From a virus (lineage: Duplodnaviria; Caudoviricetes): 64,000 nucleotides of DNA. Shown in pieces: positions 1-64,000 of the stretch; position 1 is the stretch's first letter, and the number at the start of each line of letters is the position of its first letter. A program made the translations under genes and the position numbers. The stretch is from the IMG/VR virus record IMGVR_UViG_3300034106_004043, one strand, 5' to 3'. Under the pieces are notes generated by a model. It was given only the letters and a program-made list of their open reading frames with translations. It searched no databases and was not told the DNA's origin.

Positions 1-513
1 TTTAGAATCATTTTGAACTTTTAATATTTCATTAAACATTCTATTTTTACTTGAAACAGTAAAAAGTTTTAAATAAAATATTTTATTTGTAGACACATAC
101 TCACTTGCCTCTAAAATCCAAAAATGATAGTTTGGTACTTTATATTTAAAATGAGCAATAGTGTCAATACCCCAACGAATATCAGTTCTATTCTCATCAT
201 CACCATACAAAAATTCAGATGAACCACATTCACATTTTTCAGAAAACCAATGACATATTTTACCACAGTTACATTCTTTAGGTTTTATTTTATTAGCCCC
301 TTTTGTTTCATCACCATTACTATGGTCATTGTCACCAGATGTTTTTCCAGTACCTTTCAAATCATAAATCAAACAACTAAGAGCTTCATAATCTGTTTGT
401 GCAATTTCTACACCGATTGGTAAATTAAGTTCAATACCATATTTTATTTTTTCACCCCAAGGTTTTGTGATGATTTTTAAAAAATCAATAACTTTTTGAT
501 AATTTTTTTTCAT
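1..513 (-). CDS. MamI-like PD-(D/E)XK endonuclease with Zn-ribbon (3' end runs off the window; absent from ORF track)
   Basis: Hand translation from ATG at 513 is open to position 1: MKKNYQKVIDFLKII...LKGTGKTSGDNDHSNGDETKGANKIKPKECNCGKICHWFSEKCECGSS...TDIRWGID. A D-x5-E-x-K motif followed by two Cys clusters and D-x-R-W resembles my recollection of the RE_MamI family. Confidence 0.55.
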   Translation of the reverse strand, partial: MKKNYQKVIDFLKIITKPWGEKIKYGIELNLPIGVEIAQTDYEALSCLIYDLKGTGKTSGDNDHSNGDETKGANKIKPKECNCGKICHWFSEKCECGSSEFLYGDDENRTDIRWGIDTIAHFKYKVPNYHFWILEASEYVSTNKIFYLKLFTVSSKNRMFNEILKVQNDSK

Positions 514-517
514 ATAA

Positions 518-548
518 CAAATATATAACAAAATTCTAACTTACCAAA
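518..548 (-). promoter_or_regulatory. Bacteroidota housekeeping-sigma promoter (-33 TTTG / -7 TAnnTTTG)
   Basis: Minus strand reads TTTG (548-545), a 19-nt spacer, TATATTTG (525-518), then ATG at 513; an exact match to the consensus. Confidence 0.6.
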
Positions 549-1393
549 TAATCTTTCACATTCATATTCATCACCGTATCAATCACATCTTGTGGTACTC
601 TGAACTCTTTGAACTCTGAATCCTCTTGCAATAATACAACAATACATCCATATAATTTCATGTTTTCGTATTTTGTCCCTTCCAACATTTTTAAGATTAA
701 CTTACCGTATAAAGGTAATTGAACATAGTAGTGTCCAAGAGCGGTATTTGGTAGGTTTTGGAATGGTTTATACATAGGTTTTGTAAAGTTATTACTTTCA
801 AAGTTTTTAGGTTTGTTTGTTTTCCAGTCAGTTATCAATAATCCAAACCCGTCTTTCTTCTTGTTTATAACCAACCACACCTTATCGGGTTGTCCTGTAT
901 ATCCTAATTCAGGATGACCCAAAACAATCTCCGTGTCTAACAAAACAACTTCACGTTCCTTCATTAGTTTTAGAAACTTAGAACCAGCAGTAATCATACT
1001 ATCACCCTTTAAAATCTGTGTAACATCACAATCAAAAATTGGTTGACGGACTTCTTTATAACTTCCACTACTTTCAATCAACTTCTTCTCCAAAAAGAAG
1101 TGAACCCTACTACCCATATTGGTAGAATAATCACCAGCGGCAGCCCACTCTTTAATCAGTGATTGTTTAATTACAGGATTTCCTTTTGATTTCCTTTCAG
1201 CCGCTTCGTCAGTCGGAAACTCAGGGTAGAACTTCTTCAACACCTTTGATACCGATGGGAAATTATTTTTAACAACCCCATCAACATCTTTCATAAAATA
1301 CGTGTGGGTATCCTCAATAAAGGTTAACTCCAACTCTTGTCTTTTGTTCTCTAAAATTTCTCGTAATTCTAAAGCAATTTCTTTTAATTCCAT
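536..1393 (-). CDS. PD-(D/E)XK exonuclease (Cas4/YqaJ-like phage nuclease)
   Basis: FIEDTHTY N-terminus, E-x-V-L, GQPD, DWKT and YxxQLxLY motifs; next to the primase. Confidence 0.75.
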   Translation of the reverse strand: MELKEIALELREILENKRQELELTFIEDTHTYFMKDVDGVVKNNFPSVSKVLKKFYPEFPTDEAAERKSKGNPVIKQSLIKEWAAAGDYSTNMGSRVHFFLEKKLIESSGSYKEVRQPIFDCDVTQILKGDSMITAGSKFLKLMKEREVVLLDTEIVLGHPELGYTGQPDKVWLVINKKKDGFGLLITDWKTNKPKNFESNNFTKPMYKPFQNLPNTALGHYYVQLPLYGKLILKMLEGTKYENMKLYGCIVVLLQEDSEFKEFRVPQDVIDTVMNMNVKDYLVS

Positions 1394-1394
1394 T

Positions 1395-2291
1395 TTAATA
1401 ACTCATTTCATAAAAATAATCATCTATCTTACCTTTCAAATCTGCAATGTCAGAATCTTTTGGTAGTTTTAGAATCTTCACTCTTCCCCTTAACTTCCCT
1501 CCATTTAGTTGGTTGTAAAGTTTTTGAGCGTCTTTCCAAGCATCAGCGTCCAAACATATAATAACATCTGACTTAGCTTTGGTATATATTGTTTCAAACA
1601 ACAATTCATGTAATACCTTCCCAAGTAAAACAACTGGGTTGGGTGTGAAGAACCCGTCAATCGCACCTTCACATAAGTAAATTGGTTTTTCCCAATCAAT
1701 CAACCTCTCATTGAATATAATTGTCTCCTTCGGGTATTCAGGATTTTTATACTTGTTCTTCGTTTTAAACCATGCTCTTGATATGAAGTAGTTAATCTCA
1801 TCGTCCATACCATATGACGGTATGATAATCCTACCTCCGTAGTCACCATCGGTAGCAAAACCAATATTAAACTTTTCAATCATCTCATCAGTAATACCAC
1901 GTGTCTTAATATATTTTAAAACTTCTCTGTGTGGGATGTGAAGGGGGTTAGCATCCTTAATTGAAATAAATTCTTTGGGGAGTTTTAACTTTTTTAATTC
2001 AACATGTTTTGACTTGTGTTCTTCGGGTTTGAATATGTCGTAAGTTTTCTTTTGGTTTTTGGTTCCAAAAATATCAATTAACTTACCTAAAACCCCGTGT
2101 GTTCCATTTGAGTCTGAACACGACCAACATTTATATACGTGTTCGTTAATATTAATTTCAAGGTTTCCTTTGTTTCTACCTTCATCACAATACGGACAAT
2201 TTATTGAAATCTGACCTTTGGAAGCATAATAATGTTTCTCTTTACCAAATAAGTCCCTAATAATTTCAAGTAAAATTTCATCTTCATCCAT
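1395..2291 (-). CDS. DnaG-type DNA primase (Zn finger + TOPRIM)
   Basis: CPYC...CWSC zinc finger, YLxxRGI, GRIIIP, CEGAIDG and LDADA TOPRIM motifs. ATG at 2291 (MDEDE) is preferred over the TTG at 2327. Confidence 0.9.
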   Translation of the reverse strand: MDEDEILLEIIRDLFGKEKHYYASKGQISINCPYCDEGRNKGNLEININEHVYKCWSCSDSNGTHGVLGKLIDIFGTKNQKKTYDIFKPEEHKSKHVELKKLKLPKEFISIKDANPLHIPHREVLKYIKTRGITDEMIEKFNIGFATDGDYGGRIIIPSYGMDDEINYFISRAWFKTKNKYKNPEYPKETIIFNERLIDWEKPIYLCEGAIDGFFTPNPVVLLGKVLHELLFETIYTKAKSDVIICLDADAWKDAQKLYNQLNGGKLRGRVKILKLPKDSDIADLKGKIDDYFYEMSY

Positions 2292-2353
2292 TACCTTAAT
2301 AATAAGATAAAAACTTATTGTTGTCAAACTTCACAAAGTTTTAAACCCTTTTA

Positions 2354-2361
2354 TATTTATA
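2354..2361 (+). promoter_or_regulatory. TATTTATA motif, putative phage late promoter
   Basis: 4 nt upstream of ATG 2366; its orientation follows the only plus-strand cassette. Confidence 0.5.
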
Positions 2362-2365
2362 TCAT

Positions 2366-2587
2366 ATGCCAACAACAATTACGGTTAGTAGTATTACAGG
2401 TTCAACTCCATTTGACATTTATTTATGTATGACTGGTGGAACTCCTTGTTATTTTATTGATAGAATAACTACAGGTGACCTTCCGTATAATTTCACTGTC
2501 CCAACTCCTATCCAAGAATTAAACGGATATGATTTAAGGGTAACTGATTCAGTTGGTTGTATAATAACAGGAACAACAAGTATTTAA
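2366..2587 (+). CDS. small stand-alone SprB-like/Ig domain protein (putative virion adaptor)
   Basis: [17 protein letters not shown]...LRVTDSVGC resembles the SprB repeat consensus; paralogous to 12627-12905 and the N-terminus of 39731-40735. Confidence 0.65.
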
Positions 2588-2591
2588 AAAA

Positions 2592-5045
2592 TTGGCACTA
2601 AATTGGTATTCATTTTCGGGTTGTTGTAGTGGTACTACCTTTCAGGTTGAAGCTCCAAAACCTCCTTATAACTTTTCTTCAGGTAACACATATTATCTGA
2701 TAACTGACCAATACACGGGTTGTTCTCAATATTTAAGTTCAGGATATGCCTCAGGGACTACAGTATATAATTTGGAGAGTGGTAGTACATTATCATTTAC
2801 TAGTTGTACTCAATGTATTTCAACATATCCTTGTGTACCAAATCCTAGTCCAACTCCAACGTCAACACCCGCACCTACATCTACACCAACAGTTACACCA
2901 AGTATAACTCCAACAAACACACCAACAATCACTAAAACACCAACTAGCACTAAAACACCAACACCTACAAATACTTCGACAAAGACACCAACACCTTCAG
3001 TTACAAAAACAAACACACCTACGTTAACACAAACTCCAACATTAACACCAACACCTACAAATACCGGAACTCTTACTCCAACACCATCAATTACCGCAAC
3101 ACACACACCTACAAGAACATCAACACCAACATCAACGGTAACACCTACTAACACACCAACTAATACCGTAACATCAACTAACACACCAACACCATCAATA
3201 ACTTCAACCAATACTCCAACACCAACTGTTACCAAAACCCCATTACCAACATTTGCTGTAACTCAAACTGCAACACCAAGTGTTAGCGTTACTCAAACAC
3301 CAACACCAAGTCCAAGTACACCATACCAATGTGAACAAAATAGTTTTTGTGTTTCTATTAATCTATCAGGTTATAATGAATATAATGGAACATATTACAA
3401 TTATGGTAATTTTAATAGTTACGCTTTATTTTATTCACCCGACTCATTAACACCATCATACATTTATTACAATACTGTTGAAACAAGGTGGTGTTTATCC
3501 GAAACAAGTGGTGGAACATGTGTATTGTTTGGTCCAACAGGTAGTATTAGTTTATGTCCTGATTTAGACGAAACTTTATTTTTTACAAATTGTCCAACAC
3601 CAACTCCAACAAATACTGACCCTTGTAATGTATTTGACTTTACAGCAGTGTTTGATTGTAATATTACTTCAGGAGCAACTCCAACCCCAACTTTAAGTTT
3701 AACACCAACAACTACTCCAACCCCAACCCCAACACCAACACCATTATGTAATGGTAAATCTGTTATTTTCTCAGGTGTAAGTTATCCATTACCAGGACCA
3801 AGCCCGACACCATCTGTAACTCCAACAAACGCAGTTAAAGGAGTATCAATAACAGGTATTAGTGAATTCTTAACATTCTCAAACAAATTTTCAAGTCCAT
3901 ATTCAAAACTACTATTAGACTGTGATGGATATAACAAATATTTAGTTTATGGAGAAATACCATTTAACACAGGCGCAACATTTAGTGTTGTTATTAATAA
4001 TAATTCAGTTTGTGTAACTTATAATAGTGATGTTCTAAACGCACCAACACATGTTTTACAATCAATTGAAAGTGGTAACTTATTTGATTGTAGATTTTGT
4101 AATCCAGTATTAACTTCAACACCTACACCAACACCGACAATTACCCCAACCCCAACACAACCATGTCCAAATATAATACAAACAATATCAGTGGGAACAG
4201 GTCCATTCTTTATAGTATTTGACGATGTTAATGAATACATGTATGTAATTAATCAAACAAGTGATAATGTTACAGTTATTAACATTAACGATTATTCAAT
4301 TGTCACAACAATACCTGTGGGGAATCAACCTTTAGGTGGTGTATTGAATAACGATAATACAATATTATATGTTGGTAATTTCTCAGATAATACAATATCA
4401 GTAATTAACACATCAACGCTTTCAACAGGAACAACTATATCTGTAAATAGTGGCCCATACGGCTTAACGTATGATAATATTCAAGATGTATTATACGTTG
4501 CAGAATACAATAATGGTACTGTAAGTTCAATAAAAGGTGGTACAATAATTAATACATACTCAACAGGAACTCGACCACTTCAACCAGCGTTTAATGAAAA
4601 TAATTCACAAGTATATGTACCAAACACAATAAGTAGTACTGTGGTATCAATTGACACTATAAAAGGAATTACCGCATCAACTATAACAATGCCTTCCGGG
4701 TCTTTACCTAGATACTGTTTATATGTACCAATAAACAATACTGTATATACACTTTTAAATGGTACTGATAAAGTCATAACAATTAACCCAATAACTAACA
4801 CAACAGGAACAACAATAACTGTTGGTACAAATCCAATAGGTATGGCATTTGACACTAACAGTAACACACTATATGTAAGTAATGCAACAACAGATAATAT
4901 TAGTGTGATAGATGTATTAACTAATACAGTTATTAAAACAATTAATGTTGGTAATTTCCCAAGAGGTGTAGCATATGACACTAAATATGATAGAATCTAC
5001 GTTGAAAATAGTTTAGACAATACAGTATCGGTATTGTGTACATAA
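2592..5045 (+). CDS. modular virion adhesin: Cys-rich CC domain, Thr-Pro linkers, C-terminal YVTN beta-propeller
   Basis: TTG start. N-terminal CC...CxxC-x5-C; long TPT repeats; about 7 repeats of type [33 protein letters not shown] from ~4170. Confidence 0.75.
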
Positions 5046-5050
5046 CAAAA

Positions 5051-5070
5051 AAGGTGTCAAACGACACCTT
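5051..5070. terminator. bidirectional intrinsic terminator
   Basis: AAGGTGTC-AAAC-GACACCTT perfect 8-bp stem between convergent genes; A-tract on the left, AATTTT on the right. Confidence 0.75.
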
Positions 5071-5091
5071 AATTTTAAATTAAAAATCTTA

Positions 5092-5685
5092 TTATTTTTT
5101 AGAATTTAGATAACTTAATACAACAGTATAAGCATCTGTCATATCAAAATTCTCTTTCTTTAAAGTATTGTTTCTTGTATATAACCAATTAATTTGAGGT
5201 TCTCTCTTCGCAACAAGTTCCCATATAATCATCTTCTTATCACAATCTTTTGGATACCCCCCAAATAATACAAACTTACCTTTCTCGTTTTTTTTAACCA
5301 ATTCAGGCCAAGCTTCTTTTCTTGAGTTATATGTTGAGACGTATTCAGGAACGATACCTAATACATCATAAACTTCTTTAGTAATTAATGTGTTGTATCT
5401 TAATAGTGTTCCGATAGTATAAGCATTATTACTATTCAACAAAGGTTCTTCAATTACACATCTAACAACACCAACACCTTTGTATTCCTCCAACTTCTTT
5501 CTGAATGTCGCAGATTTTAATAACATTTCTTCAATCTTGGTTTCAGGTGTCGGTTTTGGTTGTGGTGAAACATGTGTCAACTCCAATAAATCTCTTGAAG
5601 ATAAATCAAACAATGCAACACCAATAGTTTTAGTTGAAACATCCAATCCCAAAATCTTAGGAGAATTCTTAATACTTTTTGCCAT
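5092..5685 (-). CDS. RuvC-like Holliday junction resolvase
   Basis: ILGLDVSTKTIG (D), IEEP (E), DMTDA (D..D) RNase H-fold acidic residues. Confidence 0.8.
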   Translation of the reverse strand: MAKSIKNSPKILGLDVSTKTIGVALFDLSSRDLLELTHVSPQPKPTPETKIEEMLLKSATFRKKLEEYKGVGVVRCVIEEPLLNSNNAYTIGTLLRYNTLITKEVYDVLGIVPEYVSTYNSRKEAWPELVKKNEKGKFVLFGGYPKDCDKKMIIWELVAKREPQINWLYTRNNTLKKENFDMTDAYTVVLSYLNSKK

Positions 5686-5741
5686 ATCTAATGTTAGTTA
5701 TTAGATTTAATATTAAATTAATTAACTTAATAGTAAATAAT

Positions 5742-7928
5742 TTAAAAATCTAACTTAACAACTGCTTGTTGAACACCTTGTCTTATTTGAGGTGATTGGA
5801 ATTTAGTCAGTACTAATAAGTTTTTATTAACATCATATAAACCTATTTCAGACATATAAGGTGTGTTACCCGCAGTCCAAGTTGGGTTAGATGTATTAAC
5901 AAATTGAGTATTAGGTAGATTAATTATATATCTCATCTCATAAATTGTTGCCTGAATATCAGTATTAACATTACCATAGAATGAATATTCATCACCAAAC
6001 CCTAAATAATTTGTCTCAGTCGCCAATGGAATTTCAATCTGATTACTTAAATTATATGAACTACCATTATTATATATTGTAGGTGTAATTGTATATGTTA
6101 TCGCACTTAATCCAACAGGATTAATATAACCACCAACTGTATAACCTGATAAAGAATTAGTAAAATCAATTGAAACCCATTTTGTCGGGTCGGGAGTGAC
6201 TTGTGATGTCGTACCTGTTTGCACCAACATTGTAAAACCTGTTGCAAAAAACCCATTAGTTGCACCTGTCGTCATACATCCAAACTCATCCCCAAATCTA
6301 ACAATAACATTTTGTTCTGTTGTACTAACACCTGTTACTGGTCCAATAATTTTTTGATAATAATTACAATGAAGTCCTTGCCATGGTCCTTGGAATGAGT
6401 AAGTCACCCAAGCACATTGTTGGTCATTATCAAGTAAACCATCTGTGGTATTATCACCACAAGAACCAGGTGTAACCAATCCTAATTTAGGTGCAGGTAA
6501 TGTGTAATTTCTATTAGAGATATTATTCATTACCGCAACGATTTCCTCATCATCAAAAATAATAACTTTATCATCAGGAAAAACTTTTCCAACTCTATTT
6601 GGTAATCCATTTTTTGGATTTGGATGAGTATCATATAAATGATAATATCTCATACCAGGTGAATTCATGTCTGAGTTCTTAAGTGATTTTAAATAATAAG
6701 GTGTTAATAAATCGTAGTTATTAAATCCTGCAGGGTCTATCCAAAATGTCTCTCCACTACAACAAGTTGTTGGGTTTTTATGCCACATTAACCAAGGTAA
6801 ATTAATACTAAAGTTCCTTGCCTGTCCTGTCGCTCCAGGATTTGTGGTGTCATAAGCTTCACAAGCAAACTTTTCACCATAAAAATTAATAATCGTATTG
6901 TTAGTATAATGTACTATCGCAACCGCCTTTTGTTCTTCAGGTGTCACTATAATTTCCTCATTAAATGAGTTATAATAATAAACATTAGAAGTACCACTTT
7001 GTCCACTTGAGGACATGTAACCAAAATACTCTTTTGAACTAATGTAATCTTTTGAACCAAAGTCATTAAATTGTCTGTAAGGTGTTATTAAACCAGCAGG
7101 ATTAACCGACCAAGGAATATTCATATTCCAAACTTTAACTAAACCATCTTCAGGTGTACAAACTGATTCGTAATTAATAACACTATCATTCCAATAGTTC
7201 ATCGGTGTTGGTAAATCATAACCAGTCATACCTGATGGGTAAAAGAATAAACGAGCATTACCCGTATATCCAATAGTATTTAAATCAGGTAAAAATCTAT
7301 CTAAAGTAATGTTTAATCCATTAACACTTATAACTTTGTATGTTAATATAGGATGACACGAATCAATACAACCACAAGATGACCCTCCACTCATATAGAT
7401 GGTAACAAAAGTACCTGCTGAAATAGTGGTACCTGATGCTGAATCAGAACAAGGACTTGAACTCATAGTTAAAATCGTACTTCCACCATTAAATGATGAA
7501 CCAGATAAATTAACAACATATTGTGAGTTGTAGGTATAAGCACTTGTATGATATGGCATAAAACAAGTAGACGCAGTAGTAGCTGTTACAAAAAAACCAC
7601 TAGGTGCCGCAGTGTTATAAACTGAATCATCCGCAGATGCCATAAATGGAATACCGTAAGTTATACCATTAAATCCTTGTAAATAAAATGGGTATTTAAT
7701 ATCCGTTCTTGTAGATTGTGGAATACCAACATTGTTTTGAGCATTGTATGGCGGTTCCAAAACCATATAATCAGAATTATCGTAATTAGATAAAGCGGTG
7801 TAATTAACTTCACTATCACCTATTTGAAAATAAGCCACGTTGAAATTACCTTCGGATATTTTTCTTCTCCCAACATCCGTTAATCTTGTTACAAGTAATC
7901 CTTGATTTTCTTTTATTATATAACCCAT
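5742..7928 (-). CDS. virion structural protein (baseplate/fibre-attachment, P2 gpH N-terminal-like split domain)
   Basis: N-terminal LTDVGRRKISEGNFNVAYFQIGDSEVNY and C-terminal SEIGLYDVNKNLLVLTKFQSP are typical of such phage tail proteins. Confidence 0.55.
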   Translation of the reverse strand: MGYIIKENQGLLVTRLTDVGRRKISEGNFNVAYFQIGDSEVNYTALSNYDNSDYMVLEPPYNAQNNVGIPQSTRTDIKYPFYLQGFNGITYGIPFMASADDSVYNTAAPSGFFVTATTASTCFMPYHTSAYTYNSQYVVNLSGSSFNGGSTILTMSSSPCSDSASGTTISAGTFVTIYMSGGSSCGCIDSCHPILTYKVISVNGLNITLDRFLPDLNTIGYTGNARLFFYPSGMTGYDLPTPMNYWNDSVINYESVCTPEDGLVKVWNMNIPWSVNPAGLITPYRQFNDFGSKDYISSKEYFGYMSSSGQSGTSNVYYYNSFNEEIIVTPEEQKAVAIVHYTNNTIINFYGEKFACEAYDTTNPGATGQARNFSINLPWLMWHKNPTTCCSGETFWIDPAGFNNYDLLTPYYLKSLKNSDMNSPGMRYYHLYDTHPNPKNGLPNRVGKVFPDDKVIIFDDEEIVAVMNNISNRNYTLPAPKLGLVTPGSCGDNTTDGLLDNDQQCAWVTYSFQGPWQGLHCNYYQKIIGPVTGVSTTEQNVIVRFGDEFGCMTTGATNGFFATGFTMLVQTGTTSQVTPDPTKWVSIDFTNSLSGYTVGGYINPVGLSAITYTITPTIYNNGSSYNLSNQIEIPLATETNYLGFGDEYSFYGNVNTDIQATIYEMRYIINLPNTQFVNTSNPTWTAGNTPYMSEIGLYDVNKNLLVLTKFQSPQIRQGVQQAVVKLDF

Positions 7929-7963
7929 TTCTAATAATTATCTATTATTTATATTTTATTCTA

Positions 7964-9439
7964 TTAAGGCCCATATGAATTTAAAAGAACCGACCCACTA
8001 ACAGGTTGCCCAACAGATTTTTGAATATCTAAAGTTATTATTCTAAGGAGATAATTTACATCAAATCCTGTTGATAAATAACCACAAATATTTGTAGTTT
8101 CAGAATTTGTATGTACAAAACCACCAGATAATTTTATCATATCATAACATGTTGTAAGTTGTGGTGTTCCATCAAATGACCAACTAAATGTTAATTCAAT
8201 ATCTAATTGGTCACCTCTATTAATAGTTAATTGATTGTTACTTGTGTATATATAATTATCATTTTTAATTGACCCACAAGGACTATTATCAACAATGTTT
8301 GATAGTGACGAACCTAATGTAAATGGTATTGTTTGTTGCGTACCATTTTGAAAAGTTTGAATTACATTAAATGAAATGGTGTAATTGATAGAATTATTTA
8401 TCAACTGAATTAATTCAACTTGTGGATTAAAAGTTAGGTATGTCGTTATTTGAGAACCTTGTGGTAATGAAGGATAAGTTACGTTTGAAGTATAAGTTAA
8501 ATTTGAAACAACTGGATAGGTATTAGATATTACATTATTAACTTGTGTAGAATAATTAATTTCAACAGGTTCTGTATTTATAATTTCAAAACTTACTGAG
8601 TCACTAATATTACCATTAGAATCAATAGCTTGTGCGGTATGTGAACCCACAGATAATCCAAATATAACGTTTGAATTCTTCAATTGCCCATCAACATAAT
8701 ATGTAAATGGTCCACCTGAGTTTGATGTAGCAATTAATGTAACAGAGCCATTATTTTCATTTATAAATGAACATCCAGGTTCTGTTTGATATTGTAAATC
8801 AACAACTGTAGATTGGGTATTAGCACTACACGCACCTTCTAAAAAATTTGCAGATACTCCAACAATATTTCCAATCCCACCTCCAATCCAAATACCTGTC
8901 GGCTGGTCATTTAATGGACTTGGGTTTTTAGTAAATGAAATAATCCCTATTGAACAATCATTTGTTATAGAAAATGTGTTTTGGTTTTCAACTGATGAAA
9001 CCCAACCGTTACTACCATAAGACAATGTCATTCCTGTAACTCCAATGTCCGAAATATTAACTAATGAATAAACGGGATGGTAATTTTGAGTTGACGCACT
9101 TATAAAATTCAAAAATATTGGTGTACCACATAATTCAAATGTTAAACACAATTCAGGAGAATAATAAATTGGTGTAGGACTTGATATTGAACAACAATAT
9201 GAAGGTGCCGATGAACATGTATTAACGTCACTTGATACTAATGTCGCAGTGTCCGCAATATAATCAAATCCTGACATACTCAACCCTAATATCTGTTCAA
9301 TTATACAACAGAAATTATACCCACCAACTGATTGAATATACCACATCTCACCAACTAATGCACCACTTGGCATATTAACGATGTACTGGTTACCACTACA
9401 ACAATCTGATACTAAATAATTATAAGGAGTCACAATCAT
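7964..9439 (-). CDS. virion protein with Cys-rich CC domain and one SprB-like repeat
   Basis: DCCSG N-terminus; GCSFINENNGSVTL...GPFTYYV...GLSVGSHTAQAIDSNG. Confidence 0.55.
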   Translation of the reverse strand: MIVTPYNYLVSDCCSGNQYIVNMPSGALVGEMWYIQSVGGYNFCCIIEQILGLSMSGFDYIADTATLVSSDVNTCSSAPSYCCSISSPTPIYYSPELCLTFELCGTPIFLNFISASTQNYHPVYSLVNISDIGVTGMTLSYGSNGWVSSVENQNTFSITNDCSIGIISFTKNPSPLNDQPTGIWIGGGIGNIVGVSANFLEGACSANTQSTVVDLQYQTEPGCSFINENNGSVTLIATSNSGGPFTYYVDGQLKNSNVIFGLSVGSHTAQAIDSNGNISDSVSFEIINTEPVEINYSTQVNNVISNTYPVVSNLTYTSNVTYPSLPQGSQITTYLTFNPQVELIQLINNSINYTISFNVIQTFQNGTQQTIPFTLGSSLSNIVDNSPCGSIKNDNYIYTSNNQLTINRGDQLDIELTFSWSFDGTPQLTTCYDMIKLSGGFVHTNSETTNICGYLSTGFDVNYLLRIITLDIQKSVGQPVSGSVLLNSYGP

Positions 9440-9451
9440 AATTTACTATAC

Positions 9452-9459
9452 TATAAATA
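9452..9459 (-). promoter_or_regulatory. TATTTATA putative late promoter
   Basis: 12 nt upstream of ATG 9439; a second TATTTAT lies at 9487-9493. Confidence 0.5.
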
Positions 9460-9496
9460 ATAGTACTAATGTTTTTTAAAAATGAAATAAATATCA

Positions 9497-12400
9497 TTAT
9501 GGTTTTACCGTAATATTCCAATTGTATGGAGAATTTTTAAGTAATAAATAATATGGATTAGTTAAACCTCCCGTCGGTGATTCAGGTTGTGGGAATGTGG
9601 TTCCTGTAAACAATAAAGTCTTATTGTACAAAGTATTTGCCGTCGCAATAGTCGCAACATCTTGTAAAATATAATCTACCGCCGCGGTTTTAAGGTCACT
9701 ACCTCTAAAATCTAATGATAACATATTGGTCATTGCTGAGAATGTTGATGTCCATCCTGTTAATGTTGGGATTCCCACACTAAATGTTCTCAAAGTTGAT
9801 GGGAAATTACCTTGTATTATTTGTGTACTATCTATGAAATTATTACTTCCAATATCTAATGTAACTACTGAGGTATGTGCGGATAAATTTGTTGTACCTG
9901 TTAATATATTATCATATAGACTAATTGATGTTGCCCCTTGAGTGTAATTAAAATCAAAATTCTGTAAAATATTACTTTCAAAATTTATTGTTCTAATAGA
10001 CGTTGGGAATAGTGTTGTCCATCCTGATAAACCAACACTATTTAAATTGAAAGTTTGTAATGACGTTGCTCCCGTTAAATCTACCGACCATTGAGGAACA
10101 GTCTGTAAAGTTGCTGAAACATCACTCATATTAAAAGTCACACAACTAGTCGGGAAGTTACTTGTATATCCTGTTATATCATTTGAATCCAATCTCAAAG
10201 TTTGTATACTATTAGGGAATATAGGTGGTAATGATGTCAAATTATTACTATCTAACCTTAACGTTGTTAACGATGTACAAGCTGAGATAGTATTTGTGAA
10301 TGAACTTAAAACAAGATTACTATTTAAATTTAAATCAGTTAAATTCGTATTTGCTGATAAATCAATATCAAAATTACGGATTCTGTTACCACTAAGATTG
10401 GCAATTTCAGCAGATACTGGTAATGTATAGGTCCATCCTGATAATGATGTATTAGAAAAAACATTTATTAATTCAAGACCTGTACAACCCGATAAATTAT
10501 TGGTCACATTAAGTATTGGTAATGATGTATTAAGTACAATGTATATTTGATTGAATGTTGAGCCAGTTGGTACCGTCACATTCAAGTTAGTTAAACTATT
10601 ATTACCAATTAAAGTTAAAGTTCTAAATGAACTACTTCCTGAAAAATTGTAGGTAAACCCTGATATATCAGTATTCTGAATTAATAGTTCCCTAAATACG
10701 GGTAATGTCGCCAAATTAGTTGTAGGACTAAATTGGAAATTTTGAGACCCTGGAGCATTTGTATTATAGATATAAAAATCAACAAGTGAGTTAGGTAAAC
10801 TAGAACTGAAATCAGTTAGAGTCGTACCTGATAACCATATATCAGTCGCAGCAGTAAATGCACTAAAAGTGTAAACATTTTCAATGATATCTGAGATATT
10901 AAATAATCTAATTTCCTGAATATTATTAGTAGACGTTACGGATGAAAGTTGGAAATTATCAAATGTTGCAGTGTATAGGTTAGAATCATACGTATGATTG
11001 TACGAATATGCAGAATATGATGGTGAATATGGTGGATTCGTAATATTAACAGGAAGTGTTGATGCATCACCCCAATTAATATTAAAACTACTATCAGGTG
11101 CAGTTATAAAGGTCGATATTAATGGATTCGTATCAATAATATTTTGTACTTGGAAATAAGGTCCAATTGGAAGAACCGCTGTTTGAGTTGGAGTAAGAGT
11201 TGGTGTTGGTGTTAATGTTGTTGTTGCCGTTGGGGTTAATGTTGTTGTCGTTGTTGGAGTTGGTGTTAACGTCGGTGTCGTTGTTGGAGTTGGTGTAAAT
11301 GTTGGTGTAACCGTTGGTGTTGGTGTTAATGTTGCCGTTGGAGTTGGACTAGGACACGGGTGTGCTGAGTTACATGTATCACAATCTCCAATAAACTGTG
11401 ATTGATATACTAATGTAGCAACGTCAATATCGATTGTTCCAACTGTATAACATAGATTATTTGTTGCAACAATTATATCACCAACAACTAAATTATTTGG
11501 AACATAACCTTTACCATTTGTACCACCACAACATGAAATTAATCTTCTAAACGACCAAGCAGTTGGTGTAGGAGTTTGAGTATTTGTTGGAGTAGATGTA
11601 ACAGTTGGGGTAGATGTTAAAGTTGGCGTAACACTTGGAGTAGACGTTTGTGTCGGTGTTGGATTATTAGTAGGAGTAACTGATGGTGTAGGTGTTGGTG
11701 TTTGAGTAGGTGTTTGAGTAGGTGTCTGAGTAGGAGTTTGACTATTAACCGGCATTGGGTTAGTTACAATACAAGTCACTGTTTGACTTTGTTGGAACAC
11801 TCCTTCACCGCTATCAGTAACTAAAATAGTATATGTACCAGCAGTTAATCCAACCGCGCTAAACGAGTCATTACCTGTTGTAGTAACACCATTAAATGTG
11901 TAGGAAAATGGTTGTGTACCATCTACAACAGTAATGTAAATTGACCCATTATTTCCACCATAATAAGTCGGTGATGTTGATGAACAATAAGCAATTATTG
12001 ACCTAGGAGCGTCAAGTAATATACAATCAACAGTTTCAATATAATCACCATAAAAATCATAAACAATAGATGTATATGTTCCAGCTGAAACATTACTATA
12101 AACTTGAAATGTTTGTCCATTAGTGCTTTGTCCAACCGCAGTTGTACTTGTACCTGTAAAAATAGAATAAGGAGGAGTTCCCCCTACAATATATAAACCT
12201 ACTTGCCCGTCCAATGAATCGGTCGCTGAAGGAAAAGTTCTTATACAAGTAACCTCCATTGGAAAAATTGTTTTTAACGAGCAATCATTGACTAATGCGG
12301 TTGTTGAATACTGAGCATTTAAATCAACGGTAATACCTGTAGGACATGGATTTAATAAATTACAAGTTGTACAACTTGTTTGTCCAGTCATTCCAACTAA

Positions 12401-12574
12401 ATTATATGTGGTTGGTTGATAATTTAATGCGGGAATCTCAACGTATTCACCACAAAATATTTCGCCTTCAAGAGTTTCAATATAATATATCTCAAACTCA
12501 GACACATAACCAGGAATACCAGTTAAGTAGAAATATTCATTACTATCACAACAATTTTTAAATCCTAAAGCCAT
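9497..12574 (-). CDS. modular virion adhesin: CC domain, SprB repeats, TP linkers, PKD-like domain, leucine-rich repeats
   Basis: KNCC N-terminus; GGTPPY/GTQPFSY...GTYTILVTDS; INWGD; LxxLxLxxNxL repeats (LTTLRLDSNNLTSLP) at ~9600-10950. Confidence 0.7.
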   Translation of the reverse strand: MALGFKNCCDSNEYFYLTGIPGYVSEFEIYYIETLEGEIFCGEYVEIPALNYQPTTYNLVGMTGQTSCTTCNLLNPCPTGITVDLNAQYSTTALVNDCSLKTIFPMEVTCIRTFPSATDSLDGQVGLYIVGGTPPYSIFTGTSTTAVGQSTNGQTFQVYSNVSAGTYTSIVYDFYGDYIETVDCILLDAPRSIIAYCSSTSPTYYGGNNGSIYITVVDGTQPFSYTFNGVTTTGNDSFSAVGLTAGTYTILVTDSGEGVFQQSQTVTCIVTNPMPVNSQTPTQTPTQTPTQTPTPTPSVTPTNNPTPTQTSTPSVTPTLTSTPTVTSTPTNTQTPTPTAWSFRRLISCCGGTNGKGYVPNNLVVGDIIVATNNLCYTVGTIDIDVATLVYQSQFIGDCDTCNSAHPCPSPTPTATLTPTPTVTPTFTPTPTTTPTLTPTPTTTTTLTPTATTTLTPTPTLTPTQTAVLPIGPYFQVQNIIDTNPLISTFITAPDSSFNINWGDASTLPVNITNPPYSPSYSAYSYNHTYDSNLYTATFDNFQLSSVTSTNNIQEIRLFNISDIIENVYTFSAFTAATDIWLSGTTLTDFSSSLPNSLVDFYIYNTNAPGSQNFQFSPTTNLATLPVFRELLIQNTDISGFTYNFSGSSSFRTLTLIGNNSLTNLNVTVPTGSTFNQIYIVLNTSLPILNVTNNLSGCTGLELINVFSNTSLSGWTYTLPVSAEIANLSGNRIRNFDIDLSANTNLTDLNLNSNLVLSSFTNTISACTSLTTLRLDSNNLTSLPPIFPNSIQTLRLDSNDITGYTSNFPTSCVTFNMSDVSATLQTVPQWSVDLTGATSLQTFNLNSVGLSGWTTLFPTSIRTINFESNILQNFDFNYTQGATSISLYDNILTGTTNLSAHTSVVTLDIGSNNFIDSTQIIQGNFPSTLRTFSVGIPTLTGWTSTFSAMTNMLSLDFRGSDLKTAAVDYILQDVATIATANTLYNKTLLFTGTTFPQPESPTGGLTNPYYLLLKNSPYNWNITVKP

Positions 12575-12578
12575 TAAC

Positions 12579-12586
12579 TATAAATA
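12579..12586 (-). promoter_or_regulatory. TATTTATA putative late promoter
   Basis: 4 nt upstream of ATG 12574. Confidence 0.5.
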
Positions 12587-12626
12587 ACAAGATTTTCATT
12601 TTTATGAATATTAAAAACGAAATATA

Positions 12627-12905
12627 TTAAGAAGTAGGTGTCGGTGTTGGTGTTGGTGTGTTAGTAGGTGTCTGAGTAGGGGTTGGACAATTATAAATTG
12701 TCATAGTTTCACATAAATTAGAATCGACAATCTTTAACATAAATGATTGTATCCCATAAAATGTTGATGGAACATAAACATTTATTGGCCAATAAATTGG
12801 GTCGTATTCTGTTTGTACTAATTCACAATTATTTCCACCATAATCACAGACATAAAACTGAAAGGGTGGTGTACCATCAATATTAGATATTTGTATATAA
12901 GCCAT
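12627..12905 (-). CDS. small SprB-like domain protein with free Thr-Pro tail
   Basis: IQISNIDGTPPFQFYVC...LKIVDSNLC followed by [18 protein letters not shown]; paralog of 2366-2587. Confidence 0.65.
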   Translation of the reverse strand: MAYIQISNIDGTPPFQFYVCDYGGNNCELVQTEYDPIYWPINVYVPSTFYGIQSFMLKIVDSNLCETMTIYNCPTPTQTPTNTPTPTPTPTS

Positions 12906-12914
12906 ATTATATAA

Positions 12915-13823
12915 TTACCAACAAGTTATGATTACTAAACCGTCACCACCAGGACCTCCAGCACCACCAGCAGATAGAGATGTTCCAGCACCTCCTCCCC
13001 CACCTCCGCACCCAGGACCCCCTTTACCACCAACACCTCCCACACCAGCATTGTTACTAGCACCACCTGTACCTCCAAGACTAACAAATGGTTTCATCAT
13101 AAACATTCCATTAACACCTGCCCCACCAGCCGCGGCTCCTCCAACAACATCAACAACAAAACCTCTACCCGATATTGACCCACCATTTGCACTTGTACCA
13201 GGGTTTGCCGCATTTATACCACCTCCACCTCGTCCAGCAGAAAATGGTATAGAACCTGTTCCATATACACCAGCAAGTGGTGAAGCAGTTGCGTTACCAT
13301 CTCCACCTGTTATACCAATTCTATTTGTAAATGTTCCTAATGACACCATACCCATACCTGTATTAGTTGTCGCGGTACCTCCCGCACCTCCTGTACCACC
13401 CGCAGCACCTGTTCCAGGATTTCCGGCCGCTCCTCCATTAGCCTGAGCAATATATAAATTATTTAAACTCACCGTACCACCTAAGTTAGTACTAACAATT
13501 GATTGACCACCAGCAGTACCCGCAGTTGCAGGATTACCACCAGCACCACCTGGTCCTCCCGTACCAACCAATATGAGTAAACTATCTGATAGAAAAATTT
13601 TAGGTATAACTACACGAGTAAGAGCACCTGTTCCTCCACCTCCACCTCCACCACCAGCTGAACCAGCGGCTCGAGTAAATCCACCTCCTCCTCCACCTCC
13701 TGCACCCATACATAAGATATAGACCATAGTTATACCTTTAGGTAAAGTGTAAGCATATTGACCCGCAGTATAATATATTTGCGTTTTGTGAGCGTTATTT
13801 GTTAAATTATATGCAAAATCCAT
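12915..13823 (-). CDS. glycine-rich (polyglycine II) gp38-like adhesin, copy 3
   Basis: PKGITMVYILCMGAGGGGG...GGDGLVIITCW; many GGxGG motifs. Confidence 0.65.
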   Translation of the reverse strand: MDFAYNLTNNAHKTQIYYTAGQYAYTLPKGITMVYILCMGAGGGGGGGFTRAAGSAGGGGGGGGTGALTRVVIPKIFLSDSLLILVGTGGPGGAGGNPATAGTAGGQSIVSTNLGGTVSLNNLYIAQANGGAAGNPGTGAAGGTGGAGGTATTNTGMGMVSLGTFTNRIGITGGDGNATASPLAGVYGTGSIPFSAGRGGGGINAANPGTSANGGSISGRGFVVDVVGGAAAGGAGVNGMFMMKPFVSLGGTGGASNNAGVGGVGGKGGPGCGGGGGGAGTSLSAGGAGGPGGDGLVIITCW

Positions 13824-13833
13824 AATTAAATTT

Positions 13834-14706
13834 TTACCAACACTGTATTATTACTAAACCATCACCTCCACGTCCTCCTGTCCCTCCAACACCTGTAGGT
13901 GTGGTACCAGCACCACCACCTCCACCACCAGTACCAATGTTTCCATCACCACCTGCTCCACCTGAAGCAGGTGTAGTACCACCTCCTCCACCACCACTTC
14001 CTGCAATAGAATAGAATGGGGTTAATGAAAATACCCCTACACTACCTGCACCACCTGACTGTCCTCCAGTATTTGTAGGGACTATACCTGCACCTGTTAA
14101 ATTTCCTCCATTTGTTGGTGTGGTAGCTCCTGCCGCCATACCCCCTCCACCAGCACCCCCATATAACATACCAAGAGAACCCCATGTAAGTGAAGTTCCA
14201 TTAGTTGTTGTCCCTGCACCTCCACCAAGGCCTGCAATTGTTGTCCAAACTCCAATCGTTGAGTATAATGCGTCTGCAACGTTAGCGGTGGAGCCTCCAT
14301 TACCAGCAGTTGCTCCATTACCTCCAGTACCACCTGAAGTGGTTATAATACGTGTATATATATCAGTATTACCAGGAACAGGCATATCAACAAATGTAGG
14401 ACCTCCATTACTTCCAGCTCCTCCACTCGATACTCCCCCAGCACCTCCAGTACCTACATTTATTATCAAAGAATCTGTTATAAAAATTTCAGGAATAATT
14501 AATCTAGTTAAACATCCACCTCCACCACCTCCACCTCCTGACCTATTATTTGCAGATGAGTTAGTAGCACCACCAGCTCCCCCACCACCAGCACTAATAG
14601 CAGTAATGGATATCATAGTTATACCTTGAGGTTTTATCCAAGTTCCTGACTGATAAAACACTTGTGTTTTATAACTATAATCAGCTAAATCATATACAAA
14701 ACTCAT
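13834..14706 (-). CDS. glycine-rich (polyglycine II) gp38-like adhesin, copy 2
   Basis: PQGITMISITAISAGGGG...GGDGLVIIQCW. Confidence 0.65.
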   Translation of the reverse strand: MSFVYDLADYSYKTQVFYQSGTWIKPQGITMISITAISAGGGGAGGATNSSANNRSGGGGGGGGCLTRLIIPEIFITDSLIINVGTGGAGGVSSGGAGSNGGPTFVDMPVPGNTDIYTRIITTSGGTGGNGATAGNGGSTANVADALYSTIGVWTTIAGLGGGAGTTTNGTSLTWGSLGMLYGGAGGGGMAAGATTPTNGGNLTGAGIVPTNTGGQSGGAGSVGVFSLTPFYSIAGSGGGGGGTTPASGGAGGDGNIGTGGGGGGAGTTPTGVGGTGGRGGDGLVIIQCW

Positions 14707-14718
14707 ATTACATACAAA

Positions 14719-15621
14719 TTACCAACAAGTTATTATTACCATCCCAGGTCCTCCATCTCCACCACTACCACGTGTGGTTCCTGAACCCCCACCTCCTCCT
14801 CCACAACCAATTTCACCTTTTCCACCATTACCAGCAGTTCCAAGAGCAAAAGAACCACCACCAGCTCCTCCTAATGAGAAAAAAGGTAAGTTTATAAAAA
14901 TACCACTTGCCCCATTATTTGTTCCACCACCCGCACCTCCTGTCATTGTTGGGATTGTTGCACTTCCGGTAATATTACCACCGGCGAAATTTGCGTCAGC
15001 CGCACTTTTTCCTCCTCCAGCAGCTCCGCCTGTTATTGGTAATCCTGACGACGCAACAGTTATTGAACCTCCAGCGGCAGCATTGACACCTCCCGCACCT
15101 GCTTGTCCAGCGATAGACACAAAAGTACCCATTGTTAGATAAATTGCGTTTCCTTGAGTTGCAATTGCTCCTGCACCTCCACCGGCAGAGGAAGCACCAG
15201 CAGCACCTACGTTTCCACCTGAACCCGCGGCCGCGAATACTACACGAGTTTGGATAGCAGTCGTATCCCCTCTTGCGATATCAACATATGTCGACGCACC
15301 ATTCGCGCCTCCTGAACCTCCTGTACCACCCGTACCTCCAGCACCAACAGTTACTTTTAAACTTTCAGATAATAAAATAGCAGGTATTGTTAATCGAGTT
15401 ATTGCCCCCGAACCACCACCACTACCGCCTGAAGCCGCAGTACCCGTAGATTGGTTACCCGAAGCTCCTCCTCCTCCAGCACCAATAGCCGTGATATGTA
15501 CCATAGTAATACCTCTTGGTTTAACCCAATAAAAAGTACTTAAAGAGGCATTGGTACCTATTGTCCCTGTATAGATTTTAGTGTGATATTGATTGTCAGC
15601 TAAATTGTAATAGTCAATCAT
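14719..15621 (-). CDS. glycine-rich (polyglycine II) gp38-like adhesin, copy 1
   Basis: PRGITMVHITAIGAGGGG...GGPGMVIITCW. Confidence 0.65.
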   Translation of the reverse strand: MIDYYNLADNQYHTKIYTGTIGTNASLSTFYWVKPRGITMVHITAIGAGGGGASGNQSTGTAASGGSGGGSGAITRLTIPAILLSESLKVTVGAGGTGGTGGSGGANGASTYVDIARGDTTAIQTRVVFAAAGSGGNVGAAGASSAGGGAGAIATQGNAIYLTMGTFVSIAGQAGAGGVNAAAGGSITVASSGLPITGGAAGGGKSAADANFAGGNITGSATIPTMTGGAGGGTNNGASGIFINLPFFSLGGAGGGSFALGTAGNGGKGEIGCGGGGGGSGTTRGSGGDGGPGMVIITCW

Positions 15622-15627
15622 AATTTT

Positions 15628-15813
15628 TTAAGCCCATGATGGTCTTGGAGGGTTTGAATCAACAACTCGGTATCCGAAATTTATTGTCAAATCTAAAGTA
15701 TTACCGTCTAAATCGGTTAATCTTAAACATTGTCCTGCCATCCAATCTATTTCCATATATCCCATAGATACTGGCGAACCGTATTCAAATTGTATTAATT
15801 GGTATATTAACAT
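15628..15813 (-). CDS. small hypothetical protein (fibre-tip assembly factor?)
   Basis: 61 aa; ATG overlaps the upstream TAA (TAATG coupling); fills the gap between genes. Confidence 0.6.
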   Translation of the reverse strand: MLIYQLIQFEYGSPVSMGYMEIDWMAGQCLRLTDLDGNTLDLTINFGYRVVDSNPPRPSWA

Positions 15814-16232
15814 TAGTAGTCCCCTCCTATAACCGTTGCGTCAATACCACCAGCGGCTGCGGCACCGATTGTTACATAAATTATATAATTAGGAGGTAAA
15901 GCAAACATAAGTGGTAATTCATAGTTGGTTGACGCTGCGTTGGTAACAAATGTTGCATTTGCCGCAATTGTTATTTCATCAAATAAAGTGTTATTAGCTG
16001 CGGTAGTAGTTGTTGAACCATTATTAATCCAAACACGACCAACAGTTGCCGCCGAATTTGCACCTGTATGTCTAAATCTTATTTTTTGCACATAACTCCC
16101 TTCGGTACCTGCGGTAAAAACAGGATAAACTGTACCTGAGGTTAAATCTCCCGTATTATTCGCAGCCGTAATGCTAACATTCCACATAATCTCAGGTCTT
16201 AGTGTAAAAATTGGTGCTGTATTTGCTGGCAT
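15813..16232 (-). CDS. small beta-rich virion protein, putative fibre-tip connector
   Basis: MPANTAPIFT...VIGGDY; directly downstream of the giant fibre gene. Confidence 0.6.
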   Translation of the reverse strand: MPANTAPIFTLRPEIMWNVSITAANNTGDLTSGTVYPVFTAGTEGSYVQKIRFRHTGANSAATVGRVWINNGSTTTTAANNTLFDEITIAANATFVTNAASTNYELPLMFALPPNYIIYVTIGAAAAGGIDATVIGGDY

Positions 16233-16260
16233 AGTATTATAATAATTTAATTTAGTTTAT

Positions 16261-16268
16261 TATAAATA
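16261..16268 (-). promoter_or_regulatory. TATTTATA putative late promoter
   Basis: Immediately after the giant gene stop, 28 nt upstream of ATG 16232. Confidence 0.45.
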
Positions 16269-19200
16269 TTATATAAAGTTAAAATTGTTTGCTGTTGTAT
16301 AAACAAGTCCTAATGTGAATGTTCCACCCGCAGCTCCTGCAGCTCCTGAGGTACCTGATGAACCAGTAATACCCGATGAACCTGAAGTACCTGATGAACC
16401 TGATGTTCCAGATGTACCGTTAACAATAATAGTAACTGCACATACGTCATTTACTGTAAGTGTTGTATCACCACCATTTGTATATAATGCACCTGTAAAC
16501 AAATAATCACTACCACTTACACTTACATTGTTGAAGTAGTAAATATCAATTTTATTTGAACCATTTAAATTAAAAATTAAATATACAATCCCTTGTGTTC
16601 CAACTAAGTTTAAAAAATAATCACTTAAATCTGCTGAGTCAGCAGTTACTACGTCAAATTTCAAATCATACACCGCTACACCCGCTCCTTGATAAGTAAA
16701 TTGACCTGAAGCAGGTGCACCTCCTGTCCCACCACCGTATTGGTATTGAAGACCACCTTTATTACCTTGACTACCTGATGTGCCTGATGAACCACTTGTT
16801 CCTCTTGAACCCGTACTTCCGCTAGACCCCGAACTACCTGAAGAACCCGAACTTCCACTAGAACCACTTGTTCCCGATGAACCTGAAGAACCTGAACTAC
16901 CAGATGAACCTGATGTGCCAGAACTACCTGATGAACCACTTGAACCTGATGTTCCTGAGCTTCCGCTTGTCCCTGAAGAACCAAAACCTGATGAACCAGA
17001 TGTTCCACTAATACCATCTAATCCGCTTGTTCCTGATGAACCTGAACCTGAGCTACCTGATGAACCAGCACTTCCTGAAGAACCGCTAGTTCCACTACTT
17101 CCTGTAATACCTGAAGAACCTGAGCTTCCACTTGAACCTGATGAGCCAGAAGAACCTGATGTTCCTGAACTACCGCTAGTACCCGAAGAACCTGTATTAC
17201 CGCTTGAACCTGAACTTCCTGAAGAACCGCTAGTTCCTGAGCTACCACTTGTACCTGTACTACCCGATGAACCCGAACTTCCTGAAGAACCACTTGTTCC
17301 TGATGAACCTGATGTACCAGAACTTCCAGTATTACCTGACGAGCCTGAACTACCCGCACTTCCACTTGAACCTGATGTTCCTGAGCTTCCACTTGTTCCT
17401 GATGAACCTGTATTACCAGAACTACCACTACTTCCTGAAGAACCACCTGACCCTGATGTACCCGAAGAACCAGATGTTCCTGAGCTACCACTTGAACCTG
17501 AAGTTCCACTCGTTCCTCTTGACCCTGTACTACCAGATGAACCAGAACTACCACTAGAACCTGATGACCCACTACTACCTGAAGTTCCTGAAGAACCGCT
17601 AGTTCCACTTGACCCAGCACTTCCACTAGAACCTGAACTTCCGCTTGACCCCGAACTACCTGAAGAGCCTGATGTACCACTTGAACCAGAAGTTCCTGAT
17701 GAACCACTATTACCCGAAGAACCTGAGCTTCCACTTGAGCCAGAAGACCCTGATGTTCCTGATGAACCGCTAGTACCAGATGAACCTGTGTTTCCACTTG
17801 ACCCTGAACTACCAGCACTTCCTGAAGAACCACTTGTCCCTACTGAACCTGAAGTACCAGCACTACCGCTAGAACCAGAACTACCTGTACTACCACTTGA
17901 GCCTGATGTTCCAGAACTACCACTTGTTCCTGTACTACCCGATGAACCGCTAGTTCCTGAAGTACCACTTGTTCCTCTTGAGCCTGTACTTCCGCTAGAA
18001 CCCGAAGACCCACTTGAGCCTGAACTTCCAGCACTTCCTGAAGAACCACTTGTACCTACCGAACCTGAAGTACCAGCACTACCGCTAGAACCACTACTTC
18101 CACTTGAACCAGATGAACCTGACGTTCCACTACTACCAGATGCCCCTGAACTTCCACTAGACCCTGACGAGCCACTTGAACCAGAAGAACCGCTAGAACC
18201 TGAAGTCCCTGATGAACCAGAGCTACCTGATGTTCCGCTACTTCCATTAGCACCTGATGTACCAGCAGAGCCAGAACTACCACTACTTCCCGAAGAACCT
18301 GAACTTCCACTTGTACCAGATGTTCCCGAACTTCCGTTAACTCCTGATGTTCCTGAACTACCACTTGAACCTGATGAACCAGCACTTCCTGATGAACCAC
18401 TTGACCCAGATGTTCCACTGCTTCCATTAGCACCTGATGTACCAGCACTTCCTGAAGAACCAGTTGAACCTGAACTTCCACTAGAACCACTACTACCTGA
18501 TGTTCCACTACTTCCATTGGCTCCAGATGTTCCTGATGAACCTGAACTACCACTTGAACCCGAACTACCACTTGAGCCAGAAGAACCTGATGTACCAGAG
18601 CTACCATTAGAACCAGAAGTTCCTGAAGACCCACTTGAACCTGAGCTACCTGATGTTCCCGATGTTCCTGAGGTTCCTGAAGAACCACTAGTACCTCTTG
18701 AACCCGTACTACCCGATGACCCTGAACTACCACTACTTCCACTAGAACCTGATGTTCCAACAGAACCAGAACTACCGCTACTTCCACTTGAACCAGATGA
18801 ACCACTTGAGCCAGATGTTCCTGAACTACCATTAGCACCTGATGTACCAGAACTTCCAGCACTACCACTAGAACCTGAAGAACCACTAGACCCTGAACTT
18901 CCTGATGTTCCACTTGAACCAGAAGAACCTGTACTTCCTGAACTACCACTTGAACCAGATGTCCCAGTTGAACCTGAACTTCCTGATGAACCAGCACTTC
19001 CGCTAGACCCCGAACTACCTGATGTTCCACTGCTTCCATTGGCCCCCGATGTACCACTACTTCCTGAGCTTCCAGCACTACCGCTAGAACCTGACGAACC
19101 ACTTGTACCTGAAGAACCGTTAGTTCCAGATGTTCCCGACGAACCTGAAGAACCACTAGAACCTGAAGAACCTGATGTACCCGAAGTACCTGATGTTCCT

Positions 19201-22200
19201 CTTGAACCAGTACTTCCTGAAGAACCTGAACTACCACTACTTCCTGAACTTCCACTCGTACCAGCACTTCCTGATGAACCAGAACTTCCTGATGAACCGC
19301 TAGAACCTGATGTTCCAACGGAACCAGAACTACCACTTGAACCAGATGTTCCTGAACTTCCATTAGCACCTGATGTACCCGCAGAGCCAGATGACCCTGA
19401 ACTACCACTACTTCCTGAAGAACCACTTGTACCTGAACTTCCGTTAGCTCCCGATGTACCTGATGAACCACTACTTCCTGAGCTTCCGGATGACCCCGAA
19501 CTACCTGATGTACCAACAGAGCCAGAACTTCCTGAACTTCCAGTACTACCGCTAGACCCTGACGAACCACTTGTTCCTGACGAACCTGATGTTCCGCTAC
19601 TACCCGATGAACCTGAACTACCAGCACTTCCTGAAGAGCCACTTGTCCCTACTGAACCTGAAGTACCAGCACTACCACTAGAACCACTACTACCTGATGT
19701 ACCACTAGTACCCGATGTTCCTCTTGAACCTGTAGAACCTGAACTTCCGGATGAACCACTTGAACCAGAACTTCCTGAAGAACCAGATGTACCTGATGTT
19801 CCACTATTTCCTGAACTACCACTAGTACCGTTTGTACCATCAACACCACTTAATCCTGATGAACCCGAAGTACCAACAGAACCTGAACTCCCACTACTAC
19901 CCGATGAACCAGAACTTCCTGATGTACCATTTGAACCAGATGTTCCTGAACTACCACTAGTTCCTGAAGTACCGCTAGTTCCTCTTGAACCTGTACTACC
20001 AGATGACCCTGAACTTCCACTAGAACCCGATGAACCGCTAGACCCTGAAGAACCACTAGTTCCACTTGAACCTGAGCTTCCTGAAGTACCTGTACTACCC
20101 GATGAACCAGAACTTCCTGAACTACCACTAGAACCAGTACTTCCCGAAGTTCCTGATGTCCCGCTTGTACCTACAGAACCTGACGTTCCTGAGCTTCCAG
20201 TACTACCGCTAGAACCTGATGAACCTGATGTTCCACTACTACCTGATGTTCCAGTACTTCCACTTGAACCTGAACTACCACTTGAGCCAGAAGAACCAGC
20301 ACTACCTGATGTTCCTGTACTTCCTGACGAACCACTTGAGCCAGTACTTCCTGACGAACCAGATGTTCCAACACTTCCGCTTGAGCCTGATGTTCCACTA
20401 GTACCTACACTACCTGAAGTACCACTTGTACCCGATGTACCTACAGAACCCGAAGAACCTGAACTTCCACTAGTCCCCGAAGTACCTACCGAACCACTAG
20501 TCCCCGATGTTCCTGATGAACCAGATGTTCCTGACGTTCCGCTAGTTCCTGACGAACCAGAAGTTCCACTTGTTCCTCTAGAACCTGTTGAACCAGAACT
20601 TCCGCTTGAGCCTGAGCTTCCTGAAGAACCCGTACTACCACTTGAGCCAGATGAACCTGAAGTACCAGATGAACCACTTGTTCCACTACTTCCTGAACTA
20701 CCCGTTGAACCTGATGACCCACTACTACCTGAAGTTCCTGAACTTCCGCTAGTTCCCGATGTACCTGATGAACCAGAACTACCGCTAGACCCTGAACTTC
20801 CACTACTTCCTGATGTACCTGCAGAACCAGATGACCCTGAACTACCACTACTTCCACTAGAACCTGATGTTCCACTTGTACCAGTACTCCCTGAAGAACC
20901 TGATGAGCCACTACTTCCACTCGAACCTGAAGTACCAGTTGAACCCGAACTTCCACTTGTACCAGTACTCCCTGATGACCCCGCACTACCACTTGAGCCA
21001 GAGCTTCCAGATGTTCCACTAGTACCTACTGAACCTGAAGTTCCTGAAGAACCAGACGAACCTACTGAACCTGACGTTCCTGAAGTACCAACACTTCCAG
21101 ATGAACCTGATGTTCCGCTAGTTCCTCTAGAACCTGTTGAACCAGAACTTCCTGATGAACCTGAAGTTCCACTACTCCCTGATGAACCCGCACTACCACT
21201 TGAGCCAGAGCTTCCAGATGTTCCACTACTACCTGAAGTACCAACAGAACCGCTAGACCCTGACGAGCCAGCACTACCTGATGAACCTGAAGTTCCGCTT
21301 GTACCTACTGAACCCGAACTACCTGAAGAACCTGAACTTCCACTTGAGCCAGCAGAACCTGATGTTCCTGAAGAACCATTAACCCCTGATGTACCAGCAC
21401 TTCCCGCAGAACCTGATGAACCAGTACTTCCTGAGCTTCCAGCACTACCGCTAGAACCTGACGAACCACTTGTTCCTGATGAACCGCTAGTTCCAACACT
21501 ACCACTTGAACCTGATGACCCACTTGAACCAGAAGTTCCAGATGTTCCTACACTTCCACTTGTACCTGCAGAACCTGAACTTCCACTACTTCCTGATGTT
21601 CCCGAACTACCTGAAGAACCGGATGTACCTACACTACCACTAGTTCCTGAAGTACCGCTAGTTCCTCTTGAACCTGTACTACCTGAAGAGCCAGATGACC
21701 CAGAACTTCCTGAAGAACCGCTAGAACCTGAACTACCGCTAGTTCCGCTTGACCCTGATGAACCGCTAGTACCTGATGAACCGCTAGTACCTGATGTACC
21801 AACACTACCACTTGAACCAGAAGAACCTGAACTACCACTAGTCCCTGATGTACCAACACTTCCTGAACTTCCAGCACTACCGCTAGAGCCTGAAGAACCG
21901 GATGTGCCTACACTTCCCGATGAACCACTACTTCCGCTTGACCCAGATGTACCAACAGAACCAGAACTACCACTTGTTCCAGCACTACCACTAGAACCGC
22001 TACTACCTGATGTTCCTGAAGAACCGCTAGTTCCTGTTGAACCTGAACTTCCAGATGACCCAGTACTTCCCGAAGAGCCGCTAGTACCAGATGAACCCGT
22101 ACTACCACTTGAGCCTGAACTTCCTGATGTACCACTTGTACCTACTGAACCTGAGGTTCCACTTGTTCCTACACTTCCAGATGAACCTGAACTTCCACTT

Positions 22201-25200
22201 GAACCAGACGAACCTGAATTACCACTAGTTCCGCTTGACCCTGTACTTCCGCTAGAACCTGAACTTCCACTTGAACCAGAAGAACCGCTAGTACCTACGC
22301 TACCTGATGACCCTGATGTTCCCGAACTACCACTAGAACCTGAAGTTCCAGAACTTCCTGAACTACCAGTCGAGCCAGAACTTCCTGATGAACCACTACT
22401 ACCGCTAGTACCTGAACTACCCGTACTTCCAGATGAACCTGAAGTTCCCGATGTACCTACACTACCACTTGAACCTGATGTTCCAGTACTTCCTGACGTA
22501 CCACTTGTCCCAACACTTCCTGATGTACCACTAGAACCTGATGTTCCTGAAGAACCGCTAGTTCCTCTTGAACCTGTTGACCCTGAACTTCCTGATGAAC
22601 CAGAACTTCCACTTGAACCGGATGAGCCACTTGTACCTGATGAACCGCTAGTTCCAACACTTCCACTTGAACCAGAACTTCCTGAACTTCCACTTGTACC
22701 AGATGTACCTGACGAACCTGATGTCCCAACAGAACCAGAACTTCCTGAGCTTCCAGCACTTCCGCTAGAACCTGACGAACCACTTGAACCTGATGTACCT
22801 GAACTTCCGTTAGCACCTGATGTACCCGACGAACCACTTGAACCAGATGACCCCGTACTTCCACTACTTCCTGAAGAACCAGAAGTTCCAGAACTTCCGC
22901 TTGTTCCTACACTACCACTAGACCCTGAAGAACCACTTGAACCAGATGTTCCACTAGTTCCAGAAGTACCAACACTACCACTTGAGCCAGATGTTCCGCT
23001 AGTTCCTACACTACCTGAAGAACCTGATGTTCCACTAGTACCTACACTACCCGATGAACCTGATGTTCCAACACTACCACTTGAACCTGAACTACCTGAA
23101 GAACCAGAACTACCTGATGTTCCTGAGGTTCCAGTACTTCCACTAGAACCTGCACTTCCTGAAGAACCACTTGAACCTGATGTACCAGAAGTTCCAACGC
23201 TACCACTACTACCTGAACTTCCACTTGAGCCGGTAATACCTGAAGTTCCACTTGAACCTGAACTACCTGATGAACCGCTAGTCCCTGTTGAACCAGAGGT
23301 TCCACTAGTTCCTGTACTTCCGCTAGAGCCTGAACTACCGCTAGTACCTACACTACCCGACGTACCAGAGCTTCCTGAAGACCCTGTACTTCCACTTGTA
23401 CCTGATGTTCCAGTTGAACCACTTGTTCCTGAAGTCCCCGTTGAACCTGATGTACCACTAGTTCCTGTACTTCCACTTGAACCGCTAGTTCCTGAAGTAC
23501 CCGATGTTCCTCTTGAACCTGTAGAACCTGAACTTCCGGATGAACCACTTGAACCAGAACTTCCTGAAGAACCAGATGTTCCTACACTTCCACTTGTACC
23601 AGCTGAACCTGAACTACCAGAACTTCCTGAAGACCCACTAGAACCTGATGTTCCTGAAGAACCACTTGTACCTACTGAACCTGAACTTCCTGAAGAGCCA
23701 CTTGTACCTACTGAACCTGAACTTCCAGCACTACCACTAGACCCTGAACTTCCACTGCTTCCATTGGCTCCCGATGTACCTGATGAACCAGAAGTTCCGC
23801 TAGAACCTGATGAACCAGAAGTTCCCGAAGTGCCTGATGTTCCACTTGTACCACGACTTCCTGTAGAACCAGAACTTCCTGATGAACCAGTACTACCACT
23901 ACTTCCTGACGTACCACTAGTACCACTTGAGCCAGATGTTCCTGAAGAACCTGAGCTTCCAGCACTACCACTACTTCCACTTGTTCCCGTAGAACCTGAA
24001 CTACCAGCACTACCGCTAGACCCTGAACTTCCACTACTTCCTGATGTACCAGCCGAACCACTTGTTCCTGTAGACCCAGACGAACCACTTGAACCCGAAC
24101 TTCCTGAAGAACCACTTGAACCTGTTGAGCCAGAAGAACCTGAGGTTCCTGAACTACCACTTGAGCCACTAGTTCCAGTACTTCCCGAAGAACCTGAAGT
24201 ACCTACACTTCCTGACGAGCCAGATGTTCCTGAACTTCCAGTACTACCACTTGAACCCGAAGTACCACTTGTACCTGAGCTTCCAGCGCTTCCGCTAGAA
24301 CCTGACGAACCACTAGTTCCTGAAGTACCCACACTTCCCGAACTTCCACTTGAACCTGAAGACCCAGTTGAACCCGATGTTCCACTTGTACCTGAACTTC
24401 CACTATTTCCTGACGAACCGCTAGAACCTGACGTTCCACTAGTACCCGAAGTTCCTGATGTACCAACACTACCAGATGAACCTGAACTACCTGATGTTCC
24501 TGAGGTTCCATTAGTGCCGCTTGAACCAGATGTTCCTACACTTCCTGAGCTTCCACTAGTACCTGAAGTACCTACACTTCCTGAGGAACCAGATGTTCCG
24601 CTTGTACCTACAGAACCACTTGTTCCTGAAGAACCTGACGTACCAGTAGAACCACTTGTTCCTGAAGAACCTGACGTACCAGTAGAACCACTTGAACCTG
24701 TGCTACCGCTAGAACCTGACGTTCCTGAGCTTCCAGCGCTACCGCTAGAACCTGATGAACCACTTGTTCCAGATGTTCCGCTAGTTCCTACTGAACCAGA
24801 CGTTCCACTAGTTCCAACAGAACCAGAACTTCCTGATGTTCCGCTAGTTCCTCTTGAACCCGTACTACCTGAAGAACCAGAACTTCCCGATGAACCGCTA
24901 GTACCTGAACTACCTGTTGAACCTGAACTTCCACTTGAGCCAGATGAACCTGAAGTACCACTTGTTCCTACACTTCCACTTGTACCGGCAGAACCAGAAC
25001 TTCCCGATGAACCACTTGTTCCTGATGTGCCAGAAGTTCCAACACTTCCACTAGAACCAGATGTTCCGCTACTTCCTGAACTACCTGAAGACCCACTTGA
25101 ACCTGAAGTTCCGCTAGTACCTGTAGTTCCTGATGAACCACTAGTACCTGAAGAACCTGATGTCCCACTTGTTCCCGCAGTTCCTGAAGAACCTGAAGAA

Positions 25201-28200
25201 CCTGAAGTTCCACTTGAACCGCTAGTTCCCGATGTTCCTGTTGTACCTGAAGTTCCGCTTGTACCTGACGAACCTGAAGTTCCACTTGTTCCTGTAGTAC
25301 CGCTTGTGCCTGATGAACCTGACGTTCCACTCGTACCTGAAGAACCACTAGTTCCCGATGTTCCTGTTGTTCCGCTAGTTCCTGAGGAGCCTGAAGTACC
25401 ACTTGTACCTGAACTACCCGATGTTCCACTTGTTCCTGCAGTACCACTAGTTCCTGACGAACCGCTAGTACCACTCGTTCCTGATGAACCTGATGTTCCT
25501 GAAGTACCACTTGAACCTGAAGTTCCGCTAGTACCTGAAGAACCACTTGTTCCGCTTGTACCTGTTGTACCTGATGTTCCTGAACTTCCCGATGTTCCGC
25601 TAGTTCCCGAAGAACCACTTGTACCTGAGGTACCTGTAGTCCCACTTGTTCCTGAAGAACCTGATGTACCACTTGTACCTGTTGTCCCTGATGAACCACT
25701 AGTTCCAGAAGTTCCACTTGAGCCTGATGTTCCGCTTGTTCCTGAAGAACCTGATGTCCCACTTGTTCCACTTGAACCGCTAGTTCCCGATGTTCCTGTT
25801 GTACCCGAAGTTCCTGATGAACCTGAAGTTCCGCTTGTACCTGTTGTTCCGCTAGTACCTGAAGAACCACTTGTACCTGACGAACCTGAAGTTCCACTTG
25901 TTCCTGAAGAACCACTAGTTCCCGATGTTCCTGTTGTACCCGAAGTTCCTGAACTACCCGAAGTTCCGCTAGTCCCTGTTGTTCCACTTGAACCTGATGT
26001 TCCACTTGTTCCCGAAGTACCACTTGAACCTGACGTTCCGCTAGTTCCTGATGTTCCACTTGTTCCTGTTGTACCGCTAGTTCCTGAAGAACCTGAAGTA
26101 CCACTAGAACCTGAAGTTCCGCTAGTACCACTTGTTCCTGATGAACCTGAAGTTCCACTAGTACCTGTAGTACCTGATGTACCACTAGAGCCACTTGTAC
26201 CCGATGAGCCTGAAGTACCACTTGTACCCGTAGTGCCTGATGTACCACTTGAACCTGAAGTTCCGCTTGTTCCTGACGAACCTGAAGTTCCGCTAGTACC
26301 TGTAGTACCTGATGAACCGCTAGTACCACTTGTTCCTGAACTACCTGAAGTACCACTTGTTCCTGTAGTACCGCTAGTTCCTGAAGAACCTGATGTACCA
26401 CTCGTACCTGAAGAACCCGAAGTTCCGCTAGTACCCGATGAACCTGAAGTTCCACTTGTTCCTGTAGTACCGCTAGTTCCTGACGAACCCGAAGTTCCGC
26501 TAGTTCCTGATGTTCCTGAAGAACCGCTAGTTCCACTTGAACCCGATGTTCCACTCGTACCCGATGAGCCTGAAGTACCACTTGTTCCTGTAGTACCACT
26601 TGTTCCCGATGAACCTGATGTTCCGCTTGTGCCTGAAGAGCCTGATGTTCCGCTTGTTCCCGTAGTACCTGATGTCCCACTAGAACCTGAAGTTCCGCTA
26701 GTCCCTGATGAACCCGAGGTACCTGAAGTACCACTTGTTCCTGAAGAACCTGACGTACCACTCGTACCTGTAGTTCCAGATGTGCCTGAAGAACCACTTG
26801 TACCACTACTTCCTGATGTTCCTGAAGAACCGCTAGTACCCGATGTACCCGAGCTACCTGATGTACCGCTCGTACCCGATGAGCCTGAACTACCACTTGT
26901 ACCTGAACTACCACTTGAGCCAGATGTACCATCACTACCACTAGACCCTGAACTTCCTGACGTGCCACTTGAACCTGAAGTTCCTGATGAACCAGTTAAA
27001 CCAGAACTACCTGATGAACCTGAACTACCAGTAGAACCTGATGTACCACTACTTCCTGAAGAACCTGTTGTTCCACTTGTACCACTAGTACCACTAGTAC
27101 CAGCACTTCCTGAAGAACCTGAAGAACCTGTTGTTCCACTTGTACCACTAGTACCTGCACTTCCTGAAGAACCTGATGTTCCACTAGTACCATTAGTTCC
27201 TGAAGTACCCGAACTTCCCGAAGAACCAGATGTACCTGTAGTCCCACTAGTTCCTGATGTTCCTGAAGAACCAGAACTTCCCGATGAACCACTTGTTCCT
27301 GTTGTTCCACTAGTACCTGAACTGCCACTTGAACCATTTACCCCACTACTACCTGAACTACCACTTGAACCACTAATTCCTGAAGAACCTGATGTTCCCG
27401 ATGAACCACTTGTTCCGCTTTCACCTGATGTTCCTGACGAACCACTTGTCCCGCTTTGTCCTGATGTTCCACTTGAACCACTTGTCCCGCTTTGTCCTGA
27501 TGTTCCACTTGAACCTGTTAATCCACTACTACCTGACGAACCTGTTGAGCCAGAGCTACCACTAGTACCAGTACTACCTGATGTACCCGATGAACCACTT
27601 GAACCTGAACTTCCCGATGAACCACTTGAACCTGAAGTTCCTGAACTTCCGCTTGTACCAGAACTTCCCGAAGAACCTGACGTTCCACTTGTTCCCACAC
27701 TTCCTGAAGAACCTGAGGAGCCAGATGTTCCTGATGTACCCGAAGAACCTCCAGTACCTGATAGTCCTGATGAACCACTTGTACCTGATGTTCCACTTGC
27801 ACCATCAACACCATTAATACCTGATGTTCCAGCACTACCTGAACTACCGCTAGTTCCAGTACTTCCCGAAGAACCGCTATCCCCTGATGAACCAGACGTT
27901 CCACTTGTTCCTGATGTACCCGCAGAACCAGAACTACCTGATGAACCAGAACTACCTGAAGTTCCACTTGTACCTGCTGAACCTGAAGAACCAGAGCTAC
28001 CTGAAGAACCACTTGTACCCGCAGAACCTGATGTTCCAGAACTACCATTAGAACCAGATGCCGTAATACCTGTTACAGAAATAATAGTTCCATCACTATT
28101 ATATAATTCTAATGTACTTGTACCTGAAAAATAAGTACCACCCGTTAATTCAGTACCTTGAGCAAAAACTCTCCATCTCGCATTTTCTCTTGTAACACCA

Positions 28201-28676
28201 CTAACACCTTCAATAGTTGAGCCTGTCCAAGCATTAATAAATGCCTGACCTTCAGGTGTATTATTCTTTATAATAGTTTCGTAAGATAATTGAGTTACAG
28301 AATTAGCACTTACTGCAGCATCCCATAAATCATTGTAATTGTCTATTTGATATTGATATGCCGTTTCAGTTTCATTAACCCAAACAATCATACCCAATCT
28401 TCTTCTACCCGAAGAGAAATTGTCAGAATTTAAAGTTAAATATGTTGGAGAAAATGTACCGTTACCAATGTTAATATTAATAGGTATATTATTAACACTT
28501 AATTGTTGTTGTCCTTGCCCACTAAATGTTAAACCTAAATTAGTAAGGTATGCCGCCTCTTGCCATCCACCAACATTTAAAACATTAAAATTGGTTCCGT
28601 ATGGACTTGTTCTCGCTACACTGAAAGGTCCTGTAATTTGGGACGCACTTATTGGATTTTGATACGGTATTGCCAT
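16269..28676 (-). CDS. giant collagen-like (Gly-Ser/Thr-Ser)n fibre protein, 4135 aa
   Basis: ~207-aa N-terminal domain shared with 37487-39721; aa 208-3971 are Gly-X-Y repeats; small C-terminal globular domain and LGLVYTTANNFNFI tail. Confidence 0.85.
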   Translation of the reverse strand: MAIPYQNPISASQITGPFSVARTSPYGTNFNVLNVGGWQEAAYLTNLGLTFSGQGQQQLSVNNIPININIGNGTFSPTYLTLNSDNFSSGRRRLGMIVWVNETETAYQYQIDNYNDLWDAAVSANSVTQLSYETIIKNNTPEGQAFINAWTGSTIEGVSGVTRENARWRVFAQGTELTGGTYFSGTSTLELYNSDGTIISVTGITASGSNGSSGTSGSAGTSGSSGSSGSSGSAGTSGTSGSSGSSGSSGSAGTSGTSGTSGSSGDSGSSGSTGTSGSSGSAGTSGINGVDGASGTSGTSGSSGLSGTGGSSGTSGTSGSSGSSGSVGTSGTSGSSGSSGTSGSSGTSGSSGSSGSSGSSGSSGTSGSTGTSGSSGSTGSSGSSGLTGSSGTSGQSGTSGSSGTSGQSGTSGSSGTSGESGTSGSSGTSGSSGISGSSGSSGSSGVNGSSGSSGTSGTTGTSGSSGSSGSSGTSGTSGTTGTSGSSGSSGTSGTNGTSGTSGSSGSAGTSGTSGTTGSSGSSGSAGTSGTSGTSGTTGSSGSSGTSGSTGSSGSSGSSGLTGSSGTSGSSGTSGSSGSSGSDGTSGSSGSSGTSGSSGSSGTSGTSGSSGTSGTSGSSGTSGSSGTSGSSGTSGTTGTSGTSGSSGTSGTSGTSGSSGTSGTSGSSGTSGTTGTSGTSGSSGTSGTSGSSGTSGTTGTSGTSGSSGTSGTSGSSGTSGSSGTSGTSGTSGSSGTSGTTGTSGTSGSSGTSGTSGSSGTSGTSGSSGTSGTTGTSGTSGSSGTSGTSGSSGTTGTSGTSGSSGTSGTSGSSGTSGTTGTSGTSGSSGTSGSSGTSGTTGTSGTSGSSGTSGTSGTSGSSGTSGSSGTSGTTGTSGTSGTSGTSGSSGTSGTSGTSGSSGTTGTSGTSGSSGTSGTTGTSGTSGSSGTSGTSGSSGTSGSSGTSGTTGTSGTSGSSGTSGTTGTSGTSGSSGTSGTSGSSGTSGTSGSSGTSGTSGSSGTTGTSGTSGSSGTSGTTGTSGTSGSSGTSGTSGSSGTSGTTGTSGTSGSSGTSGTSGSSGTSGTSGSSGTSGTSGSSGTSGTAGTSGTSGSSGTSGTSGSSGTSGTTGTSGTSGSSGTSGTSGSSGTSGTTGTSGTSGSSGTSGTSGTTGTSGTSGSSGTSGSSGSSGTAGTSGTSGSSGTSGSSGTTGTSGTSGSSGSSGSSGSSGTSGSSGSVGTSGTSGTSGSSGSSGSAGTSGSVGTSGTSGSSGSSGSSGSTGSSGTSGSSGSSGSSGSTGSRGTSGTSGSSGSVGTSGTSGSVGTSGTSGTSGSSGSSGSAGSSGTSGSSGSTGSSGSTGTSGSSGTSGSTGTSGSSGTSGSVGTSGTSGSSGSVGTSGTSGSSGSVGTSGSSGTNGTSGTSGSSGSSGSVGTSGTSGTSGTSGSSGSSGNSGSSGTSGTSGSTGSSGSSGSSGSVGTSGTSGSSGSSGSAGSSGTSGTSGSSGSTGSSGTSGSSGSVGTSGSSGSTGTSGSSGSSGTSGSSGSTGSSGSSGSSGSSGSSGSTGTSGSAGTSGSSGSSGSSGSAGSSGSTGTSGSSGSAGSSGSSGTSGSSGTSGTSGSSGSTGSSGSSGSTGSRGTSGTSGTSGTSGSSGSSGTSGSSGTSGANGSSGSSGSSGSAGSSGSVGTSGSSGSSGSVGTSGSSGTSGSSGSSGSSGSSGSAGTSGSVGTSGSSGSSGSSGSSGSSGSTGSRGTSGTSGTSGSSGSTGTSGTSGSTGTSGTSGSTGTSGTSGSTGSSGSSGTSGSVGTSGSSGSSGSTGTSGTSGSTGTSGSSGSSGSSGTSGITGSSGSSGSSGSVGTSGTSGSSGSSGSAGSSGSTGTSGTSGSSGSSGSSGSSGSVGTSGSSGSVGTSGTSGSSGSVGTSGTSGSSGSVGTSGTSGTSGSSGSSGSSGSVGTSGSSGTSGSSGSSGSTGSSGSSGSSGTSGANGSSGTSGSSGSSGSSGSAGSSGSSGSVGTSGSSGTSGTSGSSGSSGSSGSVGTSGSSGTSGSSGSSGSSGSSGSSGSTGSRGTSGSSGTSGSSGTSGSVGTSGTSGSTGTSGSSGSVGTSGTSGSSGSTGSSGTSGSSGSSGSSGSTGSSGSSGTSGSSGSSGTSGSSGSVGTSGSSGSSGSSGSSGSTGSSGTSGNSGSSGSSGSSGSSGSVGTSGTSGSVGTSGTSGSSGSSGSTGSSGTSGSSGSTGSSGSSGSTGTSGSSGTSGSSGSSGSAGTSGSSGSVGTSGSSGSSGSSGSVGTSGSSGSSGSAGSSGSVGTSGTSGSSGSSGSSGSVGTSGTSGSSGTSGSSGSSGTSGSSGSSGSSGSSGSSGSSGSTGSRGTSGTSGTSGSVGTSGSSGSSGTSGSSGSSGSAGTSGSVGTSGTSGSSGSSGSSGSVGTSGSSGTSGSSGSSGSAGSSGSTGSSGSAGSAGTSGVNGSSGTSGSAGSSGSSGSSGSSGSVGTSGTSGSSGSAGSSGSSGSVGTSGSSGTSGSSGSSGSAGSSGSSGTSGSSGSSGSTGSRGTSGTSGSSGSVGTSGTSGSVGSSGSSGTSGSVGTSGTSGSSGSSGSAGSSGSTGTSGSSGSTGTSGSSGSSGSSGSSGSTGTSGTSGSSGSSGSSGSSGSAGTSGSSGSSGSSGSSGSSGTSGTSGSSGTSGSSGSSGSTGSSGSSGTSGSSGTSGSSGSSGSTGSSGSSGSSGSSGSTGSRGTSGTSGSSGTSGTSGTSGSSGTSGTSGSVGTSGTSGSSGSSGSVGTSGTSGTSGSVGTSGTSGSSGSVGTSGSSGSTGSSGSSGSTGTSGSAGSSGSSGSSGSSGSTGTSGSSGTSGSSGSSGSTGSSGTSGSVGTSGTSGTSGSTGSSGSSGSSGSSGSTGTSGSSGSSGTSGSSGSSGSSGSSGSSGSSGSTGSRGTSGTSGTSGSSGTSGSNGTSGSSGSSGSSGSSGSVGTSGSSGLSGVDGTNGTSGSSGNSGTSGTSGSSGSSGSSGSSGSSGSTGSRGTSGTSGTSGSSGSSGSAGTSGSVGTSGSSGSAGSSGSSGSSGTSGSSGTSGSSGSSGSTGSSGSSGSVGTSGSSGSSGSSGSSGSSGTSGANGSSGTSGSSGSSGSSGSSGSAGTSGANGSSGTSGSSGSSGSVGTSGSSGSSGSSGSSGSAGTSGSSGSSGSSGSSGSTGSRGTSGTSGTSGSSGSSGSSGSSGTSGTNGSSGTSGSSGSSGSAGSSGSSGTSGANGSSGTSGSSGSSGSAGSSGSSGSTGTSGSSGSSGSTGSSGSSGTSGSSGSSGSSGSSGSAGSSGTSGANGSSGTSGSSGSSGSSGSSGSSGSVGTSGSSGSSGSSGSSGSTGSRGTSGSSGTSGTSGTSGSSGSSGSSGTSGSNGSSGTSGSSGSSGSSGSSGSSGSSGTSGANGSSGTSGSSGSSGSSGSTGSSGSAGTSGANGSSGTSGSSGSSGSAGSSGSSGSSGTSGVNGSSGTSGTSGSSGSSGSSGSSGSAGTSGANGSSGTSGSSGSSGTSGSSGSSGSSGSSGSSGSSGASGSSGTSGSSGSSGSSGSSGSAGTSGSVGTSGSSGSAGSSGSSGSSGSSGSTGSRGTSGTSGTSGSSGSTGTSGSSGTSGSSGSTGSSGSSGSAGTSGSVGTSGSSGSAGSSGSSGNTGSSGTSGSSGTSGSSGSSGSSGSSGNSGSSGTSGSSGTSGSSGSSGSSGSSGSSGSAGSSGTSGSSGTSGSSGSSGSSGSSGSSGSTGSRGTSGTSGSSGSSGTSGSSGTSGSGGSSGSSGSSGNTGSSGTSGSSGTSGSSGSAGSSGSSGNTGSSGTSGSSGTSGSSGSSGSSGSTGTSGSSGTSGSSGSSGSSGNTGSSGTSGSSGTSGSSGSSGSSGSSGSSGITGSSGTSGSSGSAGSSGSSGSGSSGTSGLDGISGTSGSSGFGSSGTSGSSGTSGSSGSSGSSGTSGSSGSSGSSGSSGTSGSSGSSGSSGSSGSSGSTGSRGTSGSSGTSGSQGNKGGLQYQYGGGTGGAPASGQFTYQGAGVAVYDLKFDVVTADSADLSDYFLNLVGTQGIVYLIFNLNGSNKIDIYYFNNVSVSGSDYLFTGALYTNGGDTTLTVNDVCAVTIIVNGTSGTSGSSGTSGSSGITGSSGTSGAAGAAGGTFTLGLVYTTANNFNFI
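16764..28055 (-). repeat. 9-nt-period coding repeat (~1,250 Gly-X-Y triplets), synonymously diversified
   Basis: CC recurs every 9 nt on the plus strand. Distances between landmark Arg codons from 17515 to 24850, and on to 28055, are exact multiples of 9 nt. Two register breaks lie near 16985 and 17045. Confidence 0.95.
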
Positions 28677-28705
28677 TTTTTTACTTACTAATAATTATCT
28701 TTTTT

Positions 28706-29914
28706 TTAGGTTTTATACACCCCTTTGAAATAATAATTATTTTTATCAGGAAGTTTTGGAGGTAACAATCCATCGTTAGACAAGTATAATACTCTATAAA
28801 TCCCCGCAGGTATTGCTCCACCTGGAGTTATTGTAATATCCCCAACCGAAATTTTAGGGTCAGGAGTTGCTAAAATATCAAAGTCACAAGGTTGTGATTG
28901 ATAACCAACATTTACTGTCATGTTATTTAAACTTTCATCAACACCCGCAAGTGGTATCCAAATCGTATACATGTACTGTAAACTAGTGTTAATAACACTA
29001 TTATCAACTTCAATTGTTTCAAAAGTATATTGGTTAATTAAACATCCAAATCTATCGTTAATTGTATTTGAAAATTGATTTATCGCACCTTTTAAATTTG
29101 TAGGTTTAACAAAGTTTCCTGTTCCACCTGTAAATCCTGAGTATGATGCGTATTTGTTCATCATATAACTGTAGTTTGGACTTGTTGGTAATGGAAGTGC
29201 TCCCGAATTACCCCATCCGTACCAATTAACACTAGTATCAGGTGTTATACCGTCCGATAAGTAATACATATAACTTCCTAATCCATATAACGAACCACTT
29301 CCCGAAGAATCTTGCGGTTCCGCAAATACGTAAGCGTAATATAGAGGTGTTGTAATTGATGGTGTTGGGGTAAATGTTGGTGTTGGTGTAGTTGTTGGCG
29401 TAGGTGTTGATGTTGCTGTCGGTGTTAAAGATAGAGTTGGTGTAACACTTGGAGTAATTGATGGTGTTGGAGTTGGTGTTGCCGGTAGAGCAGGTGCGTT
29501 ACAACAAGGTCTATCAATAATGTAAGGATTATTAGTCGGATAAGAGTAAGAGTTTAAACTAAAACTACTAAGAACACTTACATAAATTTTTTGAGGTAGT
29601 GGTATAATAACAATACCCTGAGATGATTGTTTTAAAAACTGAACTAAAAACTTACCTTCATTTTTTGTTTCTCTACTTGTGAATTGATAGTTCACATAAT
29701 AAGTAATATCTAAAGGATTAACAGTAGACGCACTTGTTGTAATATAACATTCTTTAGACGCTACAACATATTTCTTATTAAATTCGTCATATACCGAAAT
29801 TAAAATTGTATTACCCGAAATATTTTCATTTAAACCAAAATCACTTCTCCCGTCTTTTGATATCTCAACTTGGAAAACTGGTAACGTTGAATTTTTCTTA
29901 ATAAACCATTCCAT
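28706..29914 (-). CDS. virion protein: BppU-N-like domain, TP linker, fibre-partner domain
   Basis: ATG at 29914 (MEWFIKKNSTLPV) lies 1 nt after the upstream stop; N-terminus paralogous to 29916-30284, C-terminus paralogous to 39731-40735. Confidence 0.65.
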   Translation of the reverse strand: MEWFIKKNSTLPVFQVEISKDGRSDFGLNENISGNTILISVYDEFNKKYVVASKECYITTSASTVNPLDITYYVNYQFTSRETKNEGKFLVQFLKQSSQGIVIIPLPQKIYVSVLSSFSLNSYSYPTNNPYIIDRPCCNAPALPATPTPTPSITPSVTPTLSLTPTATSTPTPTTTPTPTFTPTPSITTPLYYAYVFAEPQDSSGSGSLYGLGSYMYYLSDGITPDTSVNWYGWGNSGALPLPTSPNYSYMMNKYASYSGFTGGTGNFVKPTNLKGAINQFSNTINDRFGCLINQYTFETIEVDNSVINTSLQYMYTIWIPLAGVDESLNNMTVNVGYQSQPCDFDILATPDPKISVGDITITPGGAIPAGIYRVLYLSNDGLLPPKLPDKNNYYFKGVYKT

Positions 29915-29915
29915 A

Positions 29916-30284
29916 TTAAATAGATACGTAACTATTACCAATTTTTATCGTTAGTTTTTCTCTGATTGGTAAAATATAAGTTCCTGTATCAGTGATAAAA
30001 ACAAACTCTCCTTCATAAAGTCCCTCTCTACTTGTATCGCTTGAAGTGAATTTATAATAAACATAGTATTCTGTCTCAGCATTTGGGTCAATAAATGTCT
30101 TTTCAACAAACCCTCCTTTCTTATTCAGAATTTTGTAACCCCCTGTTTTAACATCTATCATGGAAAAATAAATCAACGAGTTTTCTATCAGTGACATAAA
30201 CTCTGTTATGTCAGCAATACCATCTTTAACCACTTGCATTTTAAGAACAGGCAGTGTTGCACCTTTGTTAATAAAAAATTCCAT
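29916..30284 (-). CDS. BppU N-terminal-like (DUF2479-like) baseplate/fibre anchor domain protein
   Basis: MEFFINKGATLPVLKMQV...VYYKFTSSDTSREGLYEGEFVF...ILP pattern. Confidence 0.55.
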   Translation of the reverse strand: MEFFINKGATLPVLKMQVVKDGIADITEFMSLIENSLIYFSMIDVKTGGYKILNKKGGFVEKTFIDPNAETEYYVYYKFTSSDTSREGLYEGEFVFITDTGTYILPIREKLTIKIGNSYVSI

Positions 30285-30298
30285 TAATAGTTTTTTAA

Positions 30299-30305
30299 AT
30301 AAATA
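30299..30305 (-). promoter_or_regulatory. TATTTAT putative late promoter
   Basis: 14 nt upstream of ATG 30284, just after the glycosyltransferase operon. Confidence 0.45.
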
Positions 30306-30313
30306 TCAAAAAA

Positions 30314-31984
30314 TCAACATTCTTTCCTTAAATTACTATCATAATGTTCAAATCTATTATGTTCGGTAGGTGTGAGTAATAAAATACCTGGTTTTAATTT
30401 ACCTTTAATTGTGTTTTGGAAGTTGTGAGACATTAAAGTTTGTTCATACGGGTGTTGATATTTTGTCTCCAAATAACATTTATAACTCCCACTTTTTGAA
30501 AGAATTATCGGCCAATTACACAAATAGATTTCCCCTGACGCATAAGGTAAACCCTTATGTGTTTTTATCTCGTTGAATTTTGTTTTTGGAGCGTTCGGGT
30601 CTAATCCCTGTTGAGGTAGTTTTGGATTTTTTGGCCAATGTTGTTCTCTGAAATTTTGTGGTACATTATACCAACTCCATTGAGTACTATTATCACCATA
30701 AAACTCTGAAAAATTTAATTTTAAAAAATCAAAGTTTTCTTTATTAACTATCTCTAAACTTTTTTGATATAGATTACTTGCATACCTATTAAACCCATTT
30801 CTACACACTTCATTTTTTTGTGAATAAAAAAACATATCATCCTCAAAGAATAACATATAGTCCAACCCTGTTTCATCAAAATGTTCCGCAGTCCATTGTC
30901 TTCCACCTGTAATACCTATGTTATCTTTTTTAATATGTTCAAAATCATATTCTTTACAAAGTCTCAAGTATTCTTCTGTTGTTGATAGGTCAGTTGAGTT
31001 ATCCAATAAAAATTTCTTTGGTCTGTCTAAGAAATCCCTATCATATTCAATCATAGATTTAATTAATGTTTCAAATTGTTTTGGAGAATTGAATGTTATT
31101 ACATACAATGCAACTTTATCCATATCTAAGTCATTTTGAATTTTAACAAACTCTGTCTTTTTAACTAAAACATCATCTTTTAAATCCTCAAAGAATTTTC
31201 CAAATAAACCATTATATTCAATTTCAAAATAATTTATATATTCACTTAACTTATAAACCATTATTGAAAATATTGACTCCTCAGTTCCCATATACCCACT
31301 TGATAATGTATCATTCAATAGGTTATAGTATTCACCATTCATCTGTGATATGGTTTCTTTTGGTCCCCCAAAAAACCCACCTCGAGCAACTTTCTTCACA
31401 TCATCTTCAGCCCATTCATTAATCTTTGGATATGAAAATCCGTGTATCTCATTACTTGCGTCGTATGGAAAACAAACAAATGTAAACTTATCAATATACT
31501 TACTTAAATTATTTAAAACCTTATCGTGTGTGAAATATCCGGGATGAACAGTATTTGTAAGACCCGCATCAATCCAAAATAAAAACTCTGAATTAAATCT
31601 ATCAAAAATCCTTGCGTCGTTTAATAAAAACATTTTTGACATAACAAGTGGATTATACATTTCTAATCTACCTTGTGTTGATTCCTTTAACCAACCTGAT
31701 TGATTATACCATTCGGGATTGTTTCTGATTTGTTGTATTTTATTATAAAAGTCATTTTCAACAAACCAACTTTTATCTCTTAAAATAAATTGTGTATTAC
31801 TTTGGTCTCTTTTTTCCCAAACAAAATCTTCCAATTCTTTTTCACCAAAAATTATTAAGTTTTCTTCAACTTTTAATAGTTGTTCAAATTTTTCTAAATA
31901 ATGTGAAAAAGAACGAGACCAACCTTCTTCAAGATTTTCTCTACCAATATTCCACAATCCTGTAACTAATGTAATATTACTCAT
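30314..31984 (-). CDS. HtrL/YibB-like domain fused to a GT-A (GT2-like) glycosyltransferase domain
   Basis: ITLVTGLWNIGR, FWIDAG, GGFFGG and GTEESI are HtrL-type motifs; C-terminal LLDNSTD...FFEDD DXD-type motif. Confidence 0.65.
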   Translation of the reverse strand: MSNITLVTGLWNIGRENLEEGWSRSFSHYLEKFEQLLKVEENLIIFGEKELEDFVWEKRDQSNTQFILRDKSWFVENDFYNKIQQIRNNPEWYNQSGWLKESTQGRLEMYNPLVMSKMFLLNDARIFDRFNSEFLFWIDAGLTNTVHPGYFTHDKVLNNLSKYIDKFTFVCFPYDASNEIHGFSYPKINEWAEDDVKKVARGGFFGGPKETISQMNGEYYNLLNDTLSSGYMGTEESIFSIMVYKLSEYINYFEIEYNGLFGKFFEDLKDDVLVKKTEFVKIQNDLDMDKVALYVITFNSPKQFETLIKSMIEYDRDFLDRPKKFLLDNSTDLSTTEEYLRLCKEYDFEHIKKDNIGITGGRQWTAEHFDETGLDYMLFFEDDMFFYSQKNEVCRNGFNRYASNLYQKSLEIVNKENFDFLKLNFSEFYGDNSTQWSWYNVPQNFREQHWPKNPKLPQQGLDPNAPKTKFNEIKTHKGLPYASGEIYLCNWPIILSKSGSYKCYLETKYQHPYEQTLMSHNFQNTIKGKLKPGILLLTPTEHNRFEHYDSNLRKEC

Positions 31985-32852
31985 ATTTAATATCCTCTAA
32001 CGCCTTGTAAAAACTTTTATTTATTGTAAAATAATCCTCAGGTAGACCTGGAGGCCCATTTGTTTCATGCCACCATGTTTCAAAATAGAACATTTTAAAC
32101 ATATCAATATAATTTTGATACATTAATGATAAAATCTGTTCTTCAAACCATAGCCCTTTGGTGTCCTCAACTATTTCTTTAAGGTTCTGTTCAAACACCT
32201 CAACTAATTTTATAAAATTATTTTTTTCACCCCCAAAAATACCCCCAATAATATGTAATGAATTATCATATATTTTATAAAACTTCGGTGGGACAGTACC
32301 ACTCCAATAATTCCTAACATTATCTTTTCCAATAATTAATATTTTATCATCACTTTTATTTATTAATTTATTTAAAAAATCATTATCAAAAAAATGACTG
32401 TTGTAGTACCCTTGGTATTCGTCATTATGTTCCAAATATTTGTCGGGTAGTAATCCACAATGTGATAATCCAGCATCTATCCAATAATAATAATCATATG
32501 ACATATCCTCATTTAAGAACCAAAAAAACTTGTTATACTGTATTTCAAAACATCTATCACCAGTTTTAACTGACTCAACATTTTTAAAATTTTTAATTAA
32601 ATTAAAATGATTACTATCCTCTAAATTAAATCCAACAATCTGTAATTGATTTTCAGAAATATTATTTTCAGAATAAAAAAAATGTTTTAGTTGTTCAATT
32701 TCTTCATTACTTGTATAACAAACAAAATTAGCGTTTGTCATTCTTAACAATGATATTAGACTCCAACGATAGTGATTATCTCTATTTTGTCTTCCACCAT
32801 AATCAGTTCCATTTAAATTAGAGTATATTGCGGTTATAAATTTAACTTTCAT
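31977..32852 (-). CDS. HtrL/YibB-like putative glycosyltransferase
   Basis: FITAIY, YYWIDAG, GGIFGG, EEQIL; paralogous to the N-terminal half of 30314-31984. Confidence 0.6.
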   Translation of the reverse strand: MKVKFITAIYSNLNGTDYGGRQNRDNHYRWSLISLLRMTNANFVCYTSNEEIEQLKHFFYSENNISENQLQIVGFNLEDSNHFNLIKNFKNVESVKTGDRCFEIQYNKFFWFLNEDMSYDYYYWIDAGLSHCGLLPDKYLEHNDEYQGYYNSHFFDNDFLNKLINKSDDKILIIGKDNVRNYWSGTVPPKFYKIYDNSLHIIGGIFGGEKNNFIKLVEVFEQNLKEIVEDTKGLWFEEQILSLMYQNYIDMFKMFYFETWWHETNGPPGLPEDYFTINKSFYKALEDIKYE

Positions 32853-33561
32853 ATTTTAATATTTGATTGTTATTATAATCCATATATTCTGATGGTATTT
32901 TTACAGGTGAGTATCCATTCCAATTATATGTTTGAGTATAAAAATTGTTATAAACATCGTGTGACACATCTGAATAAGAACTTCGTTGAGGAGCGATTGG
33001 TAAATTTGGACAATAACTTTGGAAATTAGGGTATATTACTTTAGCAAGGAACCCATCTATCGGATAAAAATAATTTCCGTCATGGAACTTTTCCTCCGAA
33101 ATTTTAAACATCTCATCATATATTTTTTCATCGTATATTAGAATGTTTGTCGCAAAAGTTTCGGTTAAATAATCATGTTTTTTTTCAGGTAACTTTGTTA
33201 AGTCCAATAATAAATCACAATCATCACTAATGTTAACATGTCTATTTAATGTTGGTGATAGATTTAATACATAATAATTTAAATCGTTCATTTTTAATTC
33301 AATCTCTTCCAATAGTTTTTTTGAATACGGCATAAAGACACAATCATCTTCAATAACCATAACTTTATGGTAACCTCTTTCTTTAGCAATTTTGATGATT
33401 TCTAAATGAGATAAAGTACATCCCATATATCCATTCATATCAATAGCTTTAAAAATTTCAAAGTCCCAAGACATGTATTTCATTTCTTGGGTTATTTCAT
33501 TTAGTCTCTCAGGTCGTTTTTCTAAATTGATTACAAATTTTGGTATGTCTATAAATCTCAT
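32842..33561 (-). CDS. glycosyltransferase family 25 (Lex2B/Lic2A/COLGALT-type)
   Basis: FVINLEKRPERL, AID, GCTLSH and VIEDD are GT25 signatures. Confidence 0.85.
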   Translation of the reverse strand: MRFIDIPKFVINLEKRPERLNEITQEMKYMSWDFEIFKAIDMNGYMGCTLSHLEIIKIAKERGYHKVMVIEDDCVFMPYSKKLLEEIELKMNDLNYYVLNLSPTLNRHVNISDDCDLLLDLTKLPEKKHDYLTETFATNILIYDEKIYDEMFKISEEKFHDGNYFYPIDGFLAKVIYPNFQSYCPNLPIAPQRSSYSDVSHDVYNNFYTQTYNWNGYSPVKIPSEYMDYNNNQILKYES

Positions 33562-34802
33562 AAGTTTCCTGTTATTCTATCACACCACCCTTTAGATTCC
33601 GAGTGAGGCCAAACCACCCAATATTTAGGTTTTGAATCAGTTAAGAACTCTCTCCAAACTTTACAATAACCATCAGGGTCTCTTAACATTCTATCAACTT
33701 CACCTTTATCAGCATCTTGTCTGTAAATGGTTTCATCTAATTCATTATGGAAAGCAACTACCCAAAAGTCATAATCCTTTTCAGGTACTTGAGTAAACCC
33801 AATATCAATACAATGTTTGAATACCGATGTGAATGATTTTAACCATTCCTCTTCTGAATTGAAGTTGTTTGGATTTGGTGGATAACCTTTATCTAATGTA
33901 TATTGTTGAACAGCTCTCTTTGAAAATAGAAGTCCTGAATATTTTTCATAGTCTCTTAAAGTTCTAACTTTACCAAAACCATACTTTCCGTGTTTCATAT
34001 CTTCCTCACCATCCATACCAAATAGAGAACGATTTTTCTTATGAGCGAAATTATTCTTATCCACCCATTCTTTATCGTCATCCCATTGTTTGGTTCTACC
34101 CTTACGAGTATATTCATGCCAAATCAAAACTTTATGTGGGTGGAATAAATCATATCCATGAGTGTAAGCTCTTGCGGCAATTGAAATCTCTTCACCATGA
34201 AAATAAAACTCAGGGTCATGTTGAACTTCTTTAGCAAACTTACCAAGAGTAAAACAGAAGTGAGCAGAGTAAAATCTTGCGGTAACAGGTTCAGTTAAAT
34301 TTTGCCAACCCGGTATTGTCTCAGGTAAAAAGAAAACCGCACCTTCAGGAATAAATCTATCAAACGCCATTCTCCACGGTTCGTTAACACGTAAGTTTGG
34401 GTCATTGTCAGGGTCAAACGATGAAACATAACCTGTCAATAAAGGTTTCTTATATCCTTTTTTTTGAAGTTGTTTAATCATCTTAATCATCTCATCATCC
34501 CAATTTTGACCGAACCTCATGTGTGAGTCAATTTGGAGGGTGTAATTTTCTTTATCATACACTTGTTGTATTTGATTTCTTGCCCAACATGCTCCTCTAG
34601 ATTCATAATAAGGAATATCAATTATTCTAAATCTTTCATCATCTCTATATTCATCTAAATTATCAAAATTATCATCGCGATGATACTGACGAGCGATACC
34701 GAAAACTAAGTTTTCAGGTCGTTTAGCATTTTCTAATGCTGACTTTATAGTCGGGATTAACTGTGGGTCTCTATAAGACGCAACTTGTATAAAAATTTTC
34801 AT
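33558..34802 (-). CDS. GT60 family polypeptide N-acetylglucosaminyltransferase (Gnt1/OGNT-like)
   Basis: IFIQVASYRD, GACWAR, LQIDSHMRF..WD, FHGEEISIAARAYTHGYDLFHP and IWHEY closely match the recalled Dictyostelium Skp1 GlcNAc-transferase Gnt1 motifs. Confidence 0.85.
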   Translation of the reverse strand: MKIFIQVASYRDPQLIPTIKSALENAKRPENLVFGIARQYHRDDNFDNLDEYRDDERFRIIDIPYYESRGACWARNQIQQVYDKENYTLQIDSHMRFGQNWDDEMIKMIKQLQKKGYKKPLLTGYVSSFDPDNDPNLRVNEPWRMAFDRFIPEGAVFFLPETIPGWQNLTEPVTARFYSAHFCFTLGKFAKEVQHDPEFYFHGEEISIAARAYTHGYDLFHPHKVLIWHEYTRKGRTKQWDDDKEWVDKNNFAHKKNRSLFGMDGEEDMKHGKYGFGKVRTLRDYEKYSGLLFSKRAVQQYTLDKGYPPNPNNFNSEEEWLKSFTSVFKHCIDIGFTQVPEKDYDFWVVAFHNELDETIYRQDADKGEVDRMLRDPDGYCKVWREFLTDSKPKYWVVWPHSESKGWCDRITGNL

Positions 34803-34871
34803 GTAAAGTTTTACACAAAAAGTATTAATTTTAAATAAAAATTAAAGAAATAAATGAATAAGTTTTAGTTT

Positions 34872-35735
34872 TTAAAATCCGCTTGTTACCAAATTATAAA
34901 AAATTAAACCTGTTACGGTGGTTGTTTTTGCAATTGTTGGAGTTGAGTAACTAAAAGTCATCACGTCACCGCCACTTAGTTCTCCAAATTGTATTCGTAA
35001 CGGATAATATGTACCAGCAGTTAATGCTATAGAACCTGAACGTTCTTGTGTTCCATGTAATCCACCGTTATTAACTGTCGAGTTTGTTGTTGTAAATCCT
35101 GAAATACTATTACTACCAACCCAAACATAGGAAGCATCATCAGATGAAGTAAAGAATGTGTAAGTTTCTGTAGTAGTTGGTTTGAAATAACCTAACCATT
35201 GACAACTGAAATTCTCACCGTCACTGGTTGGTGGTTCTGTTATCTCGGTGGTCTGTACTGAAGTCGCAGGATTTCCACCTACTGATGCGGGAGTTGCGGT
35301 TGCAAAGAAATTAACATTATCATTAAAGTACCCACTATAAGTTGTTTTAAATACTCCAGCAGTATAACTTAAATCCCAAGATGTCCAATATCCCGCCGAG
35401 TTTAACCATGTCTTAGCCGCTGAAGCACTTGCAAATGTTTGTGGTGTTCCGGTAAAACTTGATACATACTGAGACAAACTAATAAAGTTATTATCTGTCT
35501 TACTTGGTGTTCTCCAAAAACCAATATTAGCAGGTACTCCAAGTTTATTTGGTTGTGTTCCTGATGGTACGGTATGAGCAATCACATAACCTAAATCTTC
35601 ATCAGGACCACTCCACCATCTTAGTCCTGTAGATGTAAATCCACTTGTTGGGTATCCAATAGCAATACTTCCAACTTGTTCTGTTCCAGTAATTGTTGAA
35701 CCTGTATTATATGCAAAAGGTCTTGATGTTGCCAT
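34872..35735 (-). CDS. virion lectin with C-terminal PA14/GLEYA domain
   Basis: FSCQWLGYFKP...YTFFTSSDDASYVWV...NNGGLHG...GTYYPLRIQFGE; DD calcium/sugar-binding motif. Confidence 0.8.
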   Translation of the reverse strand: MATSRPFAYNTGSTITGTEQVGSIAIGYPTSGFTSTGLRWWSGPDEDLGYVIAHTVPSGTQPNKLGVPANIGFWRTPSKTDNNFISLSQYVSSFTGTPQTFASASAAKTWLNSAGYWTSWDLSYTAGVFKTTYSGYFNDNVNFFATATPASVGGNPATSVQTTEITEPPTSDGENFSCQWLGYFKPTTTETYTFFTSSDDASYVWVGSNSISGFTTTNSTVNNGGLHGTQERSGSIALTAGTYYPLRIQFGELSGGDVMTFSYSTPTIAKTTTVTGLIFYNLVTSGF

Positions 35736-35736
35736 T

Positions 35737-35877
35737 TTATATTTCTATTATAGTATAGATTGTTGCGTCACCATTTATTAAAATCCATTCAAAACACTGC
35801 TCTTCAGTGAAGTCAATAGTTTCTTCCACCAATTCAGATGGTGTTACTCTCAAATCATATACACAATATTTTTTCAT
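35737..35877 (-). CDS. small acidic hypothetical protein, 46 aa (below the ORF-track cutoff)
   Basis: MKKYCVYDLRVTPSELVEETIDFTEEQCFEWILINGDATIYTIIEI*; fills the gap with 5-nt and 1-nt spacing. Confidence 0.6.
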   Translation of the reverse strand: MKKYCVYDLRVTPSELVEETIDFTEEQCFEWILINGDATIYTIIEI

Positions 35878-35882
35878 AATAA

Positions 35883-37487
35883 TTAACTAAATGTCACAGT
35901 TATTGTTTGTGTAGGTTGTCCACATGAACTACCGTTTAATCCACCCCAATTTGAATTTTTAATCATAGGTCTCACTGTGTATGTTCCTGGACATTGACAC
36001 AACCCTCCCGATGTTAAATAAATTGAATTAGCATCAACAGTTCCTGAAACACAACCGTGTGCAACTCTCCAAGTATTAGCTCCAATTGTTACTGTAAAGT
36101 TTGTACCTGTAGTAGCTGTTCTCAAAGCATTTGCAATATCTTGAACTTTAACATCTGTCACTATTACTGAAGTTCCGAGGTTATTTGATATTGACATATT
36201 AGTATAAGTACCCGTTAATTGACTCCTGAAAGTTGTCCAAGCGTTTTCTATTGTGGTTCCTGGTGCGGCATTATTTGTAAATGTTTCAGAGAATGTAACA
36301 CCTGTAGCAGGTATTGGACTAACACTTGGTGTTGGGGTATTAGTAGGAGTTATTGTCGGTGTGATTGTATTAGTCGGTGTTTGTGTTGGTGTTAATGTAT
36401 TAGTAGGTGTAATTGTTGGAGTTATTGAAGGTGTTGGGGTGTTGGTTTGAGTATTAGTTGGAGTAATACTTGGTGTTACAGTTGGTGTAACTGTTGTTGT
36501 CGGAGTAGGTGATGGTGAAATAAATCTTGACGAAAATGAATTGTAATTTTTTAATACTTCAGTAGAACTTAATACTCTATTGTAAGTCATAGCAACTGAA
36601 ACTCTACCATTTAATAAATTATTACCAGCGCCAAACGCTCCTATCCTTGTTGAACCATTACCCCCAATAGGTGTCTTTTGAGCTGTGTATGTATTATCCT
36701 GAACACCATTAACATATAATACAAATCCATTTGTGGTATCAAAAGTTACACACGCATTATACCACACCCCATTACTAAAGTTAGTGACCGATGGGAAAAC
36801 TGTATAAACACCCCAATTTGAGTGGCCACAATATAATTTATTGGTGCTAGCAAAGAACATAAAGTGTCCACCAGTATCACTACTTAATAAATTATTATCT
36901 GAAGTACTATTTAAATAAAACCAAATATTCTTTGTATACGATGATAGTCCAAGAGGTGTTCCTCCAACGTTGACGTATTGAGTGTTACCATTAAATGTAA
37001 GGTATCCGTTGTTACTTGAATTGAATGTTGGAGTATTAATTAGTGTTCCGTTGTTACCACTAAAACTTAAATCATCCCATCGTGAACCACTTCTTGGGTA
37101 TGATGAAACATAACCAGCATCAAGCAATAATGTTAATCCGTCAGTAACAATATCAGGATAATCAAGGTTAACACAAATAAGTCCTGTTTGTCCTGTGTAC
37201 CATCCTAAGGCTTCGTTAGCCGTACTAAATGTTTGTCCCGCAAATCCTTGTGTAAAACCAATAAGTTCTGAGTCGTTTTGAGCAACCACTATGGATGGTC
37301 CAGCAACTGCCTTGTTTCCATACATGGTATAACCACCTGATGGTGGTATAATAGAATTCCAAAATCCTGTAACACTTGTTGGCCCGTATTCCGCACCTTC
37401 ATTAATACCCAAAACCCAATCCTTAACTTTAATCGTATTAGGATGAAAGGACGTTGAGTATTTTATTTTATTTGGTGGTATTGGCAT
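35883..37487 (-). CDS. virion protein with LamG/concanavalin-A domain, TP linker and C-terminal domain
   Basis: IVTDGLTLLLDAG...WDDLS..NNGTL...FNG..YV...WYNACVT...LYVNG LamG pattern; ATG 37487 overlaps the upstream TAA. Confidence 0.8.
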   Translation of the reverse strand: MPIPPNKIKYSTSFHPNTIKVKDWVLGINEGAEYGPTSVTGFWNSIIPPSGGYTMYGNKAVAGPSIVVAQNDSELIGFTQGFAGQTFSTANEALGWYTGQTGLICVNLDYPDIVTDGLTLLLDAGYVSSYPRSGSRWDDLSFSGNNGTLINTPTFNSSNNGYLTFNGNTQYVNVGGTPLGLSSYTKNIWFYLNSTSDNNLLSSDTGGHFMFFASTNKLYCGHSNWGVYTVFPSVTNFSNGVWYNACVTFDTTNGFVLYVNGVQDNTYTAQKTPIGGNGSTRIGAFGAGNNLLNGRVSVAMTYNRVLSSTEVLKNYNSFSSRFISPSPTPTTTVTPTVTPSITPTNTQTNTPTPSITPTITPTNTLTPTQTPTNTITPTITPTNTPTPSVSPIPATGVTFSETFTNNAAPGTTIENAWTTFRSQLTGTYTNMSISNNLGTSVIVTDVKVQDIANALRTATTGTNFTVTIGANTWRVAHGCVSGTVDANSIYLTSGGLCQCPGTYTVRPMIKNSNWGGLNGSSCGQPTQTITVTFS

Positions 37488-39721
37488 TATCTTGCAACTT
37501 CTGTTATTCTCAACCACATTGAAGTAGATGAATTTACTATTGTGATACTATCATCCGCAGAACTTCTACGACATGCAACTACTATCGATTTTGCGGTTGT
37601 ATTAGAGTTAGTGTATCTACCCGTTAATGGAAATAAAACACCTGTACGAAATCCATTAACCGTGCTTTGTACTGAATAGGTTATTTCACCACCATCAACC
37701 TTTATTCTAGATATGTATGAATCATTACCTGTACCAGAAGTAAAATCAAAAGATGCTAAGTGATAATGTATTACTAAATAACTTGTAGAACTTAATGGTG
37801 TATAACTATAAGTAACAAAATCAGTATCCGAAGTACTGGTAGCAATAGTTGTAGTACTAACAGTTACCTCAGTATTACTCAAAATAATATCGTTAATTAC
37901 CTGACCGGCTCTCCACGCATTAGCCTTTATAAATCCTGTAAATACCACATTACCTGTGGTATCTATAGCCATTTTTACCGCACCTCCTGCTTCATTTAAA
38001 TTATTTGTGATACGAACTAACTGTCCACTTAGAACATCAAATGACCCATTAAAACTATCAATACCAAAGTTTGAATTATTAGCATAATAAAACAAAACAC
38101 CCGGAGTATCTGTACTATTATTATCAAGAAGAACATCACCAGTAGCTGACCCCGCCTTTGTAAATGTTCCGTTACCAAAAGATGTTACACCTGTAGTACT
38201 TATATTACCATTAACACTTGTATTACCTGTAACTGATAATGTAGTACCATCAAAAGTCATTCTAGCCTGAGCAACCGCAGCATTAGATGTCCCATCAGAT
38301 GTTAATACTCTATTACTACCCGGACTTGTGATTGTGGTAAATCCTGTACCTGATGTTCCGGCAGAACCGGAACTACCCGATGAACCTGATGTACCAGAAC
38401 TACCTGAAGTTCCTGAAGAACCACTTGAACCTGATGTTCCGCTAGTTCCTGAAGAGCCACTTGAACCTGATGTTCCGCTAGTTCCTGAAGAGCCAGTACT
38501 TCCACTTGACCCTGAAGAACCACTACTACCACTTGAACCATATGTACCAGAACTACCTGAAGTTCCACTACTACCACTTGTTCCTGACGAACCTGTAGAA
38601 CCCGAACTCCCCGAACTTCCTGATGACCCAGACGTTCCTGATGAACCAAAAGATAAACCCGAACTTCCTGATGACCCCGCACTTCCCGAAGCACCTGTAG
38701 AACCACTACCACCACCTCCACCACCAACAGGCATAACGGTAACAATCAAAGAAGGAATTGCTGGATGTAAAGCAGTTGATGCCTCTGCCAATAATGAAAT
38801 ATTGACATTGTTAGTCGCCCACATTAATTCAACATATGTTCCGGCAGTTACAGTAATTAAAAAATCCCAAGCAGCAACTAAATATGGGTTGTTTGTAGGA
38901 ACTGAAACTTTTGTATTGGTATTAGGAACATTAACACCATTTTGTCTTAACCAAATATCAACATCCACACCCGCACCACCACCTTTATTATTGTTTAATT
39001 GAACCGAGAATTGAATATCATAAGTTCCAGCACTAGCAAAAGTGATTTGTGAACCTGAAACAATCGTAATACCACTAGCCTCAGCAGTACTATTCAATCT
39101 CATAGGATATGCGGTATTGATTAGTGTCGCCGTTTGTCCTGATGTATCATAGAACGAACCATATAAATTAACACCTGAAGTTAAAGCTCCCGTTGAAAAC
39201 TTTCTCCATGCCGCAGTACTATATGTTGCACCACTAACATCTTCAATAGTGTTAGCAGTCCAAGAATTAATAAACGACTGACCCGCAGCAGTTTTATTAT
39301 TTATTGTTGTTCCAAAATCAGAAACCTGAGCACATCCCGTACTAGCAGTCGCAGCATTAAATAAAGTCTCGTAATCATTAATATGATATTGATAAACTTG
39401 GTCAACCTCATAAACATAAGCCAACATACCAAGTCGTCTTCTACCTGATGAAATATTATCTGAAGCTAATGTAATTACATCAGGAGACCAAGCGGCACCC
39501 GTTCCCTTTGTAAACTCAATAGGAATAGTATTACCTGAATATTCAATACTTCCCGTTGTTCCTGTTGGTATTGTATAATAAAGGTCAGATAAACTGAAAA
39601 CCTCCATATAACCACCCGTATTGTTAACACTGAAAGTAGTACCATAAGTATTGTTTCTTGGGACACTTTGTGTTCCATTTAGTTGGATAGACGATATTGG
39701 ATTTTTATATGGGAAACTCAT
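37487..39721 (-). CDS. short collagen-like fibre, paralog of the giant fibre, with a C1q/BclA-C-like domain
   Basis: Shared N-terminus (SDNISSGRRRLGM); YGSFYD...ITFASAGTYDIQFSVQL TNF/C1q-like jelly roll; ~40 Gly-X-Y triplets at 38345-38710; fibre-tip C-terminus. Confidence 0.75.
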   Translation of the reverse strand: MSFPYKNPISSIQLNGTQSVPRNNTYGTTFSVNNTGGYMEVFSLSDLYYTIPTGTTGSIEYSGNTIPIEFTKGTGAAWSPDVITLASDNISSGRRRLGMLAYVYEVDQVYQYHINDYETLFNAATASTGCAQVSDFGTTINNKTAAGQSFINSWTANTIEDVSGATYSTAAWRKFSTGALTSGVNLYGSFYDTSGQTATLINTAYPMRLNSTAEASGITIVSGSQITFASAGTYDIQFSVQLNNNKGGGAGVDVDIWLRQNGVNVPNTNTKVSVPTNNPYLVAAWDFLITVTAGTYVELMWATNNVNISLLAEASTALHPAIPSLIVTVMPVGGGGGGSGSTGASGSAGSSGSSGLSFGSSGTSGSSGSSGSSGSTGSSGTSGSSGTSGSSGTYGSSGSSGSSGSSGSTGSSGTSGTSGSSGSSGTSGTSGSSGSSGTSGSSGTSGSSGSSGSAGTSGTGFTTITSPGSNRVLTSDGTSNAAVAQARMTFDGTTLSVTGNTSVNGNISTTGVTSFGNGTFTKAGSATGDVLLDNNSTDTPGVLFYYANNSNFGIDSFNGSFDVLSGQLVRITNNLNEAGGAVKMAIDTTGNVVFTGFIKANAWRAGQVINDIILSNTEVTVSTTTIATSTSDTDFVTYSYTPLSSTSYLVIHYHLASFDFTSGTGNDSYISRIKVDGGEITYSVQSTVNGFRTGVLFPLTGRYTNSNTTAKSIVVACRRSSADDSITIVNSSTSMWLRITEVAR

Positions 39722-39730
39722 TTACTATAA

Positions 39731-40735
39731 TTATATATCAACCTTACTTCCTCTAAAATAAAGGTCGTAAGTATTATCCAATTCAAATGTATTTGATGGG
39801 TATGTTGTGTAAACTTTATATTCCGCCTTAACAATAGTTCCACCAGTATAATTAAATGTGTTTGAATATATTGTTGGTTCCATTTTCACACTTGTAAAAA
39901 CATTTGGATTTACAATTCCTAAATCAATCTCAATTTGATATTTGTAATTAGTATATACCACAGGTATTATCCATGTGTACCACGCCTTAGAACCTACAGT
40001 ATTTTCAGGTACTTTTGTTGTTAAAAAGTTGTAAGCAATTATTGGGTTACCATATGAATCCAAACCACTTGTTGTAATCGGTACTGTCTGTTTTATAATT
40101 GACGGGAATGAACCTGATGTCCATCCTGAATAATTAACATATCTATTCATGTCTAAATCAAACGTAGATGCTGATGTACTTGGTTGAGAAGTATTTGTAA
40201 AACCATAAAAACTTGAACCGAGTGAACTCATATAAGAACCAATACTTGATGACCCTGAATATGGTTCAATGAATAAGTAAGCATATAAAAAAGGTTCAGG
40301 TGTTTGAGTTGGTGTAGGTGTTGTCGTAACCGTAGGAGTTACTGTCTTAGTCGGAGTAATACTTGGTGTAACTGTATTTGTTGGTGTAATTGACGGAGTA
40401 ATACTTGGTGTTGGAGTAAATGATGGAGTAACACTTAGTGTTGGAGTATTCGATGGTGTTAAAGATAATGTGGGAGTATTTGTCGGTGTAATACTTGGTG
40501 TTGGAGTTGGTGTTAAACACATGTAATTTTGTGTAAATACACATCCCGTTGAATCAACAATCTTAATTAATAATTGAGGAGCTGTTGTATAACCACTTGG
40601 CACAGGAAAACTAACTGATGGTGGAATGTAATCCGTGAAAGTTCCTATAAATTGACAATTAAACTGGAAAATATCACAAACATATATTTGATACGGTGGA
40701 ATACCTGAAACACTATCAATAGTAATTAAACTCAT
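39731..40735 (-). CDS. virion protein: SprB-like domain, TP linker, fibre-partner domain
   Basis: [10 protein letters not shown]...IVDSTGC; TPT repeats; YAYLFIEP...[10 protein letters not shown] matches YAYVFAEP...MNKYASYSGF of 28706-29914. Confidence 0.65.
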
Positions 40736-40740
40736 CTAAA

Positions 40741-40747
40741 ATAAATA
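40741..40747 (-). promoter_or_regulatory. TATTTAT putative late promoter
   Basis: 5 nt upstream of ATG 40735. Confidence 0.45.
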
Positions 40748-40761
40748 CTTCAAACAGAACT

Positions 40762-42906
40762 TTAAGTTCTACATGAAATATTATAAACTACTCTAACACT
40801 AATTGTTAATAATTCATCTTTATATACTTCAACCCCACCAACAACTTGAGACTCAATAACAATAGTATTAGTGTCAGGATTAATTTCAGTACTCTGTAAA
40901 TTAGGTATTAAAGATAGTAATGACTCAATTGCCGTTATAAAATTATCAGTCGATGGTACTGAATTTAAATTAGGTGATACATAAAATACTGATGAATATG
41001 TAGTGCCAGTTATTTCAATATCACAATTAAATTGAGCGTAATTTAATTTACAATCATCATGTCCACTAACTAAATTAGCATACCCTGTAAATAACATATT
41101 TCTAAAATCATATGTTTTTGTAGGAATATATGTTGGTGTGGATACTTTAACAGGTTGTACTTTAGAATAACTAATTAAAGGATTACAAGTTATTGTTTTA
41201 CTTTTAGTTGTTACACATCCTGTAGCAGCACTTACTGTTAATGTATATGTTCCAGCAGTCAATCCTGTTAGATAAACACCTGTTTGCCCATTTACATTAC
41301 TACTCCAAGTTAAATCAACAGGAAAATCAGTGTAATTAATCATTGCGCTTATTGTACCCCCACTACCATTACCACAACTTGTACCATACAAAAGAACATT
41401 AATAGGGCTTGTGTCTATAATATTAACTGAATAACTTTGACTACAATAATTTGAGTCAGTAACTATTAAGTCATAAACTCCTGCGGTTAGATTAGAAAAT
41501 GTATATGCCGTTGATATAGTTTGAATTGATGTAACACCATTAGATAAACTATATGTATAAGTTAATCCTGTTACAACAGGTGTAACTTCTAAGTAGATAC
41601 TACCACCATTAAAACTACAGTTTGTAGTAGTTGCAGTTATTGAAGTTGCAAATGATAAACTTGTATTAATTGAAAAGTTTTTAGTATATGTGCAAGCAGA
41701 TGTCGCATCATTTATCGTTACTGTATAGTTACCTGAAGATAAATCGCCAAAAGATTGATTTGGAATATTAACAGTGTTAATTAATGTATAACCACTATTG
41801 TTTGTAAAATTATAAGTATAAGGTGTTGCCCCACCTTGTAATTGAATATTATAAACCCCTGAATTATTGTTACAACTTGAGTCAGTTATTGATTCCGAAA
41901 CAACAAAGAAAGTATTTGGTGTTTGTAATACAACATTAAATGTTGCAGTACATAAAGCAACGTCAGTAACTTCTAACGTATAATTACCAGCCGATAAACC
42001 ACTAAAAGTTAAAAATTGGTCATAACTAACTAACGAGTCACCATTACTTAATAAATAAAAGTAAGGTCCTGTACCACCTGAGATGTAATAAGTAATTGAA
42101 CCTGTATTACCTGTACATGTCGGTGAAACTAATGTATATGTTATTAAACCTATCGGGTCGGCATTTAATACTGTAGTTGTTTTTGTTATTGAACATCCTT
42201 GTGAGTCAGTAACGGTACAAAAATAGTTACCACTAGTTAAACCTGTAACAGATGATGTTGTTGGAGAACCACTAATATTTGATGACCATGTATAAGTATA
42301 TGGTGGTATTCCTGTAACACCTGTAACAAATATTTTACCATTTGTAAGTGAACATGCTGGATTATTTACAACATAAAATCCAAAATCCATAGAACTTGTA
42401 TTGTAAAGTACAACATTTTCAGACTCTCCATAACATCCACCATAATTAGTACAAGTCGCATAATAAACACCTTCAGGTAAATTAACAAATGTATATTGAT
42501 TAGCACTTGTAACCGTTGCGGTACTATATTGTACATTATCTTTAAATAATGTTATTTCATTAGTACCATAATTGGTGTATGTATTAACACTTAATGACCC
42601 ATTTGATAATCCACACGAAGTATTTTGAACATCTTGTATAAATAAGGTGCTTGCGGATGTAATATAAACTTGTATAACTCCTGAAGATTGATTAACAGGA
42701 ACTGATGAGTCGTTCACATAAAATTGGTAAGTTCCAGCACTTAATCCTGTAATCGAATAATTTCCTGTTGTTGATGCAGATGCGTATAATGGTGTTAACC
42801 AATTAACAATATAAGGTGTATTACCACTTGTAAAATCAATACTAAAACTACCTAAGTTACTATTAGTACAATCTCCAGTTACCGATATGTTATAAAAAAA
42901 TGACAT
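40762..42906 (-). CDS. SprB-repeat virion protein (~7 repeats)
   Basis: Repeated C...NGxIxV..GG..PYTYxW...GLxAGxYxVTVTDxxGC. Confidence 0.8.
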   Translation of the reverse strand: MSFFYNISVTGDCTNSNLGSFSIDFTSGNTPYIVNWLTPLYASASTTGNYSITGLSAGTYQFYVNDSSVPVNQSSGVIQVYITSASTLFIQDVQNTSCGLSNGSLSVNTYTNYGTNEITLFKDNVQYSTATVTSANQYTFVNLPEGVYYATCTNYGGCYGESENVVLYNTSSMDFGFYVVNNPACSLTNGKIFVTGVTGIPPYTYTWSSNISGSPTTSSVTGLTSGNYFCTVTDSQGCSITKTTTVLNADPIGLITYTLVSPTCTGNTGSITYYISGGTGPYFYLLSNGDSLVSYDQFLTFSGLSAGNYTLEVTDVALCTATFNVVLQTPNTFFVVSESITDSSCNNNSGVYNIQLQGGATPYTYNFTNNSGYTLINTVNIPNQSFGDLSSGNYTVTINDATSACTYTKNFSINTSLSFATSITATTTNCSFNGGSIYLEVTPVVTGLTYTYSLSNGVTSIQTISTAYTFSNLTAGVYDLIVTDSNYCSQSYSVNIIDTSPINVLLYGTSCGNGSGGTISAMINYTDFPVDLTWSSNVNGQTGVYLTGLTAGTYTLTVSAATGCVTTKSKTITCNPLISYSKVQPVKVSTPTYIPTKTYDFRNMLFTGYANLVSGHDDCKLNYAQFNCDIEITGTTYSSVFYVSPNLNSVPSTDNFITAIESLLSLIPNLQSTEINPDTNTIVIESQVVGGVEVYKDELLTISVRVVYNISCRT

Positions 42907-42907
42907 G

Positions 42908-45862
42908 TTATAAACAGCTTGTTGTTAAATTAACTATAATGTTTATGTCAGTAGACACTGGTGCGGTTTCAAAGAATGTTACATTATTAGATTCTAAAAT
43001 ATAATATAAATTAGGATATGAATAATCATAAGTAGCAACAATTCCAACATCAAACAATTGAGATTGTATATCAGTAAATCCTTCAATTACAATATCATAC
43101 CATTGTTCATTTGTTAAGGTAGCACCATTAAAATAATTTTCAGGATTACCAGGATAAACAAAATTAACACCATTTATGGTAAATGAAAAACCAAAATAAA
43201 CTGAAACAGTACTTAGGTTAGGACTACATTCATTATCAATAATCCAATCTTGTAACGTCATGTTATAAGCCTCAATAACTGCACCTTGGTCAACAAATAA
43301 AATCGGATATGTTATTGACGGAGCCCCAACAGTACCCTCAATAGTACCATTACTAATAGGACCTACAGTATCCTCAGAACCTATTTGACACATTCTTTGT
43401 CTTCTATAAACAAACTTTTGTCTATGAAAAATAGAATTTTCAAATTTAGTTCCAGTATTCCAAATAGTCGTAGCAGGTATAAATTGTTCAACCAATCTTA
43501 TCCATGAATCACCCAAACCATTAATATATTCAATCATGTTTTGGTAATTAAAATTATTGTTTTGAATTCCAACATCTTGGTACATAGTAAGATATTTCCA
43601 AAATAAAGATTGTAATGTAGGGTATCCACTCGTCTTACCGTCAGAGGAGAATTGTCTATTTCTCACATTAATCATGTTACTCCAAAAAGTTTTATAAAAC
43701 TCGAAGAAGGTTTCATATTGTGGTTGAGGATTTATAAATGTCCAATCTATCCCTCCAACTTGTGGATATGGATTAGATAACCCTGATGATGGTATTGGAT
43801 AGTTTTGTGTGTTTGATAGATACCAAACATCATAAGTTAAAGCTTGAGCAGGATTTAAAAACAAATCAACATTTTTAACATTCAATACTAATCTATCATC
43901 ACTAACTGTATAATAAGCATCAAATAAATTGTCAGTATTTTTTCTTAATGGTGGTTGTAAGTCACTCCAACTCTTTTTATTATCATTAACTTTTTTAAGT
44001 GAAAATCCGTAATTTAAGAAAGGGAAATCTCTAAATGTTTCTAAATATTTTTGACCATATGTAAATGGTTCTAATTGCGTTTGAACATTTAAGTTTTGAC
44101 CCGTAAATGAATCAGTAGTTATTATTAATTCTTCAGGAGACCTATGTTCCGGAGTCTGTTCAAACCATCCCTCTCCCTTTTGGAAAAACATGTTCTCCGT
44201 ATTTGCCCTTGGACTTGGGTATCCCTGACTATCAATAGGGTAATCATCAATCGTAGTTGTCACAGTTTCTATTGTTGTCGTTGAGGTATAAGCAGTAAAT
44301 GGGTTACCTTGGAAACTATATATATTTAAGGGGTCAAATGACGGTGTTTCAGGTATAAATACACCACCTGAAATTTGTTGGAATAACTCATTAAATCTTT
44401 CTATGTTAATCGGACTATCCGCAACATAAACATTCTCATTAAATTCTATTAATGCTTCAGGAGCACCAATGTAATTCATCAAGAAATCAATAGCCTTTCT
44501 TGTACCTTTTGACTTATACAAATACGCAGAATTTAAAATTAAATTTCTGTAAAATTGACTATTTAAATCATCAATAGTTTGACTTGTTGAGTATCCTGGA
44601 AAAGCATTTTGAGTTGTTCCATATACGGAAGTAATGTAATTAACATTAGTTATTGGTGATATATTTGTTGACCATCCTATAGTTTCCGCTAAATTTGGTA
44701 ATAATTTAGATGGAATATCATTCCCAACATTGTAATTAACAGAATTCATGAACGAAAGAGCGTCTATGTATTTTTTACTTTCGTCAAAACTTCTTCCGTA
44801 TATTTTTAAAGTTTTTTCAACTTTTTTATCAGGTGTATCAAATTCCTGAAAAGCATCCGTCACATAAAACCTTGATAATAAATCTGTCTGTTGACTGTCA
44901 AATTCATTACCAATCTGATTTAACTTTTCAATATACGCCGAAAAGTTTTCGGTTCTTATATCTATATTCCATGAACCATCTAAAGTCCAAGTAACATTTT
45001 CATATCTTGTAAAAATATTACCATTATCCGCCTCAGTTGGTATTTGAAATTGAGCAGTATAGATTGGAGTGACGTACCTATATAAAAGAAATTCATCGAC
45101 CTCATCTAAATTAAGATTAAAAACTTCATTAACAATAACATCATTTGGTCTAATAACTATTGTATCAACTGATGTTGTGTTACCTGAAAAAGGATTTCCA
45201 TCAACCTGTATTGTTAACGTACCGGCAGTTAAGCTTTGTGATGGGAATAAATAAGATAACGGATATTGGTTTCCGTTTACTATTAAAACATACGCCGGAA
45301 ATGTTTCTTTAAGATTCCTATATCGTGAAATTTCAAATGGTAAACTATTAATGTCACTAGTTGCATTTACTGTGAAATTAATTTCAAAAGGATTTCTTAT
45401 AGCACTTATTGGTAAATCTAATTCTGTAACATTTTCGTTTGAATAAAATGTTATATTTTGAGCAGTATTACCTGTTGTATAACCTTCTCTTAAATTAATT
45501 ATTTCTAAAGCCGCTGGAAAATAATTAATAATATTAACTATTGACGATTCAAATCTTTTTGTTAAAGAACCATAAGCAGTAAAATTGGTAATTTTTGTAC
45601 TATCAAAATTTGGTATTACCTTAAAATTGTTTTGAAAAACCTGAAATGATTTTCCTATATCAATACCTAAGTCATTTAATGATATAGGTGTCGAGAATGT
45701 CCCAATATCAAAGCTTCGATTGGACTTTTCAACAACTGCAATAGTAAAGTCAAAAGTTGCAGTAGTTAATCCACCACCTTTCACAAGTTGTAGTCCGACA
45801 ATATTATCGGAAAATGTACTAGCGCCTGTAGGTCCTTGTGGTGGACATTTATATGTTGCCAT
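42908..45862 (-). CDS. baseplate wedge protein (P2 gpI / T4 gp7-like domain)
   Basis: LLPNLAETIGW...RNLILNSAYLYKSKGTRKAIDFLMNYIG motif; located in the baseplate cluster. Confidence 0.6.
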   Translation of the reverse strand: MATYKCPPQGPTGASTFSDNIVGLQLVKGGGLTTATFDFTIAVVEKSNRSFDIGTFSTPISLNDLGIDIGKSFQVFQNNFKVIPNFDSTKITNFTAYGSLTKRFESSIVNIINYFPAALEIINLREGYTTGNTAQNITFYSNENVTELDLPISAIRNPFEINFTVNATSDINSLPFEISRYRNLKETFPAYVLIVNGNQYPLSYLFPSQSLTAGTLTIQVDGNPFSGNTTSVDTIVIRPNDVIVNEVFNLNLDEVDEFLLYRYVTPIYTAQFQIPTEADNGNIFTRYENVTWTLDGSWNIDIRTENFSAYIEKLNQIGNEFDSQQTDLLSRFYVTDAFQEFDTPDKKVEKTLKIYGRSFDESKKYIDALSFMNSVNYNVGNDIPSKLLPNLAETIGWSTNISPITNVNYITSVYGTTQNAFPGYSTSQTIDDLNSQFYRNLILNSAYLYKSKGTRKAIDFLMNYIGAPEALIEFNENVYVADSPINIERFNELFQQISGGVFIPETPSFDPLNIYSFQGNPFTAYTSTTTIETVTTTIDDYPIDSQGYPSPRANTENMFFQKGEGWFEQTPEHRSPEELIITTDSFTGQNLNVQTQLEPFTYGQKYLETFRDFPFLNYGFSLKKVNDNKKSWSDLQPPLRKNTDNLFDAYYTVSDDRLVLNVKNVDLFLNPAQALTYDVWYLSNTQNYPIPSSGLSNPYPQVGGIDWTFINPQPQYETFFEFYKTFWSNMINVRNRQFSSDGKTSGYPTLQSLFWKYLTMYQDVGIQNNNFNYQNMIEYINGLGDSWIRLVEQFIPATTIWNTGTKFENSIFHRQKFVYRRQRMCQIGSEDTVGPISNGTIEGTVGAPSITYPILFVDQGAVIEAYNMTLQDWIIDNECSPNLSTVSVYFGFSFTINGVNFVYPGNPENYFNGATLTNEQWYDIVIEGFTDIQSQLFDVGIVATYDYSYPNLYYILESNNVTFFETAPVSTDINIIVNLTTSCL

Positions 45863-46767
45863 TAAACAATAATAGTTTCAAAGTTTTTAGTTCTATCAAT
45901 ATCATCCCCTCTATCTTGTCTAACCTCATACAACAATTGATTTAATTGGTCTCTAATTTCGTATAAGTTATATTGTTTATAGATGTTATTAGAAGTATCG
46001 TAGATAGTATAAATTCCATCATCAATAGATTTAGTTTGATTACCATAAAGAGCAATTGCTAATGTTGATATATCATGTTCAACAATTTCAACTTCTAAAG
46101 ATATTGGGTTAAAAAATGTATTTGTAATTACAATATTTTGATTTGGTTGTCCAATATTAGGTATAGCATTTGGTCTGTTTGTTGGTGCGGATGAAGGTGA
46201 CAATGTACAAAATACTAAATTAGATGAACCTTGAGAATAAATATATCTAATAGATTTGTCTTGTGTGTTTGTTAAGTTTTGAGTAACAGGTTCACAATAA
46301 AAATTAGAAGTAATAATTCTATAAAAGTTAGGAATTTTAGTGTTGTCTGTCGGGTCGTAATATTCAACTCTAAATCCAACCAATCCTTGATTTGCGAAAT
46401 TTGTTAAAAAATTTGACGGCACATTTGATAAATCAATAACTATCCCTTTAACATTAGGTAACGAACTTAAAATACCACAATCAGTAATTACTGTATTAAT
46501 TTGTGCGGGTCTTAAAATCAATGTATAAATCCCTAAATTATTAAATTGATTTGCAGGTAAATTTAAATTATACAAACCTCCTAATATTTGGTTTGCATCC
46601 CCACCTGTATTTGTATTATTGAAATATGGTGTAAGATTTGAATTTGGTATCGTGAAAAGAGTGAAATTTTCAGTCTGGTCGCGTGATGCCGTATAATGAA
46701 CTATTATTTCAACATCTGCGGGACTTACATCCGCTAGTCTTATTGTTCCGTAATTACCTGTTGCCAC
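45862..46767 (-). CDS. conserved virion structural protein
   Basis: 301-aa ORF with GTG start; its stop overlaps the next ATG. Confidence 0.55.
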   Translation of the reverse strand: MATGNYGTIRLADVSPADVEIIVHYTASRDQTENFTLFTIPNSNLTPYFNNTNTGGDANQILGGLYNLNLPANQFNNLGIYTLILRPAQINTVITDCGILSSLPNVKGIVIDLSNVPSNFLTNFANQGLVGFRVEYYDPTDNTKIPNFYRIITSNFYCEPVTQNLTNTQDKSIRYIYSQGSSNLVFCTLSPSSAPTNRPNAIPNIGQPNQNIVITNTFFNPISLEVEIVEHDISTLAIALYGNQTKSIDDGIYTIYDTSNNIYKQYNLYEIRDQLNQLLYEVRQDRGDDIDRTKNFETIIV

Positions 46768-46794
46768 AAATTTTTATTTATGTATGTTTATTTT

Positions 46795-46802
46795 TATAAA
46801 TA
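46795..46802 (-). promoter_or_regulatory. TATTTATA putative late promoter
   Basis: 27 nt upstream of GTG 46767. Confidence 0.45.
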
Positions 46803-46819
46803 GTAATAATGATTTTTTT

Positions 46820-47914
46820 TTAACTCTTAACAACGTTGAAAAAACCATATCCGTATTTTACTAACCCTGGTGCAGTACCTACTTCACCTATTCTTCTAAA
46901 ATTCTCTAATCCACTATTAACCCCTCTCTCAATCAAAACAGTCGTTTCAATTTGGAAATCATCAATAACATTCATTAAAACTTCATTTTTAGTTATTGCA
47001 CTATAATGTAACATTGATTCAGTTAATCCTGAAGAATATGCAACAAATACTGAAGTACCACCTGAAAAATCTAAATAATCTATATTATTAATTGTATACG
47101 CCGTATATCCATTTTGTATGTTTGTAACAGTTCCTGTACAACCTGAGCAGTTTGGAATAGATATCTCAACACCAATCTGATATGGATTTGAACCATATAA
47201 CGCCAATTCTCTTATTCTTGACTGAGTTGACCCTGAAATAACATAAGGTACTGAGACATAAGCTGGTGTTGATTGTTCGTATAGGTTGAGATTAGAGTCA
47301 CCAGTCCATGTAAAATTATATGATGACGGAGCGGTACTCCAACTACCTCCTTGTGAAACAAAAGTAACTGTGCCTAAGGGGTTTAAAATGTCAACATTTG
47401 TAAATGGTACCTCCACTGTTTTTTGAACTGTTAGTACACCAAAACTATTAAATTGAGTTAAAGTAATAACAAAGTTTTGAGGGTTATTTGAATCACACTG
47501 TGAATAGACATGACTAATGTAATCAGGTGAAAAATTAGTTATAGATTGAACAGGTGTTCCATCACCCCAATCAACCTGATATGTTGAGTCTTGTAAATAA
47601 TTAATTGTACTTTCTGTAGTATTATAAACATAATATGTGCATGGTGACCCTGTTGTTGCACTAAAAAGAAAATTAACATTAACATTTTGTTGACTAATAT
47701 CACCATCAAATACTGAGTAGTAACCTATATCATGATAATCTTGATTTAATACAATCGGTATTGTTAATCCTGTAAATAATGAAGAACCATTTGTTCCACC
47801 ACTTAACATTTGACTAAGACCTGAGTATACACCAAAAGTATTACCATCATAAGTTTCGCTAATAATGTCAGTCTTTAAAAACTCAGGTGATATTTTTATT
47901 CTAATAGTATCCAT
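46820..47914 (-). CDS. virion structural protein with PKD-like domain
   Basis: YQVDWGDGT...SHVY motif. Confidence 0.55.
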   Translation of the reverse strand: MDTIRIKISPEFLKTDIISETYDGNTFGVYSGLSQMLSGGTNGSSLFTGLTIPIVLNQDYHDIGYYSVFDGDISQQNVNVNFLFSATTGSPCTYYVYNTTESTINYLQDSTYQVDWGDGTPVQSITNFSPDYISHVYSQCDSNNPQNFVITLTQFNSFGVLTVQKTVEVPFTNVDILNPLGTVTFVSQGGSWSTAPSSYNFTWTGDSNLNLYEQSTPAYVSVPYVISGSTQSRIRELALYGSNPYQIGVEISIPNCSGCTGTVTNIQNGYTAYTINNIDYLDFSGGTSVFVAYSSGLTESMLHYSAITKNEVLMNVIDDFQIETTVLIERGVNSGLENFRRIGEVGTAPGLVKYGYGFFNVVKS

Positions 47915-49038
47915 TAACCATTATTCTTTGGTGGGTTTATATATTCATACCAATCTAATGTCAGTAAACTTTTACCTGAACCAATTACATCATATAAGTA
48001 ATTAACAAAATCAAAAGTGACTTCACGATAAAAATAATCGTTATTAATTCTAAATGGATTATTTGGATTAATACTAGTTTGTCTTCGGGTTGTAAAAGTT
48101 GTGTATTCACCAGTTTTTCCATTAAAGAACTTAACTCTCATATAAAGTTTATTAAGTTTTAAAATATCAAAATCTTTAAACCAATAAATAAAATATGACT
48201 CTTTTAATCCAATATGGTCTAATTCAAAAGTTGGTGCTAAAGATTGTACAACATCACTAATAGTTGTTGTAGTTGTAATATTTGTTTCATTTCCTGAACT
48301 GTCAATACATGTACACCCACTTATAAATGTAATAACTCCATTAAACGAAGAATATGTACCAGCAACTGAAGGAATTGTAAATGTACCTGAACTTGTATTA
48401 AAAACAATATTTGAATTATTTAGAACACACAATTGACCAGTAAAAAAATTACCCCCGCCATTTATATTTGTCTCTTTATTACAACAATCTGTATACCTAA
48501 TACTATTAACTTTTGATGATACTTGTATTAGTAATGTACTACAATTATAAGTTGTAGTTGTTGACGAGGTAACAACTTCAGTCGGTAAACTTAATGAACC
48601 GTTCAATATTAAAGTAAGATAATTTTTTTGTGTTCTAGCATCTTTACTGTCATATAGGTCAACCTTGAAAAAAGACTTTTGAACTGATTTTGTATTATTT
48701 TTAAGTTCGTCAGGTGTAAATGTATTTGCTAACTCATAACTATTATACCAAGTCGGTGTTAATACATTTGGTGTTAATGTATTTTGCGTATAATCAGCAA
48801 AATAAAATTTATAAGTTACTGAAGTATTAAGCTCATTATTACTATCTAAGGTAGGTTTTCTTGAGAACCTCGCCATCTCAAAGTTTTGTGGAACCCCAAC
48901 CATTTCTTTAGCAACAATAGTTTCGTAGTCATCAATCAAATCACCACGATTAGCATAGTCCCAAGTAGTCGGGATGTTAACCTGCAACTGAAAATTTTTA
49001 TTTGTATTTAAAATTTTATACTTATTCACATCCGTCAA
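47914..49038 (-). CDS. virion structural protein (hypothetical)
   Basis: 374-aa ORF coupled to its neighbours; internal Cys-containing insert (YTDCC). Confidence 0.5.
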   Translation of the reverse strand: MTDVNKYKILNTNKNFQLQVNIPTTWDYANRGDLIDDYETIVAKEMVGVPQNFEMARFSRKPTLDSNNELNTSVTYKFYFADYTQNTLTPNVLTPTWYNSYELANTFTPDELKNNTKSVQKSFFKVDLYDSKDARTQKNYLTLILNGSLSLPTEVVTSSTTTTYNCSTLLIQVSSKVNSIRYTDCCNKETNINGGGNFFTGQLCVLNNSNIVFNTSSGTFTIPSVAGTYSSFNGVITFISGCTCIDSSGNETNITTTTTISDVVQSLAPTFELDHIGLKESYFIYWFKDFDILKLNKLYMRVKFFNGKTGEYTTFTTRRQTSINPNNPFRINNDYFYREVTFDFVNYLYDVIGSGKSLLTLDWYEYINPPKNNG

Positions 49039-50869
49039 TTATTGGGTCGTTAACTGAACTACTAGTGTTAAACACATTAGTACCTTCAGGTATTATTTTA
49101 AAAAAGAAATTATCATATAAATAATGTCTACCATTCATAAATGGATAATCAACACCAATATCAGTTTCATCAATAAAACCATACGGGTATAAATCTCTCC
49201 ACCTAAAATCATTATTATATACTGAGTAATATGCGTAATTTGGGAAATTTTCAATTCTATAATTTTGTGGATTATCTTCATCACTCTGTTCAACATATGG
49301 TGAATATTCTTTAATAGTTAAACTATGATGAGGCTTATAATAATATCCGAGTGGGTTTTGAATATCAGGGCCAATAGAAAAATTATCAGGATTAAAAGTA
49401 AACTTATGATAATAATCAGATATTACCCTCTCTCTTTGGTCAAAATCATTCCATTCACAATAGTCACCGTAAATTGTATCACCTGTATTTAAATTTCCAT
49501 TATAATAAAAGTTTCTTTGTGAAACTAATGGTGTTGCGTTTTGTGCGTAGTTATCAAATGTTCCAGTATTATTCCAAAAGTTAGTTGTAACATTTGTTAA
49601 TGAAAATTGACTTGACCACCAGTTATTTAATTGTGGACCTAAATTAAAATCCCAACCTTGTCTTAAAGAAACATTACTTGAATCGTTAGGTTTGTTAAAC
49701 CAACCAAAAAAACCTCTGTTAATAACTGTAACAAATATTTCTGAAATAGGTCTTCTCTGATTATCAATCATTCCTTTTATATCAAGGTATTCTTGGAAAG
49801 AAACATTATAAGATAAACTATCTTCTTTAACCGAAACTCTACCTTGATTATTTAAATATGGTGGTTGTAATGATTTGGATTCAAACTTTTTATTGGTTCT
49901 TAAAGCGTTATTTTCAAACCCTGAGTTATTAATTATCGCTTGTCGATATGGTGTTAATATCTTGTGTAATCTTACATAATACTTTGAGGTTGTTTCCTCA
50001 ATATTGTTAATATCTAACACTCTTTTAAATGTACCTTGTACATCATTTGTAAAAACACTACACAAATACCCAACATCATATACATCAAAAATTGTAAGTT
50101 CAGAGTCGACAAAACCATTACCTAAATTATAAACTTCAAACGCTTGTATGTTATTACAATTACCTCCTGTTTGGAAACTTAACGAAACATATTCACCCGG
50201 GGTTAATCCGTGTGGACATGGACATACAAATCTCAACATAGGTTTCCCATCACCATCATTTGTTTTATTCATTATAAATGGTATACCATCACCAGCAGTC
50301 CAACTATTTGTTGTTGTTGTACCTGTTTGGTACTGCATCGTTGTTGCCGTTGTAGAACTAAAAGCGTACGTTAAATGAAAATACCAATTATAAAATGTAG
50401 TTTCACTTGCCTGAAATTTAATATGTTTGTTTGCTCCGATTGTCCAACCCGGTATTCCGTAATCAGTTCTAATAAATTTAAATTCATCGTACTGAGGATA
50501 TCCTCTCCAAGCAATTGGTTCGGTACAGTCATATCCAATCTGACTTTGTTTATCTTCTAAAGCCTTAGAATAATACAAATTATTATTAAATGGTGGATAT
50601 GGATAATTTTGGTTGTTAACCAACTTACCAGCAACACCTTCATAGGCATTTTCAAAAACCATATTAAATTTACAAGTAGGAACAAAAATTGTTGAAGCTT
50701 GTCTTTCAGTGTCAAATAATTGAGCTAAATTTAAATTTGTATTTCTTGAATATTCTTCAAGTTCTTTAATAGTATTTTCAATAGGGATTTGTAAACTGAT
50801 ATCTTCATCAGTTGCTCCTTTAAATCTTAAAGAACCTTTAATATATCGAGTATTACCTAAATCAGACAT
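49022..50869 (-). CDS. virion structural protein (hypothetical, baseplate cluster)
   Basis: 615-aa ORF overlapping both neighbours. Confidence 0.5.
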   Translation of the reverse strand: MSDLGNTRYIKGSLRFKGATDEDISLQIPIENTIKELEEYSRNTNLNLAQLFDTERQASTIFVPTCKFNMVFENAYEGVAGKLVNNQNYPYPPFNNNLYYSKALEDKQSQIGYDCTEPIAWRGYPQYDEFKFIRTDYGIPGWTIGANKHIKFQASETTFYNWYFHLTYAFSSTTATTMQYQTGTTTTNSWTAGDGIPFIMNKTNDGDGKPMLRFVCPCPHGLTPGEYVSLSFQTGGNCNNIQAFEVYNLGNGFVDSELTIFDVYDVGYLCSVFTNDVQGTFKRVLDINNIEETTSKYYVRLHKILTPYRQAIINNSGFENNALRTNKKFESKSLQPPYLNNQGRVSVKEDSLSYNVSFQEYLDIKGMIDNQRRPISEIFVTVINRGFFGWFNKPNDSSNVSLRQGWDFNLGPQLNNWWSSQFSLTNVTTNFWNNTGTFDNYAQNATPLVSQRNFYYNGNLNTGDTIYGDYCEWNDFDQRERVISDYYHKFTFNPDNFSIGPDIQNPLGYYYKPHHSLTIKEYSPYVEQSDEDNPQNYRIENFPNYAYYSVYNNDFRWRDLYPYGFIDETDIGVDYPFMNGRHYLYDNFFFKIIPEGTNVFNTSSSVNDPIIDGCE

Positions 50870-53800
50870 TTACTTCAGTATTAATATATTTTGTTATGAA
50901 CACATCCATTGCACTTGCACCTTTTTTCAACCCAAAATAGAAATAGAATGGTGCTCCAACCAAAAACGTTTGTTCAAAGTTTTGTGGTATTGACTCGGTT
51001 GGTACTCCGTTGTTATCAAAATTAATTTGAGTACCTCTGATGTAATAACCATCAGCTTGGTCATTTTGGAAATATTGTGACGCCGGATTTAATCTATCTA
51101 AACTTTGGTATTTGTAAGAGAAAAACGAATTGTCATTTGTGTAATAATTGTTTGACTGACTACCAAATATATTTTGAGGTGTCTGACTAAGATAATCCAA
51201 TGACCATTGATAAAATGGAACTTCCTGAGAATTAGTTGTAATATTAGTAAACCAACAATCAATTAATTGTTGATTATTTGTTAATGTTCCTCCGCTATTC
51301 CATATAGTTCTTCTTGGTGAGATATAATCTCTATCTTGGGTATTACCTGTAAGTAACAAACCAAATAGAGGAAAACCAATTGATGCACCACCACCAAGAG
51401 ATACAGTATTTTGACCAATGTATACCGAATCAGAACTATACGATTCAGGTGAAAATTCAGTTATACCAAATTGTGAATTTATAGCAATCATTTGTGAGTA
51501 ATCACCATCAACATATCCAGGTACGAAAGTCGCTCCGTTATTATTCCATCTTGAGTTTGAAAATAATGCCTTAACCGATGGGTCATTACTACCTTCATCC
51601 CCACTTTCAGTATTAGGTGTAATTTGTTCATTAAATGAAGTGTTAATTAATCTACTTAATATAAATAAATTTAATATATCACTAATTGCTTGGAATGATG
51701 TTGATTTAACTTTATCAACAATATACCCATCATAATCATCATTATACACTAACTCTTGTATAAAATCCGATTTTGGTCCTAAATCCAATAATGTTGTCGG
51801 TGAACCTAAAAATTTATCATTACCTGTACCAGTAGCATTTCCTCTATTATTCTTCTTACCAATAAAACTTCCTGTCTCAGGATTAGTTTGGTCAGGTGTT
51901 TGGAATGGACTACTTCTGTAGTAAAAATTACTTGTTTGGTCATGTAAATAAATTAAATCCGTACAATATAAACTTGATGGGTTATTATTTAAATCAAATA
52001 TTCTTTGGTTTTGGAATGGGTAAGCGTATAGTGTACCATTAACATATTGATTAGTAAAGTTATGTGACGTAATGTCAAAACATAATGCTAAATTCAAATT
52101 AATTCTTGTGAATAACTCAACAATATTTTTAATATCTTTACCTAAAGTAGTTATTGGTTTTGACACAAAATTATAACATCCATAACCCTTTAAAAAGTAT
52201 TTTTTAGAATCAGATGGGTCAATATAATCCTCAACACAATTAGGTAATATAATTGGTTGATTTTGAGAATTAAGACCATAACAAGGTAACGGAACGGCTT
52301 CACTACAATTACTTAAACTTTCAAGTACCGCAGCGTAACTTGGTGGTGTAAAAATTTGTGAATTTTCGTTATTTGTTTGAGGTGTAGTATCAATAGTAAT
52401 AACTTGTTCCGACGCTCCTTCATCACTAACTTTAAAAATAGCAAATTGACTATTTTGATGTAATAGGAAACTATTAATTCTAGCAGTTTGTATAGTTGTT
52501 GAGGTAGGTAACCTATCAGACCTAAATACAATATTTGAATCATTACTTAAAGAAGTAGTCATTCCTGTCGAATATTGTGTTGAGAAAAATTTTGGGTTAC
52601 CATTATATGGGGCCTGATAATTTGAGTCTTGAATGGCAGAACCTAAAGCGCCTGAACCATCAGTAAATTTTGGCATAGTATTAAAAACAGGCACATCCCA
52701 AAAAATTCCTGTTTCCCCATTAAATGAAAAATTACTTCTCATGAACGACGCTCCATCAACAACTTCATTACCTTGGTACCCTAAAACATTACGGTTAGAT
52801 GTACATCGATTATCAACTTGTTTAGTGTAAAATGAAAACGACCCAAGAGCATTTAAATATAGGGTATATATAGTTTGAGGATTTGTGAATATTTTTGTAA
52901 GTGAATTTACATGATAAGATGGGGGATTAAATGAATTTGGTGATGATGTGGTTACTGAAGGTTCGTTACATACATTTGAAGAATTAACTGTCAAAACCTC
53001 TCCGTTAGGAACAGTAATATCATTTAAAATATTTGTGCCAACATAATTAATTGTAGTGTCGGTGGGGTTAATAAAATCCCAAGGATTATTTATATTATTA
53101 CCATTATAAGTTAATCCGCCATTTAACGTATTAAACAAATTAGAGTCTACCGATGAATAATATGATGGTAATGTAGTATTTCCAGTAGTAATATAGTCAT
53201 TCTGAGTATAGGTAAAAGCATAACTTGGTTTAAATAAGTTTGAAGTATTATTTAATGTGTTATCATGTCTTTCTGAATAAATTGTTCCTGTAATAGGATA
53301 ATTCATTTTAAATTCTCCACTAATAACTAAACCACTATTATATGTAGGAAATCCAAATATTCGAGATAAATCAATCTGTTGAGGGATTCTAGGTGAATGA
53401 GCATCTATACCACGTTGTAATAAAACTATTTTATATTCATCATAATCAGTAATATAATTAGTTAAATAAATGTCTGTTGAATCATTACCATAAACTACGT
53501 TACTAGCGTTATTTCCACCTAATGTCCTAATCATTGGAATTTTAAGTACACTTTGACCGATTGACGGAGTAATTCTTTGGAGATATCTAACACCAAAACT
53601 TAATACGTCAGGATTTGGATTTGCTAATGATTCGTATTGTCCAATAGTCATTCCTGTGATAACTTGGAAGTATTCAACATCCGAAGCAAAAGAACTTGTT
53701 CCAGAAACAGATGTTGTTGAAGATAAAACAGGTACAATATATGTTGTGTTTAAATTAGACCCGTTATTTGACAGAAAATCAGGGTTAGCATAATTTACAT

Positions 53801-56537
53801 TTATTGATGCCGGAAAAATAGTTGTACCAGTTGTTACATTTTTATTTGCATCTCCACTTAACTCATCGTCTTGAAATGATAATAATTGACCTAATGTATA
53901 ATCAGGCGCTGATTTATCTAAGACTAAAACCATAATATTATCTAAGTGGTGAGCAGTAGGTGCCGGATTTTCAGTGGGAAACCATTTAACTTTTATTTGG
54001 TTCCAACCGAGTTCGAAACCATCACCAAAACCAGGAACGTTATTAAAATATTTTGATTTAGTATTAAATAAGTTATATAACTCAGAAGTCGGTAATACAG
54101 TTGTTGTATAAAATTCACCCGTAAGAGTTAATTCTCCTTCATCACTATTATAATACGTTTCTTGGATTGGGAATCTTTTTATATTAACATCTAAAGAACC
54201 TCCGAATACTTGAGCGTAATTATTTATTTGATTTGCAGCTATTCCATTATATGTCACAGTCGCTGTTGAATTAATTAAAAAAGATGTTTGAGGGTCACCA
54301 GGTGGTTGTGGGAACGAACCTAATGAACCATCCATTTCAGTGTCAATAGATGTTGATGAATTACACTTACATCGTTCACATCCATCATCGGTATATAAAA
54401 CTAATGGTAGAGTAAAATTTTTCAATTTATTTCCAATCTCTTTAATTTTATCTAATTGGGTCGTCAATAAAACCGCTAAACCTATATATATTGCTACGTA
54501 TATGGTGTACAAAATCGCAAGAGCAAGAATTCCCCAGTTAAATACTGTAACCGCACCAAGACCAACTCCCACAGTTACAACATTAGAGTAAAAAGAAATC
54601 GCCGCACTAGCGTCTTGAGCAGCTTGAACAGTCAAGTACGCAATTAAGAAAAGAAATAACAATGGTAAACCAGTTGTCATTAACCACGCAAGAACATGTA
54701 TAATAAATAAAATCGGTAGAGATAGAAACTTAAATACATTTAAGAAAAATGATATTACTAAATAAATAAAATCAAACCTATAGAAAGCGTCATTAGTTGG
54801 AAATGTGTTATAATCCCCCTGACAACTTGTATCAGTAATTTTTTTAACACCAACAGTATTCCAAGCAAATCGACTACCCTGATACCTATCAATAAACTGA
54901 GTTGTTGTATAAACTTTATTATACGACATATCATAAAATGTATCTCTACAATTAATTGCCTCATCAGGTACCGCATAATCATTCCAATCTAAACTGAAAG
55001 CATAAGAACCTTCCAACATAAACCTATCAAAAGGAATATTATAAAATGTGAAGAGATATTGAGCCGCAGGGTCTTCTCTATAAAATTGCAAAATATATGT
55101 TCCAGGTTCTCTAAATACTTGACTAAGATAAGGATTACCATTAGGGTCAGTAATTGTCAAATCTTTAACATTCTGAACTGTTTTAATTCTAATAATTTGT
55201 CCTTGGGTCACGGGGAGATTTAAAGTAACTAAATCACCATCAGGTAATGTAGTACTAGGGTCAGTAGCTTCAAATGTACCAAATGGGGTTAATATTGGGT
55301 CAGTAAATGGGTCTTCCCATCCTCTTTCTTTAATGTTTGGTATTAAAAAATACGCTCTTTTAGTTGGGTCACTTAAAGCAGGTGATTGAGACCACTTAAC
55401 TTTAAATCTATATTTACCTCTTGTAGGTACTCCCAATTTAGGGTCATTACTTATTTTTTTAACCCCATTCTCATCGGTATATACATAATCTAAGTTCATA
55501 GGTACTTCTAATACCCATACACCATTTTCGTCAATAACTTTACCATCATTATCTAATTGAGCTTGTTCTAAAATTGGTCTACCATCCTTATCATTGAAGA
55601 TTGTTTGTCTCAAAGCCACTATCTGACCCGGACCTGTGGTCATGGTACATAATTCACCAGCAGTCCTTTTAACTTTACATGCCGATTGTGTTTGATTTAA
55701 AAATTTAAAGTTTTTACCAACTTTTTGTGTGTCGTCAGTAGATATTATTGAACCCATAAAAACCGCAGTAGGTTCAAGTTTAACATTAGCTTCAGAAGTT
55801 AAATCAAAATCAACTCTTGCAATGTTATAATTACAAATCTCAAATTCACCAAAGAATGGTTCAATCTGAACAGTCTTTTGACTTGTTATAATTTGTGGTA
55901 ACTCAGCATAATTTGTTGATGTTTTAAATTTTGAACCATTAACAGTATCTTCAGTTGCCAATCCCATTCTTATCAAATCCTGAGGAGTTAATGAAAACTC
56001 ACCAATATCTGAAAGGTCAACTTGCATAAATAAAGTTTGTTGACCCACTGGAACTCCAAAAATCATGTAGTCACCCGACTCATTTGTTTTAACTGTAAAC
56101 TTGTAATATTTTTCATAAACCTGAATAAGTGGTTTATCTGTTAAAACATCTAAACGTTCAGGAAAAGTTCCTACAGGTACGTGACCTGAGTGCGACTGAG
56201 TGTAAGGTAAAAGATTATATCTATATCCATCCTCATTAATATCTGTAAAACTTGTGTAAGGATATAATGATGCAATATAGTCATTTTGTGTATCTATGTC
56301 CTCGATTGGAACAAATACTGAAACTCTCGCATTAGGAATACCAAAACCATTATTACAGAATATTCTACCACAAACAACACCATAATCCGAACAACTTCTA
56401 ATGTAGATGTCATCAGGACGAATAGCCAAAGACAAAATTTCTAAAGTATCAAAATTTTGTTCTAAAACTATAGGTATCTTAACAGGGATATTTTGATTAA
56501 TACCTAATTGGGTACGTATTCTATATGACTTCGGCAT
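50862..56537 (-). CDS. large baseplate/tail-tip protein with internal hydrophobic helices, 1891 aa
   Basis: N-terminal prealbumin/carboxypeptidase-regulatory-like fold (VVCGRIF...IPNARVSVF); hydrophobic segment at ~54455-54780; follows the baseplate wedge gene. Confidence 0.6.
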   Translation of the reverse strand: MPKSYRIRTQLGINQNIPVKIPIVLEQNFDTLEILSLAIRPDDIYIRSCSDYGVVCGRIFCNNGFGIPNARVSVFVPIEDIDTQNDYIASLYPYTSFTDINEDGYRYNLLPYTQSHSGHVPVGTFPERLDVLTDKPLIQVYEKYYKFTVKTNESGDYMIFGVPVGQQTLFMQVDLSDIGEFSLTPQDLIRMGLATEDTVNGSKFKTSTNYAELPQIITSQKTVQIEPFFGEFEICNYNIARVDFDLTSEANVKLEPTAVFMGSIISTDDTQKVGKNFKFLNQTQSACKVKRTAGELCTMTTGPGQIVALRQTIFNDKDGRPILEQAQLDNDGKVIDENGVWVLEVPMNLDYVYTDENGVKKISNDPKLGVPTRGKYRFKVKWSQSPALSDPTKRAYFLIPNIKERGWEDPFTDPILTPFGTFEATDPSTTLPDGDLVTLNLPVTQGQIIRIKTVQNVKDLTITDPNGNPYLSQVFREPGTYILQFYREDPAAQYLFTFYNIPFDRFMLEGSYAFSLDWNDYAVPDEAINCRDTFYDMSYNKVYTTTQFIDRYQGSRFAWNTVGVKKITDTSCQGDYNTFPTNDAFYRFDFIYLVISFFLNVFKFLSLPILFIIHVLAWLMTTGLPLLFLFLIAYLTVQAAQDASAAISFYSNVVTVGVGLGAVTVFNWGILALAILYTIYVAIYIGLAVLLTTQLDKIKEIGNKLKNFTLPLVLYTDDGCERCKCNSSTSIDTEMDGSLGSFPQPPGDPQTSFLINSTATVTYNGIAANQINNYAQVFGGSLDVNIKRFPIQETYYNSDEGELTLTGEFYTTTVLPTSELYNLFNTKSKYFNNVPGFGDGFELGWNQIKVKWFPTENPAPTAHHLDNIMVLVLDKSAPDYTLGQLLSFQDDELSGDANKNVTTGTTIFPASINVNYANPDFLSNNGSNLNTTYIVPVLSSTTSVSGTSSFASDVEYFQVITGMTIGQYESLANPNPDVLSFGVRYLQRITPSIGQSVLKIPMIRTLGGNNASNVVYGNDSTDIYLTNYITDYDEYKIVLLQRGIDAHSPRIPQQIDLSRIFGFPTYNSGLVISGEFKMNYPITGTIYSERHDNTLNNTSNLFKPSYAFTYTQNDYITTGNTTLPSYYSSVDSNLFNTLNGGLTYNGNNINNPWDFINPTDTTINYVGTNILNDITVPNGEVLTVNSSNVCNEPSVTTSSPNSFNPPSYHVNSLTKIFTNPQTIYTLYLNALGSFSFYTKQVDNRCTSNRNVLGYQGNEVVDGASFMRSNFSFNGETGIFWDVPVFNTMPKFTDGSGALGSAIQDSNYQAPYNGNPKFFSTQYSTGMTTSLSNDSNIVFRSDRLPTSTTIQTARINSFLLHQNSQFAIFKVSDEGASEQVITIDTTPQTNNENSQIFTPPSYAAVLESLSNCSEAVPLPCYGLNSQNQPIILPNCVEDYIDPSDSKKYFLKGYGCYNFVSKPITTLGKDIKNIVELFTRINLNLALCFDITSHNFTNQYVNGTLYAYPFQNQRIFDLNNNPSSLYCTDLIYLHDQTSNFYYRSSPFQTPDQTNPETGSFIGKKNNRGNATGTGNDKFLGSPTTLLDLGPKSDFIQELVYNDDYDGYIVDKVKSTSFQAISDILNLFILSRLINTSFNEQITPNTESGDEGSNDPSVKALFSNSRWNNNGATFVPGYVDGDYSQMIAINSQFGITEFSPESYSSDSVYIGQNTVSLGGGASIGFPLFGLLLTGNTQDRDYISPRRTIWNSGGTLTNNQQLIDCWFTNITTNSQEVPFYQWSLDYLSQTPQNIFGSQSNNYYTNDNSFFSYKYQSLDRLNPASQYFQNDQADGYYIRGTQINFDNNGVPTESIPQNFEQTFLVGAPFYFYFGLKKGASAMDVFITKYINTEVNV

Positions 56538-56549
56538 TTTACTTTTTTA

Positions 56550-56556
56550 ATAAATA
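56550..56556 (-). promoter_or_regulatory. TATTTAT putative late promoter
   Basis: 12 nt upstream of ATG 56537. Confidence 0.45.
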
Positions 56557-56597
56557 GTTTAGCTACTATTTTCAAAATAGTAAATTATGTTCGAAAG

Positions 56598-58436
56598 TTA
56601 AGAGAAATTAACAGTACCTAAATTTAAAGTACTCACAGTAATGTCCTTATTTGGGAATCTAATTTGATAAATTTGTGATGGTGTTGCAAATAATGTTTCA
56701 TTAATCAATCCAATTTGTTTTGTAGCACTATCACTATACGGTTGAGATGTTTGATTTGAGGAATATAAACCTCCAACTAAATTAAATACATTTAGCTCAC
56801 TAATAGATAAAACACCATTTAATGATTGTATTAATCTTTTTAATTCTGACATATAAACATTTTCACCCATGTTCCTGTTTAAAGGACTAAAAAAAGTATC
56901 CACAGTGTTAATTATATTTGTAACAACAGCTCCTTGATTTTGTGTTGAGTCTAATACTACACTAATATCAATTTTTAAATCAATAACCTCAGCACTTTCA
57001 ACTGAAATATAATCATTAATCATTCGATAATTTGAGAGATAATTTGACACATTTGTTTTTAAACTACTTGTTAAATTTGAATCTAATTTACCTTCGTCAT
57101 CAAACGTTAACATTTTAACTTTAATTTTATTATCCTCTTCAGTTATTGCAACTTTAGCCGGTGCTCCAAACTGAGACGGCATTTTTCTCAAAATTGAGTT
57201 ATAATCATTAATTGTTACCGCTCTATTTTGAGAAGAGAAATTAAATCCAATTAAATTTCTAACCTCTTCAATTGTTGGTACATTAGCACCTCCAACAGCT
57301 GCGGTAACATTGGTACAAGACATACTATTAATAACCGAACTATTAATTGATTGATTTGGCCCATTAACCGCAAAATTTATCGTACCAATTTGGTTGATAA
57401 CCCCTGTACCTAAATTAGTCCCCAATCCACCACCAATTCTATATTGAACAAATAATGTTGTATTTGGTGTGATTGTTGAACCTAAAGATAAATTGTTCGA
57501 GTATTTGGATAAATCTAAAGGTGTACCATTTCTAGCAAATTCTCTTAATAGTTCATCTGTTGACTGACTTCCCCCACCAAATGTCATTTTTAAAAATCCT
57601 TGAGGTGTGTATTCAGTTATAAATTTATCACTTGTTTGAAGATATCTGCCAACTTTTTTTCCAGCCGCACTTTGTGAACCTGTCGGGTCTTCTACAAATA
57701 TCCTATCTTGTGCTAAAGCGTCAACCTCATACCACCTATTATTTAATCCTAAAAATTCTTCAACAGACGGAACATTATTATAGTTTAGTCCATCTTTTAA
57801 TAAAACACTTGTAACACCTAAAACATTTTTTTCAGGTAAAAATAATTCTAAAAATGGTCTTGACTCAGAGGTAGTAATTGTTTTTCTAAATACTTTAGTA
57901 ATACCATTAACTACGGGTTCTCTTTTAGTAATTCTATAATTTATTGTTGTACCATTTGCGTTTTGAATTGGTGTTTTAGTTCTATTTCTAAAACCTTCAC
58001 TATTTGTTTCCTTTGAGAAATCTATATCATTTGCAGTTTCAAACACTTGTCCAGCTCCGTATACTTGTGAACCTCTTCTTAATATTCCACAATATTTAAT
58101 ATTTTCTTTATCTCCCTCAACAGGAACTACAATTGAAAAATCAACTAAAGCAACTGACGGTCTTTGTCCAGGTATTTTAAGTCCATATGTTCTCGCAATG
58201 TTATATATTGATGAACTCTGTTGAGCATATTGTAAAACAGTTTCTTGTATACCTCTATCAATATGATAATGTAAATTATCCGTAACTGCAGCATTAAGGT
58301 CTAAAAATACTGAGAAAACCGCTGCATCATTAACATTTTGAATTAACTCAGGATAGTAAGCTTTAACAAAATTTACTAACTCTTGTCTTATATTTTGAAA
58401 GTCCCTTGTTGTGTATGATATTTGTTTGTTTGCCAT
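56598..58436 (-). CDS. baseplate wedge subunit (T4 gp6 / baseplate J-like)
   Basis: YTTRDFQNIR, SIYNIARTYG, YRIGGG..TN, GGA..PTIEEVR and QNRAVTINDY motifs. Confidence 0.85.
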   Translation of the reverse strand: MANKQISYTTRDFQNIRQELVNFVKAYYPELIQNVNDAAVFSVFLDLNAAVTDNLHYHIDRGIQETVLQYAQQSSSIYNIARTYGLKIPGQRPSVALVDFSIVVPVEGDKENIKYCGILRRGSQVYGAGQVFETANDIDFSKETNSEGFRNRTKTPIQNANGTTINYRITKREPVVNGITKVFRKTITTSESRPFLELFLPEKNVLGVTSVLLKDGLNYNNVPSVEEFLGLNNRWYEVDALAQDRIFVEDPTGSQSAAGKKVGRYLQTSDKFITEYTPQGFLKMTFGGGSQSTDELLREFARNGTPLDLSKYSNNLSLGSTITPNTTLFVQYRIGGGLGTNLGTGVINQIGTINFAVNGPNQSINSSVINSMSCTNVTAAVGGANVPTIEEVRNLIGFNFSSQNRAVTINDYNSILRKMPSQFGAPAKVAITEEDNKIKVKMLTFDDEGKLDSNLTSSLKTNVSNYLSNYRMINDYISVESAEVIDLKIDISVVLDSTQNQGAVVTNIINTVDTFFSPLNRNMGENVYMSELKRLIQSLNGVLSISELNVFNLVGGLYSSNQTSQPYSDSATKQIGLINETLFATPSQIYQIRFPNKDITVSTLNLGTVNFS

Positions 58437-58437
58437 A

Positions 58438-58899
58438 TTATATATTAATTATTACAAAACTACTTGAGTTAAAGACATCATTTGTTATTTGATAATCAAT
58501 TCTTACTTTAGCAGTATATTCTTTAGTTGCTAATCCTGGTATTGTTAATTGTGTATTTACAACATTTCCTTCTGTTGTAACATATGGTCCGGCTTCTTCT
58601 GATGAAAGAGCGGTAACCCTTATTGATGTTATCAATAAGTTAGGTATATATGTCTCCACAGAATCTTTAATCTCCGATTCAATATCATTAAATGTTGGTC
58701 CATCTAATGGTTCAAAAATATATTCATACAATCTTGTACCAAAATCAGGTAAAAAATATCTACTACCTTTTCGAGTTAATAATAAATGTATTAAATTATT
58801 TTTAATCTCATCACTAGTAGTTTCAGATAAATTAAGATATTTTCCAGTTAAGGAATCACCAAAAGGAAAATTAATACCGTATGTTACACCATTACCCAT
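58438..58899 (-). CDS. gp25/GPW-like baseplate protein
   Basis: IKNNLIHLLLTRKGSRYFLPDFGTRLYEYIFEP gp25 signature. Confidence 0.9.
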   Translation of the reverse strand: MGNGVTYGINFPFGDSLTGKYLNLSETTSDEIKNNLIHLLLTRKGSRYFLPDFGTRLYEYIFEPLDGPTFNDIESEIKDSVETYIPNLLITSIRVTALSSEEAGPYVTTEGNVVNTQLTIPGLATKEYTAKVRIDYQITNDVFNSSSFVIINI

Positions 58900-58904
58900 A
58901 TTTC

Positions 58905-58911
58905 ATAAATA
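58905..58911 (-). promoter_or_regulatory. TATTTAT putative late promoter at the start of the structural block
   Basis: 5 nt upstream of ATG 58899, just downstream of the nrdA terminator. Confidence 0.5.
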
Positions 58912-58921
58912 GTATGAAATT

Positions 58922-58945
58922 AAAAATCCCGACCTAGCTCGGGAT
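58922..58945 (-). terminator. intrinsic terminator after nrdA
   Basis: Minus strand ATCCCGA-GCTAGG-TCGGGAT-TTTT: 7-bp stem plus U tract. Confidence 0.7.
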
Positions 58946-58961
58946 AACACATCGGATTTTT

Positions 58962-61394
58962 TTAAGAAGAACAACCAAAACAATCAAATTCACTATTTTC
59001 AGGTTTGTCAGGTAGATTCATATAACTGTAATCAACCTTTGGTGGTTCAGGTGTTGGTTTTGGTTTGTTAATTTTTGATACGTCCATAGCCAAGTGTTTA
59101 GCTCCCGTTGAGATTGCTCTTGTTCTAACGTAATAACAAAGTGTTTTCAATCCTTTTTCCCATCCATAAAAATGTGATGATGAAATCTTTGACAATGTTG
59201 GGTTTGACATATAGATATTCATTGATTGTGATTGGTCAATGAACGGTGCTCTGTCAGCCGCCATTTCAATCAATGCCTTTTGTGAGATTTCCCAAATTGT
59301 TTTATACTTTTCAATCAGTCTTTCAATTCTCTTAACTTTAAAGTTATATCTTTTATCTTCAGGGTCCAAATAATTCAAGAAGTTAATTCCTTGAATTGAA
59401 CCTTCATTCATAATGATTTCATTCTTTAAGTCCTCAGACCAAATTCCAATCTTCTCAAAATCACTAATCAAATACTTGTTAACAATCATAATCTCACCAC
59501 CAATTACACGTCTGTTGAAAATTGCTGAATGAGCAGGTTCTGTCATTTCATATGACCCTGTAATCTTAGCTGAAGACGCTACAGGCATTTGAGCCGTAAA
59601 TAATGAGTTACAAACTCCGTATTTACTAACATTTTCTTTTAGTGTCCCCCAAGGCCATCTTCCTGATAACTCATCTTCTTTCAATCCCCACATATCAAAT
59701 TGGAATACCCCTTGTGACATTGGTGACCCTTCAAAGTGAGTGTATGGTTCATACTTACCATCTATACACAATCTGTTACTTTCAGTGATTGCTGCGAAAT
59801 AGATTGTTTCAAAAATCTCTTTATTTAATTTACGAGCCTCTTCAGATGTGAAGATGTAATCCATCAAATAGAATACATCCGCAAGTCCTTGAGTTCCAAT
59901 AGCAATTGCTCTTTGGTCTAATCCACCCTTATGACCTTTTTCAGTTGAATAACTATTAATGTTAACTACTTTATTTAATGCTCTAACAACCTTACGGGTT
60001 TCATCATACAACCCTTTAAAATCAAACTCACCATCTTTTACATAGTTCTTTAACACCATAGATGAAAGAGTACAGATTGCTGTAGTTTTCTCGTCAGTAT
60101 ACTGGTAAATCTCATTACAAAGATTTGATTGTTTGATTACACCAATGTTCTGATGGTTTGTCTTTCTATTAGCACTATCTTTAGAACATAAGTATGGAAC
60201 CCCTGTTTCAACTTGTGATTCAATAATCTTATTCCAAATTTCCTGAGCCTTAACTTTCTTACCAAGACCCATACTTACGGCTAATTTATAATTTTCTTCA
60301 TATTCATCACCGTAACTTTCTTGTAATGGTTTGATACCCGCCTTAATAATATCGTTAGGACAAAACAAATACCAATCGTTGTTGTTCTTAACTGCGTTCA
60401 TAAAGTTGTCAGGAATCCAAAGTGCTGTAAACAAATCACGAGCTCTTAATTCCTCAGCTCCTGTGTTCTTTTTAATTTCCAATAAGTCAAAGATATCTTT
60501 ATGCCAAGGTTCCAAGTAAATCGCTGCCGAACCAGGTCTACGTCCTTGTTGATTAAAGAAACGAAGTGACTCGTTAACAATCTTCAAATACTTTAATAAT
60601 CCACCAGCATATCCACCTGAAGATGAAATACGACTCTCCTTACTACGAATGTTAGACATTGATAATCCGATACCCGCAGCGTCAGATGAGTAGGTTGAGA
60701 TATCTCTCATGGTATTTAACAAACCTTCTCTTGAATCCGAATCATTATAATGAAGAACACAAGAAGCAAGTTGTGGTGTTTTAGTACCAGCATTAATCAT
60801 GATTGGTGTTGCCGGAGATATTCTTTGTGTTGATAACGCTTGGTAATACTCAACCGCCTCCTCAAATGTGTTAGTCACCCAAAGAGCAACTCTCATATAC
60901 ATATGTTGTGGACGTTCAACTACTTTACCTTCCGACAATTTTAAAAGATACATTTCAGCAAGTGACCTCCAAGCAAAATAATCAAAGTTATAATCATTAT
61001 CGTGATTGATAACTTCATCAATGTTAGAAGGTCCGTATTTTTCAATAGTCTCCATTAATTTTTCATTGATGATACCTTCACCATGTAACAAATGCATTGT
61101 GTTTGAAAAACTTGGGTCAGTTTCCTTATGGTAAGATGAAATAGCAACTGACGAAGCTAATCTTGAGTAATCGTGATGACTACCTGTAAATGCCGCAGCA
61201 ATTTCATAGATTAACTTATCTAATTCTTTTGTTGTAATAATACCTTCAGTTGGTACTGAAGTGATAACCTTAATAAAGATTTCATCGGAGTTGACACTCA
61301 ACCCCTTTGAAGCTCTTTTGATACGGTTATAAATTTTCTGTGGATTAAATGACGAATCATCTCCACTTCTTTTTTTAATTTTAAGTGACATCAT
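58962..61394 (-). CDS. nrdA: ribonucleotide reductase class Ia alpha subunit (ATP cone)
   Basis: N-terminal ATP cone, SPATP, SC, SNLCNEI, MPVASS and C-terminal YY and CxxC. Confidence 0.97.
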   Translation of the reverse strand: MMSLKIKKRSGDDSSFNPQKIYNRIKRASKGLSVNSDEIFIKVITSVPTEGIITTKELDKLIYEIAAAFTGSHHDYSRLASSVAISSYHKETDPSFSNTMHLLHGEGIINEKLMETIEKYGPSNIDEVINHDNDYNFDYFAWRSLAEMYLLKLSEGKVVERPQHMYMRVALWVTNTFEEAVEYYQALSTQRISPATPIMINAGTKTPQLASCVLHYNDSDSREGLLNTMRDISTYSSDAAGIGLSMSNIRSKESRISSSGGYAGGLLKYLKIVNESLRFFNQQGRRPGSAAIYLEPWHKDIFDLLEIKKNTGAEELRARDLFTALWIPDNFMNAVKNNNDWYLFCPNDIIKAGIKPLQESYGDEYEENYKLAVSMGLGKKVKAQEIWNKIIESQVETGVPYLCSKDSANRKTNHQNIGVIKQSNLCNEIYQYTDEKTTAICTLSSMVLKNYVKDGEFDFKGLYDETRKVVRALNKVVNINSYSTEKGHKGGLDQRAIAIGTQGLADVFYLMDYIFTSEEARKLNKEIFETIYFAAITESNRLCIDGKYEPYTHFEGSPMSQGVFQFDMWGLKEDELSGRWPWGTLKENVSKYGVCNSLFTAQMPVASSAKITGSYEMTEPAHSAIFNRRVIGGEIMIVNKYLISDFEKIGIWSEDLKNEIIMNEGSIQGINFLNYLDPEDKRYNFKVKRIERLIEKYKTIWEISQKALIEMAADRAPFIDQSQSMNIYMSNPTLSKISSSHFYGWEKGLKTLCYYVRTRAISTGAKHLAMDVSKINKPKPTPEPPKVDYSYMNLPDKPENSEFDCFGCSS

Positions 61395-61414
61395 AGTTCT
61401 ATATAAGTAATAAA

Positions 61415-62374
61415 TTAGAAATCGTCAGTAAAGGACAAAGTTTCATTTAATTTAGCCTTTTGGTATTCAACAGTTCTTGACTCAAAGAAATTACCTTTTG
61501 TTTCAACTGCGATTTGTTCCATAAATTTGAACGGTTGTTCAACATTAAATTGTTTTTTACATCCAAATTTTACTAATAATCCATCAACCACAAACTCAAG
61601 ATATTGTTTCATTAAATTTGAATTCATACCAATAAGTGAAACTGGTAGAGATTCAGTAATGAACTCTTTTTCAATCTCTAATGCTGACAATAGAATTTCT
61701 TTAATTCTTTTTTCACTCGGTTTGTTTTCAATGTGATTGTTTAATAAGTGAATTGCAAAGTCACAGTGTAGGTTTTCATCTTTGAAAATCAAAGCGTTAG
61801 CATTACACAATCCTTGCATAATACCTCTTGATTTCAACCAAAAGATAGAACAGAATGAACCTGAAAAGAAGATACCTTCTACCGCAGCAAACGCAACCAA
61901 TCTTTCTTGGAACGACGCATTTTCAATCCAATCCAAAGCCCATTTAGCCTTCTTCTGAACTGCAGGTAGGTTATCTAAAGCAGTAAAACATTTGTTCTTC
62001 TCATCTTCATTTGACACGTAAGTATCAATAAGAAGTGAGTACATTAGACTATGGATGTTTTCCATTGCTAACTGAATTCCGTAAAAGAATTTTGCCTCAG
62101 GATATTGTACTTCTCTGTAGAAATTCTCAGCCAAGTTTTCATTTACAATACCATCTGATGCTGCGAAAAACGATAAAATATTTTTTACAAAATACTGTTC
62201 ATTCTCTGATAAGTTTTCCCAATCACGTAGGTCACCACTTAAATCTATTTCTTCTGCCGTCCAAAACGCAGCTTGATGCATCTTATAATATTCCCAAATA
62301 TCGTTGTACTTGATTGGGAATATTACAAAACGATTTGGATTTTCTACTAAAATTTTTTCCATTTTTTGTTCCAT
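61415..62374 (-). CDS. nrdB: ribonucleotide reductase class Ia beta subunit
   Basis: [30 protein letters not shown] (radical Tyr), [14 protein letters not shown]. Confidence 0.97.
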
Positions 62375-62387
62375 ATTGTTTTAATAA

Positions 62388-63758
62388 TTATACTGTTGTT
62401 TGTTTTCTTTTCTCCATAATTTCTTTAATTCTACTTCTATTTCTTTCTTCCTTCTGTTCTTCAAGTCCTAAGAATGTTGTAGTACTTTCTGTATCAATTT
62501 CTAACATTTCGTTATTGAACTTACAGTTTTCAAATACCACCCCGTCTTTACCAATTCTTGACTTTGTGATAGCAATCGTCGCAAGATTTAATTCTTTTTG
62601 TTGTAGTGACTTGGCTACCGTGATGATAACGTGTCCTACCTGAGCTTTCTTAATAGAACCACCCATTTGGTCAGTTGTAACCACATCAGATGAAATAGAA
62701 CTTCTATTACCCTGTGTTGCCGTCCAACCGGCAATATCCAATTCATGACACATTGACTCAAATGCTCTCATAACTGAACCTTCAGATTTCCATTCATCGT
62801 CCATCATCTTTTCAGGTGTTACACAATCAATATAATCCAAAATAACAACATCAATCCTTGTCCCGTCAGCAATCATCTTTCTAATCTGATTTTTAATCTG
62901 ATTCATCGTTAATGTATCCGAAGGTAACTTTTTCATAATCAACTTGTTTGGCATGGTTTCTTTAATCTCAGCGATTTTAGCCATAACCTTTTCTTTATGA
63001 TTACCAAGTTCGTCAGGTGCTATACCCGTCCAACACGTAAAATGTTTTCTCTGAATGATTTTATAGTTATCCTCAAAGAAGATTTGTAAAACATTAAACC
63101 CTAAATTAAAAGCGTGATTAGCAATCTTTGTGGTCAGTGTTGATTTACCAACACCAGTGGGTGCTAATATAACACCAATTTCTCCTTTTGCCAAACCACC
63201 TTTCAAAAGATTGTCAATACCCGGTATTCCCATAGGGATTGGATGTCTATAATCATCCGCTAATACCTCATCTAAGTCTTGAAACACATCTCCCGTTCCT
63301 CTATCCACGTTTCCAACCTGTAAAGCTCCTCTAACCATTTCTTCCAAGGTATCGTAGTTTTCAAACTCACCGTGGTCAATGATTTTCTTAGCTTTATCCA
63401 TAACTTTTTGAAGTTCTTGTTGTTTACAAAACTTCAAAGCCTTTTCCTGAACAAACTGAGTACCCTCTTCGGTAACATTCTGTATATCAGAAATAGTGTC
63501 AAGAGTTATCTTTAATAATAACTCCTGACTAATTTCACTCTTAGCTTTTTGTTGAATTGTCTCAAAACTAGGACTGTGTTCAAACTTTGAATAGTATTCT
63601 TTTACCATCTGAACAAATAATCTAAAGTATTTGTTTTCAAAATAAGTAGATTCTATCACCTCAATAATTGAGTGTGAAAAATCCTTATCAAGTATCATTT
63701 GATTAAGAAGTTGTAATTGGAAGGTCTCTCCCAAATAGTCAAAATTTTTGTCAGCCAT
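62388..63758 (-). CDS. DnaB-like replicative helicase
   Basis: Walker A APTGVGKST, VILDYID, WTATQGNR, KSRIG. Confidence 0.92.
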   Translation of the reverse strand: MADKNFDYLGETFQLQLLNQMILDKDFSHSIIEVIESTYFENKYFRLFVQMVKEYYSKFEHSPSFETIQQKAKSEISQELLLKITLDTISDIQNVTEEGTQFVQEKALKFCKQQELQKVMDKAKKIIDHGEFENYDTLEEMVRGALQVGNVDRGTGDVFQDLDEVLADDYRHPIPMGIPGIDNLLKGGLAKGEIGVILAPTGVGKSTLTTKIANHAFNLGFNVLQIFFEDNYKIIQRKHFTCWTGIAPDELGNHKEKVMAKIAEIKETMPNKLIMKKLPSDTLTMNQIKNQIRKMIADGTRIDVVILDYIDCVTPEKMMDDEWKSEGSVMRAFESMCHELDIAGWTATQGNRSSISSDVVTTDQMGGSIKKAQVGHVIITVAKSLQQKELNLATIAITKSRIGKDGVVFENCKFNNEMLEIDTESTTTFLGLEEQKEERNRSRIKEIMEKRKQTTV

Positions 63759-63776
63759 ATTATGTTTGTTTTTAGA

Positions 63777-63783
63777 ATAAATA
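63777..63783 (-). promoter_or_regulatory. TATTTAT motif upstream of the helicase
   Basis: 18 nt upstream of ATG 63758. Confidence 0.35.
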
Positions 63784-63999
63784 TCAACGAGCCAGCTGAT
63801 AACCCATGTATTCGTGTGTTAAATTTCTAGATGACAACACGTCAGTAAGACCAAAAAGGATACCTTTTAGGAACGGGCGTATGTCTACGGTGTATCTCAC
63901 CTTCGGTGGATAAAGTTTAGCATCAAACGTATAATGACACATTGTCGTATCACCATTTTTGATATAGATGTTAAACGACTCAGGTCCATCAGTGAATGA
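63784..63999 (-). CDS. 3' end of a hypothetical protein (5' end outside the window)
   Basis: Open frame ...SFTDGPESFNIYIK...KVRYTVDIRPFLKGILFGLTDVLSSRNLTHEYMGYQLAR* with TGA at 63786-63784. Confidence 0.7.
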   Translation of the reverse strand, partial: SFTDGPESFNIYIKNGDTTMCHYTFDAKLYPPKVRYTVDIRPFLKGILFGLTDVLSSRNLTHEYMGYQLAR

Positions 64000-64000
64000 T

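Follow-up and report, generated by a model that had tools for sequence, protein, structure and literature searches.

BclA, the exosporium-nap protein of Bacillus anthracis and B. cereus, carries repeats that are mostly Gly-Pro-Thr and number from tens to a few hundred. Its filament is a collagen-like trimer that bears glycans, and the number of triplets differs from strain to strain (PMC10470788). Many tail fibres of phages also contain short collagen-like tracts (PHROG 1806, 'collagen like minor tail'). Shafts of the type found in EPclA and EPclB, side-tail proteins of Escherichia coli O157:H7 prophage, are short and run to roughly a hundred residues. These two proteins form real triple helices (PMC3368898), with trimer and triple helix established experimentally for EPclA, and shafts of this type owe their stability to X-position Pro and to a charged-residue content of about 22% (PMC11923368). 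Giant prokaryotic collagen-like proteins reach ~2,000 triplets or 6,000 aa, have many interruptions and are reported to depend on frequent salt-bridge triplets (KGE/KGD) (PMC11923368). Triplet number alone is therefore not unprecedented among prokaryotes. The cuticle collagen of Riftia pachyptila is over a micrometre long. This collagen and galactosylated (Gly-Pro-Thr)10, which folds only if galactosylated, are precedents for O-glycosylated Thr at Y standing in for hydroxyproline as stabiliser (Mann et al. 1996 and ref. 103, as cited in PMC11923368).

The gene analysed here, in a window (the whole stretch of DNA studied) of 64,000 nucleotides, resembles that of BclA in its Thr/Ser-based repeat, in a strain-specific triplet number, which in BclA sets filament length, and in a dedicated glycosylation system in the same genome, here a putative one made up of candidate enzymes. 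Unlike BclA, its shaft is without Pro, Ser-dominated and unbroken over 1,224 triplets, and belongs to a virus and not a spore protein. BclA has a C1q/TNF-like trimerising domain at its C-terminus; for the C-terminal region of the phage protein, a model reached a pLDDT of only 38, too low for use. As in EPclA/EPclB, a Gly-X-Y shaft lies between globular ends in a phage fibre, but this shaft is more than tenfold longer, contains no Pro and is only 0.5% charged. Riftia collagen and (Gly-Pro-Thr)10 contain proline, whereas the phage shaft has none and carries Ser at 81% of Y, and its glycosylation is proposed from neighbouring genes only. In contrast to the giant prokaryotic proteins, it has no Lys and no interruption over 1,224 triplets, and is virus-encoded.

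The fibre gene, whose source is a large uncultured myovirus from lake water, has the following parts:

16269-28676, minus strand: whole fibre gene, 4,135 codons plus stop
28056-28676, minus strand: conserved N-terminal domain, aa 1-207, with an invariant SSGRRRLGM-type core
17040-28055, minus strand: main shaft, aa 208-3879, 1,224 uninterrupted Gly-X-Y triplets
16749-17039, minus strand: register breaks GSG and GFG, then 7 and 26 triplets (aa 3880-3976)
16791-24869, minus strand: 14 copies of a punctuation motif, GS(T)GSRGTSG
16419-16748, minus strand: non-repeat knob of ~110 aa (aa 3977-4086), beta-rich in a low-confidence model
16320-16418, minus strand: 11 terminal Gly-X-Y triplets (aa 4087-4119)
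16272-16319, minus strand: hydrophobic/aromatic C-terminal tail of 16 residues, FTLGLVYTTANNFNFI

Translation of the open reading frame gave a 4,135-aa product of 339 kDa when unmodified, with 2,409 Ser and Thr residues, a single Cys, and globular domains flanking the shaft at both ends. Glycine occupied every third position from aa 208 to 3879 without a break, which confirms a preliminary description of this DNA, and the one-residue breaks GSG (aa ~3878, nt ~17045, followed by 7 triplets) and GFG (aa ~3898, nt ~16985, followed by 26 triplets to aa 3976) were located exactly where it had placed them; the landmark distances in multiples of 9 nt that it pointed out are a consequence of the unbroken triplet register. 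Its account did not include the knob, the terminal triplets or the tail. The whole protein contains 1,268 Gly-X-Y triplets (1,224 + 7 + 26 + 11). Copies of the punctuation motif are spaced 87-333 residues apart, the last lying six triplets ahead of the knob; they hold nearly all of the shaft Arg, and the peptide is kept while its codons differ (AGA/CGT, AGT/TCA). Knobs related to that at aa 3977-4086 interrupt the shafts of relatives. The 16-residue tail is identical in a 2,435-aa allele and has one L-to-I change in a 4,766-aa allele, and could possibly serve as the strand onto which a tip protein or chaperone docks. Searches of Pfam and PHROG returned nothing specific for the C-terminal region. 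A match to BclA (PDB 1wck, E 1e-5) aligned through the repeat, with no sequence match to BclA outside it.

The X positions of the main run are occupied by Ser (730), Thr (458), Ala (11), Asn (8), Val (5), Ile (4), Leu (4) and others (4), and the Y positions by Ser (992), Thr (94), Val (52), Ala (47), Asn (20), Arg (13), Asp (3) and Gly (3). Ser and Thr thus make up 93% of X/Y, and no Pro occurs from aa 142 to 3987, in agreement with the proline-free, Ser/Thr-dominated composition described earlier. Serine is not, to our knowledge, a helix promoter. Both of the stabilisers encoded in collagen-type sequences, imino acids at X/Y and Lys-Asp/Glu pairs, are missing from the shaft, because among the 3,672 residues of the main run just 18 are charged (13 Arg, 4 Asp, 1 Glu) and none is Pro or Lys; typical levels in collagens are given in PMC8968730 and PMC11923368.

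Glycine makes up 33.4% of the main run, with only the three extra residues at X/Y, and a Gly content of exactly one third is what collagen requires. Such periodicity far exceeds what chance would give. Each of the 1,224 Gly codons has GG at positions 1-2 while the third position is scrambled (heterozygosity 0.58; GGT 668, GGA 427, GGG 73 and GGC 59 in the run). Between alleles, none of the 30 changes in Gly codons was non-synonymous; X codons had 13 non-synonymous changes among 34, and Y codons 15 among 38. Selection on Gly is strictly purifying, with drift at X/Y. Two 1,000-aa pieces of the shaft matched Pfam Collagen PF01391 at 456 and 464 bits (gathering threshold 27.2), a match driven by the Gly periodicity, as judged from PDB alignments.

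Near-identical phages carry fibre alleles of 2,435, 4,135 and 4,766 aa with 701, 1,268 and 1,432 triplets, respectively, and N-terminal domains 98-100% identical; a further allele, with 92% N-terminal identity, has 507 triplets. Unbroken registers of 1,168, 658 and 486 triplets are found in the alleles. Shaft length would shift quickly through gain and loss of blocks in register, and reach would therefore be a tunable trait, as in BclA filaments.

The genes around the fibre gene include the following:

28706-29941, minus strand: partner gene, 411 aa, with a Thr-Pro mucin-like linker, 29 nt upstream of the fibre gene
37487-39721, minus strand: paralogous short fibre, 744 aa, with the same N-terminal domain and a different C-terminal domain
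12915-16232, minus strand: downstream genes, comprising an ORF of 139 aa and three diverged paralogues (290-302 aa) of the Gly_rich_2 family (PF21722)

The N-terminal domain belongs to a family whose representatives in the library number 202 at E<=1e-3 and 128 at E<=1e-30. In almost all of the 150 matches listed it lies at the N-terminus; the proteins that carry it range from 88 to 2,196 aa, and their C-terminal parts are unrelated. A conserved N-terminal domain on variable proteins is the usual anchor architecture of tail fibres, and the domain probably anchors the fibre to a partner protein or the baseplate. Its AlphaFold model (pLDDT 81.6) had no fold match in the PDB, and Pfam and PHROG contained no annotated family for it. 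The fibre and the paralogue are 46% identical in their N-termini, and the paralogue has ~35-40 Gly-Ser/Thr triplets, all without proline, spread over several short runs. In relatives L001-L023 and L025, too, the partner gene immediately precedes the fibre gene, and its product shares a C-terminal domain with that of 39731-40735, the gene preceding the paralogous fibre. The downstream genes, 94-100% conserved in L001, have products that are candidate tip or assembly proteins, the PF21722 paralogues matching tail fibre assembly and minor tail proteins in PHROG. Baseplate wedge genes at 56598-58899 form one co-oriented block with the fibre gene, and matches to PHROG tail-fibre and collagen-like minor tail families lay for the most part in the collagen-like stretches that the paralogue contains and in the C-terminal part of the fibre. 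With this module context, a conserved putative N-terminal anchor and a variable distal part, the gene has the sequence features of a tail fibre. The earlier proposal of a structural-fibre gene thus gains support from a collagen-type repeat under selection within a tail/baseplate-fibre module. The product of 40762-42906 has Ig/Hoc-like decoration matches.

Several glycosyltransferase genes lie upstream:

30314-31984, minus strand: HtrL/YibB-like protein, 556 aa, of a family of LPS-core gene clusters
31977-33561, minus strand: variable cassette, a 291-aa ORF of unknown function and a GT25-family glycosyltransferase (239 aa)
33558-34802, minus strand: glycosyltransferase, Pfam GlcNAc PF11397 (230 bits) and phrog_24687 (568 bits)

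The HtrL/YibB-like protein has a weak PHROG glucosyltransferase match, and close relatives carry three other genes, including a GT2, at the cassette site. We take the PF11397 enzyme to be a polypeptide alpha-GlcNAc-transferase of the GT60 type. The biology of GT60 enzymes is described in PMC8724618. A TibC/Aah-type protein O-heptosyltransferase is found in relatives G001 and G002, outside the present window; that of G001 matched TIGR04414 (hepto_Aah_TibC) at 265 bits (cut-off 200), and as a cytoplasmic enzyme of this equivalog it resembles TibC/Aah. TibC/Aah heptosyltransferases hyper-glycosylate Ser in repetitive proteins, but their substrates are autotransporter beta-helical 19-residue repeats and not Gly-X-Y. 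In a distant relative, a PF11397 and HtrL pair adjoins a fibre that has a Thr-Pro linker but no Gly-X-Y, and the substrates of the nearby glycosyltransferases may be the Thr-Pro linkers of partner proteins instead of the shaft. Relatives with 64% N-terminal identity and long Gly-X-Y shafts had neither a homologue of these glycosyltransferases nor a glycosyltransferase Pfam match in the 10 kb upstream.

The length of the gene could be wrong even if the gene is real, had short-read assembly expanded or collapsed the array or built it as a chimera of co-occurring strains. Several alleles do co-occur in lake metagenomes, many IMG/VR contigs of relatives (L013-L024) stop within the repeat, and Logan contigs across the gene are 300-600 nt pieces with hundreds of short-sided joints. 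Against this, 96% of the 31-mers and all of the 101-mers of the gene are unique, the longest exact repeat is 84 nt, and the frame is open and in register over the entire gene. Unique internal pieces had 100% matches in four lake-metagenome runs from four studies, with a depth of 24-33x in run X1 compared to 25-29x for the flanks; 20 runs from 20 studies contain 74-87% of the words, and 10.6-kb stretches of the giant genes of relatives recur with 0-4 differences across three to four independent assemblies. The repeat is not an assembly stutter, and the objection of assembly expansion raised at the outset is largely answered; the triplet total of this allele is that of the short-read assembly, and we consider a wrong length improbable. 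In two metatranscriptomes, only 6-7% of the words were present. A fibre of the same fold could also sit on the capsid or neck as a head fibre or whisker, serving aggregation, buoyancy or reversible first contact and not receptor binding. The decoration-like product of 40762-42906 is nearby, and an N-terminal domain matching no fold or family indicates no site; the co-orientation with baseplate wedge genes, the tail-fibre PHROG matches of the paralogue and the C-terminal part, and the likeness of the downstream genes to tail-fibre-assembly genes nevertheless make such a location quite unlikely.

Alternatives to the fold itself begin with a mucin-like brush, either a single extended O-glycosylated chain or three unassociated chains joined at their ends only, which would serve either as a flexible tether or as a coat that protects and prevents adhesion. 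The shaft resembles a glycosylation-acceptor tract in composition and has none of the helix-stabilising residues, the lineage has mucin-type and TibC/Aah-type transferases, neighbouring proteins bear Thr-Pro mucin-like linkers, and structure prediction did not back a trimer (for three copies of aa 3900-4135 the score was 0.22, below the 0.32 needed for a verdict). However, a brush needs neither Gly at each third residue nor a 1,224-triplet register kept through many indels; a linker without order, or a motif that only attracts glycosylation, would not need the long unbroken registers of every allele either. The absolute conservation of Gly beside drifting X/Y, and the fact that phage fibres are as a rule trimers, also speak against a brush, which we regard as unlikely, if a real contender. 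The preliminary description had instead offered a polyglycine-II bundle like that of snow-flea antifreeze protein, with hydroxyl arrays that could bind ice. In a broader version the chain would turn back upon itself to make a compact bundle or sheet, like that protein or gp38-type adhesins, with hydroxyl faces that bind ice or polysaccharide. Snow-flea antifreeze protein likewise has a tripeptide Gly periodicity, the downstream paralogues contain the glycine-rich domain PF21722, and the source is cold lake water. Polyglycine-II bundles, however, consist of short helices linked by turns, with disulfides, and carry small residues, mostly Gly, on two of the three faces of each helix (snow-flea antifreeze protein is ~45% Gly), whereas Gly is held to one third of this run; a single Cys permits no disulfides, recurring turn motifs are absent, and the shaft has no period beyond weak lags. 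We know of no precedent for such an array of 3,700 residues, and this fold is highly improbable.

That the gene encodes a collagen-like homotrimer, O-glycosylated and variable in length, is in our judgement somewhat better than an even prospect. Against this reading count the absent stabilisers, the trimer score and C-terminal model, and the long-shafted relatives that lack these glycosyltransferases. The terminal domains would hold three chains in register, and the chains would wind into a collagen-type triple helix with a contour of ~1.05 µm (1.05-1.08 µm for 3,672-3,769 residues at 0.286 nm each). The rms reach of a worm-like chain with the persistence length of collagen-like helices (15-100 nm) is probably about 0.2-0.45 µm; the ~1.1 µm fibre predicted at the outset thus holds as a triple-helix contour length but not as reach (rms ~0.18-0.44 µm). 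The 207-residue N-terminal domain would dock onto the product of the upstream gene and so onto the baseplate or tail, and the distal end, formed by the knob and the short conserved tail, may bear a downstream glycine-rich protein. Because the shaft lacks proline and Lys-Asp/Glu pairs, dense O-glycosylation of its ~2,300 Ser/Thr hydroxyls is the most likely means by which the helix would be stabilised and stiffened; candidate cytoplasmic phage enzymes are the PF11397/GT60-type, GT25 and HtrL-like proteins, plus the TibC/Aah-type Ser O-heptosyltransferase of the close relative. The fibre could then serve as a long flexible line, giving a larger capture radius or passage through a thick host envelope. 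More tentatively, and with some doubt, we suggest a triple helix held by Ser/Thr O-glycans alone, without imino acids or charge pairs, in the longest known appendage of a bacterial virus, with its length tuned by allele. If so, the contour would be ~1.1 µm here and up to ~1.2 µm in the sister allele, and the fibre would test how a collagen helix survives without its usual stabilisers.

The longest ORF in the region, identified by ORF calling and translation, lies at 16269-28676 (-) and has 4,135 codons. A register scan confirmed the claim of the preliminary description that Gly occupies each third residue, over aa 208-3879 (1,224 triplets, zero interruptions), and found two one-residue breaks at nt ~17045 and ~16985, where they had been placed, so that the original observation stands and is slightly extended. 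The breaks are followed by 7 and then 26 triplets, a non-repeat domain of ~110 residues (the knob), 11 terminal triplets and a 16-residue tail. Residue counts in the main run gave Ser 730 and Thr 458 at the X position, and Ser 992, Thr 94, Val 52, Ala 47, Asn 20 and Arg 13 at Y, with no Pro, no Lys and 18 charged residues out of 3,672. The unmodified chain has a mass of 339 kDa and contains 2,409 Ser plus Thr. An overlapping antisense ORF at 16780-28134 (+) (3,784 codons, rich in Glu, Pro, Leu and Val) arises as a side effect of the GGN-WSN-WSN codon periodicity and lacks support as a gene, since all homologues and neighbouring genes are on the minus strand.

The window represents a late block of co-oriented genes from a large phage of low GC content, and encodes a DnaB-like helicase, a ribonucleotide reductase, Ig/SprB, ConA-like and PA14 lectin proteins, several very large ORFs and two fibre modules, each consisting of a partner gene paired with a fibre gene.

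Features of the window around the fibre genes
16269-28676, minus strand: giant fibre gene
28706-29941, minus strand: its partner gene
30314-31984, minus strand: HtrL/YibB-like protein
31985-33554: 291-aa unknown ORF and GT25 enzyme
33558-34802, minus strand: PF11397 'GlcNAc' glycosyltransferase (230 bits)
34872-37517: PA14/GLEYA lectin-domain protein (287 aa) and ConA-like/Laminin_G_3 protein (544 aa)
37487-39721, minus strand: paralogous short fibre gene
39731-40735: its partner gene
50862-56537: 1,891-aa ORF
56598-58899: baseplate wedge genes

The two fibre genes have a common N-terminal domain (46% identity), and both partner genes encode a Thr-Pro mucin-like linker and a common C-terminal domain. 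In relatives the partner lies directly upstream of the fibre gene, down to 41% identity; a PDB sequence search with the partner protein gave no match. Contigs from three of four metagenome runs carry 12-nt insertions at 29369-29375, inside the partner gene, so that this protein too is length-polymorphic in frame, apparently at the C-terminal end of its Thr-Pro linker. The PA14/GLEYA and ConA-like/Laminin_G_3 proteins encoded between the modules are probable carbohydrate-binding virion proteins. The 1,891-aa ORF, which directly follows the baseplate wedge genes, had no PHROG match at E<=0.001. In two more distant relatives (L044:232-4055 and L021:4239-7886), a large protein whose C-terminal part weakly resembles papain-like peptidases (Peptidase_C1) is encoded two places upstream of the fibre, before the partner gene, and no equivalent was seen in the window. 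The only relatives of the baseplate wedge protein in INPHARED, 24-27% identical, come from phages of Flavobacterium and Microcystis and from an uncultured phage of 484 kb, and this collection yielded neither a DNA match for 56598-63758 nor a protein match for the fibre N-terminal domain.

We then asked whether the assembled repeat DNA is real. No 101-mer occurs twice in the fibre gene, 96% of its 31-mers are unique, and exact repeats reach 84 nt at most. Units reported by Tandem Repeats Finder are merely 60-80% alike and have no dominant period, which together with a nearly flat triplet autocorrelation rules out recent tandem amplification; the repeats are old, and their synonymous sites have been scrambled. 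Sampled words were present at 74-87% in 20 lake-water metagenome runs from 20 studies, and Logan contigs covered all 30 bins in four of these runs. In those four, unique internal pieces matched at 100% with a depth equal to that of the flanks (24-33x against 25-29x in the run X1), which fits a single-copy gene of this content, its order and total length going beyond what the contigs prove. For a sister phage, three independent IMG/VR assemblies differ by 1-4 over 10,645 nt of repeat, and four assemblies of another relative are identical across 10,618 nt; this agreement lends strong, indirect support to the reality of the DNA. Two sediment metatranscriptomes contained 6-7% of the words, which we did not count as expression. 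The IMG/VR contigs of twelve relatives (L013-L024) stop 0.3-3 kb into the repeat, indicating that genes of this kind often defeat short-read assembly and that protein databases count too few of them. No giant Gly-X-Y alleles were returned from a large protein collection. For metagenomics, faithful assembly of 12-kb coding repeats is possible where synonymous sites are scrambled.

The first 215 residues matched 27 IMG/VR loci, and phages with 98-100% identical N-terminal domains differ in the length of their fibre allele.

Fibre alleles in the window and in relatives (L numbers are IMG/VR loci), with N-terminal identity to the window
L037: 100%; 2,435 aa; 701 triplets
Window allele: 4,135 aa; 1,268 triplets
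L036: 98%; 4,766 aa; 1,432 triplets and extra knob domains
L038: 92%; 1,998 aa; 507 triplets, different C-terminal domain
L021: 64%; at least 3,337 aa

The window and the relative L001 share 94-98% identity in flanking DNA, and the fibre genes compared are colinear mosaics of 87-97% identical blocks with many indels between them, a pattern that rules out a simple deletion linking the 2,435-aa and 4,135-aa alleles. In aligned blocks, non-synonymous changes numbered 0/30 at Gly codons, 13/34 at X and 15/38 at Y. Gene-wide, bases 1 and 2 of the Gly codons are invariant and the third is highly mixed (heterozygosity 0.58). By these substitution patterns, Gly and the unbroken register are under strict purifying selection, with length free to change.

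Nearly all shaft Arg residues sit in a ten-residue motif, GS(T)GSRGTSG, present in 14 copies spaced 87-333 residues apart (16791-24869, minus strand), the last lying shortly before the knob. Its codons vary while the peptide is conserved, and it marks super-repeat blocks. The two closest alleles, L036 and L037, carry 6 and 7 copies respectively, and L038 none. The motif may set the register, act as a hinge or be left over from a knob junction. In relatives, small globular knobs of at least two types stud the shaft (aa 3712-3828 and 4489-4598 of the L036 fibre, in genome G001; aa 1324-1500 and 2347-2463 of the L039 fibre, in genome G003), one type being distantly related to the C-terminal knob of the window (25-30% identity). 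An ESM Atlas search with the latter returned unnamed viral clusters only.

The N-terminal domain family has ~200 library representatives. Almost all of the 150 listed carry the domain at the N-terminus, in proteins of 88-2,196 residues, and only 7 of these 150 have 10 or more Gly-X-Y triplets, all seven being proline-free. The giant shaft is therefore an elaboration particular to this lineage, built on an otherwise ordinary fibre with an anchor and a variable tip. A homologue search limited to giant proteins found one relative, of 2,510 aa, that lacks Gly-X-Y. AlphaFold modelled the N-terminal domain confidently (pLDDT 81.6), and comparison of the model with the PDB recognised no fold (best Foldseek E 0.25; best Z 3.9 in a wide VIA-align search); the domain has no Pfam family and no annotated PHROG match. 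With a score of 0.22, a three-copy prediction of aa 3900-4135 speaks neither for nor against a trimer, and the model of aa 3970-4135, from a 4-row alignment, was unusable (pLDDT 38).

Phage fibres are normally trimers, and we lean, at slightly better than even confidence, towards a homotrimeric, O-glycosylated collagen-like fibre, because a triple helix needs Gly at exactly every third position and an unbroken register. Triple helices have been demonstrated for prophage collagen-like side-tail proteins (PMC3368898). Collagens and bacterial collagen-like proteins are stabilised by imino acids and Lys-Asp/Glu salt bridges (PMC11923368, PMC8968730); the shaft has neither, which counts against a triple helix. 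The main rival, a non-helical glycosylated brush, is in our estimate rather unlikely, as a disordered linker or simple acceptor motif would have no need for Gly at exactly every third residue, or for a register kept through constant indel turnover. A polyglycine-II, ice-binding fold had also been proposed; the shaft lacks the composition that this fold requires, and we consider it very improbable.

For the collagen-like fibre, the remaining known stabilising mechanism is O-glycosylated Thr, with precedents in Riftia cuticle collagen and a galactosylated (Gly-Pro-Thr)10 peptide, as outlined in PMC11923368, and in BclA (PMC10470788). This fits the transferase genes found upstream of the partner/fibre pair, whose products may supply sugars that hold a homotrimeric shaft together. 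PDB sequence searches gave nothing for the PF11397 and GT25 enzymes. We take PF11397 to correspond to CAZy GT60. The GT60 polypeptide alpha-GlcNAc-transferases initiate mucin-type O-glycosylation on Ser/Thr arrays in protists (PMC8724618). Close relatives, whose flanking DNA here is 94-95% identical, have three unrelated genes, one of them a GT2 (L001:4591-6695), where the window has the 291-aa ORF and the GT25 gene between the genes for the PF11397 transferase and the HtrL-like protein. The stretch looks like an exchangeable cassette for glycan elaboration, and its replacement suggests that this elaboration is strain-specific. The close relative G001 encodes a GT4 fused to a TibC/Aah-type O-heptosyltransferase (TIGR04414, 265 bits; cut-off 200 bits). 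In a distant family member, the PF11397 and HtrL pair lies beside a fibre without Gly-X-Y and a partner with a Thr-Pro linker, so that the substrate of these neighbours may be Thr-Pro linkers. In the 64%-identity relatives, neither homologues of these glycosyltransferases nor Pfam matches to any glycosyltransferase were found in the 10 kb upstream.

Wound as a triple helix, the shaft would measure 1.05-1.08 µm along its contour. For the 701-, 1,268- and 1,432-triplet alleles, threads of about 0.60, 1.08 and 1.23 µm are predicted. In a worm-like chain estimate (persistence length 15-100 nm), the rms end-to-end distance would be just 0.18-0.44 µm unless glycans stiffen the shaft. Such a fibre may act as a long flexible line that widens the radius of capture or spans a thick envelope, and its length would be a trait open to evolution. 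Allele length can be likened to BclA, in which triplet-number polymorphism sets the length of nap filaments (Sylvestre et al. 2003, as cited in PMC10470788).

Phage fibres with collagen-like tracts and glycosylated Thr-rich bacterial collagens are already known, and prokaryotic collagen-like proteins reach ~2,000 triplets (PMC11923368). What is new is that a viral gene combines an uninterrupted run of 1,224 triplets, free of proline, almost free of charge and dominated by Ser, with hypervariable allele length, a conserved Arg motif and adjacent swappable glycosyltransferases; the literature searched contained no description of this proline-free Ser/Thr repeat type. Should the shaft prove triple-helical, nature would here have taken the collagen folding code to its limit, with only hydroxyl side chains and perhaps sugars, and no proline, hydroxyproline or salt bridges. 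The long-standing question of minimal helix stabilisation would thus be directly testable with recombinant segments, in which the 14 Arg markers are built-in trypsin probes, and hydroxylase-independent collagen designs are suggested for materials. The fibre would also illustrate clearly how a phage can glycosylate a protein of its own virion, and its roughly micrometre, polymorphic length would alter the capture radius estimated for dilute waters.
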